The notes below the pieces were generated by a model. The model was not told where the DNA came from. It made no database searches and worked only from the letters and a program-made list of their open reading frames with translations. A DNA stretch of 64,000 nt from Eledone cirrhosa (lineage: Eukaryota), in assembly GCA_964016885.1 (NCBI GenBank), contig OZ024756.1:17918001-17982000 (forward strand), in the 5' to 3' direction. Positions within the stretch are counted from its first letter, which is position 1. Each line of letters opens with the position of its first letter. A program made the position numbers and the translations under genes. Positions 1 through 64,000 of the stretch are shown here, piece after piece.

Positions 1-1700
1 AAACTATGTATAAATAAATATATATTTTTTATTTTACTATATTAATATATATGTATCATTTAATATTTAATATACTATTATATCATCTCTACCCCCCCCC
101 CCACCCTGGACCTTATACTACAACCTCCACCCCCATCAGTACCACAACTCCCACCACCACCACCTCCCCTACCGTCACTACCACCACCACCTCCTCCACC
201 GTCACTACCACAACCCCCACCACTACCACCACCTCCTCCACCACCACCCGTTTGCTCTTCGGGTGGGTAAAATAAAGTTATGATTAAGAGAGACGATCAC
301 CACAGCAATACATACACACACGTGTGTACATATTAACAATAACACACACGAGTGTACACATATATAATTACACAATCGCTGACACACACATAGAATTACA
401 CACACAACCACTGAAACACGTGTACACATAGAAAATAACACACAACCACTGACATAGACACACATGTGTACGCGTAGACAATGACACATAAAACTTTATT
501 ATTCTATGTACTATACATGCACCTTTGATGAGTTGTAGTGCACCTGAGCACTGTACACAATAATTTCATTATTATTATTATAAAACCACTGACATCCACA
601 CACAAGTGTACACAGAAAATATACACAACCTCTGACACACATACATAAGTGAACATACAGGCAATAGCGTATATAACCCTTGACATACACGCTCGCACAC
701 ACACGCATGTGTACACATTAACAATAATATACACAAACACAAACATACATATAGAACCAACAAACACATGTGTACATATAGACAACCACTAAAACATATA
801 CATCTCTCTCACCTACCAGTCATACACGCACATCTATATGTAAATAAAATGCACTTTGATTCCATACATACATATATTTATAGACACATGCACACAATAT
901 ATATATATATTTATAGAGACACGATCACACATATATATTTATAGACACATGCACACAATATATATATATATTTATAGAGACACGATCACACATATATATT
1001 TATAGAGACATATGCACACAATATATATATATATATATATATTTATAGAGACACACGCACACACTATATATATATTTATTGAGAGACACACGCATACATA
1101 TAGTTGGAGACTTACAGAGAGAAAGACACACACAATACATATAGTTAGAGAGACACACACGCTATACATATAATTAGAGAGAGGGACACATACATAAAGT
1201 TAGAGAGAGACACACATAATACATATAGTTAGAGAGAGACACACACACACACACAATACATATAGTTAGAGAGAGACACACACACATAGTTAGAGTGACA
1301 CACACACATACACCGTCATAGTTTCAACATGGCGACTAAGCAAGGAGCACTGAACTAGCAGCAAGTGGTTGGAATTGTAAAAAAAATATATAAAAACTTT
1401 ACACCAACTTTTCCCACCTTCACCACCGTCCATCAAACCTTTTAATTCTGTTTTTCTCATTATTATCTTAACTTTTACATTATAATTCTGTCTCTTCGTC
1501 CTCTCGTTATCCTAATTAACGATCAACACCAATAAGAGTAACCACAAAAATTAGTCCCAACAACCACTTTTTTAACGCACACTTATCTCTCGGATATATA
1601 TTTTATAATCGTTGTATATCTTCCTGTTTACTTTTTCCACTCAACCTCTTATCTCGCTGGTTCAACAAACATTTATTAAGACGGATTAATCAAAACGAAA

Positions 1701-1749
1701 ATGAACTTTCCAACGGATATTTACCTATTTCTAACGATCTTGCTGACAA
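1701..1749 (+). CDS. Copy 1 exon 1, signal peptide [16 protein letters not shown]
   Basis: AAAATG start, hydrophobic core, phase-1 donor A|GTAAGT. Identical in copy 2. Confidence 0.8.
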
Positions 1750-4700
1750 GTAAGTATCTTTTTAAATTAACAACATAATTGTTCTCTCTCTCTCCCTTTT
1801 CCAATTTAAAATGTATTTCTCTCTCGTCCTATGCATCTACTTATCTGTTTATTTATCTCTCCGTCTATATATCATCTATCTTTCTAGCTATATATGTGTA
1901 TACGTGTGTCAACAAAGGTTAGAGACGAAAGTGCATATATAGCTTTCTCTTTATAACTATGTGCATATATATATATATATATATATAATTATATAGAGAG
2001 AGAGAAAGAGAGAAAAAGAAAGAAGTATATTATATATATATATTTACACGGACACATGCCTATGTGTGTCTCATCAACCACTCACTCATACACCACACCT
2101 TCAAACACACACAGAGAGACATTACTATTTTGCTGTCATGTTATCTCTCTCTACTTCCGACCCATAAAATTAGGACATGATTAGCAACCTGTTGATAATT
2201 TAAGATAATTTTTTTTTTTTTTATGTTAAAAAAATAAGTAAGTTTCGTAATTTCACGAAAGAAAAGAAACTTTTTAAAATACACAGATTGCTTTAAATGA
2301 AAAAAGAAATCTAAATATGTTTAATATAGTTTAAATTTTCTTTTGGTAACTGATTAATCTACTAAAACATTTTTGTTTCGGTTATTCATGATCATGGTAA
2401 CATGCCTCTGTCTCCACTCTTAACTGGGGGAAGTTATACCCCAAATTTAGGGGTTACACGCCCTTTTTTTAAAAAACTTTTTCATAGTCTCTTACCTCTC
2501 CTTTTCCTATGAGTTGTGACTGACAGATAGTATCAGTAATGGAAACACCAATGGTATCATAGTTTCCATGGTTCGATCTGATGATCTGATCCTTTTTTCC
2601 TACCAGAAATTGCGACTAACACATGGTCGCAGCAATGGAAAGACCAATCGAATCATAGTTTCTATGGTTTGGTCTGACTATCTGCTCCTTCTGCCATAAT
2701 TTGTGATTAACAGATGTCAGCAATGGCCAAACCAGTAGAATCATAATTTTATGATCTGACGATCGGCCCCTTCTGCCATGAGTTGCGACTGACAGATAAT
2801 ATTAGCAATGGACACATTGTTTCCATTGTCTGATCTGACCATCTTCGCCCTGTCTTCTGCCAGGAGATGTACCTGGCAGATAGTATCAGTAATGGAAAGA
2901 CCAATGGAATCATAGTTTCCATGATTTGCTCCTTTCTTATGCCAGGAGATGTGCCTAACAGATAGTATCAGTAATGGAAAGACCAATGGAATCATGTTAC
3001 CATGATCATGAATAACCGAAACAAAAATGTTTTAGTAGATTAATCAGTTACCAAAAGAAATTATAGTCTGATGATCTGCTCCTTTCTTCTGCTAGGAGAT
3101 GTGATTAACAGATGGTATCAGCAATGGAAAGACCAACGGAATCATAGTTTGTATGATTTCCTCTGACGATCTGCTCGTTTTTCTTCCCACCTCTCTTTTT
3201 CAATAACTGACACACCCATATCTTTATTTAGAGGAGGGGGGGGGGGGGGGTTAATCAACTAAGTGTCTTAATCCTCCTGGGAAAGGCATGCATGTCAGAG
3301 CTTCCCATACAGTTACTCCATATAATGCAAAGATAATCCAAAGAAAGCTTCGTATGTTCTGATGTCTCTTTTCAACCCATTCCGTAATGTTGATCGAGAA
3401 GACTTACGATCAGGCCAAACCGAAACCAAGTAGCTGGTGTGCCTGTTTGCCTCAAATTATAGTTCTTTTATTCGGTTTTGTTGATATTTGTAACCCAAAC
3501 ATAAACCATCTGTATTACTAAAATATTCATAGGCAATTTAAAATGGAGGATTTCATTTTATATCTGGCTTGGGCCTCTTACATACTTTGGGGCCAAATTT
3601 GTTTACATTTAGCCTCGGTCTACTTCCTGTTTTAGGGACCAAATTTATTACACCTGGCCTTTACCTTCTTTAGGGACCAAATTTGTTACACCTGTTGTTT
3701 GTGACGTAAAATTCGCCAGTTGCAGATAGCGCATCAACATGAGCTAGTTTTCTCCACAAAGTTCGATCACAAATAGCAGAGTTTAAAAAGCAAAGATCAA
3801 GTCCAGTCCATAAGTTTTAACTGCCGGCCTCTGCTTCTCTTACCAGCCAACCTTCCTTCCAAGGATAACCTACTCACACCACGAGTAGATCTTTTTATAT
3901 GACCGTATAGTTTGAGTACTCTTGACTTAACAATTGATGTAATTGGTCTGAGCCTGGTCATGTTGAGCAGCTCGCTAATACAGATACGGTCGCTGAGCCG
4001 CTTGCCAATCATAAGTCTCAAGATGTGGTTCTAGAATGTAGAGAGCTTCTGGAGTGACCTTGTCGTCCAATTAACTCAGTCAAGACCATATAACACAACT
4101 GGTAGGATGTAAGTATCGAAGATCTTAGCCTTCAAATGATAGGAAACTCTTTTTGATGTTAATACTTCCTTGTTCTTGTTGAAAGCTGCCCAACCTAGAA
4201 CGATGCGGTACTGCGCTGCAAATTTTCCATTGTTGTTTGATGATAGTTTGTGACCGAGATATACAAACTCCGTAACTTGAGTAATTTGCTGGTTGGAGAT
4301 TATGAGTTGAAGATTGGCATTGTTTTTATCAGTTGTCATACACTTTATTTTGGAGATGTTAATGCGCAAGCCAGCCTCCTTCGAATGTTTGGCCAATACA
4401 TTCAGAAAGGTAATAGTTACATAAAGAAGATAATAGTTACAGGCCAGGTGTAACAATCAGAAGAAGAAAGACAATCACCTGGCCTGTAACTACTACCTTC
4501 TTTAGGGACCAAATTATACCTGGTCTGTAACTACTACATTCTTTAGGGACCAAATTTGTAACACCTGGCCTGTATTTACCTTATTTAGGGACCAAATTTC
4601 TTATACCTGGCCTGTACTTATTACCTTCGTTAGGGACCAAATTTCTTATACCTGGCCTGTACTTATTACTTCTTTAGGGACCAAATATGTTACACCTATC

Positions 4701-6418
4701 TGTATCTATTACCTTCTCTAGGGACCTAATTTGTTACACCTTTACTGTACCTACTACCTTCTTTAGGAACCAAATTTGTTACACCTTTACTGTATCTATT
4801 ACCTTCTTTAGGGACCAAATTGCTATACCTGATCTTATCTATTACCTTCTTTAGGTACCAAATTTGTTACACCTGGCCTATATCTATTACCTTCTTTAGG
4901 GACCAAATTTGTTACACCTGGCCTATATCTATTACCTTCTCTAGGGGCCTAATTTGTTTCACCTGGCCTAATCTGAGTGAGTGTTGAGTTTTGTTGTTGT
5001 TTGTACATCTGCTCTGGGTCTTTTTGGGAGTGAGGGATTACGTATATAAAACACCTTTTCAATGTGTGTTGCATTGGTATGGATATGTGATGCGTATGAA
5101 GGATGACAGCTGCATAAAAAGGTGCACAGCACTAAAAGTCGATGACAGCTGCATAAAAAGGTGCACAGCACTAAAAGTCGATGGTAGCCTTGGAGTGGGG
5201 AGACCCAAGAAGACCTGGGACGAGGTGATAATAGCTGACCTTGCCCAATTGCACCTCTCAAAGTTGATGACACATGACCGAGACCTCTGGCGTTACGCAA
5301 TAATACAGATCCCCGACTTCCCATGGGTCCAAGCCGAAGCTGAAGCATATAGACAATATGCTCCCACCCCCTCCCACTGCAAAGTGGTCGTGGAGGTGTC
5401 ACGACAAAAAAAAGCACCCAGTTCACTCTGTAAAGTGGTCGTGGAGGTGCTGCGGTAAAAAGCACCCAGTACTCACTGTAAAATGAGGTTGGTGTTAGGA
5501 AGGGCATCCAGCTGTAGAAATCAAGCCAAAACCCATTCCTCTATGAGTAAGACATGGTACCCCGACCTGGCATTACCCACAACAGGACAACCCACCTAAC
5601 CCATGCTAGCATGGAAGAATGGACGATATTGATGATGATGATATATATATATATATATATATACACTAGCAGTGTATCCTGGCGTTGCACGGGTAAGAAC
5701 ATTGGCAATAGCACCTCCAATGAGAAATGTTTATTTGTGAGTGCCTGTTAAAAACTCACAAAAATATATCGAGAGGAAACTTGTTTTATTTGGAGAAAAT
5801 TAAGAAGTTGAAAGTACAGTTTAACTGTCTACGTGCATTGTTCATAGAAATATTGTTGAGCCCCTTCTTTTCATACTCCTCTGTTTTGGTCTTTTGGAGT
5901 AAATGTGAAAGAGAAAGTCAGAGGTTAAGTTGGCAGAAGGTTCCAGTGTCATAGCAGTAATGCGTAGGCTACTTACCTCAAAAGTTCATTCGCACTCTTT
6001 CCACTAAGTTACACTTTCTCTCTATCCCTCTTGGTAGTCCCTTGCAAATTTCTCGCATAGGCCTGGTGTAGATTTGCACCCGATGCACATGTCCTCTTTG
6101 TACGGCTTTTGGAAGAAGGAGTGACCAGCAGTACGTTGTTCGGTATTATTACGAAAAGCCGAGGTTAACTTTACCTTTCATCCTTACGGGGTCGATAAAA
6201 TAAAGTACCTGTAATACACTGGATTAATTGTTGGCCTTGTGCCAAAAAGTAGAAACAATTATTACGAAAAGGTGTAGCAGAGAATCCCGCGTGAACTAAC
6301 AGCTCAGGAGGAAACTGCTTACCTCGAAGATTCATTCGCCATCGTTCTTGCCAACGCTCCATTTACTTGGTATTTGTTGGTCTACAGGTCGACGTGTTAA
6401 AGCGACCTACAATGTATT

Positions 6419-6478
<60 letters not shown>

Positions 6479-9400
6479 GGTGACTGGGGAGATGGATGAG
6501 TAATAGTCGTTAATATCAAACTGTATGAAATTGGATGTTTCCTTATTGTCTATTCTGTTAAACCAATCGATTGCTTCGCTAGTGTTACCCCATAGTTTAA
6601 TTTCTAGTTTGTCTTTGATCTGCGCTATTACTCTATCTAGTATATACTTGCTAATTCTACCTATATCTGATTTCAATGGGGATATTAGTCTAATTAGAGG
6701 GTCTGTTTTGAAATTATTTTTTGTGATCTTTTAGATGTTAAGTCCTTCATTGTTAATGTCAGTGAGTGTAGCTTCGGTAGTTTTCCTGTACTTCTTGTGT
6801 AGTTCACGGCGTATTAAATTCTTGTATGTGTCAAGGTTCATGGTGTACACATTCCATGTTTTGTATGCTTTTACTATAATTCCGTTAGTGTTGTGTAGTT
6901 TTTTCAACAGTGCATTGATGTCATTTTGCAGTTTGTTGTAACCTGTACGTTTTTTAACTTAGTTCCGCTTATCATGTTCATGAAGTCGAATTCGAAGGCA
7001 TCAAGTTGGGGGTTACTTGGTGGGTTTTTGCATGATTTGAATCCATATTTTTCTCTAGTAAATTCCTCAGTATTATTTGTGTGTCCTTTATCGTATGGTA
7101 GGCTGTCCATCGGATTCGACGGATGAAGTCATTAGTGCGCTGTATCATGCCGAGTGTATAATCCCTGTTTGTAGGTATAGGTATGTTTTTTAAGGACATG
7201 CCTAGGTGGTGCTTTCCATGTTGTTTGACTCAACAAGAAGTTTCCTTAGTCGGGTGGCCAGTCTAAGAAAGTTCCAGGCAGGTGGTTCTTGGAGTAATAA
7301 TAGTAAAAGAATGAAGAATAACATGGTCGGCTGTACAAAAGGATTTATTTACAGTATTAACAATTGTTTCTTTAATCAGGTGAGTCTAAAAGCCGCTGAT
7401 CGTTTGAAGTTACGTCACTCAACCTTAATTACAACCTTAAAATAATAATGACAGTAACAATAATAATTGTTTCTACTTTTGGCACAAGGCCAGCAAATAC
7501 CCAGTACATTACTGGTACTTTATTTTATCAACCCCGTAAGGATGAAAGGCAAAGTTAACCTTGGTGGGATTTGAACTCAGAATGGAAAGGGCCGTAACTC
7601 TATGCGTCAAAGCATGGCGTCCGACCCTCTCACGATACTGCCAATCCACCGCCATAACAATAATAACAACATTATCATTGTTATAACAGCAAAATGGCAT
7701 CAATGATGGTGTTGATTAAAATGTTTACCTCGAAGGATAGAAATCAGCGGCTAGAAGTGAGTTGGCTCGAAGAAGTGATAGAAAGAAAGAAGAAATGAAT
7801 AAAATGGACCAAGATGAGATCACAAGCATTTAAATACATTTATCAGCTTTCAGACCGCCTGTGGTTTCAACAATTAACTAGAAGTACTGTGTAAGATAGT
7901 CGGCTCATAACAACAGAGAGATAAATATTTCTGTTGGAATAATGTTTGTGTTAGGAGCAAATAGATTAGAGAGAGGAAAATAAAGTGCGTCCACACGGCA
8001 TCAGGTCATCGTAAGAAAGGAAGAACAATGGCTCATCACTTCTGCTTAAAGAGCCATTGATTCTTCCAACAGAGGTTGAGAACTGATCCCTGGCAGACAC
8101 CTACCTACATGCCGAATCTTTCATTTCACTCATTATTAACTGTCACCTTGTTGCTGCTACCTTTATACATGGCATGTACAGCTCTTACCTGCCATTCATG
8201 ATAGTAACCACTGCAATACAGTGTGATGCTCTGCTAAAGGCCATCTCTGAATTGATAAAAGCCTGGTATAATAATTGGCTCTTAACTAAGAACTTCTATT
8301 CCCCTAAGTAGAGGGCATCGGTGGTACCTCATCCTGTTACAAACCTAAACTGATAATCTAAGCTCATTCTATTCTTAATCATTTGTGCCATAACATTTTC
8401 TGCTATTTTCATAACCTGTTTGATCAATTTTGATGTTTTTGTTGTTCCTCTCTCTCTCTCTCTCTCTCTCTCTCCACCTCCCCATTACCATGGTAGTAGT
8501 TAATGGTGACACTGTTATACACCTTATGAGTATGATACCATCCTGAACTGCCTGGTAGACAATGTGACTTTTGCATGTTATACTTTTCAGTACTTAGCAG
8601 TTTTGGTATTTTACAAAATAAACATGACACCAACACTACCACTTTACAGAGTGTACTGGGTGTATTTTATCATGGCACCAACACTACCACTTTACAGAGT
8701 GTTCTGGGTGTATTTTATGATGACACTAACACTACCACTTCACAGAGTGTACTGGGTGTATTTTATGATGACACCAACACTACCACTTCACAGAGTGTAC
8801 TGAATGTATTTTATCATGGCACCAGCACTACAGAGTGTACTGGGTGTATTCTTACATGGCACTACCATTAAAAATTTCTAATATAATTTTATATAAGAAC
8901 CTTACATTAAGTTACTATTTTAGTAATCAAAAAATTAATAATTTTAGTAAGTCCCTCAAAATTCTTCATTAATTAATTAAAATAGAATGTATTTCATTAG
9001 AAATGCAGTTATAAAAAGGTTAAGGAGGAAAATAGCTTAGATGTGATGTAATTCAGTTTTATGTCAGGGCAGATTGTAACTGATGATCTTTCCCTTAGGA
9101 AACAACTACAGAAGTTCTTAGTGAAGAAAGAGCCACCATTGTGTGGCATTTACTGACCTGAAGAAGGTCTTTGACAGGGTTCTATGCTCAGAAGAGACAA
9201 TGAAGGAATGCAACAAATGGCAGGGTACTGTAGTGGAGAAGACCTACCCAATCAATACAAGTATGGAAAACTCACTGAACCCATACAAGTATGGAAAACT
9301 CACCGAACCCATACAAGTATGGAAAACTCACCGAACCCACACAAGTATGGAAAACTCACCGAACCCACACAAGTATGGAAAACTCACTGAACCCACACAA

Positions 9401-11290
9401 GTATGGAAAACTCACTGAACCCACACAAGTATGGAAAACTCACTGAACCCACACAAGTATGGAAAACTCACTGAACCCACACAAGTATGGAAAACTCACT
9501 GAACCCATATAAGTATGGAAAACTCACTGAACCCACACAAGTATGGAAAACTCACTGAACCCATATAAGTATGGAAAACTCACTGAACCCACACAAGTAT
9601 GGAAAACTCACTGAACCCACACAAGTATGGAAAACTCACTGAACCCACACAAGTATGGAAAACTCACTGAACCCACACAAGTATGGAAAACTCACCGAAC
9701 CCATACAAGTATGGAAAACTCACTGAACCCACACAAGTATGGAAAACTCACTGAACCCACACAAGTATGGAAAACTCACTGAACCCACACAAGTATGGAA
9801 AACTCACTGAACCCACACAAGTATGGAAAACTCACTGAACCCACACAAGTATGGAAAACTCACTGAACCCACACAAGTATGGAAAACTCACTGAACCCAC
9901 ACAAGTATGGAAAACTCACTGAATCCATACAAGTATGGAAAACTCACTGAACCTATACAAGTATGGAAAACTCACTGAACCCACACAAGTATGGAAAACT
10001 CACTGAACCCACACAAGTATGGAAAACTCACTGAACCCACACAAGTATGGAAAACTCACTGAACCCACACAAGTATGGAAAACTCACTGAACCCACACAA
10101 GTATGGAAAACTCACTGAAACCACACAAGTATGGAAAACTCACTGAACCCATATAAGTATGGAAAACCCACCCAGCCAATGCAAGAATGAAAACCCACCG
10201 AACCAATGCAAGTACAGAAACCCACTTAACCCATGCAAGTATGGAAAAAATGGACTTTAATATAACTATGATAATCATGAAACACAAATGATTTAATTAA
10301 ATAAATATTGTGGGTGGGAGGGTGCTTGTCTGCATGATTAAAAATATGACTGTCAGAATACAACCCAAACAGGTTGAGATGAGTGCTGGGCTATCAGTGC
10401 CTGGGGAGTTCATGTTTGTTTCTTAGCTGGTCTTGTCTCCTTATATTTACAATCCAGCTGTTTTAAGTGACAAATTAAACGCAGCCACTATGTTTTTAGC
10501 ATTGTTATTAAAGTAACACAAGGCAGAGAGTATTTTTTTCTTTTTTGTGGGGGGAGGGTGAAAACTCTACACCCTTGGCTGAAGGGTGTCTTGCCCTCCA
10601 TATAAGTGTGTGTGTATATGTATCTATATATAATATGTGTGTATATATATCTATGTGTTTGTGTATATATATATATCATCATCACCGTTTTACGTCCGTT
10701 CTTCCACACTAGCATGGGTTAGACGGGTTATCCTGTTGTGGGCAGCGTCCAGTCGCCTGACCATGCCTTGCTCATACGGGAACTAATTTTGGCTTGATTT
10801 CTACAGCTGGATGCCCTTCCTAACACCAACCTCATTTACAGTGAGTGCTGGGTGCTTTTTTTCCGTGGCCCCTACACGTCCACTTTACAGTGTGGGCTGG
10901 GTGCTTTTTTTGCCGTGGCACCTCCACAGCCAGTGGAATGATAGGGACCCCAGTCCTATCATCTCATTTCTACAGCTGAATAAACTGGAGCAAATAAAGT
11001 GTCTTGCTCAAGGAAACAACATATCACCTGGTCTGAGAATTGAACTCACAACTTTTGATTGCAAGCCCAATGCTCTAACCACTAAGCCATGCACCTTCAG
11101 AAATATTTCTGAAGACGGCGGGTAGGGAAGACGTATGTATACTTTCTTACTTTGATAATTTGTAATATATTTTACATAGATCACTATTAGAATGAACATA
11201 CAGAGAACTACCCCCCAGAAACAATTGTAAAATAACGAGTTTACTATGAATTACCCGTATTTTGTTTAATTTCATTGTTTTCACTATTTG

Positions 11291-11377
<87 letters not shown>

Positions 11378-11417
11378 AAGGTAGAGAGATGTGTGTACAT
11401 ATTTATGTATATGTGTG

Positions 11418-11449
<32 letters not shown>

Positions 11450-14400
11450 CCCATCCATCCATGTAACTGCCAATCTATATACATGATTATTTGTAAAAAA
11501 AGAAAAACCCCGCTCCCTGTCACATTTCTAGTGCGCCCTTGTATAAAGAAATTTATCTATTTCATCTGTATGAATTTATTCATCTATCTATCTATCTATT
11601 GGTTTATCTTTCTGTCTCATCCATCTATCTACCTATTGGTTTATCTTTCTGTCTCATCTATCTATCTATCTATTTGCCTGTCTATTTATTTATCTATCTA
11701 TCTATCACAGTCCTCTGGCAAGCGGGCGCAGCAATCAGTGGAGACTCCACTTCGACATTCTATAGAGGGATTGTATGTTACAAGGGCGACGGCGTGCTCG
11801 GAGAGACTCTGGGCGTCGAAGATGATGAGCTCACCAGTCTGTTTGGTAGGACTTTCCGCCCGGGACCTATGGACAACTTCCAGGAGCTCTACCGGTTTGT
11901 GACAAGATCTACAGGCACAGACGCCCCGGCAGGGATCCTTCCAAGAGGACGTGTCCAAGATGTGCGCAGGACATTGAAACAGTCCTGCACGCAATTGTAC
12001 ACTGCCCGGGTGTAACAGACCTGTGGAACTATGCAGAACAACTGCTGTCGCGTATGGGACAAATCCAGTTGACTCCCGAGTCCATAGTAAGGATCAAACC
12101 GCCAGCCTCTTTCAAAAACGAAAGAGAGGCGGTTTTCCTCTGTACGGTGGCTATGGTGAAAGAAGTTATATGGTGGACGAGGTTGAGAGGACTGAGGACA
12201 GATGCCTTTCTCTCCGGACAACAATTGATTCCCTTCTTTAAGTATCACTTTAGAAGGAGAATCAGAGTTGAGAGAGAGGCACTGCACCCCAGTAAATTTA
12301 CTGAATGGTGGGTGAATGAAGCGAAAATGGCCCGAGTGATTGGGCCTTCTCTGTTTATAAGCCTGTAGGTTGAAGAGGAGAGCAAAAGGAAGAAAGGAGC
12401 ACTTGCACAACAAACTTATGGTGGACGAGGTTAAAAGGACTGAGGGCAAACTCCTTTCTCTCCGGATGACTTATCCCCTTCTTTAAGTACCACTTCAGAA
12501 GGAAGATGAGAGTGGAGAGAGAGGTGCTACACCCCAGTAGATTCGCTGAAAGGTGGGGTGAATGTGGCGAAAATGCCCCAAGTGAATGGGTCTTCTCTAT
12601 ATATAAACCTGTAGGTTGTGGAAGACAAACAGGGAAGACGGGAACACCTACAAAACGTGTTTCTGGTGTTGAGGGTTGTTTTATCCACGGGGTGTAAAAC
12701 AACCCCGCAGTAACGTTCCCCCTTATTGGGGATTTCAATTGTTATTTTATTTTTATAGTTTATTGTTATTTATTAATGTTAAAGTTATATGAATTTTATG
12801 TAAAACCCCTGCCGTCACGTCTTGTAATGTCCCATTTTTGTACGCCCCTGTGGCAAATAAAGAAAGATATCTATTTATCTGTCTATCCATCTATCTATCT
12901 ATCTGTCTTTCCCTCTATCTTATTTATCTCCCCATCTATCCCTCTATTTATCTATCTGTTTATTTACCTGTCTATATATTTATCCATCTATCTATCTATT
13001 CCAGAAATGCCAACTGGGCAAAACGCTGCGACTTTCTCCATTTCCACTTCAGCCAAATTTGGTGATTCTGCCAAGTTTTTTTGCAATGCCTCTACTAGTA
13101 GCGAGCAGATAATAGCTTCCTTCCGACAGGATAAAATAGTTAAAGCTATAGCTACTGTGCGGGCTCCAGGAGTTACCGTTGGAGAAACTAGTCCAAACAC
13201 CACTGTGGCAGGTTCAGGAACAAACTTATACTATTCATACACCATTCATTCCTTGTCCTGCTCTAATCGAGGGAACTACTGGTGTGGAGTATCAACTGTC
13301 TCAGATGGAAATCCAAAAAGTAACATCCTCAAACTCAATGTACTTGGTAAATAATTTAACTTTACCTATCTATTTGTCTGTTTATCAGTCTCCCTATCTC
13401 TCTCTCTATCTATACATTGGTCTTTCTTTCTCTTTCTCTATCTATCCATCTGACTATATTTCTGTCTGTCTGTCTATCCATCCATCTATTTATCTCTCTG
13501 TCCATCTGTCTGTCTATCCATCTGTCTGTCAGTCTATCTATCTCTATTTATCTATGGACATCTTCCAGAGGTCCCTGGCCTGGCAGTGTTACTGAGGAGC
13601 TCTACCAGTTCATGACAAGATCTACAGGCATGGACGCCCTGGCAGAGATCCTTCCAAGAGGACATGTCCAAGATGCGGGCAGGACATTGAAACTGTCCTG
13701 CACACAATTGTACACTGCCCGGGCATAACCGACCTGTGGAACTATGCAGAACAACTGCTGTCGCGTATGGGACAAATCCAGTTGACTGCTGAGTCCATAG
13801 TAAGGATCAAACCGCCAACCTCTTTAAAAAATGAATGAGAGGCAGTTTTCCTCTGTATAGTGGCTATGGTGAAAGAGGTTATATGGTGGACGAGATTGAG
13901 AGGACTGAGGACAGATGCCTTTCTCTCTGGACAACAACTCATTCCCTTCTTTAGGTACCACTTTAGAAAGAGAATCAGAGTGGAGAGAGAGGCACTACAC
14001 CCCAGTAAATTTACTGAAAGGTGGGTGAATGTAGTAAAAATAGCCCGAGTGATTGGGCCTTCTCTGTATATAAACCTGTAGGTTGAAGAAGAAAGCAAAA
14101 GGAGGAAAGGAGCACTTGCACAACACGCTCCTGAAGTTGAGGGTTGTTCTATCGACGGGGTATTAAACAGCCCATTTGTGGCGCCTCCCCCCTATTGGGG
14201 ATTTTGATTGTTAAATTTGTGTTTCAATATTTTTACATGATTGTATGTAAAATCCCCGGCATGTGTCCTTGTTCTGTCCCCTTTTCTTGTGCGCCCTTGT
14301 GGCTAATAAAGAAATATATCTATCTCTATTTATCTGTCCATCAGTCTATCAGTCCATCTGTCTCTCCCTCCCTGTTTGTCTCTATCCATCTGTCTCTCTG

Positions 14401-17400
14401 TCTCTCTGTCTCTTCTGTTTATCTGTCTATTTGTCATCATCATCATCATCGTTATTCAAAATGTTTATTGGACAGACAGTTGTGACCCACAACATCTGTC
14501 CACATTCGTTAAAGGTAGGATGCTTTACAGATATTATTTGATTGATTTCATTGTTGAAGACTAAAATTTAAGAAATTGAGAGATAAAAAAATATGATCTA
14601 CAATGATAAATATTTTCTCAGGAAATTATTTACAATTTTTACATTTGTGACTGTAATTCTAATGAACTATATTGCATTTCCATTATTCAATGAAACATCC
14701 AAGAGTGGTGGATTGGCAGTATCGGTAGAGGGTTGGGCGCCATGCTTTCCAGCATAGTTACGTCCCTTTACGATCTGAGTTCAAATATCACCGAGGTTGA
14801 CTTTGCCTTTCATCCTTACGGAGTCGATAAAATAAAGTACCAGTAATGCACTGGGTAATTGCTGGCCTTGTGTCTAAAGTAGAAACAATTATTCAATGAA
14901 ACATTTTGAAGGATTTATTAAAATTATTAATTATTTCATTACTAAAATAGTTAATTAATGCATGATTCTTATATAAAATTATATTGGAATATTTTAATTT
15001 AAATAGGGACTCTTTAAAACATGTTTTGTTTCATAGAACCAGTGCCAGTTCTGGCTGGTTTGGTATCAAAAGGGTTAAATTGTACTTTTTACTAATGACT
15101 GCTGATCTACAGAACCACCCCTTTTAACTAGGGGTTCTCTCTGTTGGGCCTTGCTATTGTTGATCATTGTTGACTTCATTAACAATCTGTATTTGATGTC
15201 CCTTCTTTTCCATGTTTTTTTTTATGTACAGGTCCACCTGGGCGTCCAAATCTACAAGCTCCATCTGGTAATCTGATTCTAGGCGACACTGTCACTGTTT
15301 TTTGTGAAAGCAATGTAGGCAAACCAGCTAAGAATTTAGAACTCTGTATTGACAGTGATGGCATTGATTCCACAAACCCTATTTGTAGTAATGGAACTGA
15401 ACTAGTTGAAATAGAAAATAAATGCATTTTCACACAAAATGTAAGCCAGACATTTAGCGTGAGTGAAAAAACACGTCGTGCTACATGCAAGGTTGGATCA
15501 ACTACATTCAAATCAGAAAAATCCTGGAATGTATACTGTAAGTTTACCTTTATTATTCTTTAATATATGTATTATTTTATTCTTTACAGTTATTAGACTG
15601 TAGTCAAGCTGCGACATCAACTTTAAGGGACATTAGGCAATCATATCAAGTCTGGTATTTATTTTGTCCATCTCCTTTTTGTCAACATACTAAGTTATGG
15701 TTGATAAACGCACACGCACACACACACCACCACAACCACCACCATTACCATCATCACCATCATCATCACCATCATTTGACACCCATTGCCCTGCTAACAA
15801 GGGTTGGTGTTACTGCACACTTTGACAGTGTTTCATTGGTGTTACTGCACAGCTAGACAGACACAGATGCATTATTGTACACCTAGATAGACAGCCTGTA
15901 ATGTAACTTGCAGCATCCATGTCACATTTGTTCATTCTATTCTACAAGATGCACTGAATGCACTTTTTACATGCCACATATACTTGAGTTATTATGTATA
16001 TATGTGATCTGAATAGCTGCAGGCATGCCTGTGTGGTTAAGAAGTTTGCTTCACAGTCTTGTGGTTTTAGGTTCAATCTCATTGGTTTCAAATAGAATCA
16101 TCCTTCTGTATGCCTTGACCCTCTGTCAAATGTAGGATCTACATCATCATCATCATCATTATTCAAAATGTTTATTGGACAGACAGTTGTGTGACCCATA
16201 ACATCTGTCCACAGATATTATTTGATTGATTTCATTGTTGAAGACTAAAATTTAAGAAATTGAGAGATGAAAAAATATGATCTACAATGATAAATATTTC
16301 CTCAGGAAATTATTTACAATTTTTACATTTGTGACTGTAACTCTAATGAACTATATTGCATTTCCATTATTCAATGAAACATTTTGAAGAATTTATTAAA
16401 ATTATTAATTATTTCATTACTAAAATAGTAATTTAACGTATGCTTCTCATATAAAATTATGTTGGAATATTTTGATTTAAATAGGGACTCTTTGAAACAT
16501 GTTTTGTTTCATAGAACCAGAGCCATTTCTGGCCGTTTTGGTATCAAAAGGGTAAATATGTGCTTTTTGCTAATGACTGCTGATCTCTACTACAGAACCA
16601 CCCCTTTTAACTAAGGCTTCTCTCTGTTGGGCCTTGCTACTGTTGATCATTGTTGACTTCATTAATAATCTGTATTTGATGTCCCTTCTTTTCCATGTTT
16701 TTATTTTATGTACAGGTCCACCTGGGCGTCCAAATCTACAAGCTCCATCTGGTAATCTGATTCTAGGCGACACTGTCACTGCTTTTTGTGAAGGCAATGT
16801 AGGCAAACCAGCTAAGAAATTACATCTATGTATCGGAAATTCACAAAACAGTCAATGTGTTAATGGAAGCGAACCAGTTAAACAAACTGATGTATGCATG
16901 TTCACACAAAATGTAAGCCTGACAGTTAAGCTGACTAAAGCGACAATCCGTGCTACATGCAATGTTGGATCAAATAAATCAGAACAGACCTGGAATGTAT
17001 TCTGTAAGTTTATTTCTTTTATTCTTTAATCTTTTTATTACTTTATTCTTTAGTTATTAGACTACAGTCAGACTAGGGGATATACTTCAAGGAACATGAG
17101 GCAATCATATCAACTCCAGTACTTATTTTTTCAAGTCTGGTATATATTTTGTCCATCCCCTTTTTGTCAACATGTTAAGTTATGGGCTGTAAACACAGAT
17201 GCACACACACACATACATACACATACATCATCATCATTGCCTTCATTTAACATCCATTTTCTGTGCTAACAAGGGATGGATGGGTTGTCACAGGCGGAAT
17301 CAACTCTCAACAAGTGGAGTTACTGACCTCTCAGACAAGCCTGTATCTGACATATGTTACTGTGCTGTACTGAGTGTATTTTATCATAGTACCAGCACTA

Positions 17401-20400
17401 GGGATGTTGTCATGTCTAATGACACAGCTGAAGTATCCTTCTGGTCCTTTTTTTGGAAGGTTTTCTGCAACTGGATACCCATCTTTTCACCAGCACTAGG
17501 GAGGTTGTCATGTCCCTATGTTATGAGTATTTGACAAAATACATTCTGTTATTTGTACTTGCTTTCTGTTTAAGTTCAAATCTTGCTGTGGCCCACCTGG
17601 GTTGTTGACTTAATCTGGTACCTGGTTTAACAACATCACCTGGCCCTTCTTGGGTGCCTTTAGCAGAGTCCACTCTGTTGCAAGCATTCGAGCCAGGTTT
17701 CTGATTTCAGCAGATCATCTCCCATTCCTTCCAACATTCATAAAGACCCAGGAAAGTATTATGGATACTGGCCCCTTCTGTCCATTTCTAAACAATTAAC
17801 AAAAAGTAAAAATGAATGTTTCTTTCAGTTTGGGCAATCAAAGTCTCCCACATTTGGTTCATTGTCATCATCACCATCATCACTATGACCACCACCAGCT
17901 TCATCGCTGCCACCACCATCATCATCATTATCACCAGCACCACTGTCATCACCACCACCATCACCATTATCACCACCACCACCATCAACATCATCACCAC
18001 CACTATCATCATCATCATCATCACTCATCTATTTTCCATGGTTGCATGAGTTTGACTGGCTGTCATGTTATGTAGCTAGACAGGTCCAGTGACCATGTCT
18101 TGCTCATACAATCTGTTTTTGTCTTGGTTTTCTACAGTGGATGCTCTTCCTAATGTCAACCATCTTACAGGGTGGACTGGGTGCTTTTTGTCATAGCACC
18201 ACCATTACCACTTTACAGCATATACAGGGAGATTTCTTGTGGCACCACCACTACCACTTTACAGGGTGATCTGGGTGCTTTTTAATCTTTGCACTTGTAC
18301 AACCACCTTACAGGGTGGACCAAGTGCTTTTATTTTGGCACCTGTACAACCACTCTCCTGGAGAGAGAGGAGAGAAAGAGAGTGTATATGTTTCTCTAAT
18401 ACCACCACCACCACCACCTACTACATTCTCTATGATCTCCTATACATTTCAGATCCCGTTGACTCCATAATGTTATTTCCATCTGACGATACTTGGACAC
18501 TGAGCCGTGGCAGCAGTAAAACCTTCAAATGTGAGGCACTTGGCAACCCCCAACCCACATACAAGTGGCAATTTTTCCCAAAGTCGTCTCAAGACAACCG
18601 TATATACCAGGGTCAAAGTATCAATCTTCATTCTCAACAGAGTGGCCGCTATGTATGTACTGCCACCAACACAGTCAGAGGAGTCCAGTATAACATGACA
18701 AAAACATTGGTAGTTACTGTCGGTAAGTCAATTTCTATATCTTTTATATATTTCCTCCCTCTCCCGCTCCCTCCCTCTATTTTTCTCTATTATATAACTT
18801 TCCCAAGTAATTGATGACTTGGTCATGGTACCCATTGCTCCTACATGCATTCTGCACCACTGTGCACAATCTGCGGAAGTGACTATAACTGGACCATGAA
18901 AGCCAAGGTAGTGTTTTCTTGTTCTGTGTATGAATATAAATAATACACACACACACGCATATATAGTAATAATAATAAATGTGAAGACTAAAATCCAAAG
19001 AGGGCTCGATAAGGATAAAAGCAGCGATTCTTTGCTTAGACTTTAATCTGTTATTTTAATAAATATATATATATATATGTGTGGAGGTACATGGCTTAGT
19101 GGTTAAAGCATTAGGCTTGCAATCGGAAGGTTGTGAGTTCAATTCTCGGACCGGGTGATGTGTTGTTTCCTTGAGCAAGACACTTTATTTCACATTGCTC
19201 CAGTTTACTCAGCTGTAGAAATGAGATGATAGGACTGGGGTCCCTATCATTCCACTGCAAAGTGGTCATGGAGGTGCCACGGCAAAAAAGTACCCAGCCC
19301 ACACAAGTGGTACAAAAAAGTACCCATCCTTTTTATATATATATAAAAAGGATCTTTATAACATGTACAAAATTTGATGTTAGCAATCCTGCTTTCTCTG
19401 TTTTGGATCATCAGAACATTTGTTATTAGGTTAAATTGTTCTTTCATTAAAACTTTAGCATGAGGATTCACGACCACATTGGTTTTGATTATATATATGT
19501 ATATATATATATATATATATACATGCATAGATATCATCATCATCATCATCGATTAACGTCCATCTTCCACGTTAGCATGGGTTAGACGGGTCCTATTTTG
19601 TTGCGTGACCATGTCTCAGTCAAATAGGGGTGTTTCTAGCTGGTTTTCTATGGCTGGATGCCCTTCCTAATGCCAACCATATTTACAGTGTGGTCTGGTT
19701 GCTTTTTGCCATGTCTTTTATATATATATACTGGGCTGCTACTTATTTTATGAAAAGCAAAGTTGTCTCTAGCAGGATTTGAATGTAAAATGTGGTCAGC
19801 CGGAATAAATACAGCAAAGCATTCTAACTGACGCTCTAATAACTCTGCCAATTCAACACCATATATATATTATTTATTTATATTCATACACACAACAAAA
19901 AGTGCTACCTAAGGTTTCAAGGTCCATTTTTCCATGCTGGGTTAAACAAGTTGTCCTGTTGAGAGACAAGCGAAATCAGGTGACTGTGCCTTGCTCATAC
20001 AGAACTGATCTTGGCTTGGTTTCTATGATTGGATGCCCTTTCTAACACCATCCACATTTACAGTGTGGACTGGGTGCTTTTTGACGTGACACCTACATGA
20101 CCACTCTACAGTGTGGACTGGGATACTTGTGGGGGGTGTATGGAAGGAGGGAGGTACGGGAAATGTGGTGCCTACTAGATGTATACTTCAACCTATGTGC
20201 ATGGGAAGGTACATCTTCTGTAATATATATGTGTGTGTGTAAAAGGTAAACAGAAATAATAAAACAAACGGTACAGTATATGGAAGTAATATACTAGTTT
20301 AATGCTTGAAATAGCAGGAAGAGGCTCTTAACGTTTTGGACGCTAGTCCTTCATCAAAAGAAAGATTGAGGGGATGGTCAGGGCAGAATCGGAAAACATT

Positions 20401-22198
20401 TTATTAAAGAAATATAACAGATCCATTCATGTTGCCATTTCTTGGAAAACTTTTGATGCTGATATATATATATAAAAACAAAATTTGAATTTGAATGAAT
20501 TTTTGCTTTAACATAGCAGATACATGAATGAAAATATGGGTTATATTGAATAATGGTAATAATAATAACGATAATAATATTTAATTATTATCGTTTGGGA
20601 GCAAACAGCTTCACTTATGTTATGCTTTGATTTTGATGACTATCATCAGCCATTTTTTGAGAAACAGTCAGCATGTTTCTGGGTCATTTCCCTTCATCAG
20701 GACTGTATAGCTCTCTGCTTCTTGAGTGAACTGTTGAAGATGTATAGTATTTTCTAATGTATACATCAGCTGATCAGCCTCATTTGCATACTGAGCGATT
20801 TTACGGCTGGCCTTGCTGAAAAGTAAAAACAAAATTAGAATTTGAATCTTCACTTCTAGCACAGCTGATTACATAAATGTAAGTACGGGTTATATTGAGT
20901 AATAATAATATTATTCAAAGTCAATATTACTATTATTATTATTCAATATATGAGAAGGTGGAGGCAGTGGGAAACCAAATATAGTGTTATGAGACCATAT
21001 ATGGCATTATGAGAAGGTGGGGGAGGTGGTGTGGGACTATATATGGCCTTATTGTTATTTGTTAGTCATTTATTGGTTTTCAAGAACTTATAATTTGCTT
21101 TGATTGTAGTTGAAATGCCAACAGATCCATTGACAACAACCCAAAATCCAAGTGCCACTTCTCCATTTCAAAGAGCTACTGTTGCTCCAGCTACTTCAGG
21201 TAAAATATGTTTCCTCTTCTCCTCTCTCCTCTAGGCTAGTGGTATACAAACTCTGTGGCCTCTACTTACTGGTGTGCCTCAAAAGAACAAGATTTTATTT
21301 CAAAACTTGAAAAATACAAATAGATATTTAAAATAAAATTTACATATATATATGGGGTGTATCAAAGACTGAAATGCATGTAAAAATTGTAAGTAACTTT
21401 ATAAAATATCATAAATGTTATTAAAAAAGTATAAAACTTTATATTCAGTCATGTATTGTACAAGTTACTGCATGATTATATGGTCATTTGTTTAAAAGAT
21501 ATAGTCTTTTGAAATCAAATGATTCTTTTTGATACACCTTGTGTATATGTGTGTGTGTATATATATATATGTCAGGTCACCAGTTGGTGCTACTGGTAAC
21601 ATGTATTCCAGTACAACCTGTCCCATGGTCGGGTCGTTGGCGACTAAACTGGCAACCCCACCAAGGTTTCTTGGTGAGGTGGTTGACTTTGGACATCCTG
21701 CAGGACTAAAAACAAAACCTGTCAAAGGGCAAAGGAGCTCTTAAGAGTCAATGGCCATCCAAAATCACTGGGAGCGATGACCCCTTAGCCTTTGTCAAGG
21801 CAGAATTCTAGGAGAAGGAAAACTCTGATATAACACCTGCAACCCTAATGGTATCCATTGATGTTGACTTGTTTTTCTTTTTGGTAAATATGATCTTGGT
21901 TAAGAGAGTGGGACTGGCTTTGTGCAGTGCCTTTGTTCACTATAAAAGCTTCACGGCACAGGCATTGCTTTATATCTGGAGATCTCTCTGCACTTGTCGT
22001 CACATGGTACCATGGGCCCAGCACTATGTGTCAATAATTGTCACAAGTGTAGTGTTTGTACCAGAGTTTTCAAGTCGCTGGCTGGACTAAAAAGTCACAC
22101 TCGTTCAGCGCATTGGTAGGGGTTCTCCTACATGGATATAAAGTAGTGGTCGTACTCGAAAACGAGTTGGAAGCCACCATATATATATATATATATAC

Positions 22199-22229
<31 letters not shown>

Positions 22230-25200
22230 GTAATATATATATATATATACATATACACAGTTGTCCCCCGATATTTGAGGGGCCTACGTTCCTAGAGCAC
22301 CCACGAAGAGTGGTCCATAAAAAAGCCATTAAAAAATTGCGGAACATATTTACGATTCCACGAATATGAGGTGGTTTCCACGAACAATTATTAGTTAGGT
22401 TCTAAGGAAAATTCCGCAAATACTGAGGGTACAGTGTATATTTTATATATATATATACTCACACACACCTACATATACACCCTGTGTGTGTGTATATGTA
22501 TATATATATATATATAAATAGAGTCTGCGGTGCTGAGACCGAGGTGACCACTAATCATGTGAGTACTCAATACATGGGGAGATGTAGAGTGGGTATAGAG
22601 ATATGTAAAATCCCGGCCGCAGTGCCAAACAGATTTGGTTTGGGTGTACAGCAAGCCTTTTCAAGGGTGTAGTAATATTTGTAGGGTATGAAAAATAGCT
22701 CCCTCAGTAGAGCACGTTTTCCAACACTAATCCAACTACTCAGTGACCGCCTACCTATATATATATATATTACATATTATATTATTTATTTTACATATAC
22801 ATTGTTTTACGATCGTTTCGAGTTGATCATCTCAATATATTGACTATAGCGGTTAAGGAACTGTATACTATCAGACATAATATATGGATTTCATCATACC
22901 ATCTTCTTCGGAAACAATGATGTTAGAATCTTTATTGATAGTATATAAAAGGGTAGATATATGTATTGTTTCTACTTTTGGCACAAGGCCAGCAATTATC
23001 CCAGTGTATTACTGGTCCTTTCTTTTATGGACCCGGTAAGGATGAAAGGCAAAGTTAACCTCAACGGGACTTGAACTCAGATCATAAAGGGCCGTAGCCG
23101 TAACTCTTTGCTGCAAAACATGGCGTCAGACCCTCTACTGATACTGCCAATCCACCACCCATACATATATAGATATATATATTGCCAATAAAAAAAGGCA
23201 TTTAGAGATTGACTCAGCGAAATACGGGACCAATCACTTGTTCTCACAGTCATTATATATATGTGAGTATCATCATCATCGTTTAACGTCCATCTTCCAC
23301 ACTAGCATGGGTTGGACGGTTTTGTGTATGAGTGTGTGTATATATATATATATAATTGCAGCTATATATATATATATATAATTTATATATCATTACAAGG
23401 GCAAAGGAGACGCCCTGGATAGAGGAAACTATAGGGGCATTAAATTAGTTGATCAGGTCATGAAAGTCACAGAAAGAGTTATTACTCAACTGATTTGGTT
23501 TTGTGCCAGGTAAAAGTACCTCGGATGCTCTTTTCCTTGTACAGAAATTACAGGAGAAGTACCTAGCTAACAGTAAACCCCTCTACTTAGCTTTTGTTGA
23601 CCTGAAGGTTAGAATTAACAATGAATATAGTAGGGATTCACCAAGGCTCCGTCCTTAGCCCCCTCCTGTTTATTATTATCCTAAAGGCTATAACAGAAGG
23701 GTTTAAGACTGGCTGCCCATTGTATGTTGTTGGTGGTGGTGAGCAATTTATTGTGTTTTTTTTAATCTATTTTCCTATTTTTCTTTTATCAGACAAACAA
23801 AAGATTATCCTGGGAACTATTATCCCATTAATCATCATCATCATCATTGTGATTATATGTTTCATATTGTACAAAAGAAGAGCTAAACCTACGGAAATTG
23901 AAGGTCAGTTGAAGCAGTAATATCTCCTTATATATATAACCAGCAATTTCTCTGTCTGTCTGTCCGACAGTGGAAACACGTGCGTAGAGAGAGAGTGAGA
24001 GTGAAAGAAAGAGACAGACTACGAGAGGGGGATAGCGGGAGGGGGAGAGGGGGAGAGAGAGTAAATAGACGCTAAAACACGTGCTATAGAATCATTACCT
24101 TCCCCTCTTTACTGACTTTGGTCACTGAGGCCGAGGGAATCGCTGGTTGCTATAGAGACACCTTGTACAAGCCAGAAGTAACCAGTTCGATGCGGTTCTG
24201 ACTTGACACCATTTGAAGAATGGTTGCCATTGAATTTGTGGTTGTTGCTGCTGATAATAAGGACCATTTGAAGAAGGTTGCTGCTGATGAGGTCATTTAT
24301 TAATCAGATTGCGCAGTTCCATAACCTACGTTTGATTTGTTCAATTTTTTTCTTCAATTTTTTTTGTTTTTTTTTATTTCTTATTGAAAAAATATAAATA
24401 ATAAAATAAGGTTAGAAATTTAAATACAATTAAATACGATTTAATTTCCATTTCCAGCAGCCAATGTCCAGTGTTCAATTTCATGAAAAAATTGGAAATA
24501 ATTCAAAAAATTGAAGTTTAACTTTTGAACATTTGTTTTAACAATAAAAAAATATTTCCTTATTCACACCTAATGGTATGATTAAAATTTCATAGGAATA
24601 TTTTTTTCTAACCGCCAGTTATTTAAATATTATTAAAAATAAATTTTTTTTTTAAAAGAATGGAAGATTTTGTGGATTTTTTTTACCACCTTCCAAGACT
24701 TAAACACTAATTCTCGCAAATTTGTGTTTTGTAATGACCCTCAGGACGCTGCTATTGTTGATTCCAATAGTGCCTGGAATTCGAATATGTTAGTATACAA
24801 TTTTTTGAATAAAATTAAGGCGCAATTAGAGCTGCCAAACAAGATTTTTTTCGGCTTCGGCCCATATTATATATATATATAATGGGGATGATGATGATGA
24901 TATACAGAGTTACATATGTATATGTAATCTCCTTATAATATATAACCAGCAATTTCTCTGTCTGTCTGTCCGACAGTGGAAACACGTGCGTGCGTGCGAA
25001 TGTTTTTTGCGTACGCGTAGAGAGAGAGTGAGAGTGAAAGAAAGAGACAGACTACGAGAGGGGGATAGCGGGAGGGAGAGAGAGAGAGAGAGTGAATAGA
25101 CGCTAAAACACGTGCGCGCGTGCGAATGTTTTTTGCGCACGCGTCGATAGAGAGTGAGAGTGAAAGAAAGAGACAGACTACAAGAGGGGGATAGCGGGCG

Positions 25201-28200
25201 GGAGAGGGGGGAATTGAGGAGTGCTACAGAAACATATATACATTTCTGTGTGTGTGTAATATATATATATATATACATTTCTGTGTGTGTAATATATATA
25301 TATACTAGCAGAAAACCACCCACCGGGTGGTTTTCTGCTAGTCTATATATATAAAACTGAGGATGTCTGTCTGTGTGTGAGTGAGTTTGAATCCCTAAAA
25401 CTTGAGAACCACCACCGAACCGACTGTTTTCAATTTCTCTGTTTTCATTTCTCTGTTTGTCTGTCTGTCTGTCCTTCCCTAAAACTCAAATGTAGGTGCC
25501 ACAGAAATATTACCTTCCCCTTCCTTTCTCCACTTTGGTACTACCAAGAGAAACACTGTCGCTACAGAAACATTACCTTCCCCTCTCCACAGACTTTGGT
25601 CACTGAGGCCGAGGGAATCGCTGGTTGCTATAGAGACACCTTGCACAAGCCAGAAGTAACCAGTTCGAGGCGGTTCTGACTTGACACCATGCCAAGGACC
25701 ATTTGAAGATATATTTCCATCGTTATATCATAACGTTTATGTATCATAACGTTTATATTTCTGTCACTAATCTCTTTTTCTCCTTTTTCGTTTTAACATA
25801 TATTTATTTCAAAGATTTCACCGTATAGATAACATATATATTTATACATGCATAAAAGACACACCGAGAGACGGTGAACATGTGGTGCCGAAAACATTTC
25901 TCATCCAAATCTCAACAATATCAGTATATACACTAGATTTGCTAGCAGAAAACCGCCCACCAGGTGGTTTTCTGCTAGTCTATATATATAAAACTGAGGA
26001 TGTCTTTCTGTGTGTGTGTGAGTTCGAATCCCTAAAACTTGAGAACCACCACCGAACTGACTGTTTTCAAACTTTACACATGTAATACCTATGTTTCAGG
26101 GAGTGTTCTGAGCAAAAAAAATTTCAAATTTTGAATGCCCTAGGGACTGTATCAGGCGATTTAGCGATCTCACTCTATAATTCTTAGTCTTTCTCTTTTA
26201 TAGATAGATACATACATATAACGTCGCGCCCTTATAATATCTGTCTGTATGTCTGGCTGTCTGCATTACGTCACTTCCCTGAGGATGTCTGAGTGTGTGT
26301 GTGTGTGTGGATGGGTGTCTGGATGTGACACAACTATAGGACATGATCAGTGTTGTATTCCAGAGTCACAGACTGTTTCTGGTCCTACAACATAGTCACA
26401 CTCATCCAGAGATCACAACCACAGGAAATATCATTAATGTTGTATTCTGGTGTCACTGAGTGCGTGTGTGTGTATGGGTATCTTGGTGTGAGTATGTGTC
26501 TATATAGATGTCTGGGTGTGAATATGTCTATATGGATGAGTGTGTGTGTGTGTCTGGCTGCGAATATGTGTCTGTGAGTGTGTGTGTGCCTGTCTGTGAG
26601 TGTAAGTGGATGGGTGTTCGACTATGCGTCTGGGTGTGTGTGGTATTTTCTAAATATGTACCCCTCTATTCTCCACCCCACCCATCCTATAAACCAATTC
26701 CATTCATAAACTCTGTCTCACTCTCTTTCAGAACCTCCAGAAAAACCACGGAAGTAAGTTACTGTTTTGTTTTATTTTGTGGTTGATATGGTGGCGGTGG
26801 TTGGGGCGGTGGTGGTGGTGGTGGCGGAGATAGTTGATATGGTGGTGGTGTGGCGGTAGTGGTGGAGATGGTTGATGTGGTGGTGGTGGTGGTGGCAGAG
26901 ATGGTTGATGTGGTGGTGGTGGTGGTGGTGGCGAAGATGGTTGATGTGGTGGTGGTGGTGGTTGATATGGTGGTAGTGGTGGTGGTGGTGGTGGCGGTGG
27001 TGATGATGGTTGATATGGTGGCTGTGGTGGAGATGGTTGATATGGTGGTGGTGGCGAAGATGGTTGATGTGGTGGTGGTGGCGGCGAAGATGGTTGATGT
27101 GGTGGTGGTGGCGGAGATGGTTCATGTGGTGGCGGAGATGGTTGATGTGGTGGCGTGTATAGTAATATTGGTGGTATAGCACTGGTGGTGGTTGATATGG
27201 TGTGGTGGTGGTAGTGGTGGTGGTGATGATGGTTGATATGGTGGTGGCGTGGTGGTGATGATGGTTGATATGGTGGGGTGGTGGTGGTGGTGGTTGATAT
27301 GGTGGCGTGGAGGTGGTGGTGATGATGGTTGATATGGTGGCGTGGTGGTGGTGGTGATGATGGTTGATATGGTGGTGGTGGTGGTGGTGGTGGTCATCAT
27401 GGTAGTGGTGGTGGTGGTGGTGGTGGTGGTTAACATAGTGTATAGCAGTGGTTGTGGTAATGGTGATGGTGGTAGAGCCATGGTGCTGGTAATGGTGAGG
27501 TGTATAGTAGTGGTGGTGGTGTATAGTAGTATTGGTGATGGTTGTGGTATAGCAGTGGTGGTGGTGGTAGGGTTGAGGGTGATATAGCCGTGGTGGGGTG
27601 TATAGTAGTATTGGAGATGGTAGTGGTATAGCAGTGGTGGTTGTGGTGGTGGTGGTGGTGGTAGGGTTGAGGGTGGTATAGGTGAGGTGTATAGTAGTAT
27701 TGGTGATGGTAGTGGTATAGCAGTGGTGGTTGTGGTGGTGGTGGTGGTGGTAGGGTTGAGGGTGGTATAGGTGAGGTGTATAGTAGTATTGGTGATGGTA
27801 GTGGTATAGCAGTGGTGGTTGTGGTGGTGGTGGTGGTGGTAGGGTTGAGGGTGGTATAGGTGAGGTGTATAGTAGTATTGGTGATGGTAGTGGTATAGCA
27901 GTGGTGGTTGTGGTGGTGGTGGTGGTGGTAGGGTTGAGGGTGGTATAGCCGTGGTGGGGTGTATAGTAGTATTGGTGGTGGTATAACAGTGGTTGTGGTA
28001 TAGTTGTGATGATGGTGATGTAGTACTGGAGACATTGGTGTGGGGCTGTCATAGTAGTAGTGGTGATGGTGTGGTATAGTAATTGCGGTAGTGGTGATGG
28101 TGGCGGTGAGAGGTTTGTAAGGATAGAGTGTATCTGTTCTAAAAACAGACATATACACAAATATAAACTATAAATTGGTATTTTGGTTTTCTTTAGCAAT

Positions 28201-29444
28201 CACTCAGATGTCAATATGATGAATACAAAACCAGACCTTGTCCATTCCACAGGGATTGAGAAGAAAGTACCTATGTATAATAATGTAAGTCTACTTTACT
28301 TATCTTATTTGAACCATACATACACATACTTTGTAGGGTTCGGCTTTTGGACAGACTTTGATTCCTGATGGTATCTTTAGAGTGGGACAAGAGGGGTTTT
28401 CATGGAGCTGGGAGCCATGACAATAAATATATCCTCCACAGATTAAACACAATAATATGTATGGAGGCTCATGGCTTAGGGGTTAGAGCATTGGCCTTGC
28501 AATCGAAAGGTTGTGAGTTCAATTCTCAGACCGGGTGATATGTTGTTTCCTTGAGCGAGAAACTTTATTTCACATTGCTCCAGTTTACTCAGCTGTGGAA
28601 ATGAGATGATAGGGACTGGGGTCCCTATCATTCCACTGCAAAGTGGTCGTGGAGGTGCCACAGCAAAAAAGCACCCAGCACCCACTGTAAATGATGTTGG
28701 TGTTAGGAAGGGCATCCAGCTGTAGAAATCAAGCCAGAATCAGTTCCCATCCCACCCTTGCACGCGGGGAAAAGCGGACGTAAAATGATGATGATGATGA
28801 TGAGTACTCATGGAAATTTGGTCTCTTTTATTATTGAATATGTTGTAATGCCTGGTAGTGTGATGTAATGTCTGGTAATATCTGATAGTGTGTTGTAATA
28901 TCTGGTAGTGTGATGTAATGTCTGGTAATATCTGATAGTTTGTTGTAATGTCTGGTAATATCTGATAATGTGTTGTAATGTCTGGTAGTGTGATGTAATG
29001 CCTGGTAATGTGTTGTAATGTCTGGTAGTGTGATGTAATGTCTGGCAATGTGTTGTAATGTCTGGTAATGTGTTGTAATGTCTGATAATGTCAGGTAATT
29101 TGTTGTTATGTCTGATAATATCTGGTAGTCTATTGTAATGCAGTGTGTTGTAATGTCTGGTAGTGTGTGGTAATGTCTGGTAATGTGGTGTTATGTCTGG
29201 TAGTGTGTTTTAATGCCTGGTAATGTGTGATAGTCTATTGTAATGTCTGTTTTGCTTTTATACTCTCCTCCCACAGCTGTTACGTCAATTAAAGAATTTT
29301 ATTTGGTTTTCCTCTTTTTAGGCGTTTGACCTTGGAGGTGAAGAAGAATTAAACTACATTGATGACAAACCTCGCAGCCGCAAACCAGTAATGCCTCTCC
29401 ATGGTTCTGTATCCTCTTATGACACAACATTACCTTGTGTCTAG
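1701..29444 (+). CDS. Type I transmembrane IgSF receptor, copy 1 (SP-IgV-IgC2[3a or 3b]-IgI/C2-stalk-TM-cytoplasmic tail); 466 aa with 3a, 460 aa with 3b
   Basis: Manually assembled exons: 1701-1749, 13005-13346, 15232-15537 (3a), 16716-17003 (3b), 18453-18722, 21110-21199, 23793-23903, 26732-26753, 28197-28284, 29322-29444. All introns are GT-AG. Phases are 1 throughout the ectodomain/TM, then 2 and 0, giving one open frame from ATG to TAG. No transcript evidence. Confidence 0.85.
2505..3185. repeat. Degenerate tandem repeat of about 80 bp
   Basis: Recurring ACAGATAGTATCAGTAATGGAAAGACCAATGGAATCATAGTTT. Confidence 0.8.
3780..4410 (-). mobile_element. RTE-clade LINE fragment (RT C-terminal region)
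   Basis: Motifs [37 protein letters not shown] and LYGHIKR..GKRSRGR. Absent from copy 2. Confidence 0.8.
4476..4970. repeat. About 45-bp minisatellite (also 3570-3695 and 46155-46435)
   Basis: Unit ACACCTGGCCTATATCTATTACCTTCTTTAGGGACCAAATTTGTT. Confidence 0.9.
4990..5640 (+). mobile_element. RTE 3' fragment with SINE-type tail (equivalent at 46455-47065)
   Basis: [17 protein letters not shown], followed by the tail CCATGCTAGCATGGAA..(GAT)n. Confidence 0.75.
5663..6170 (-). mobile_element. Probable Helitron 3' end fragment (also at about 47121-47620)
   Basis: The minus strand ends ACCCGTGCAACGCCAGGATACACTGCTAGT (hairpin plus CTAG) next to (TA)n. Inner boundary uncertain. Confidence 0.5.
6475..7430 (-). 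mobile_element. Penelope-like retroelement fragment
   Basis: [16 protein letters not shown] and [31 protein letters not shown], typical of the PLE N-terminus and RT. Frameshifted. Confidence 0.78.
7465..7655 (-). mobile_element. Same SINE family (also 22965-23160 and 49330-49520 on the minus strand)
   Basis: Reverse complement of the 14699-14887 element. Confidence 0.8.
9255..10168. repeat. 28-bp minisatellite, about 33 copies (about 10 copies at 52335-52605)
   Basis: Unit CTCACTGAACCCACACAAGTATGGAAAA. Confidence 0.95.
11705..12870 (+). mobile_element. Two joined 5'-truncated Tx1-like LINE fragments
   Basis: Homologous to 60690-61613. Junction near 12410. Ends in AATAAAGAAA plus TCTA repeats. 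Confidence 0.88.
13005..13346 (+). CDS. Copy 1 exon 2, V-like Ig domain
   Basis: CCAG acceptor and G|GTAAAT donor, phase 1-1. Motifs GDSAKFFC ... [15 protein letters not shown] ... KLNVL. Confidence 0.9.
13552..14312 (+). mobile_element. 5'-truncated Tx1-like LINE (equivalent copy at 62292-63055)
   Basis: Homologous to the ORF2 3' end and 3' UTR. Flanked by TCTA/TCTG repeats. Confidence 0.88.
14699..14887 (+). mobile_element. tRNA-derived SINE (Meta-core-like) with 17-bp TSD
   Basis: A box TGGCAGTATCGG, B box GAGTTCAAAT, core GCCTTTCATCC..GTCGATAAAATAAAGTACC. TSD ATTATTCAATGAAACAT at 14682-14698 and 14888-14904. Confidence 0.88.
15232..15537 (+). CDS. Copy 1 exon 3a, C2-like Ig domain (variant a)
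   Basis: TACAG acceptor and T|GTAAGT donor, 306 nt open. Sequence [34 protein letters not shown]. Missed by the ORF track. Confidence 0.85.
16142..17230 (+). repeat. Internal duplication of about 14436-15770, carrying exon 3 and its flanking intron
   Basis: Both units begin (CAT)n-TTATTCAAAATGTTTATTGGACAGACAG. Upstream intron sequence is highly similar; downstream intron sequence is more diverged. Confidence 0.9.
16716..17003 (+). CDS. Copy 1 exon 3b, C2-like Ig domain (variant b)
   Basis: TACAG acceptor and T|GTAAGT donor, 288 nt open. Paralogous to 3a with the same 5 Cys. Confidence 0.85.
17862..18022. repeat. (CAC/CAT)n microsatellite
   Basis: Seen directly. Confidence 0.9.
18453..18722 (+). 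CDS. Copy 1 exon 4, I/C2-set Ig domain
   Basis: TTTCAG acceptor and G|GTAAGT donor. Motifs [17 protein letters not shown] ... [10 protein letters not shown]. Confidence 0.92.
21110..21199 (+). CDS. Copy 1 exon 5, Ser/Thr/Pro-rich stalk
   Basis: TGTAG acceptor and CAG|GTAAAA donor, 90 nt, phase 1-1. Sequence [30 protein letters not shown]. Confidence 0.78.
22256..22440. mobile_element. Tc1/mariner-pogo-like MITE (related sequence at 41728-42020)
   Basis: Imperfect TIRs CAGTTGTCCCCCGATATTTG / CAAATACTGAGGGTACAGTG within TA repeats. Confidence 0.55.
23395..23720 (+). mobile_element. RTE RT fragment just upstream of the TM exon
   Basis: [33 protein letters not shown]. Confidence 0.75.
23793..23903 (+). 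CDS. Copy 1 exon 6, transmembrane helix
   Basis: Polypyrimidine-CAG acceptor and AAG|GTCAGT donor. [23 protein letters not shown] is followed by the stop-transfer KRRAK. Confidence 0.88.
23922..26260 (+). mobile_element. Nested Helitron-like non-autonomous repeats
   Basis: Repeated TC..TATATATAA starts (23922, 24928, 25342, 25979), CTAG-flanked hairpins (25305-25342, 25941-25979) and duplicated internal blocks. Confidence 0.5.
26732..26753 (+). CDS. Copy 1 exon 7, 22-nt cytoplasmic micro-exon (EPPEKPR)
   Basis: CTCTCTTTCAG acceptor and AA|GTAAGT donor. It is needed to convert phase 1 to the phase 2 of the next exon. Confidence 0.7.
26775..28110. repeat. (GGT)n-based complex micro/minisatellite
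   Basis: GGT/GAT runs with higher-order units. Confidence 0.92.
28197..28284 (+). CDS. Copy 1 exon 8, cytoplasmic
   Basis: TTTTCTTTAG acceptor and AAT|GTAAGT donor. Sequence [30 protein letters not shown]. Confidence 0.75.
28463..28803 (+). mobile_element. CORE-type tRNA-SINE
   Basis: Near-identical to 32293-32622. Confidence 0.8.
28840..29250. repeat. 10/20-bp minisatellite
   Basis: TGTGTTGTAATGTCTGGTAA units. Confidence 0.88.
29322..29444 (+). CDS. Copy 1 exon 9, terminal coding exon
   Basis: CCTCTTTTTAG acceptor, phase 0. Sequence [40 protein letters not shown]. Confidence 0.75.
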
Positions 29445-29564
29445 TGATGACAGCAATCTACTCTCTCCTCTCTCTCATATTGATATATCACACACCATTT
29501 CTCTCTCTCTCATCTCCCCACTTTCACCCACCATTGTGGGAAATGTTTCAACTGCTGCAATACA

Positions 29565-30278
<714 letters not shown>

Positions 30279-30760
30279 GTAAAATTCCGTTATAACAAAT
30301 TCTTTTTTATACCCCGTGAATTTCATGATAACAGAATTTCACTGTATATCTATATATGTAGAGGTACACACACACATATATATATATGTACACAGGCACA
30401 CACACATGCACGCATATATATATATATATATATAATCTTCCATAGTTTTATATTCTGCTGATATATCCAGTGTGTGTGTGTGTGTGATGAGGCATAAGAG
30501 AGAATGTAGGGGCTCAGTCTAAATGCCCCCCAGTAAATTACTAGTACATCAACCTTTTCCTCACTGTTGGGATGTAAAGTCATCGTTGTTTCATTCTGAA
30601 AAGTTCTTAAAGTCAGAAATTTCCAGAACTGGGAACTATTTCTGGGATATATTTATTTATTAATATTTTGTTTGTTTCTTTGTCTTTTTACTGTTTTTAT
30701 TATAATCACACTGGTGTATAGTATGTTGCTTTATAGACAGTATATATATATATATATATA

Positions 30761-30856
30761 GGAAAAGAGTCGGGACCCCGACGGCTGAGCTCCAGCTGGT
30801 GCAACAGCTAGTTCAGAACGGCCAGAGCTCAGCCGTCGGGGTCCTGACTCTTTTCC
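30761..30856. repeat. GC-rich 32-bp-arm hairpin in (TA)n; MITE-like, related to 49693-49750
   Basis: GGAAAAGAGTCGGGACCCCGACGGCTGAGCTC / GAGCTCAGCCGTCGGGGTCCTGACTCTTTTCC. Confidence 0.75.
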
Positions 30857-30964
30857 TATTACCCACTCTACTACCCATAGTATCAAGTACTCTGGTGTGT
30901 TATGGTCCACCTGGTTCCTTACCACACTTCCTTCGTTATATATATATATATATGTATATATATA

Positions 30965-31960
30965 TGGCCGTGTAGTTAAGGAGTTAGCTTAGCAACCATG
31001 TGCTTTCATGTTGTGTTCAAGCCTTGCCGCAGCTGACTTTGCTTTTCATCATTCCATGGTTGATAAAATAAAGTAGCGGTCATGTACTGGGGTAAACCTA
31101 TTCAATTACTGGGCCTTCTACATATATTAGAAACAATTAGGGTCGATTTAATCGATTTCCCCTCCCCCAAAATTGCTGGCCTTGTGCATATAGTAGAAAT
31201 CATTATTATTATGGCTGTAATTGGTAGAGAGTCAGGAACATGCTTTGTGGCATAGAGTTACGGCCCTTTATGTTCTGAGTTCAAATTCCACTGAGGTTAG
31301 CTTTGCTTTTCATTCTTCTGGTGTCAATAAAATAAAGCACCAGTAATGCACTGGGGTTGATTTAATTGACTTTCTCCTCGCCAAAATTGATTTTGTGCCT
31401 AAATCAGAAACTATTATTTCAGCTGAAGGAAAGGTGAAGGGTTAGCAAAGTCGGTAGAGCAGCAGACAAATGTGTAGCAGTGTTTGTTCTGAGTTCAGAT
31501 TTAATCTTTAGCATGCTAGAAATTTTTATGAATTGCTTCCCTTGACAGTGCATTATATATTAAGGGGAGATTGCTCTTTTGGTGACATAATGCGCTTAGA
31601 GTGTGCTGAAGATTAACTTTGTCTGCCGTCTTTCTGGTGTCAATAAAATAAAGTACCAGTCAAGTACTAGGGCTGATATACACAACTATTGCCCTTCCCA
31701 GATGCTGTGCTGAAATGAGAAGGATCTGTCCAACCCATGCGAAGAACGGACGTAAAAACGATGATCAAGATGGTTGTTTGGAATTATGGTGGGTTGGCAG
31801 TCGTTAGAGCATCGGAGAAATGCACAACATTATTTGCTCCAGCTGTCTCTTTACATTCTGAGTTTAAATCCCATCCAGTTTAACTTTGCCTTTTATCCTT
31901 CCAGAGTTGATAAAATAACGTACCAGTCAAGTACTGGGGGTTGATGTGATTGACTGTTCT
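30965..31960 (+). mobile_element. Cluster of decayed tRNA-SINEs
   Basis: Several A/B-box heads, each followed by GATAAAATAAAGTACCAGT-type cores. Confidence 0.72.
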
Positions 31961-32121
31961 CCTTCATCCTTTGAATTTCTGACGTGTATGTGTGTATGGC
32001 ATGAGCAATGGTGTAATCATTGCTTCGGATAGTAGAATAATCATTTCTTTATTAAACAGAAAAAACAGCTTTAAATCGCTTCTAAAGGTGATGTTTTATA
32101 TTGGAATTACACATAAAAATT

Positions 32122-32622
<501 letters not shown>

Positions 32623-32649
32623 ATATATGTATATATATATATGTGTGTG

Positions 32650-32690
<41 letters not shown>

Positions 32691-35600
32691 ACATACATAT
32701 ATATATATGTATATATATATGTGTGTGTGTGTATATATATATATAGAGTGAGGAGGTAAACTCCCAAAAGTGTGCCTAGTTTCAACATAAACTAGATACA
32801 TTAGGCTGTGTATGTGTAGTGGGGGGGTTTAATCAGTGATGGGACCAATTTATTAACTAGGGCCACCCAAAAAGCTGAAGCTATTTTGTTGTGAAGAGTT
32901 TAGAGGAAGAAGACTGACTTGGATGTATGACTCCTTTGAGTGAAATAGATTGAAGTGTGGTGGAGGAAAGAGGTGGCAAAGGACCAAAAGAGGGCAGTGA
33001 ATGGCTGTGCAGTTGTGAGCTGTTGTTTTTTTTTATTTTTTGTTTTTTCTTAAAACATTTTACCCTTTCCAGTACTTCTGCAATCTAATGGAACACACAT
33101 TAGTGTCAGAGACCCCATAAAAGGTGCTGCCCTTCCTCCTCCTCATACTGAAACTAACCTGTGTTTTAAATCTAAGACCTCGTTCTTGCTAGCTATCTTC
33201 AATTCTTACACTTTATCCAACTTTACTATGTGGCCAAGTGTTGTCTGGCAGTAAAAACTGAATGACTAGACAAGAAATATTTCACAATACCTTATTTTTG
33301 CTCTATACTTTTGAGTTCATATTCCATCAATTATCAGTTGGCCACATTGGATTTTACTTCTTTTTTTTTACTATATTTTCCCATCAGTTTCTTCTTCTAC
33401 CCCGACCCCCAGGGGAACTTGTGTCAAATATGCCCAACTTCCATTATTTTTGGGACCAAAACTTCAAACATTTACCAACCTAATTTATTAACTCTTAATA
33501 TCCTGTTCCACAAGAAACCACATTAGCAAGACATTCTCGCACAGAACCAAACAGCGTTATGACTACATCAGAGGAAAAATTAAGTCTTTATTTTAATGTT
33601 GCAAATTTTCAAAAGAATCTGTCCACTAGTAAAGATAGAGGTGATGAACAATTAAACTAACATATCTGTTTGTAGATATTTTATGCTAAATCATACCAAA
33701 ATGTTAAGAGTTGACCAATTCCCTCTTCCTACTTTCATAGAGAAAGAATGGTTACACAGACCAGAGAGACTTCGATGCCAAAATCTTTTGAATAACTTTT
33801 TTTTTTTTTTTTATATTTTATCAAATTTATTTTTCTAATTATTTTTCAATATCAACATTTTGATAGAATATTTTAATAACTTCCTCCTTGGGGTCTCTCA
33901 TACACACATATACAGAATATCATGCTGGATCTCCCTGAGAATTACATTAATGTTGCAGGTGTCTGTAGAATATTCAACCACTTACACTATAACAAAAATA
34001 AATAGGTTGTTCACATTATTAATAAACAACCATTTGTTAAAACTCAATGAGAATCTACTCATCCACCTTTTTGATACCAACCCTGCCAAAACCGGTTCTG
34101 GTTCTCTGAAACAAAACCATCCATTCTAAAGGGATCCTAGATTTGCTCCTTTCCAAACGCTCTTTGGGGTCATGGAATATGCAATCTTTGTGTATTCATC
34201 CCACACCTCCCAGGACAAGTCACAGGCGCATCGCCAGTTATTACGGAATGAAAGGGTTCCTATTTAAATTAAAATCATCCAACATAATTTCATCTAAGAG
34301 CCATATGTTAAGTTACTATCTTAGTAACAACGTAATTAAATAATTTTAGTAAATGCCTCAAAATTCTTCATTCAGTAATTCAAATACAGGTAACTTCAAT
34401 AGAAATATCGCTGCAACAGATGTTGCTGTTCTTTTCTCATCACTTTCTTTCATCCAAAGTATTTGGTTTTGCCAAATTGTTTTTCTGCCAAGAATCATGA
34501 CCAACAGATAGTGTCAGCAATGGAAAGATCAGTGGAAACACAGTTTATCTGATCTAAACTCACTATCACCCCGCACCCCCTGTTATTTTAATTTTTTGAA
34601 TTTATTCCTTATTTTCCTTTGCAATGGACCAAGTGTATAATATTACAATCAATACCATTTTTTCCATTCCTGATATTTTTTTTAGCACCTCTCCACCCTC
34701 CCATAACACTTCATATTGAAGTAGGGTTTTTTTTTTATTTTTGTTAGGCTTTGTTTTTACTGTTTTAATCAGATATATATATATATATATATATATATAA
34801 ATGTTTATGTATATATACATAAATAACATAGCAGTTTATATATATATAAACAAAATATATGTGCAAGTAAATATATATATATCATCATATTCATCATTTA
34901 ATGTCCATCTTCCACGCTAGCATGTGTTAGACGGTTTTGTTCTATTTGATGCGGGATTGGTCGGGAGACCGTGTCTCGCTCGTACGGAAGTATATATATA
35001 TATATATATATACATACTTACATGCATACATAAATACCATAGCTGTGTGTATATAATGCACCATTGATATTTGCGCCTCAAGGCAGCCATAGTTTTATAT
35101 TTATTACTAAATGTGGTATAGTGTATATATCTAAGTGAAGGTAATGTGGATAGTGAGAGAGTAAAGAAGGAGGGAGGAGGTCACATTTGCTTTCATTGCT
35201 ATCAGAAGAAATTTATGTAAATAACCATAATGCCACAATATATTTTACATAATGTTCTACCATTTTTCAAAAAATTTTTTATTTTTTGTTCTGTTCATTC
35301 AGATATATATATATATCATCATCATTATCACCATCATCACAGTTTAAATGGACATTAAACAGTGATGATTGTATATGTATGCACACATTTATATGTATAT
35401 ATATTTATGTATATGCATATATATTTATATATATATATATGTGTGTGTGTGTGGATGTGTGTACATACGTACATCAGCTCTGCTGATTTTTTTTTGGTTT
35501 TGTATTCTATTTTTGTTAAATTTTGATATTTTATTTTGAGGCTTTTTATCTTGTTTTAGCTTTTTCATTAGAAATTACCTTGAAACAAACTATTGTCACT

Positions 35601-35712
35601 ATACATATATATATATGAGTATGTATATGTATATATAAGGTGTTTATATATATATATATAGATATAGATAGGTAAATATACACGGATGTGTATGATTGTG
35701 TATAGAAGATTA

Positions 35713-36030
35713 TATTAATAAGAGGAATTCCAACTTTGTCTGATTTACTCGTTTTATTTACAATCCTTTAAAATATATAATGGTATTATAATGAAATAGT
35801 ATGATAGAATATTAAATTCTAAGTGTTAATTGAACAAGTACTTTCATGCTTTCGCAATCTCGACTGTCACCACATATTATGAACCTGAAGATTGCGAAAG
35901 CATGAAAGTACTTGTTCAATTAACACTTAGAATTTAATATTCTATCATACTATTTCATTATAATACCATTATATATTTTAAAGGATTGTAAATAAAACGA
36001 GTAAATCAGACAAAGTTGGAATTCCTCTTA

Positions 36031-36038
<8 letters not shown>
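35713..36038. repeat. Long inverted repeat (about 150-bp arms, about 28-nt spacer), PLE-like inverted terminus
   Basis: The arms read as exact reverse complements. Embedded in TA-rich repeats. Confidence 0.9.
35880..35918 (+). ncRNA. Minimal hammerhead motif inside a palindrome
   Basis: TGAAC-CTGAAGA-TTGCGAAAGCAT-GAAA-GTAC-TT-GTTCA. Confidence 0.55.
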
Positions 36039-36080
<42 letters not shown>

Positions 36081-36151
36081 TATGGAAGTTTTGTTGAAGA
36101 ATCACAGCATTCAGTCACCACTGCTGTCTTGCTTAGAATTTTACATTATTT

Positions 36152-36204
<53 letters not shown>

Positions 36205-36216
36205 TCATCATCATCA

Positions 36217-36253
<37 letters not shown>

Positions 36254-36260
36254 CATCATG

Positions 36261-36292
<32 letters not shown>

Positions 36293-36760
36293 AGTAATGT
36301 AAAATTCTAAGCAAGACAGCAGTGGTGACTGTGGATGCTGATATATATATAAAACGAAAAATCAGTGAGAGAATATGCTCCAAAATCATTAGACGTGTCC
36401 GTCGAACCTGCGGGTCCAGAATCAGACAGATCCACACAATGATCGCGTCTCGAGCTGTCCGCCAGCGAAACAATTGTAACACACAATAAATTGAGTTCAG
36501 ATGCATCACTGATTTTTCGTTTTATATTATATCATACTCTGCTCTGTAAGAGCATAGAGTGCTCAACCGGCATACCGCCTATGGAAGCATCTTAGCTACC
36601 ATCCAACACACACACACACATATATATATATATTGTGTTAAATATGCCACCTTTCTTATATATATATAATTCTATCTGTAAAGCCATGAACATATTGTGC
36701 TTAAATGTTCTCACTGGCAGTTTACCTTCTGGTAACTTTGTGGATATATATACGTGTGTG

Positions 36761-36801
<41 letters not shown>

Positions 36802-37086
36802 CTCTATCATGTATATGTGTATATGATACAACCGTATAGTTTGTACATGTATATTCATATATATATATATTCATGTGTGTGTATGAGTATATATACATCC
36901 CATGCTAGCGTGGAAGAACGGACGTAAAACGGTGATGATGATGATGATGCATGTGTGTGTGTATATATCATTTTTTTAATCTGATGCTTAACTACACCCA
37001 AGACTGCCACAAGTTCTATGCTGTGGAACAACCTATATTATATATATATATGTGTGTGTGTGTATGTATATTGTTTAATGTGTGTA

Positions 37087-37118
<32 letters not shown>

Positions 37119-37133
37119 TATTATGAGTGTGTG

Positions 37134-37176
<43 letters not shown>

Positions 37177-37219
37177 TGTATATATATATCATCATCATCA
37201 TTTTACGTCCGCTTTTCCC

Positions 37220-37250
<31 letters not shown>

Positions 37251-37473
37251 TGTGTATATGTATATATGTGTGTGTGTATATATATATGTGTGTGTGTGTG
37301 TGTATATTTATGTATGTGTCTGTGTGTGTCTCATATTCTTCGTTTTCTTGCCAAATGCTGTGGTACCTGGATAATAAATTCTTGGTAGACATTAGAATAT
37401 CTCATTTCTCTCACACCCCTTTACAACTTACAACATTTAATTAAATATCCCAGGGACCAAATTCTATTTTATT

Positions 37474-37933
37474 TACAAGGGCATGTTGAAAAGGTCTTAA
37501 TCTGACTATGAAGGAGTGATGTGAGAGCTTTGAAATCTTGCATGCCTTAATTTCAACTCTTCTTCTCAATAATTGCATTTGTTTCTTTCTGGGAATTGTG
37601 TTGAAAAATAAACCTCATTTCGTCATTCCATGAGAGTATCTTGGCCATAGGCTGATTATGAAGGGGTGATGTTAAAACTGTGAAATCTTGTATGCATTAA
37701 CTTCATCTCTTATTAATCTTTAGCACGCTGATTTCTTTAATGAATTACTTCCCTTGACACTGCATTATGTATTATGGGGAGATTACTCTATCGGTGACAT
37801 TGCGCCTTGAGTGCCCAGAAGGTTGATAACTACATTGTTTCGTTCCAGCGAAATTGTTGAAAAATAAACCTCATTTGGTCATTCCATGAGAACATCTTGG
37901 TCAGCTTATGAACTTTTCAGGCGACCCTCGTAT
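37474..37933. mobile_element. Mariner-like non-autonomous element
   Basis: Degenerate TIRs TACAAGGG..TGAAAAG / CTTTTCAGGCGACCCTCGTA. Confidence 0.5.
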
Positions 37934-38129
37934 ACCATGTATGCTCATACCTAAGTCACAGTTTTTCTCTGTGGAAATGTAACAGCATGTGCCTTTTTAC
38001 AAATCAAGTACTGAACCAAGTCTGTTGTATATTAAATAGCGGTGTGGTTTATACATGTGTATATGGGAAATTGTTTCAATATTATTCTTTCATTTTTCTC
38101 TTTGAACCTGTAAGATGAAGAAATATCAT

Positions 38130-40075
38130 TGAGTGTGGTAGATTGGCAGAATTGGTAGAGCATTAGACAACATGCCTTGCAGCATTGAGTTACGGCCCTT
38201 TACTTTCTGAGTTCAAATCCTGCCACAGTTAGCTTTGATTTTCATCTTTAAGAGGTCGATCAAATAAAGTACTGGTAATGCACTGGGGTCAATTTAATCA
38301 ACTTTCTCCTCCCCCAAAATTGTTGGCTTTGTGCCTAAATCACAAACAATTATTATAGTGTATGGTGGATTGTCAGTATCGGTAGAGCACCGGACATGCT
38401 TTGCAACATATAGGTACGACCCTTTACGTTCTGAGTTCAAATCCAGCCATAGTTAACTTTGATTTTCAACCTTATGGGGCCGATAAAATAAAGTTTAATC
38501 GACTTTCTCCTCCTAAAATCTGCCAATCCACTGCTCTATGTCTGTGTATAATAATGATAATACCTCTGAAGATGGCAAGAGGGTAGTACAACAGCTAAAA
38601 CATTGTGACTATAACAACTAAGATGAGGAGGGCATTCATCTAAATGTATCATCAGTTTATAAGAATTCTGTTGCCTCAGTTTGGAAATTTCACCAGAACT
38701 TTCCAAACAATAATTTGTGTATGATCCACCTGCCAAACTGACGATGCAGAACAATCAAGGAAAAGGTAGATATGGGAACACTTACTACAGAATGGAATTT
38801 TATTTTATTTTTATCTCTTTTGACAACTATTTTGGTGTCATATCAACAACAAATGTTCGCCAACTTTTGACAATCTATGATGCATATCACGTGAATATAT
38901 AGACCAAGTGTTATATCACCTTAACCCTTTAGCATTTACATTACTCTGTATATACTGTTGTATTTTTGTGGTAAAGGCTTTATCTTACATAATATCGAAT
39001 CTATGGAATTTTGATGTTATTTATTTTCAGAACAATACCTTAACATCAGTATGAGCAGCCGGTTTGAACAGAAAGAGGTGAGAGAATTCTGGCCAGATAT
39101 GGCCAGTTTAAATGCTAAATGGTTAACCCTTTAGCATTTACAGTACTCTATATATACTATTGTATTTTTTGTGGTAAAGGCTTTATCTCATATAATATCG
39201 AATCTATGATATTTTGATGTTATTTATTTTGAGAACAATACCTTAACATCAGTATGAGTGGCTAGTTACAGCTGGCTTGAACAGAAAGAGGAGAAAATTC
39301 TGGTTGGACATGGCCGGTTTAAATGCTAAAGGGTTAAAGAATTATAGATGACGTGTCTGGGGGAAGTAAGCAAAACAACCGACTGTATTTTTGTTTCAAA
39401 ACCTTTGTCTTATCCCTCTGGCAGCAATTTTTGTATCATCTTGTGATTTTGAGGGAGAAGGAGTCGATTAAATTGACCCCAGAGTACCAGTAACTAGCTG
39501 GGGTCAATTTAATTGACTTTCCCTCTCCCAAACTTGTTGGCCTTATGCCTAAATCAGAAACCATTATTATTATCTGCCTGAAGTTAACTTTGCCTTACAT
39601 CCTTACGGGGTCGATAAAATAAAGCACCAGTAATGCACTGGGGTAATTGCTGGCCTTTTGCCAAAAGTAGAAACATTATTATTAACCAAGAGCAGTGGCT
39701 TGGCAGTATCGGTAGTGTGTCGGACAACATGCTTCGCAGAATAGAGTTACAGCCCTTTGCGTTCTGATTTTAAATACCGTCCAGGTTAACTTTGCCTTTC
39801 ATCCGTACGGAGTTTGATAAAATAGAGTACCAGTAATGCACTGGGGCCGATTTAATCAATTTTCCCCTTCCCCAAAATTGTTTGCCTTGTGCCTAAATCA
39901 GAAACCATTATTTGAATGATATCTGTAATACTGACTTAGCTTTTGGTTCTCCTGCTTCGCAGTATAGAGTTACAGCTCTTTTGCATTCTGATTTCAAATC
40001 CCGTCCAGGTTAACTTTGCTTTTCATCCTTACAGGGTCGATAAAATAAAGTACCAGTAAGGCACTGGGGCCAATC
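38130..40075 (+). mobile_element. Cluster of head-to-tail tRNA-SINEs (38130-38540 and 39480-40075)
   Basis: Repeated TGGCAGTATCGGTAG..GTTCAAATCC..TTTCATCC..GATAAAATAAAGTACC units. Confidence 0.75.
38921..39337. mobile_element. Tandem pair of piggyBac-like MITEs
   Basis: TTAA|CCCTTTAGCATTTA ... TAAATGCTAAA(T/G)GG|TTAA occurs twice, sharing the central TTAA at 39123-39126. Confidence 0.8.
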
Positions 40076-41314
40076 AAAGAAATTCCTGAATCTGCTTATC
40101 ATATTTACTGCTGTACTATATTTTATTCTATTACATGTGTTTCTGTTGTTTTCTTTTTTCATTCCATCCCCAACCCTTTTATTTTAAATATTAATTCATC
40201 ATCAGAAGCTTTTGTTATATTTTGTGAAACAAAAGAAGTTATTTGTTACAATAAACCTTCCGAGGAATTTTAATTCTTCAACCGTCCTTCGCTCGAGTTT
40301 GTAGTAAGAGATCCATTTGAAAAGCAAAACAAAACGGAAAAAAATATATATATAAAAACAAACAAAATGGATCCTTTGGAATGTTCAGTTTTTTTTTTAC
40401 AACTTTTTATATTCAGAATTTTTATTAAATAAAGTGAATAATATATATAAATATGTATCTTGTGTTATTTTTGTTAGTCACTATTATTAGTAACATATTG
40501 ACTACAAAAGATTTCTCTCTATGTACAAAAGAACGAGTATGATGCCTGCGTGTAAAGTGCATTGCTACATGGTAGTGATATATGGGCAGTAACTGCAGAG
40601 GATATGTGTAGACTGGAGAGAAATGAAGCAACCATGCTTCAGTTTCATTGGATGTGAAATGTAAGTGTGAGAAAAAATGCAGAGCTTGCATGAGCTGAGG
40701 GAAAAGCTGGGTTTAAGAGGAATCCAAAGTGGTGTGCAGGAGAGAAGACTGCATTGGTACGGATATGGGATGTGCATGGAGGATGATCGTTGGGTGAAGA
40801 AGTGGAAGGAAGACCAAGAAAGAGGTGGTGAGAGCTGACCTCATTGCTGAGACTCAGAAATGACGAAGGAATTCAACGAGTGGAGAGATGCCGTGCTGAG
40901 AAGGACCTGTCCTACCCATGCAAGCATGGAAAAGCTGAATGTAAAAACGATGATGTAGTATGTGTATATAAATTTTGATTTATTCCCATGTGTAATATTG
41001 TGTATTTATATCAAATGTTTTTGTTTCTTTTCTTACTTTCGTTTATCTTCTGATGAAGGACTAACATCCAAAACCTTGAGACTCTTTACCTTATATATCA
41101 AGCAACGTAACCTTACATACCATGTAAACGTGAGATTACAAATAAAATTACAAATTCCAAGTAAAATTACAAATAATTTATCCTTGTTGACATTTCGCAT
41201 ATATACCCTTGCAAGCAGGGAAGAGCGGGCGTAAAATGATGATGATGATGTATATATATATATATACCGTCTAACACATGCTAGCGTGGAAGATAGACAT
41301 TAAACGATATATAT

Positions 41315-41658
41315 ATATTGTTATACTTTGAGAGGGTCATGTTGCCAATAAGAAACACAGGCACCAGTGCTTTCACTCCAATTTATTATAAATTAAATTT
41401 ATAAATTTACGGTTGGTCGGTTGTTCATATATTGTCAAAGTTCTTTCGTCACACATTCAGTGACTGGGGATTCTTCTCTGAAGAGGTCACAGAATGTGTG
41501 ATGAAAGAACTTTGACAATATATAAACAACCGTCCGGTTGTGAAACCAACCAACCAGCCAGAAATTTATAAATTCTTTAATTTATAATAGATTGGAGTGA
41601 AAGCAACTGGTGCGTGTGTTTCCTATTGGCAACATGACCCTCCCAAAGTATAACAATA
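41315..41658. repeat. Imperfect inverted repeat with decayed CTGAAGA..GAAA core
   Basis: ATTGTTATACTTTGAGAGGGTCATGTTGCCAATA ... TATTGGCAACATGACCCTCCCAAAGTATAACAAT. Confidence 0.8.
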
Positions 41659-42807
41659 TCGGTTTCAACACACGTTTTCAGATAAAGAATCTTGCTAAAC
41701 AAATTCAGAAACGATATATATATATATACAGTGAACCCCCGGCATTCGCGGTCTCGGGTATTTGTAGAATTTTCCGTAGAACCTAACAAATAATTGTTCA
41801 TGGAAACCACCACATATTCGCAGAATCGTAAATATCTTCTGCGATTTTTTTATGGCTTTTTTCGTGGTAATATATAATTTTTTACTGCTAAATTATTAGC
41901 AACAATATACCGTATTTGCAGGCCTATTGGACGCCCCTTCACATAAGACGCTTCTTCTTTTTCTATTATATTTTGACGTTTATAGGCATTTTTATGGACC
42001 ACGTCCAATATTCGCAGTTTTTCTATATTTACTATTGTATTTTTGTGGTAAAGGCTTTATCTTACATAATTATCTCACATAATGTCGAATCTACGAGATT
42101 TTGATGATATTTATTTTGAGAACTATACCTGCTGACGTCCGCTTCCCCGTATGCCTTTAGTATGGGCCGTCCGGTGGTGTCCATGAGGAGAGTGTGCACC
42201 TTCTCTGGTGTCTGCACATTATGATAATCTCCGATTTCAGCTTGACCGCATCATCCGTTAATCTCACTATCTCCATGGCCTCGGATAAGCATAGCCTACA
42301 CTTCCTCTCTCCAGCTGAATATGCATTTGCATGTTGAGCGATACTCCAGTTGAGATCATACGGCCAATGTGTACCTTTATATACTTTTCTTATATATTTC
42401 TTATATATTTTTTATGTGTATATATAATATATGTAAGAGTATATGTGTGAGTGTGCGTGTATGTATGTACACACGTGTAGAGGGGGAAACTATGTAAATG
42501 TATATATATATATATTTAAAGGTTAAACAAGGTTCAATGGATAAATCAAAGAATGAGTTTTACAATAGATTGGAAGCACTCAACAATCATGGTTTTCCGG
42601 AGTTATTAATATTAATTCAAAATATTAACAAAAATAGACATTCTTGTGATCAAGTATATTTTATTATACATATTTCAGAGGTACTGAGCTAACTACAACA
42701 GTACGTCCTCATCAGATAAAATAAGATGATGTATGACATACCCTGACACAGTAGATGGTTAAGATTCAGTCATGGTAGTGAGTAAGATATGACAAAACTC
42801 AATATAG

Positions 42808-42845
<38 letters not shown>

Positions 42846-42893
42846 TTTATATATATATATTTTTCTTCCTAATAATCGTCTCTTTCTCCCTGT

Positions 42894-42949
<56 letters not shown>

Positions 42950-42956
42950 GTATGTA

Positions 42957-43350
42957 TAGTATAAAGAAACGAAAAATCAGTGATGCATCTGGACTCAAAT
43001 TTATTGCATGTTACAATTGTTTCGCCGGCAGGTAGCTCTAGACATGATCACTATATGGATCCGGCTGATTATATCACTTTATGGATTCTGAGCAAATTAT
43101 ATCACTAGTGATATAATTTGATCCGAACGAATTACCCGTGTCTGAAGGAACTTGCAGCCGTAGAATCAGCCGGATCCATATAGTGATCATGTCTAGAGCT
43201 ACCTGCCGGCGAAACAATTGTAACACGCAATAAATTTGAGTCCAGATGCATCACTGATTTTTCCTTTCTTTATACTATCTACACTCTACTCTGTATGAAT
43301 ATTGAGTGCTAATTTTGGCATACCGCCTATGGAAGCACCATAGCTACCAT
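42957..43350. repeat. Inverted repeat (about 110-bp arms), PLE-like; same family as 36350-36602
   Basis: Arms at about 42957-43070 and 43165-43277. Shares the tail GGCATACCGCCTATGGAAGCA..TAGCTACCAT with 36570-36602. Confidence 0.8.
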
Positions 43351-43374
43351 TATATATGGTGTGTATATGTATAT

Positions 43375-44025
43375 ATCGTGGTCATGGTAAGATTAAAGTG
43401 TTGATAAATAGAAAAGAGGAGAAAACTCTAATTCCATCAGGGAAATGGCTATGTTCGATATGTAGAAAAGGAGTTGGCATAAAATCTATAGAATATACAC
43501 AATGCAGAACTTGGGTATACAAGAGATGTAGTGAGATAGCAGGCAAACTAACAGGAAGGGAAAACTACATAAGGTAGGATCTATAGAGATGGTTGATTGC
43601 CTCCGGTACCTAGGTGATCAGATTAGCAAGGGAGGAGGATGCTCCAAGGCCATAGTATCTAGAATAAGAACAGGATGAAAAAAGTTTAAGGAGCAGTTTC
43701 CTCTGTTGCCAACGAAGGGTTTCTCCCTGTGAACGAAAGGCCAGTTATATGATGCCTGTGTGAGATGTGCAATGCTGCATGGTAGTGAGACATGGGCACC
43801 AACTGCAGAGAATATGTGATGGCTGGAGAGAAATGAAGTAAGCATGCTCCGATGGATGTGCAATGTCAATGTGCATGAATTACCAAGCATAGATGAGTTG
43901 AGAGTGGAACTGCATATAAACTGTAGTGTTCGGGAGAGAAACTGTGTTGGTATGGACAGGTGATGCGCATGGAAGATGACCGCTGGGTGAAGAAGTGCCA
44001 AGAAATTCCAGTGGAAGGAAGACCA
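43375..44025 (+). mobile_element. RTE LINE fragment (another at about 40495-40955)
   Basis: KWLCSICRKGVG.. followed by YLGD..RIRTG..LHGSETW and RTE C-terminal motifs. Decayed. Confidence 0.75.
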
Positions 44026-45078
44026 CGAAGTAAAGGTAAAATGAAATCCTAAACTTCGTGAAATTCCGGTAAAAGTATTTGTGTTGTCTTAGCAGACGAT
44101 AGTTACGCGAGCGTGCGTGTGTGTATATATAAATATACCTGTGAATATATGTGTATATTTATGTATGCATGTATGTATATATAAATTATTACAAAAATGT
44201 TTATCTAATATCGCGTTTAATACTTCATATTGTGTCGTCTGGTTATATTTCATTTAATCACACCATAACACTTAACGCACTCCCCTTCATTTACTTTCTC
44301 TCTCTCTCTTTCCCCTCTCACACAGATCCGTCTTTCTCTCTCTCTTCTTGCCAGTCCATTCTCTCACACAACATTTTCTGTCTCTCTCTCTCTGTCGCTG
44401 TTTCCCTCCTATAGTCACTCTCTCTCTCTCCCGTTCTTTTTGTTTTCCCCTCTCTTACTCTGCATTTTCTATTTCCCTCTCCTTCTCTCTTTCATTCTCA
44501 AATCCTTCTTCCTCCCCCACCCTTTCGTTCCCCCTCCCCCTCTCTCATTGTCCTTCCTTTCCCTCTCTCTGCCTTACCTCTTATTCACTCAACATTCCAC
44601 TCTCTCTTTCTCTCTCTGCAGCTCCTCTACCTTTCTCTCTCTCTCTCACTCTTTCTTCACATCTGACACCCTCCTACCACCACACTATCTTCTTTCTCTC
44701 TCGCCAACCAAACCTAAACACTCTCACCTCTCCTCTTCACTTCTCCGTTCTCTCTCCTGGAATAAAATTGCGGGTGTGCAAAATCAAATCAATTTTACAG
44801 TCAAGGGGGAAGCAAATCTGTAAATATACAGAACGACACCAAGTCCCTACTTGGGCGCTCTACCAGGTAAACATATCTCGACCAAAATAAATAAATTAAT
44901 AAAACCCGACAATAAAACATCAAATGTATTCGCCATAATTATATTCACAACTTTATAATAAAATATTGATAAGGAAAAATAAGGAAAATTAACGAAGTAA
45001 AGGTAAAATGAAATCCTAAACTTCGTGAAATTCCGTTAAAAGTATTAGTGTTGTCTTAGCAGACGATATTTATATGTC

Positions 45079-45137
<59 letters not shown>

Positions 45138-45285
45138 ATATGCCTGTGAATATATGTGTATATATTATGTATATAAATTATTACAAAAATGTTTATCTAA
45201 TATCGCGTTTAATACTTCATATTGTGTCGTCTGGTTATATTCCATTTAATCACAACTTAACTCTGAACGCACTCCCCTTCATTTA

Positions 45286-45317
<32 letters not shown>

Positions 45318-45530
45318 CTATCTCTCTCTCCCCTCTCACACAGATCCGTCTTTCTCTCTCTCTTCTTGCCACTCCATTCTCTCACACAACATTTTCTCTG
45401 TCTATCTCTCTCTCTCTCTATCTATCTATCTCTCTCTCTCTGTCGCTGTTTCTCTCCTACCGTCACTCTCCCTTGCGGGTGTTCAAAATCAAATCAATTT
45501 TACAGACAAGGGGGAAGTAAATCTGTAAAC
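44026..45530 (+). repeat. Direct duplication immediately upstream of copy 2 (44026-44825 / 44993-45530)
   Basis: Both units start CGAAGTAAAGGTAAAATGAAATCC and run to AAATCTGTAAA. Confidence 0.85.
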
Positions 45531-45636
45531 ATTTTTAACGCACACTTATCTTTCAGATATATTTCCACTTTTCCACTCAACCTCTTACCTCGCTGGTTCA
45601 ACAAACATTTATTAAGACGGATTAATCAAAACGAAA

Positions 45637-45685
45637 ATGAACTTTCCAACGGATATTTACCTATTTCTAACGATCTTGCTGACAA
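45637..45685 (+). CDS. Copy 2 exon 1, signal peptide
   Basis: Identical to 1701-1749, including the GTAAGT donor. Confidence 0.8.
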
Positions 45686-47063
45686 GTAAGTATCTTTTTA
45701 AATTAACAACATAATTGTTCTCTCTCTTTTCCAATTTAAAATGTATTTCTCTCTCGTCCTATGCATCTACTTATCTGTTTATTTATCTCTCCGTCTATAT
45801 ATCATCTATCTTTCTAGCTATATATGTGTATACGTGTGTCAACAAAGGTTAGAGACGAAAGTGCATATATAGCTTTCTCTTTATAACTATGAGTATATAT
45901 ATATATAATTATATAGAGAGATAGAAATATATATATAGAGAGAGAGAAAGAAAGAAGTATATTATATATATATATTTACACGGACACATACCTGTGTGTC
46001 TCATCAACCACTCACTCATACACCACACCTTCAAACACACACACAGAGACATTACTATTTTGCGGTCATGTTATCTCTCTCCACTTCTGACCCATAAAAT
46101 TAGGACATGATAGCAACCTGTTGATAATTTAAGATAATTTTTTTTTTCTTTTTCTTACACCTATCTGTATCTACTACCTTATCTAGGGAACTAATTTGTT
46201 ACACCTTTACTGTACCTACTACCTTCTTTAGGAACCAAATTTGTTACACCAGTCCTGTATCTATTACCTTCTTTAGGGACCAAATTGCTATACCTGATCT
46301 TATCTATTACCTTCTTTAGGTACCAAATTTGTTACACCTGGCCTATATCTATTACCTTCTTTAGGGACCAAATTTGTTACACCTGGCCTATATCTATTAC
46401 CTTCTCTAGGGGCCTAATTTGTTTCACCTGGCCTAATCTGAGTGAGTGTTGAGTTGTTTTGTTGTTTGTACATCTGCTCTGGGTCTTTTTTGGAGTGAGG
46501 GATTACGTATATAAAACACCTTTTCAATGTGTGTTGCATTGGTATGGACATGTGATGCGTATGAAGGATGACAGCTGCATAAAAAGGTGCACAGCACTAA
46601 AAGTCGATGGAAGCCTTGGAGTGGGGAGACCCAAGAAGACCTGGGACGAGGTGATAAAAGCTGACCTTGCCCAATTGCACCTCTCAAAGTTGATGACACA
46701 TGACCGAGACCTCTGGCGTTACGCAATAATACAGATCCCCGACTTCCCATGGGTCCAAGCCGAAGCTGAAGCATATAGACAATATGCCCCCACCCCCTCC
46801 CACTGCAAAGTGGTCGTGGAGGTGTCACGACAAAAAAAGCACCCAGTTCACACTGTAAAGTGGTCGTGGAGGCGCCGCGGTAAAAAGCACCCAGTACTCA
46901 CTGTAAAATGAGGTTGGTGTTAGGAAGGGCTGTAGAAATCAAGCCAAAATCCATTCCCCTATGAGCAAGACATGGTACCCCGACCTGGCATTACCCACAA
47001 CAGGACAACCCGTCTAACCCATGCTAGCATGAAAGAATGGACGTAAAACGGTGATGTTGATGA

Positions 47064-47123
<60 letters not shown>

Positions 47124-49652
47124 TATCAGTGTATCCTGGCGTTGCACGGGTAAGTGTATTGGTAATAGCACCTCCAATGAGAAATGTTTATTTGTGAGTG
47201 CCTGTTAAAAAACTCACGAAAATATATCGAGAGGAAACTTATTTTATTTGGAGAAAATTAAGAAGTTGAAAGTACAGTTTAACTGTCTACGTGCATTGTT
47301 CATAGAAATATTGTTGAGCCCCTTCTTTTCATACTCCTCTGTTTTGGTCTTTTGGAGTAAATGTGAAAGAGAAAGTCAGAGGTTAAGTTGGCAGAAGGTT
47401 CCTGTGTCATAGCAGTAATGCGTAGGCTACTTACCTCAAAAGTTCATTCGCACTCTTTCCACTAAGTTACTCTTTCTCTCTATCCCTCTTGGTGCAGTCC
47501 CTTGCGAATTTCTCGCGTAGGCTTGGTGTAGATTTGCACCCGATCTATCTACCCGATGCACATGTCGACTTTGTATAGCTTTTGGAGGAAGGAGTGACCA
47601 GCAGTACGTTGTTCGGTATTATATCGGGAGGAAACTGCTTACCTCGAAGATTCATTCGCCATCGTGCTTGTCAATGTTCCGTTAACTTGGTATTTGTTCG
47701 TCTACAGTTAGATGAATGGTGCACAAAGGGTTAATGTTTATTGGCAAGAAATTTTTTTAATAATAAAAGACGGGTTAAAGCGACCTACAATGTATATATA
47801 TTTGTTTAGGGTGACTGGGGAGATGGATGAGTAATAGTCGTTAATATCAAACTGTATGAAATTGGATGTTTCCTTATTGTCTATTCTGTTAAACCAATCG
47901 ATTGCTTCGCTAGTGTTACCCCATAGTTTAATTTCTAGTTTGTCTTTGATCTGCGCTATTACTCTATCTAGTATATACTTGCTAATTCTACCTATATCTG
48001 ATTTCGATGGGGATATTAGTCTAATTAGAGGGTCTGTTTCTAAATTATTTTTGTGATCTTTTAGGTTAAAAGTGGGGCTACAAGGGGTTAGAGGCTCGGT
48101 TCTATCAGACAGTTTCAGTTTTTTTCACGATGTTAAGTCCTTCATTGTTAATGTCAGTGAGTGTAGCTTCGGTAGTTTTCCTGTATTTCTTGTATAGTTC
48201 ACGGCGTATAAAGTTGTTGTATGTGTCAAGGTTCATGGTGTACACATTCCATGTTTTGTATGCTTTTACTATAATTCCGTTAGTGTTGTGTAGTTTTTTC
48301 AACAGTGCATTGATGTCATTTTGCAGTTTGTTGTAACCTGTACGTTTTTTAACTTAGTTCCGCTTATCATGTTCATGAGGTCGAATTCGAAGGCATCAAG
48401 TTGGGGGTTACTTGGTGGGTTTTTGCAGGATTTGAATCTATATTTTTCTCTAGTAAATTCCTCAGTATTATTTGTGTGTCCTTTGTCGTAATGATAGGCT
48501 GTCCATCGGATTCGACGGATGAAGTCATTAGTGCGCTGTATCATGCCGAGTGTATAATACCTGTTTGTAGGTATAGGTATGTTTTTTAAGGACATGCCTG
48601 TGGTGCTTTTCCATGTTGTTTGACTCAACAAGAAGTTTCCTTAGTCGGGTGGCCAGTCTAAGAAAGTTCCAGGCAGGTGGTTCTTGGAGTAATAATAGTA
48701 AAAGAATGAAGAATAACATGGTTGGCTTAACAAAAGGATTTATTTACAGTATTAACAATTGTTTCTTTAATCAGGTGAGTCTAAAAGCCGCTGATCGTTA
48801 GAAGTTACGTCACTCAACCTTAATTACAGTCCATACCTGATCAAATCATCAGAATACTGGTGTGTATATAACACAGGGCACTGGTATTTATAGATACTTC
48901 CGAGAATAACATAAATAAAAACAATAATAATAAGGTTACTGCTAATAATAGTAATGGTGGTAGTAGTTGTAGTTGTAATAGTGAGTAGACATATGCATAA
49001 ACTACACCTGATGTACCCCTTCCATACACATGCACACGTGTGTCTCATGACTCGTGCACTGTTCATTTTACTGATGTTTGTGCATTGCCCTATGTACTGT
49101 ACATGCACTTTTTGATGAGTTGTGGTGCACCTGGGCACTGTACACAATATTTCATTATTATTGTTATTATTATTATTATATCATGACTCATACATTGTTC
49201 ATTTTCCTGACATTTGTACATTATTCTATGTACTATACATGCACCTTTGATGAGTTTTAGTGCACCTGAGCACTGTACACATTAATTTCATTATTATTAT
49301 TCATAAAATAGTAATGACAGTAACAATAATAATTGTTTCTACTTTTGGCACAAGGCCAGCAATTAACCCAGTATATTACTGGTACTTTATTTTATCAACC
49401 CCGTAAGGATGAAAGGCAAAGTTAACCTTGGCGGGATTTGAACTCAGAATGGAAAGGGGCGTAACTCCATGCGTCAAAGCATGGCGTCCGACCCTCTAGC
49501 GATACTGCCAATCCACTGTCAGTAACAATAATAATAACATTTCAAAAATTTGGGGAGGACAAGATATGATAGGCGAAATACTGGTCATTAGTAGACTGGT
49601 GTATTGGCGCCATTCTAATATAGTGGATTAGATTCATGAATTGCCGAAATGA

Positions 49653-49697
<45 letters not shown>

Positions 49698-52600
49698 GTC
49701 GGCACCCCAACGGCTGAGCTCTTGCAGTTTCAAAAGCTAGTTCCAGAATGATATATATATATAAATATCCCTATGTAGTTGACAGAGAAAAGAGTACTCA
49801 ATACCAGAGGAGAGTTTAAATATTCATTTTATTATTCTTGTATGATGACCCTGTGAAAAACATGGAAAACTCCAGAGTAACATGATTCACTATTTAACCT
49901 TAATAAAATGAATATATATATATATAAACAAAGTTAACTCGAACATCAAGTTTGAGACGCGAGCATATTAGAATTCGTAGGAAAATGAGAAAATTCATCA
50001 TAAGAACGCTGTTGTAACAGCAAAATGCCATCAATGATGGTGTTGATTAAAATTTTTACCTCGAGGGATAGAAATCAGCGGCTAGAAGTGAGTTGGCTCG
50101 AAGAAGTGATAGAAAGAAAGAAGAAATGAATAAAATGGACAAGATGAGATCACAAGCATTTAAATACATTTATCAGCTTTCAGACCGCCTGTGGTTTCAA
50201 CAATTAACTAGAAGTACTGTGTAAGATAGTCAGCTCGTAACAACAGAGAGATAAATATTTCTGTTGGAATAATGTTTGTGTTAGGAGCAAATAGATTAGA
50301 GAGAGAAAAATAAAGTGCGTCCACACGGCATCAGGTCAGCGTAAGAAAGGAAGAACAATGGCTCATCACTTCTGCTTAAAGAGCCATTGATTCGTCCAAC
50401 AGAGGTTGCGAACTGAGCCCTGGCAGACACCTACCTAGATGCCAAATCTTTCATTTCACTCATTATTAACTGTCACCTTATTGCTGCTACCTTTATACAT
50501 GGCATGTACAGCTCTTACCTGCCATTCATGATAGTAACCACTGCAATACAGTGTGATGCTCTGCTAAAGGCCATCTCTGAATTGATAAAAGCCTGGTATA
50601 ATAATTGGCTCTTAACTCAGAACTTCTATAGTTATTTCCCCTAAATAGAGGGCATCGGTGGTACCTCATCCTGTCACAAACCTAAACTGTTAATCTAAGC
50701 TAATTCTATTCTTAATCATTTGTGCCATAACATTTTCTGCTATTTTCATAACCTGTTTGATCCATTTTGATGTTTTTGTTGGTCCTCTTCCCTCTCTCTC
50801 TCTCTCTCTCTCACTCTCTCTCTCTGCCCATTACCATGGTAGTAGTTAATGGTGACACTGTTATACACCTCAATGAGTATGATACCATCCTGAACTGTCT
50901 GGTAGACAATGTGACTCTTGCATGTTATACTTCTCAGTACTTAACAGTTTTGGTATTTTACAAAATATACATCACACCAACACTACCACTTTACAGAGTG
51001 TACTGGGTGTATTTTATGATGATACCAACACTACCACTTCACAGAGTGTACTGATTGTATTTTATCATGGCACCAGCACTACAGAGTGTACTGGGTGTAT
51101 TCTTACAGGGCACTAGCACTACCATTCTACGGAGTGTACTGGATATATTTTATGATGACACCAACATTACCATTTCACAGAGTGTACTGGATTATTTTAT
51201 CATGACATCAGCACTACCACCTTATAGAGTGTACTGGGTGTATTTTATCATGATACCAACACTACAGAGTGTACTAGGTGCATTTTATCATGTCACAAGC
51301 ACTACAGAGTGTGCTCAGTGTATTTTATCATGGCCCAAGCACTACCACTTTACAGAGTGTACTGGGTGTATTTTATCATGACATCAGCACGACCACTTTA
51401 CAGGGTGTACTGGGTGTATTTTATCATGATATCAGCACTACCGCTTTATAGATTGTACTGGGTGTATATTATCATGATAGCAACACTACAGAGTGTACTG
51501 GGTGTATATCATGGCATCAACACAACCACTTTACAGGATCTACAAGGTGTATTTTATTTATCATGGCCCCTGCACTATCACTTCACAGAGTTTACTAGGT
51601 GTGTTTTATCATGTCACCAGCACTACCACTTTACAGAGTCTACAAGGTGTATTTTATCATGGCACCAGCATTACAGAGTGTACAGGATGCATTTTATCAT
51701 GACACAAGCACTGCCACTTTACAGAGTGTACTGGGTGTATTTTATCATGGCACCAACACTACCACTTTACAGAGTGTACTGGGTGTATTTTATCATGGCA
51801 CCAACACTACCACTTTACAGAGTGTACTGGGTGTATTTTATCATGGCACCAACACTACCACTTCACAGAGTGTACTGAATGTATTTTATCATGGCACCAA
51901 CACTACAGAGTGTACTGGGTGTATTCTTACATGGAACTAGCACTACCATTAACATTTTCTAACATAATTTTATATAAGAACCTTACATTAAGTTACTATC
52001 TTAATAATCAAAAAATTAATCATTTTAGTAAGTCCCTCAAAATTCTTCATTAATTAATTAAAATAGAATGTATTTCATTAGAAATGCAGTTATAAAAAGG
52101 TTAAGGAGAAAAATAGCTTAGATGTGATGTAATTCAGTTTTATGTCAGGGCAGATTGTAACTGATGATCTTTCCCTTAGGAAACAACTACAGAAGTTCTT
52201 AGTGAAGAAAGAGCCACCATTGTGTGGCATTTACTGACCTGAAGAAGGTCTTTGACAGGGTTCTATGCTCAGAAGAGACAATGAAGGAATGCAACAAATG
52301 GCAGGGTACTGTAGTGGAGAAGACCCACCCAACCAATACAAGTATGGAGAACTCACTGAACCCATACAAGTATGGAAAACTCACCAAACCCATACAAGTA
52401 TGGAAAACTCACTGAAACCACACAAGTATGGAAAACTCACTAAACCCATACAAGTATGGAAAACTCACTAAACCCATACAAGTATGGAAAACTCACCAAA
52501 CCCATACAAGTATGGAAAATTCACTGAACCCATACAAGTATGGAAAACTCACCGAACACATACAAGTATGGAAAACTCACTGAAACCATACAAGTATGGA

Positions 52601-53741
52601 AAAGCCACCCAGCCAATGCAAGAATGAAAACCCACCGAACCAATGCAAGTACAGAAACCCACTTAACCCATGCAAGTATGGAAAAAATGGACTTTAATAT
52701 AACTATGATAATCATGGAACACAAATGATTTAATTAAATAAATTTTGTGGGTGGGAGGGTGCTTGTCTGCATGATTAAAAGATATGACTGTCAGAATACC
52801 ACCCAAACAGGTTGAGATGAGTGCTGGGCTATCAGTGCCTGGGGAGTTCATGTTTGTTTCTTAGCTGGTCTTGTCTCCTTATATTTACAATCCAGCTGTT
52901 TTAAGTGACAAATTAAACCCAGCCACTATGTTTTTAGCATTGTTATTAAAGTAACACAAGGCAGAGAGTATTTTTTTCTTTTTTGTGGGGGAAGGGTGAA
53001 AACTCTACACCCTTGGTTGAAGGGTGTCTTGCCCTCCATATAAGTGTGTGTGTATATGTATCTATATATATATGTGTGTGTATATATATATATCTATGTG
53101 TTTGTGTATATATATATATCATCATCATCACCGTTTTACATCCGTTCTTCCACGCTAGCATGGGCTAGATGGGTTATCCTGTTGGGGGCAGTGTCCAGTC
53201 GCCTGACCATGCCTTGCTCATACGGGAACTAATTTTGGCTTGATTTCTACAGCTGGATGCCCTTCCTAACACCAACATCATTTACAGTGAGTAGTGGGTG
53301 CTTTTTTCCGTGGCCCCTACACATCCACTTTACAGTGTGGGCTGGGTGCTTTTTTTGCCGTGGCACCTCCACAACCAGTGGAACGATAGGGACCCCAGTC
53401 CTATCATCTCATTTCTACAGCTGAGTAAACTGGAGCAATGTGAAATAAAGTGTCTTGCTCAAGGAAGCAACATATCACCTGGTCTGAGAATTGAACTCAC
53501 AACTTTTGATTGCAAGCCCAATGCTCTAACCACTAAGCCATGCGCCTTCAGAAATATTTCTGAAGACGGCGGGTAGGGAAGACGTATGTATATTTTCTTA
53601 CTTTGATAATTTGTAATATATTTTACATAGATCACTATTAGAATGAACATACAGAGAACTACCCCCCAGAAACAATTGTAAAATAATGAGTTTACTATGA
53701 ATTACCCGTATTTTGTTTAATTTCATTGTTTTCACTATTTG

Positions 53742-53778
<37 letters not shown>

Positions 53779-56700
53779 GAGAGGGACAAAGGTAGAGAGA
53801 TGTGTGTACATATTTATGTGTATGTATGTATGTGTATGTGTGTATGTATATATATATATATATATATATATACCCAACCATCCATGTAACTGCCAATCTA
53901 TATACATGATTATTTGTAAAAAAAAAAAAACTTCGCTCCCTGTCACATTTCTAGTGCGCCCTTGTATAAAGAAATTTATCTATTTCATCTGTATGAATTT
54001 ATTCATCTATCTATCTATTGGTTTATCTTTCTGTCTCATCCATCTATCTATCTATTGGTTTATCTTTCTGTCTCATCTATCTATCTATCTATTGGTTTAT
54101 CTTTCTGTCTCATCTATCTATCTATTTGTCTGTCTATTTATTTATCTATCTATCACAGTCCTCTGGCAAGCGAGCGCAGCAATCAGTGGAGACTCCACTT
54201 CGACATTCTATAGAGGGATTGTACGTTACAAGGGCGACGACGTGCTCAGAGAGACTCTGGGTGTCAAAGATAATGAGCTCACCAGTCTGTTTGGTAGGAC
54301 TTTCCGCCCGGGACCTATGGACAACTTCCAGAGGTCCCTGGCCTGGTAGTGCTACCGAGGAGCTCTACCGGTTCGTGACAAGATCTACAGGCACGGACGC
54401 CCCGGCAGGGATCCTTCCAAGAGGACGTGTCCAAGATGTGCGCAGGACATTGAAACAGTCCTGCACGCAACTGTACACTGCCCGGGCGTAACAGACCTGT
54501 GGAACTATGCAGAACAACTGCTGTCGCGTATGGGACAAATCCAGTTGACTGCCGAGTCCATAGTAAGGATCAAACCGCCAGCCTCTTTCAAAAACGAAAG
54601 AGAGGCGGTTTTCCTCTGTACGGTGGCTATGGTGAAAGAAGTTATATGGTGGACGAGATTGAGAGGACTGAGGACAGTTGCCTTTCTCTCCGGACAACAA
54701 TTGATTCCCTTCTTTAAGTATCACTTTAGAAGGAGAATCAGAGTGGAGAGAGAGGCACTGCACCCCAGTAAACTTACTGAAAGGTGGGTGAATGAAGCGA
54801 AAAGGGTTGTTCTATTGACGGGGTATTAAACAACACATTTGTGGTGCTTCCCCCCTATTGGGGATTTCGATTGTTGTAATTGTTTGTTTTTATATATTTT
54901 ACATGACTGTATGTAAAATCCCCGGCATGTCTTTGTATTGTCCCCTATTCTTGTGCGCCTTTGTGGCTAATAAAGAAATATATCTGACCATCTATCTATC
55001 TGTGAATACCACTATCTATCTGTCTATCTAGCCAACTATCTATCTATCTATCTATTTATCTATGCTCACTCTTCGTGCTCCTGGAGATGAGGGTTGTACA
55101 TTTTTTCCGGGTGTGTACAACCCATGTGTAACGCCTCCCCCCTATTGGGGATTTCAATTGTTAATTGTTATTTTTGTCCCCATCTTTTTGCGCCCTTGTG
55201 GCAAATAAAGAAATATATCAATCTGTCTATCTGGGATGGACATCTGTGTGAAACTTGCTGGGTAAATTCTGCTTAAATTTCTATAGAAATTCTTGACTGT
55301 GAGCCCTCATTTTTATACCAATTTGTAGAAGGACTGCCAGGTCAAATTTTGATCTGGTCAGTCTCTCAAGATATTCTACGCCTTTGGGCGAAATAGTTCG
55401 TGAAAAAAAAAAAATTAGGAGAAAAACTAACGTTTTAAAAAAATGGCTGAAGCAACAACAGCTTCTTCACCAACATTCGAAGGAGGAAAAGGGAAGATAT
55501 GCTTGCAGTTTCCCCCTTCCACTGTCAAGCAGATGTCTCAGACAAGGGTAAAAAAGAGGAAGGATTTTCTTCACCAGCTGACCGACAACTTAACGTTGCC
55601 ATGGCAACAAACCAAAAGTGTGAAACAATGAACAAAACCAACACAACCTGCACCACCAGCAACAACAACAATGCTATGAATGAAAACAACACCAACAACA
55701 ATAACAACAAAAACAACAACTCCTGCACAAACAAAAACAACCAAACACACTAAAAAAAAGTTTGCAGAAAGCCTAAAGGACGCTGCGCAACATATAACTT
55801 TCGAATAAGTTCCCCACCGGAAATTAGGGCCACGACCTTAAGAAAATCAATTTTCTTCCGGACCATCTGCTCACAAACCAAGAAACCTATGGCTTTAAGA
55901 AATAGTACGGTGGAAATCGCACTAAAGGAGGCAATGCGAGACATTGCTTACCTCCAGAGAGCCAAGCAGTACGAGAGCATCTCGGTGCTCTTTAAAAGCG
56001 AGGCCCTCGTCCAGAAATATTTGGTGGCTCCAATTAGAACGAGCCAACACATCTTCTTCCCAACATACATGGGAAGAAGAACCCATAAAATAAGGATCTT
56101 CCAGATCCCACTGAACACCAACATTTGGTGGATCCTGGGTTGTTTTTTGGAGGAGGGTGAAGACAACCTCCTCTCTGTAAAAAAATCAATCCGACAGAAC
56201 TGGAACGGGACTTCAATGGAGCTTTTGGTTCAAATGAAACCAGAGAGGATTGAAAAAATACCAGAAAGGCTGCCGATGGATGATAACCATGTTGTCCACA
56301 TCGCAGTGGAGGGCAAAAAACCACACTGTTTCAAATGTGGAAAAAACACACATTAAAAGTATTTTACCCAATGCAGGATGTGGAAAAACAAAAGAAGGCA
56401 TTGTTGCCAACCCCAAATCTACAACAGACACACCCGAAAACTAAAAACACATCCCCCAAACTATCAACATTTACCCAACCACACCAAAAATTCCCCTGAC
56501 CAACACTCTCACAAACACACACACAAACACTCCACCACCACACAACATACCCCTCCCACCTACCCACAATGATAACACCTCAGACATGGGAACCTCTACA
56601 TCTCCAAGTGAGGATGAAAAGGAACCCCAAAAATCCAAGAAGCAAAAAAGACAGAAAAAATACAACAAAAACATCAACTGAAAATACACACACACCCAAC

Positions 56701-59700
56701 ACTGACATAAACATACCGCCACAAAGGACAACCACACCAACAACACAACCAGACACTTCACCAACAAAACAAACACCCACACCACCACACAATCACAAAC
56801 CCCAACCACAAAAAGAAAACTACAAACAGAAACAGTACACACAAAAAACAAAACATTACACATACATAAAAACAAGAAACAAAGAACTGGTGTAAAACTG
56901 TCCGAAAGGACCCCACAATACAAACAGAAGGGAAAACCTTCCCCACCAACGACCCACCCCCAAACCTCAAACTTATGGTGGACGAGGTTAAAAGGACTGA
57001 GGGCAAAGACCTTTCTCTCCGGACAACAACTTATCCCCTTCTTTAAGTACCACTTCAGAAGGAAGGTGAGAGTGGAGAGAGAGGTGCTACACCCCAGTAG
57101 ATTCGCTGAAAGGTGGGGTGAATGTGGCGAAAATGGCCCAAGTGAATGGGTCTTCTCTATATATAAACCTGTAGGTTGTGGAAGACAAACAGGAAAGACG
57201 GGAACACCTACAAAACGTGTTCCTGGTGTTGAGGGTTGTTCTATCCACGGGGTGTAGAACAACCCCGCAGTAACGTTCCCTCTTATTGGGGATTTCAATT
57301 GTTATTTTATTTTTATAGTTTATTGTTATTTATTAATGTTAAAGTTATATGAATTTTATGTAAAACCCCTGCCGTCACGTCTTGTAATGTCCCATTTTTG
57401 TATGCCCCTGTGGCAAATAAAGAAAGATATCTATTTATCTGTCTATCCATCTATGTATTGAAAACAAAATACCTACAACAAAACGAAAGCACACACAAGA
57501 ACTACAGACAAAAACAAACACAACACAAGAAAATTACAGTTACACTTACATAAACACTGAAAACAAAGCACTAATGGAGACCATCACGAACGACCCTTCG
57601 GTTTTCACCGAAGGGAAAGCTTTCGCCCACTCTATTAAAAATAGCAAAAAACTGAACCTAAAACTGATTAGGGTCCCTATACAAACTTATAGGTCCCTAA
57701 AAGAAACATTTCAGAAGGATGTGGGGAATTCCTGCGTGAAACCACTCAACCACGTCCTTCTCAAATGTCTCCCCACCCCAGACACCCCCATCCCACCAGA
57801 CCCCACCCCACCAAACATCTCCGTCCCCACCCCGCCGGAAACCACCACCCATCCAGACAACCCCTCCAACACCCCCATGGAAATCGTGCGGCCCGGTCCC
57901 CAGGAGACGAAGGGTGAGTGATCTCTTTTCCTCTTTTAACTTTTCAGCACCAACATGGCCAATATAAGAGTTGGATGTGTGAACGTACGCGGCCTGGGGA
58001 TGCCTCTGGAAACAGGGCAAACTCTTAAACGACCACAGGTCGCACAGTATGGATGTTGTAGCCATTTCCGAGTCCAGGATCCGCAGCTGGCCCCCATCTT
58101 CAATGACTTTGAGATCTACGCATCTCTCTGTCAACCGGGGTGTGGGGACGGAGTTGCCGTTTTGCAGCGGAAACACCTGGGCCTCGTAACACAGATGGTA
58201 CATCTGGACCCGGGGGGTCGACTGGTGGTCCTAGACGTTGACGGTAGTGAAGGTGGAGCCTTCAGGCTGGTGGCCGCATATGCCCCATCCAGGACACCGC
58301 GGCCAGACTTCTTCAAACGTCTAGAGACTTTTCTGGGAACGTCCCGCTCCTTGCTTTTAGTGGGGGACTGGAATGGAATCCTAGATGCACGTTGGGACTA
58401 TGTGGGAGCATGTCCCGATAAAGGGGGGTGTAACAGCCTCAACAGTTAATCGACCGATTTGACCTGGCCGATAGATATCGACTAGATTTTCCGACTGCGC
58501 CACTGTGGACGTGTAGTAATCGTAGCGGAACATCTAGATCGTACCTAGATAGGGTTCTAGTTAGAAATAAGGATAGGGACATGTTAAGCTGTCCACAAAT
58601 GTTCATGGTTGCCTATTCAGATTACAAACTAGTGACCTGCATGGCCAACCTTGATAGAACCCATAGACAAGGACCCGGCTACTGGAAGCTGAACTTGTCA
58701 TTACCGACAAGCAAAGCCTACAGTAGACGGATTAGCACTTTAGTTAAACAGCACTTGACAGGGGCCATTGTCAACAACAGATGGTGGTACTCTCTCAAGA
58801 GGGCAGTTAGATTAGACTCGATAGTTTTTAGTAAAGAATTAGCGTTAGATAGAAATAGAACCGAGAAGGAACTGGTAGATAAAGTAGAAAAGGCAATTAG
58901 AAGTGGCAACGTAGCCAGCGTGCTAGCAACGAGAACGGCCTTGGACCAGTTCTTTGACACAAAGCACGAGGGCTGCGTTGTCAGAAGCAAAATACGTGCT
59001 CTGGGAAACGAGGGAGCCAAAGCTGTTAGCTGGGCCCGAGTGACGGAGGCAAAAAGTGGCAACAAGTCCACGATTCGGTCTTTGAAGGACCAAAACGGAC
59101 GCGTGATACGTGAGCCGAAGCAGATGTGTGCGGCTTTTCAGCGGCACTTTGCTCAACTGTTCGGGAGGGGCGGCGCGCCGGGAGAGGCTATAGATTTCGG
59201 TCCATACATCGACGGCCTACCGTGACTCTCGGACAGCGAGGCAAAGTTCTGCGAAAAGCCGATTTCAGCCGCTGAGATAGGGGACGCGCTGAGCCAATGC
59301 GGCAAACGCAAATCTCCAGGTCTCGACGGTCTACCCTACGAATTTTACGTAGCAATGCCGGACTTATTCTCCAGTCTCCTGGAAGCGGTCTACTGCAACT
59401 GGCAACAGAACGGGAGAATTCCCAGTTCTGTAACCGGGGGCGTGGTCACACTAATCAGGAAGGACGAGAATAAGGGGGATGACATAGGCAACTTCCGGCC
59501 CATAACTCTGCTAAACACAGAGTTACAGATTTTGGTCAAGGTGTTGGCAAAGAGGCTGGCGCTTGTCATCGAGAACCTGGTGGGAGAAGCGCAGACATGC
59601 GCAATCCCGACCAGGTCCATACACGACAACCTCCACCTCATGCGATACATCATAGAGAGGATAGGGTGTAAACCCGGCTTCGGTGGGGCCCTGATCAACT

Positions 59701-62700
59701 TGGATCAGTCTAAGGCTTTCGATAGGGTTGACCATCATTACCTGGATGCGGTGCTCGAGGCGGCAGGCTTCGGACCCGTGTTCAGGGGCTGGATTGCTGC
59801 AATGCACAACAGCAACATCTGCTCAAGGGTCAAGGTGAACGGCTACCTATCGGAGCCGTTCCATATTACGCGATCCTTCGACAGGGATGCCCTCTCTCCT
59901 CCCTTCTGTACGTACTGACTCTCGAGCCACTACTGCGGAAGCTGGAGCTATTGCAGGGCATCCCTCTGGAACCGGGACTGCGGAAAGCGACGTCGGCCTA
60001 CGCCGACAACGTGACAGTAATGGTGTCGAGCGCCTCGCAAATCGAGGAAGTTGGCACCTTACTGAAGGAATACGAAAGTTTCACAGGAACGAAGCTGAAC
60101 CGGGACAAGTCCATCGGTTTGCAACTCGGATCGTGGAGAGGCAAACTGATGCCTTCCGATGGCGTCGTCGGACGCTGGACGGAAGGACCGGTAAAGCTGC
60201 TTGGGGTCTGGTTTGGTCCGGACCTCCAGGTGGAGAAGAACTGGAACGAAGTGACGGCCAAGGTGTTTGCACTCACCCAGAAGTGGGCCGAGTGCAAACT
60301 ATCCTTGAAAGGTCGAGCGGAGGTGGCGAACACTTTTATAGCGTCCGCCATCTACTACTGCTTGACCGTTGTGCCTTGTCCAGCCAAAACGCTCGCCAAA
60401 ATGGAGCGCGCGCTCTTCCAATTCCTTTGGAAGAGGCGGGCTCCTTTGGTGAGAAGATCCATCTGCTGCCAACACCCTTCTAACGGAGGGCTGGGGATGC
60501 CGTGGTTGACGATGCGCAAACACGCACTCAGGCTGCGGCATCTCTACGTATTCCTCACCGGACAACCGGTGTGGGCCCCGTTCGTGAGGCGAGCCTTCCC
60601 ACGACTCGTCTCACTGACCGAGCTGCAGTCCTGGGTCAAGCAAAGACCGAGGAAAATGGGCGACTGGCACATCGAATGTGCTCAGGCGCTCACAGCCCTC
60701 TGGCAGGCGGACCCGGCGATCAGTGGAGACTCCACTTCGTCATTCTACAGAGGGTTGATCCACAGCAAGTGTGACGACGCGCTCGGTGAAACTCTAGGCG
60801 TGGAGGAAGATGAACTGGCCAGTCTGTTCGGTAGGACCTTCCGCCCGGGACCGATGGACAACTTCCAAAAGTCCCTGGCCTGGCAGTGCTACCGAGCAGC
60901 TCTACCAGTTCGAGACAAGCTCTACAGACATGGGCGCCCGGGCAGGGACCCTGCAAAAAAGATCTGTCCGAGGTGCGTGCGAGACGAAGAAACCGTCGCG
61001 CACGCATTCATACAGTGCCCGGGCGTCACTGACCTGTGGGGCTATGTAGAATGACTATTGTCGCGAGTGGGACCAATCCGGTTGACCACCGAGTCCATTG
61101 TCATGATCAAACCGCCACCCTCCTTCAAAAACGAAGGAGAGGCGATTTTCCTTTGTGTGATAGCTATGGCGAAAGAGGTTGTATGGTGGACAAGGTTGAA
61201 AGGGCTGAGGTCAGACACCTTTCTCTCCGGCCAACAACTGATTCTTTTTTTCAAATACCACTTTGGAAGAAGAATCAGGATGGTGAGAGAGGTGCTGTAC
61301 CCCAGCAAGTTTTATAAAAGGTGGGTGAAAGTTGCGAGAATGGCCCGAGTGAATGGGCCTTCTCTCTATATCAGCCTGTAGGTTGAGGAGGAGGAGAGGA
61401 AAGGAGTACAAACTCTTTGTACTCCTGGAGATGAGGGTTGCACATTTTTTCGGGGGTATGTGTTACCCATATAAACTGTCTCCCCCTATAGGGGAAAATC
61501 GACTAACTTTTTAAATTGCATTTGTGATAACATTTTACACGTTTTTTATTGTATGTAAACTTCCCCCTTTGTATTTGTCCCCTTCTTTTGTGCCCCTGTG
61601 GCTAATAAAGAAACTTATCTATCTATCTGTCTTTCCCTCTATCTTATTTATCTCTCCATCTATCCCTCTATTTATCTATCTGTTTATTTACCTGTCTATA
61701 TATTTATCCATCTATCTATCTATTACAGAAATGCCAACTGGGAAAAGCGCTGTGACTCTCTCCATTTCCACTTCAGCCAAAGTTGGTGATTCTGCCAAGT
61801 TTTTTTGCAATGCCTCAACTAATAGCAATCAGATATTAGCTACCTTCATGCAGGATAAAATAGATAAAGGTATAGCTACTGTGCGGGCTCCAAATGGTTC
61901 CGTTGGAGAAACTAGTCCAAACACCACTGTGGCAGGTTCAGGAACAAACTTATACTATTCATACACCATTCATTCCTTGTCCTGCTCTAATCGAGGGAAC
62001 TACTGGTGTGGAGTATCAACTGTCTCAGATGGAAATCCACGAAGTAACATCCGCAAACTCAATGTACTTGGTAAATAATTTAACTTTACCTATCTATTTG
62101 TCTGTCTATAAGTCTCCCTATCTCTCTCTCTATCTATTCATTGGTCTGTCTTTCTCTCTCTCTATCTATACATCTGTCTGTCTATCCATCTGTCTATATT
62201 TCTGTCTGTCTGTCTATCCATCCATCTATTTATCTCTCTGTCCATCTGTCTGTCTATCCATCTGTCTGTCAGTCTATCTATCTCTATTTATCTATGGACA
62301 ACTTCCAGAGGTCCCTGGCCTGTCAGTGTTACTGAGGAGCTCTACCATTTCATGACAAGATCTACAGGCATGGATGCCCTGGCAGAGATCCTTCCAAGAG
62401 GACATGTCCAAGATGCGGGCAGGACATTGAAATTGTCCTGCACACAATTGTACACTGCCCGGGCGTAACAGACCTGTGGAACTATGCAGAACAACTGCTG
62501 TCACATATGGGACAAATCCAGTTGACTGCCGAGTCCATAGTAAGGATCAAACTGCCAACCTCTTTCAAAAATGAATGAGAGGTGGTTTTCCTCTGTATAG
62601 GGGCTATGGTGAAAGAGGTTATATGGTGGACGAGATTGAGAGGACTGAGGACAGATGCCTTTCTCTCTGGACAGCAACTCATTCCCTTCTTTAGGTACCA

Positions 62701-64000
62701 CTTTAGAAAGAGAATCAGAGTGGAGAGAGAGGCACTACACCCCAGTAAATTTACTGAATGGTGGGTGAATGTGGTAAAAATAGCCCGAGTGATTGGGCCT
62801 TCTCTGTATATAAACCTGTAGGTTGAAGAAGAAAGCAAAAGGAGGAAAGGAGCACTTGCACAACACGCTCCTGAAGTTGAGGGTTGTTCTATCGACGGGG
62901 TATTAAACAACCCATTTGTGGCGCCTCCCCCCTATTGGGGATTTTGATTGTTAAATTTGTCTTTCAATATTTTTACACGATTGTATGTAAAATCCCCGGC
63001 ATGTGTCCTTGTTCTGTCCCCTTTTCTTGTGCGCCCTTGTGGCTAATAAAGAAATATATCTATCTCTATTTATCTCTCCATCAGTCTATCAGTCCATCTG
63101 TCTCTCCCTCCCTGTTTGTCTCTATCCATCTGTCTCTCTGTCTATCTCTCTGTCTGTCTGTCTCTTCTGTTTATCTGTCTATTTGTCATCATCATCATCA
63201 TCGTTATTCAAAATGTTTATTGGACAGACAGTTGTGACCCACAACATCTGTCCACATTCATTAAAGGTAGGATGCTTTACGGATATTATTTGATTGATTT
63301 CATTGTTGAAGACTAAAATTTAAGAAATTGAGAGATAAAAAAATATGATCTACAATGATAAATATTTCCTCAGGAAATTATTTACAATTTTTACATTTGT
63401 GACTGTAATTCTAATGAACTATATTGCATTTCCATTATTCAATGAAATATTTTGAAGCATTTATTGAAATTATTGATTATTTCATTACTAAAATAGTTAA
63501 TTAATGCATGATTCTTATATAAAATTATATTGGAATATTTTAATTTAAATAGGGACTCTTTAAAACATGTTTTGTTTCATAGAACCAGTGCCAGTTCTGG
63601 CAGGTTTGGTATCAAAAGGGTTAAACTGTGCTTTTTACTAATGATTGCTGATCTCTACTTCAGAACCACCCCTTTTAACTAAGGTTTCTCTCTGTTGGGC
63701 CTTGCTACTGTTGATCATTGTTGACTTCATTAATAATCTGTATTTGATGTCCCTTCTTTTCCATGTTTTTTTTTATGTACAGGTCCACCTGGGTATCCAA
63801 ATCTACAAGCTCCATCTGGTAATCTGATTCTAGGCGACACTGTCACTGTTTTTTGTGAAAGCAATGTAGGCAAACCAGCTAAGAATTTAGAACTCTGTAT
63901 TGACAGTGGTGGCATTGATTCCACAAACGCTATTTGTAGTAATGGAACTGAACTAGTTGAAATAGAAAATAAATGCATTTTCACACAAAATGTAAGCCAG
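45637..64000 (+). CDS. IgSF receptor copy 2 (tandem paralog), partial; runs off the window end
   Basis: Exons 45637-45685, 61729-62070 and 63783->64000 are intact with conserved splice sites. Intron content is colinear with copy 1. Confidence 0.85.
47805..48905 (-). mobile_element. Penelope-like retroelement fragment with LTR-like 5' part
   Basis: Equivalent to 6475-7430 but longer, and includes the hammerhead motif. Confidence 0.8.
48747..48859 (-). ncRNA. Hammerhead ribozyme motif (PLE type I)
   Basis: Minus strand reads CAGTATT-CTGATGA-TTTGATCAGGT..ACCTGATTAAA-GAAAC-AATT-GTT-AATACTG. Stem I is 7 bp, stem II is 11 bp and stem III is palindromic. Confidence 0.7.
50975..51948. repeat. About 48-bp minisatellite, roughly 20 copies (about 5 copies at 8625-8868)
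   Basis: Unit ACACTACCACTTTACAGAGTGTACTGGGTGTATTTTATCATGGCACCA, with shorter variants. Confidence 0.9.
54155..55215 (+). mobile_element. Two 5'-truncated Tx1-like LINE fragments
   Basis: 54155-54980 and about 55065-55215, each ending in AATAAAGAAA plus TATC repeats. Confidence 0.85.
56970..57452 (+). mobile_element. Tx1-like 3' fragment nested in ORF1 of the full-length element
   Basis: Nearly identical to 12411-12890. Interrupts A/C-rich ORF1 sequence. Confidence 0.85.
57955..61381 (+). pseudogene. Disrupted ORF2 (endonuclease/reverse transcriptase) of the Tx1-like LINE
   Basis: Split into ORF pieces 57955-58449, 58581-59225, 59355-59918, 59951-61054 and 61058-61381. Confidence 0.9.
61729..62070 (+). 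CDS. Copy 2 exon 2, V-like Ig domain
   Basis: TACAG acceptor and G|GTAAAT donor, 342 nt. 17 aa differences from copy 1. Confidence 0.9.
62292..63055 (+). mobile_element. 5'-truncated Tx1-like LINE
   Basis: Equivalent to 13552-14312. Confidence 0.88.
63783..64000 (+). CDS. Copy 2 exon 3a, C2-like Ig domain (truncated by window)
   Basis: Matches 15232-15449 with 4 nt differences (R>Y, D>G, P>A). Confidence 0.85.

Follow-up and report, generated by a model that had tools for sequence, protein, structure and literature searches.

The locus described here raises the question of how two neighboring, homologous immunoglobulin (Ig) exons, designated 3a and 3b, are used in a single gene of Eledone cirrhosa: either one or the other in each mRNA, in the manner of Dscam, as was proposed in a first-pass annotation, or both of them in series. 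The gene was reconstructed from a stretch of 64,000 nucleotides (hereafter, the window), and the search was extended to the remainder of the genome and to related proteins. The reading that we favor, at roughly even confidence, is that 3a and 3b are predominantly spliced in series, such that the main product would be a four-Ig protein of 562 amino acids (V-3a-3b-I).

The two-exon anatomy itself is real. Exon 3a (positions 15232-15537, 306 nt) and exon 3b (16716-17003, 288 nt) are separated by an intron of 1178 nt; both are open and in phase 1-1. Their acceptors, an AG behind the same pyrimidine tract, are near-identical to each other, and both donors are GTAAGT (U2 type, with the full intronic consensus), whereas the exonic donor bases, ACT in 3a and TCT in 3b, deviate from the consensus. 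The coordinates, phases and linkers are as the first-pass annotation had them, and the recomputed split codons agree: exon 2 forms Gly with either exon (linker LNVLGPPG), either exon forms Tyr with exon 4 (linker VYYP or VFYP), 3a joined to 3b forms Cys, and exon 2 joined to exon 4 forms Asp. Its description of both exons as open with strong splice sites (AG acceptors behind a pyrimidine tract, GTAAGT donors), and of their 18-nt length difference as in frame (306 and 288 nt are both multiples of 3), holds equally. The exons are 80% identical in DNA and 67% in protein and differ by indels of 12 and 6 nt, both in frame; neighboring homologous exons of similar length and the same phase are what is looked for in clusters of mutually exclusive exons (MXEs).

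Each of the two exons encodes a C2-type Ig domain, with a weak match to Pfam Ig_2, and the nearest named Atlas matches of 3a are CD80-like C2-set clusters. Modeled singly, both are predicted to fold as a beta-sandwich (pLDDT 79.8 for 3a and 89.2 for 3b). A fold search with the 3a model returned generic Ig matches only; among solved structures, FCRL5 and CEA were the top sequence matches and Necl-4 a fold match. Two candidate interpretations were dropped: a Toxin_TOLIP identity for 3b (Pfam E 0.09, below the cut-off), because the predicted fold is an Ig sandwich, and an assembly artefact as the source of the pair, because the exons are 20% diverged and both copies of the gene carry them.

With related proteins as guides, ten exons were recovered, which together encode a predicted type I membrane receptor of the order signal-V-C2-C2-I-stalk-transmembrane (TM)-tail. 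The exon models of this gene (copy 1) are predictions from sequence and are as follows:

1701..1749, + strand: exon 1, ATG and signal peptide (hydrophobic, GTAAGT donor, phase 1, present in both gene copies)
13005..13346, + strand: exon 2, V-type Ig with an extra EF-loop Cys at the kappa-80 position (Pfam ig/V-set; 3 Cys)
15232..15537, + strand: exon 3a, C2-type (CD80-like) Ig (5 Cys, including a DE-loop Cys at the kappa-170/171 position)
16716..17003, + strand: exon 3b, second C2-type Ig exon (5 Cys)
18453..18722, + strand: exon 4, I-set Ig (Pfam Ig_3 E 1.7e-10; I-set above cut-off)
21110..21199, + strand: exon 5, Ser/Thr/Pro-rich stalk (open, phase 1-1; relatives have their stalk here)
23793..23903, + strand: exon 6, transmembrane helix and stop-transfer segment
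26732..26753, + strand: exon 7, cytoplasmic 22-nt micro-exon (peptide conserved to Solemya)
28197..28284, + strand: exon 8, cytoplasmic
29322..29444, + strand: exon 9, final coding exon with the stop

Exon 1 resembles the N-termini of two relatives (P0004 and P0024). The predicted products comprise 466 amino acids if 3a alone is included and 460 if 3b alone is; inclusion of both gives 562, and omission of both 364. Dscam proteins contain about ten Ig and six FN3 domains; this layout is absent from the host gene, in which four exons for Ig domains are followed by exons for a stalk and a TM segment.

The relatives were collected by profile searches. A profile of four exon-3 sequences matched 22 proteins, five of which are family members; of the 17 others, two were inspected and proved to be generic Ig repeats. 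Seven proteins were matched by a profile of three family members; querying longer proteins by word index with 3b or exon 4 gave no matches. The family thus assembled includes O. vulgaris CAI9737182/3/4/7/8, the O. sinensis LOC115221682 products (XP_029647746.1 and XP_036366538.1), O. bimaculoides XP_014771957.1, Argonauta hians GAB1610102.1, the bivalve Solemya KAL5020254.1 and an unnamed 490-residue protein from assembled runs. Like the window gene, the LOC115221682 group shows the signal-V-C2-I-stalk-TM-tail order, shared tail blocks and the extra V and C2 cysteines; the cytoplasmic tails of its octopod members are near-identical to that of the window gene, and O. vulgaris likewise possesses tandem gene copies. 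Unlike the window gene with its two C2 exons, the group has one C2 per unit, and identity in the Ig domains is about 45-55%. Two consecutive C2 domains were found in none of the 12 inspected relatives having a V and C2 region, in gene models that each give one path and in which an alternative exon could stay hidden. In O. sinensis, the signal-peptide exon is the sole difference between isoforms X1 and X2. The family is uncharacterised, its database names (CEACAM5-like, CADM2-like, FGFRL1) being automatic, and a search of titles and abstract openings, with few subscription journals among those covered, found no paper on the receptor family or its splicing.

The O. bimaculoides protein XP_014771957.1 (P0025) contains two copies of the neighboring I-set exon (the third Ig domain) in series, possibly an independent internal exon duplication within the same family; the model, which is N-terminally partial, may combine two gene copies. 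The tails also vary in a tyrosine motif. The consensus of the inhibitory ITIM motif is [ILVS]xYxx[ILV]; by eye, it fits in the unnamed relative P0026 and is altered in O. sinensis and Argonauta, and exon 9 of the window, where the aligned stretch is shortened, holds no fit. This suggests that the inhibitory motif was lost in octopods.

The origin of the exon pair can be traced in the surrounding introns, where pairwise alignment delimits two units, both lying between CAT repeat runs:

14435..15810, + strand: duplication unit a, intron-exon 3a-intron (pairwise alignment and self-BLAST; flanked by CAT microsatellite runs)
16142..17290, + strand: duplication unit b, intron-exon 3b-intron (pairwise alignment)

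Unit a includes a repeat insertion of about 200 nt, near 14682-14887, which is missing from the second gene copy. Since the majority of differences distinguish a from b alike in the two gene copies, the exon duplication is older than the gene duplication. Divergence between the units is uneven: the upstream intron differs at 23 of 342 sites and the downstream intron at 25 of 126 (p 1e-4), and the exons at 2 of 99 within their first third as against 49 of 189 over the remainder. At two sites, moreover, a and b are the same within a gene copy yet differ between the copies. On these two grounds, the upstream intron and the 5' third of the exons, including the acceptor, appear to have been homogenised by gene conversion. 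Relatives from Octopus to the bivalve have a single C2, and we therefore regard the duplication of the C2 exon as lineage-specific and the three-Ig form as ancestral. The notion that each exon is built as domain 2 is upheld insofar as both derive from the one exon that encoded domain 2 in an ancestor with three Ig domains; it carries little further, as any duplicate of that domain would look so.

Both exons look used and diversifying. Between 3a and 3b, pN is 0.198 and pS 0.129, with no significant difference in the 3' part (p 0.42). In neutral simulations at 10-12.5% divergence, the open frame, the five cysteines and the donor GT all survived in only 8-14%; given this and the in-frame indels, the pair is unlikely to include a decaying relic. 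Derived changes fall on both branches (9 on 3a and 10 on 3b, with 15 assigned to neither), and the frames are intact in two gene copies, in line with the functional appearance ascribed to both exons earlier. In the exon-3 tree few forks were resolved, and it contributed nothing to the order of events. Exon 3b retains the ancestral V-facing DE-loop residues no worse than 3a, and the split of derived changes gives no sign of a release of 3b from the V interface. That a single exon is in use, the other being a silent or rare relic kept similar by gene conversion under relaxed selection, is in our estimation very improbable. Neutrality would also predict a pN that is not below pS and a non-significant 3' difference, and exon 8 of the second gene copy does contain a frameshift; against this stand the rarity with which frame, cysteines and donor survive in the simulations, the in-frame indels, exons intact in both copies and changes on both branches.

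Several devices are known that prevent neighboring exons from being joined. According to the available text of PMC5740500, an MXE cluster is defined by junction reads that bridge each exon, with none joining the exons to one another; 1,399 of 6,541 human candidates were validated. In the human clusters, splice-type incompatibility accounts for 0.79%, steric block for 9% and breakage of the frame for 60%, many clusters being left to proteins or RNA structure, and 87% of the structure-mapped human MXEs end within a secondary-structure element (PMC5740500). Exons 3a and 3b, as whole domains predicted to fold separately, are unlike most of the latter. Nor was any of the three devices found here: joint inclusion of 306 and 288 nt, both multiples of 3, causes no frameshift; the GTAAGT donors are U2 type, with no U2/U12 mismatch; and no steric block (donor to branch point below 50 nt) is present in the 1178-nt intron. 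Branch-like motifs lie 39-140 nt upstream of the acceptors, more than 1 kb from the 3a donor, with AG-free zones of 96-98 nt. The first-pass annotation was thus correct in judging the 3a-3b intron too long for steric exclusion.

Competing RNA pairing is the remaining device for which traces in the sequence could be sought. A duplicated intronic stem arm that yields competing selectors has been proposed as a route to MXEs (PMC6071210, PMC9013439, as far as their available text goes). In a first scan, two of nine region pairs beat all 20 shuffles, which is not significant after nine tests, and a search of both gene copies for inverted repeats found only short arms at 70-94%. The site 18040-18065 pairs with both 15595-15616 and 17059-17082 (-22.2 and -20.4 kcal/mol); the latter two are paralogous elements about 60 nt behind the 3a and 3b donors. 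They are identical in the second gene copy, a conservation that is uninformative because intron identity is 97%. In paralog-aware comparisons, shuffled sequences did as well as downstream docking in 11 of 53 cases and as well as the best upstream model in 7 of 34; for a single helix the count was 44 of 133, and for two nested helices 17 of 133. Docking/selector complementarity, which would have supplied the mechanism for exclusivity, is accordingly at chance level by these counts (11/53, 7/34 and 17/133), and 18040-18065 is a candidate shared docking site only.

The cysteines bear on the same question from the side of the protein. There are three in V, five each in 3a and 3b and two in exon 4, giving totals of 10 for V-3a-I and V-3b-I, 16 for V-3a-3b-I (including the junction Cys) and 5 when both are skipped. 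The extra cysteines of the V EF loop and the C2 DE loop (C102 and C187) are invariant in all eight aligned relatives, among them Solemya, which keeps this pair without the other extra pair; they are found in exons 2, 3a and 3b of both gene copies. The best solved structures for the exon-3 profile include rabbit kappa chains, in which the extra C-kappa Cys aligns with the DE Cys, and alignment of the O. sinensis V-C2 region with the kappa chain 9yka_G places the V Cys at residue 80 and the split-codon residue at 108. In rabbit K1 light chains of types b4, b5 and b6, a Cys80-Cys171 bond links the two domains, whereas in b9 it is Cys108, the first residue past V, that pairs with Cys171 (available text of PMC12458230 and PMC5382564), a bond which in the latter source is only "thought to" form.

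By analogy with these chains, we infer that the V EF-loop Cys of the family is bonded to the C2 DE-loop Cys, and that in a four-Ig product the Cys at the 3a-3b junction lies where it could pair with the DE-loop Cys of 3b. Thus, were 3a and 3b both included, their joining would by itself generate the Cys that rescues the orphan thiol of 3b, mirroring rabbit b9. The likeness consists of extra cysteines at aligned positions in V and in the next domain; the differences are that rabbit kappa has an unrelated function and is presumably convergent, that the receptor bonds are predicted from alignment alone, and that Cys108 of b9 follows the V domain whereas the 108-type Cys of the four-Ig form follows a C2. 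The odd junction Cys (WNVYCPPG) had been taken as a sign of exclusivity. The Cys codon at the 3a-3b junction is indeed real; as an argument it is neutral at best, because the ancestral exon ends (T...GT) yield a Cys automatically and because its kappa-108 position makes it a candidate partner of the 3b DE-loop Cys.

Taken together, these observations point to the following course of events, in which we place about as much trust as doubt. A tandem duplication of about 1.2 kb, which the sequence shows, copied the second-Ig (C2-type) exon in a three-Ig membrane receptor found across molluscs. By default, the spliceosome would join 3a to 3b, as the near-identical acceptors, consensus donors and ordinary 1178-nt intron imply. 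In the resulting protein, the V EF-loop Cys would bond to the 3a DE-loop Cys (as Cys80-Cys171 in rabbit kappa) and the 3a-3b split-codon Cys to the 3b DE-loop Cys (as Cys108-Cys171 in b9), so that no thiol would be left free. The 5' third of the exons would have been homogenised while the rest diverged by amino-acid change, as expected for a recognition or adhesion receptor, and minor single-exon isoforms may arise through skipping. Inclusion in series is favored by the lack of a frame, U12 or steric device, by exons that each code for a complete domain predicted to fold by itself, by pairing at chance level, by an even number of cysteines (16, although the 10 of the three-Ig forms are likewise even) and by XP_014771957.1, in which two I-set copies are strung in series. 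Against it are the single-C2 state of all 12 relatives, the V-facing residues that 3b keeps as 3a does, the two of nine pairs that beat the shuffles in the first scan, and the pairing of 18040-18065 behind both exons; exclusivity regulated by proteins leaves no trace in sequence, and this too must therefore be counted against the four-Ig reading.

The same features can be accommodated by other modes of splicing. If 3a and 3b were independent cassettes, V-3a-3b-I, V-3a-I and V-3b-I would all be made in substantial amounts, so that the receptors would come in two lengths and with two versions of domain 2, an arrangement that we consider unlikely. Every join is in frame and the three forms are Cys-balanced; the three-Ig products (466 and 460 residues) match the O. 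sinensis orthologue of 465-466 residues; the near-identical acceptors could compete for the exon 2 donor; and the exonic bases at the donors (ACT, TCT) depart from the consensus. Skipping of both exons would be disfavored under such a scheme, as it orphans the V cysteine. Against independent cassettes, the full-consensus GTAAGT donors and long pyrimidine tracts favor inclusion of each exon. Strict mutual exclusivity, with 3a or 3b in each mRNA selected by splicing factors or weak competing RNA pairing, also seems unlikely to us. It would preserve the ancestral layout with exactly one C2, and both exons retain the DE Cys, the predicted partner of V, and have diverged in amino acids; the candidate docking site at 18040-18065 would suit the proposed route by stem-arm duplication (PMC6071210, available text), and Dscam Ig7 is a precedent for exclusive use of a whole domain (PMC3236188, available text). 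Yet no steric, U12 or frame device exists, the pairing does not exceed that of shuffles, and the junction Cys has a plausible partner; furthermore, Dscam arrays are described in the available text of PMC3236188 as free from gene conversion among paralogous exons, whereas the 5' third is apparently homogenised here. The Dscam-like exclusivity originally proposed for 3a and 3b is thus not supported, no enforcing device having been found in the sequence.

The gene is itself duplicated, and the second copy, 48.7 kb away and lying in the range of about 44-49 kb downstream, carries both 3a and 3b. Three of its exons begin within the window:

45637..45685, + strand: copy 2, exon 1
61729..62070, + strand: copy 2, exon 2 (V domain)
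63783..64000, + strand: copy 2, exon 3a (extends 88 nt beyond the window end)

Exon 3b and exons 4-9 of copy 2 lie past the window end; the 3b counterpart, which the first-pass annotation had expected to be sought there, is present just beyond it, at G000:C17:17983257-17983544, with 97% DNA identity. Genome searches gave at least four exon-3 and at least two exon-2 matches, every one at the receptor locus, and no gene copies beyond copies 1 and 2, these counts being lower bounds. The tandem segmental duplication spans window positions 1633-44000 and 45569 onward, at 92-98% identity and with differing transposon insertions; the copies may be paralogues or two haplotypes assembled in tandem.

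Over five exons, copies 1 and 2 differ by 41 nonsynonymous and 3 synonymous changes (p 0.009), of which the V exon (13005-13346 versus 61729-62070) accounts for 21 and 3, respectively. The V exon exceeds the divergence of the introns (82 in 4384) by far (p 1e-7) and 3b marginally (p 0.04), whereas 3a and exon 4 do not exceed the intron level. This pattern suggests that diversifying selection acts on the receptor, chiefly on V as a ligand-binding domain. In exon 8 of copy 2 (G000:C17 about 17993545-17993627, past the window), a net deletion of 5 nt places a stop codon a few bases short of the final exon junction, the last exon itself being intact. Copy 2, which would lack the peptide of the last tail exon, is possibly a signaling-dead or decoy partner of copy 1.

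CEACAM, FCRL, nectin/Necl and CD276 resemble the receptor in that V is followed by C2 or I domains on phase 1-1 exons, a likeness that amounts to generic Ig similarity. In vertebrate IgSF proteins, repeats of this kind are as a rule spliced in series and occasionally skipped, and internal duplication of phase 1-1 Ig exons is common. The four-Ig reading, the likely one, is therefore an ordinary one, and the gene likely behaves as an IgSF receptor that internal domain duplication has lengthened or varied. The arthropod Dscam1 arrays (exons 4, 6 and 9/11) likewise consist of tandemly duplicated Ig exons in a cell-surface receptor, and the Ig7 array encodes a whole domain (PMC3236188, available text), as do 3a and 3b. 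Dscam1 has dozens of such exons, in contrast to the two of the receptor gene, which encodes 3-4 Ig domains and no FN3, in which the docking/selector signal is at chance and gene conversion has apparently occurred, and for which exclusivity is doubtful.

The significance of the locus does not depend on the mode of splicing alone. It represents an uncharacterised, mollusc-wide family, which in the octopods is duplicated in tandem and alters almost exclusively through amino-acid substitution; the 41:3 ratio of nonsynonymous to synonymous differences between the gene copies points to a candidate receptor of immune or self/non-self recognition, a kind poorly known in these animals. If the exons are in fact exclusive, the young two-exon, two-copy locus would be a clean case of MXE origin, and the two gene copies would yield four ectodomain variants. 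That a cephalopod recognition receptor has independently evolved Dscam-like either/or splicing, through weak competing RNA pairing born of the duplication, is a prospect that we rate as rather improbable.

The two gene copies also differ in repetitive sequence. A 28-bp minisatellite in intron 1 (9246-10248 versus 52311-52685) shows an approximately threefold length difference. In addition, intron 1 of copy 2 contains a LINE-like retrotransposon (about 55450-61400; family label assigned by eye), whose gag-like, endonuclease and reverse-transcriptase-like ORFs are broken into several frames, and 3' fragments of the same LINE-like family occur at about 11700-12900, 13550-14340, 54150-55000 and 62290-63080.
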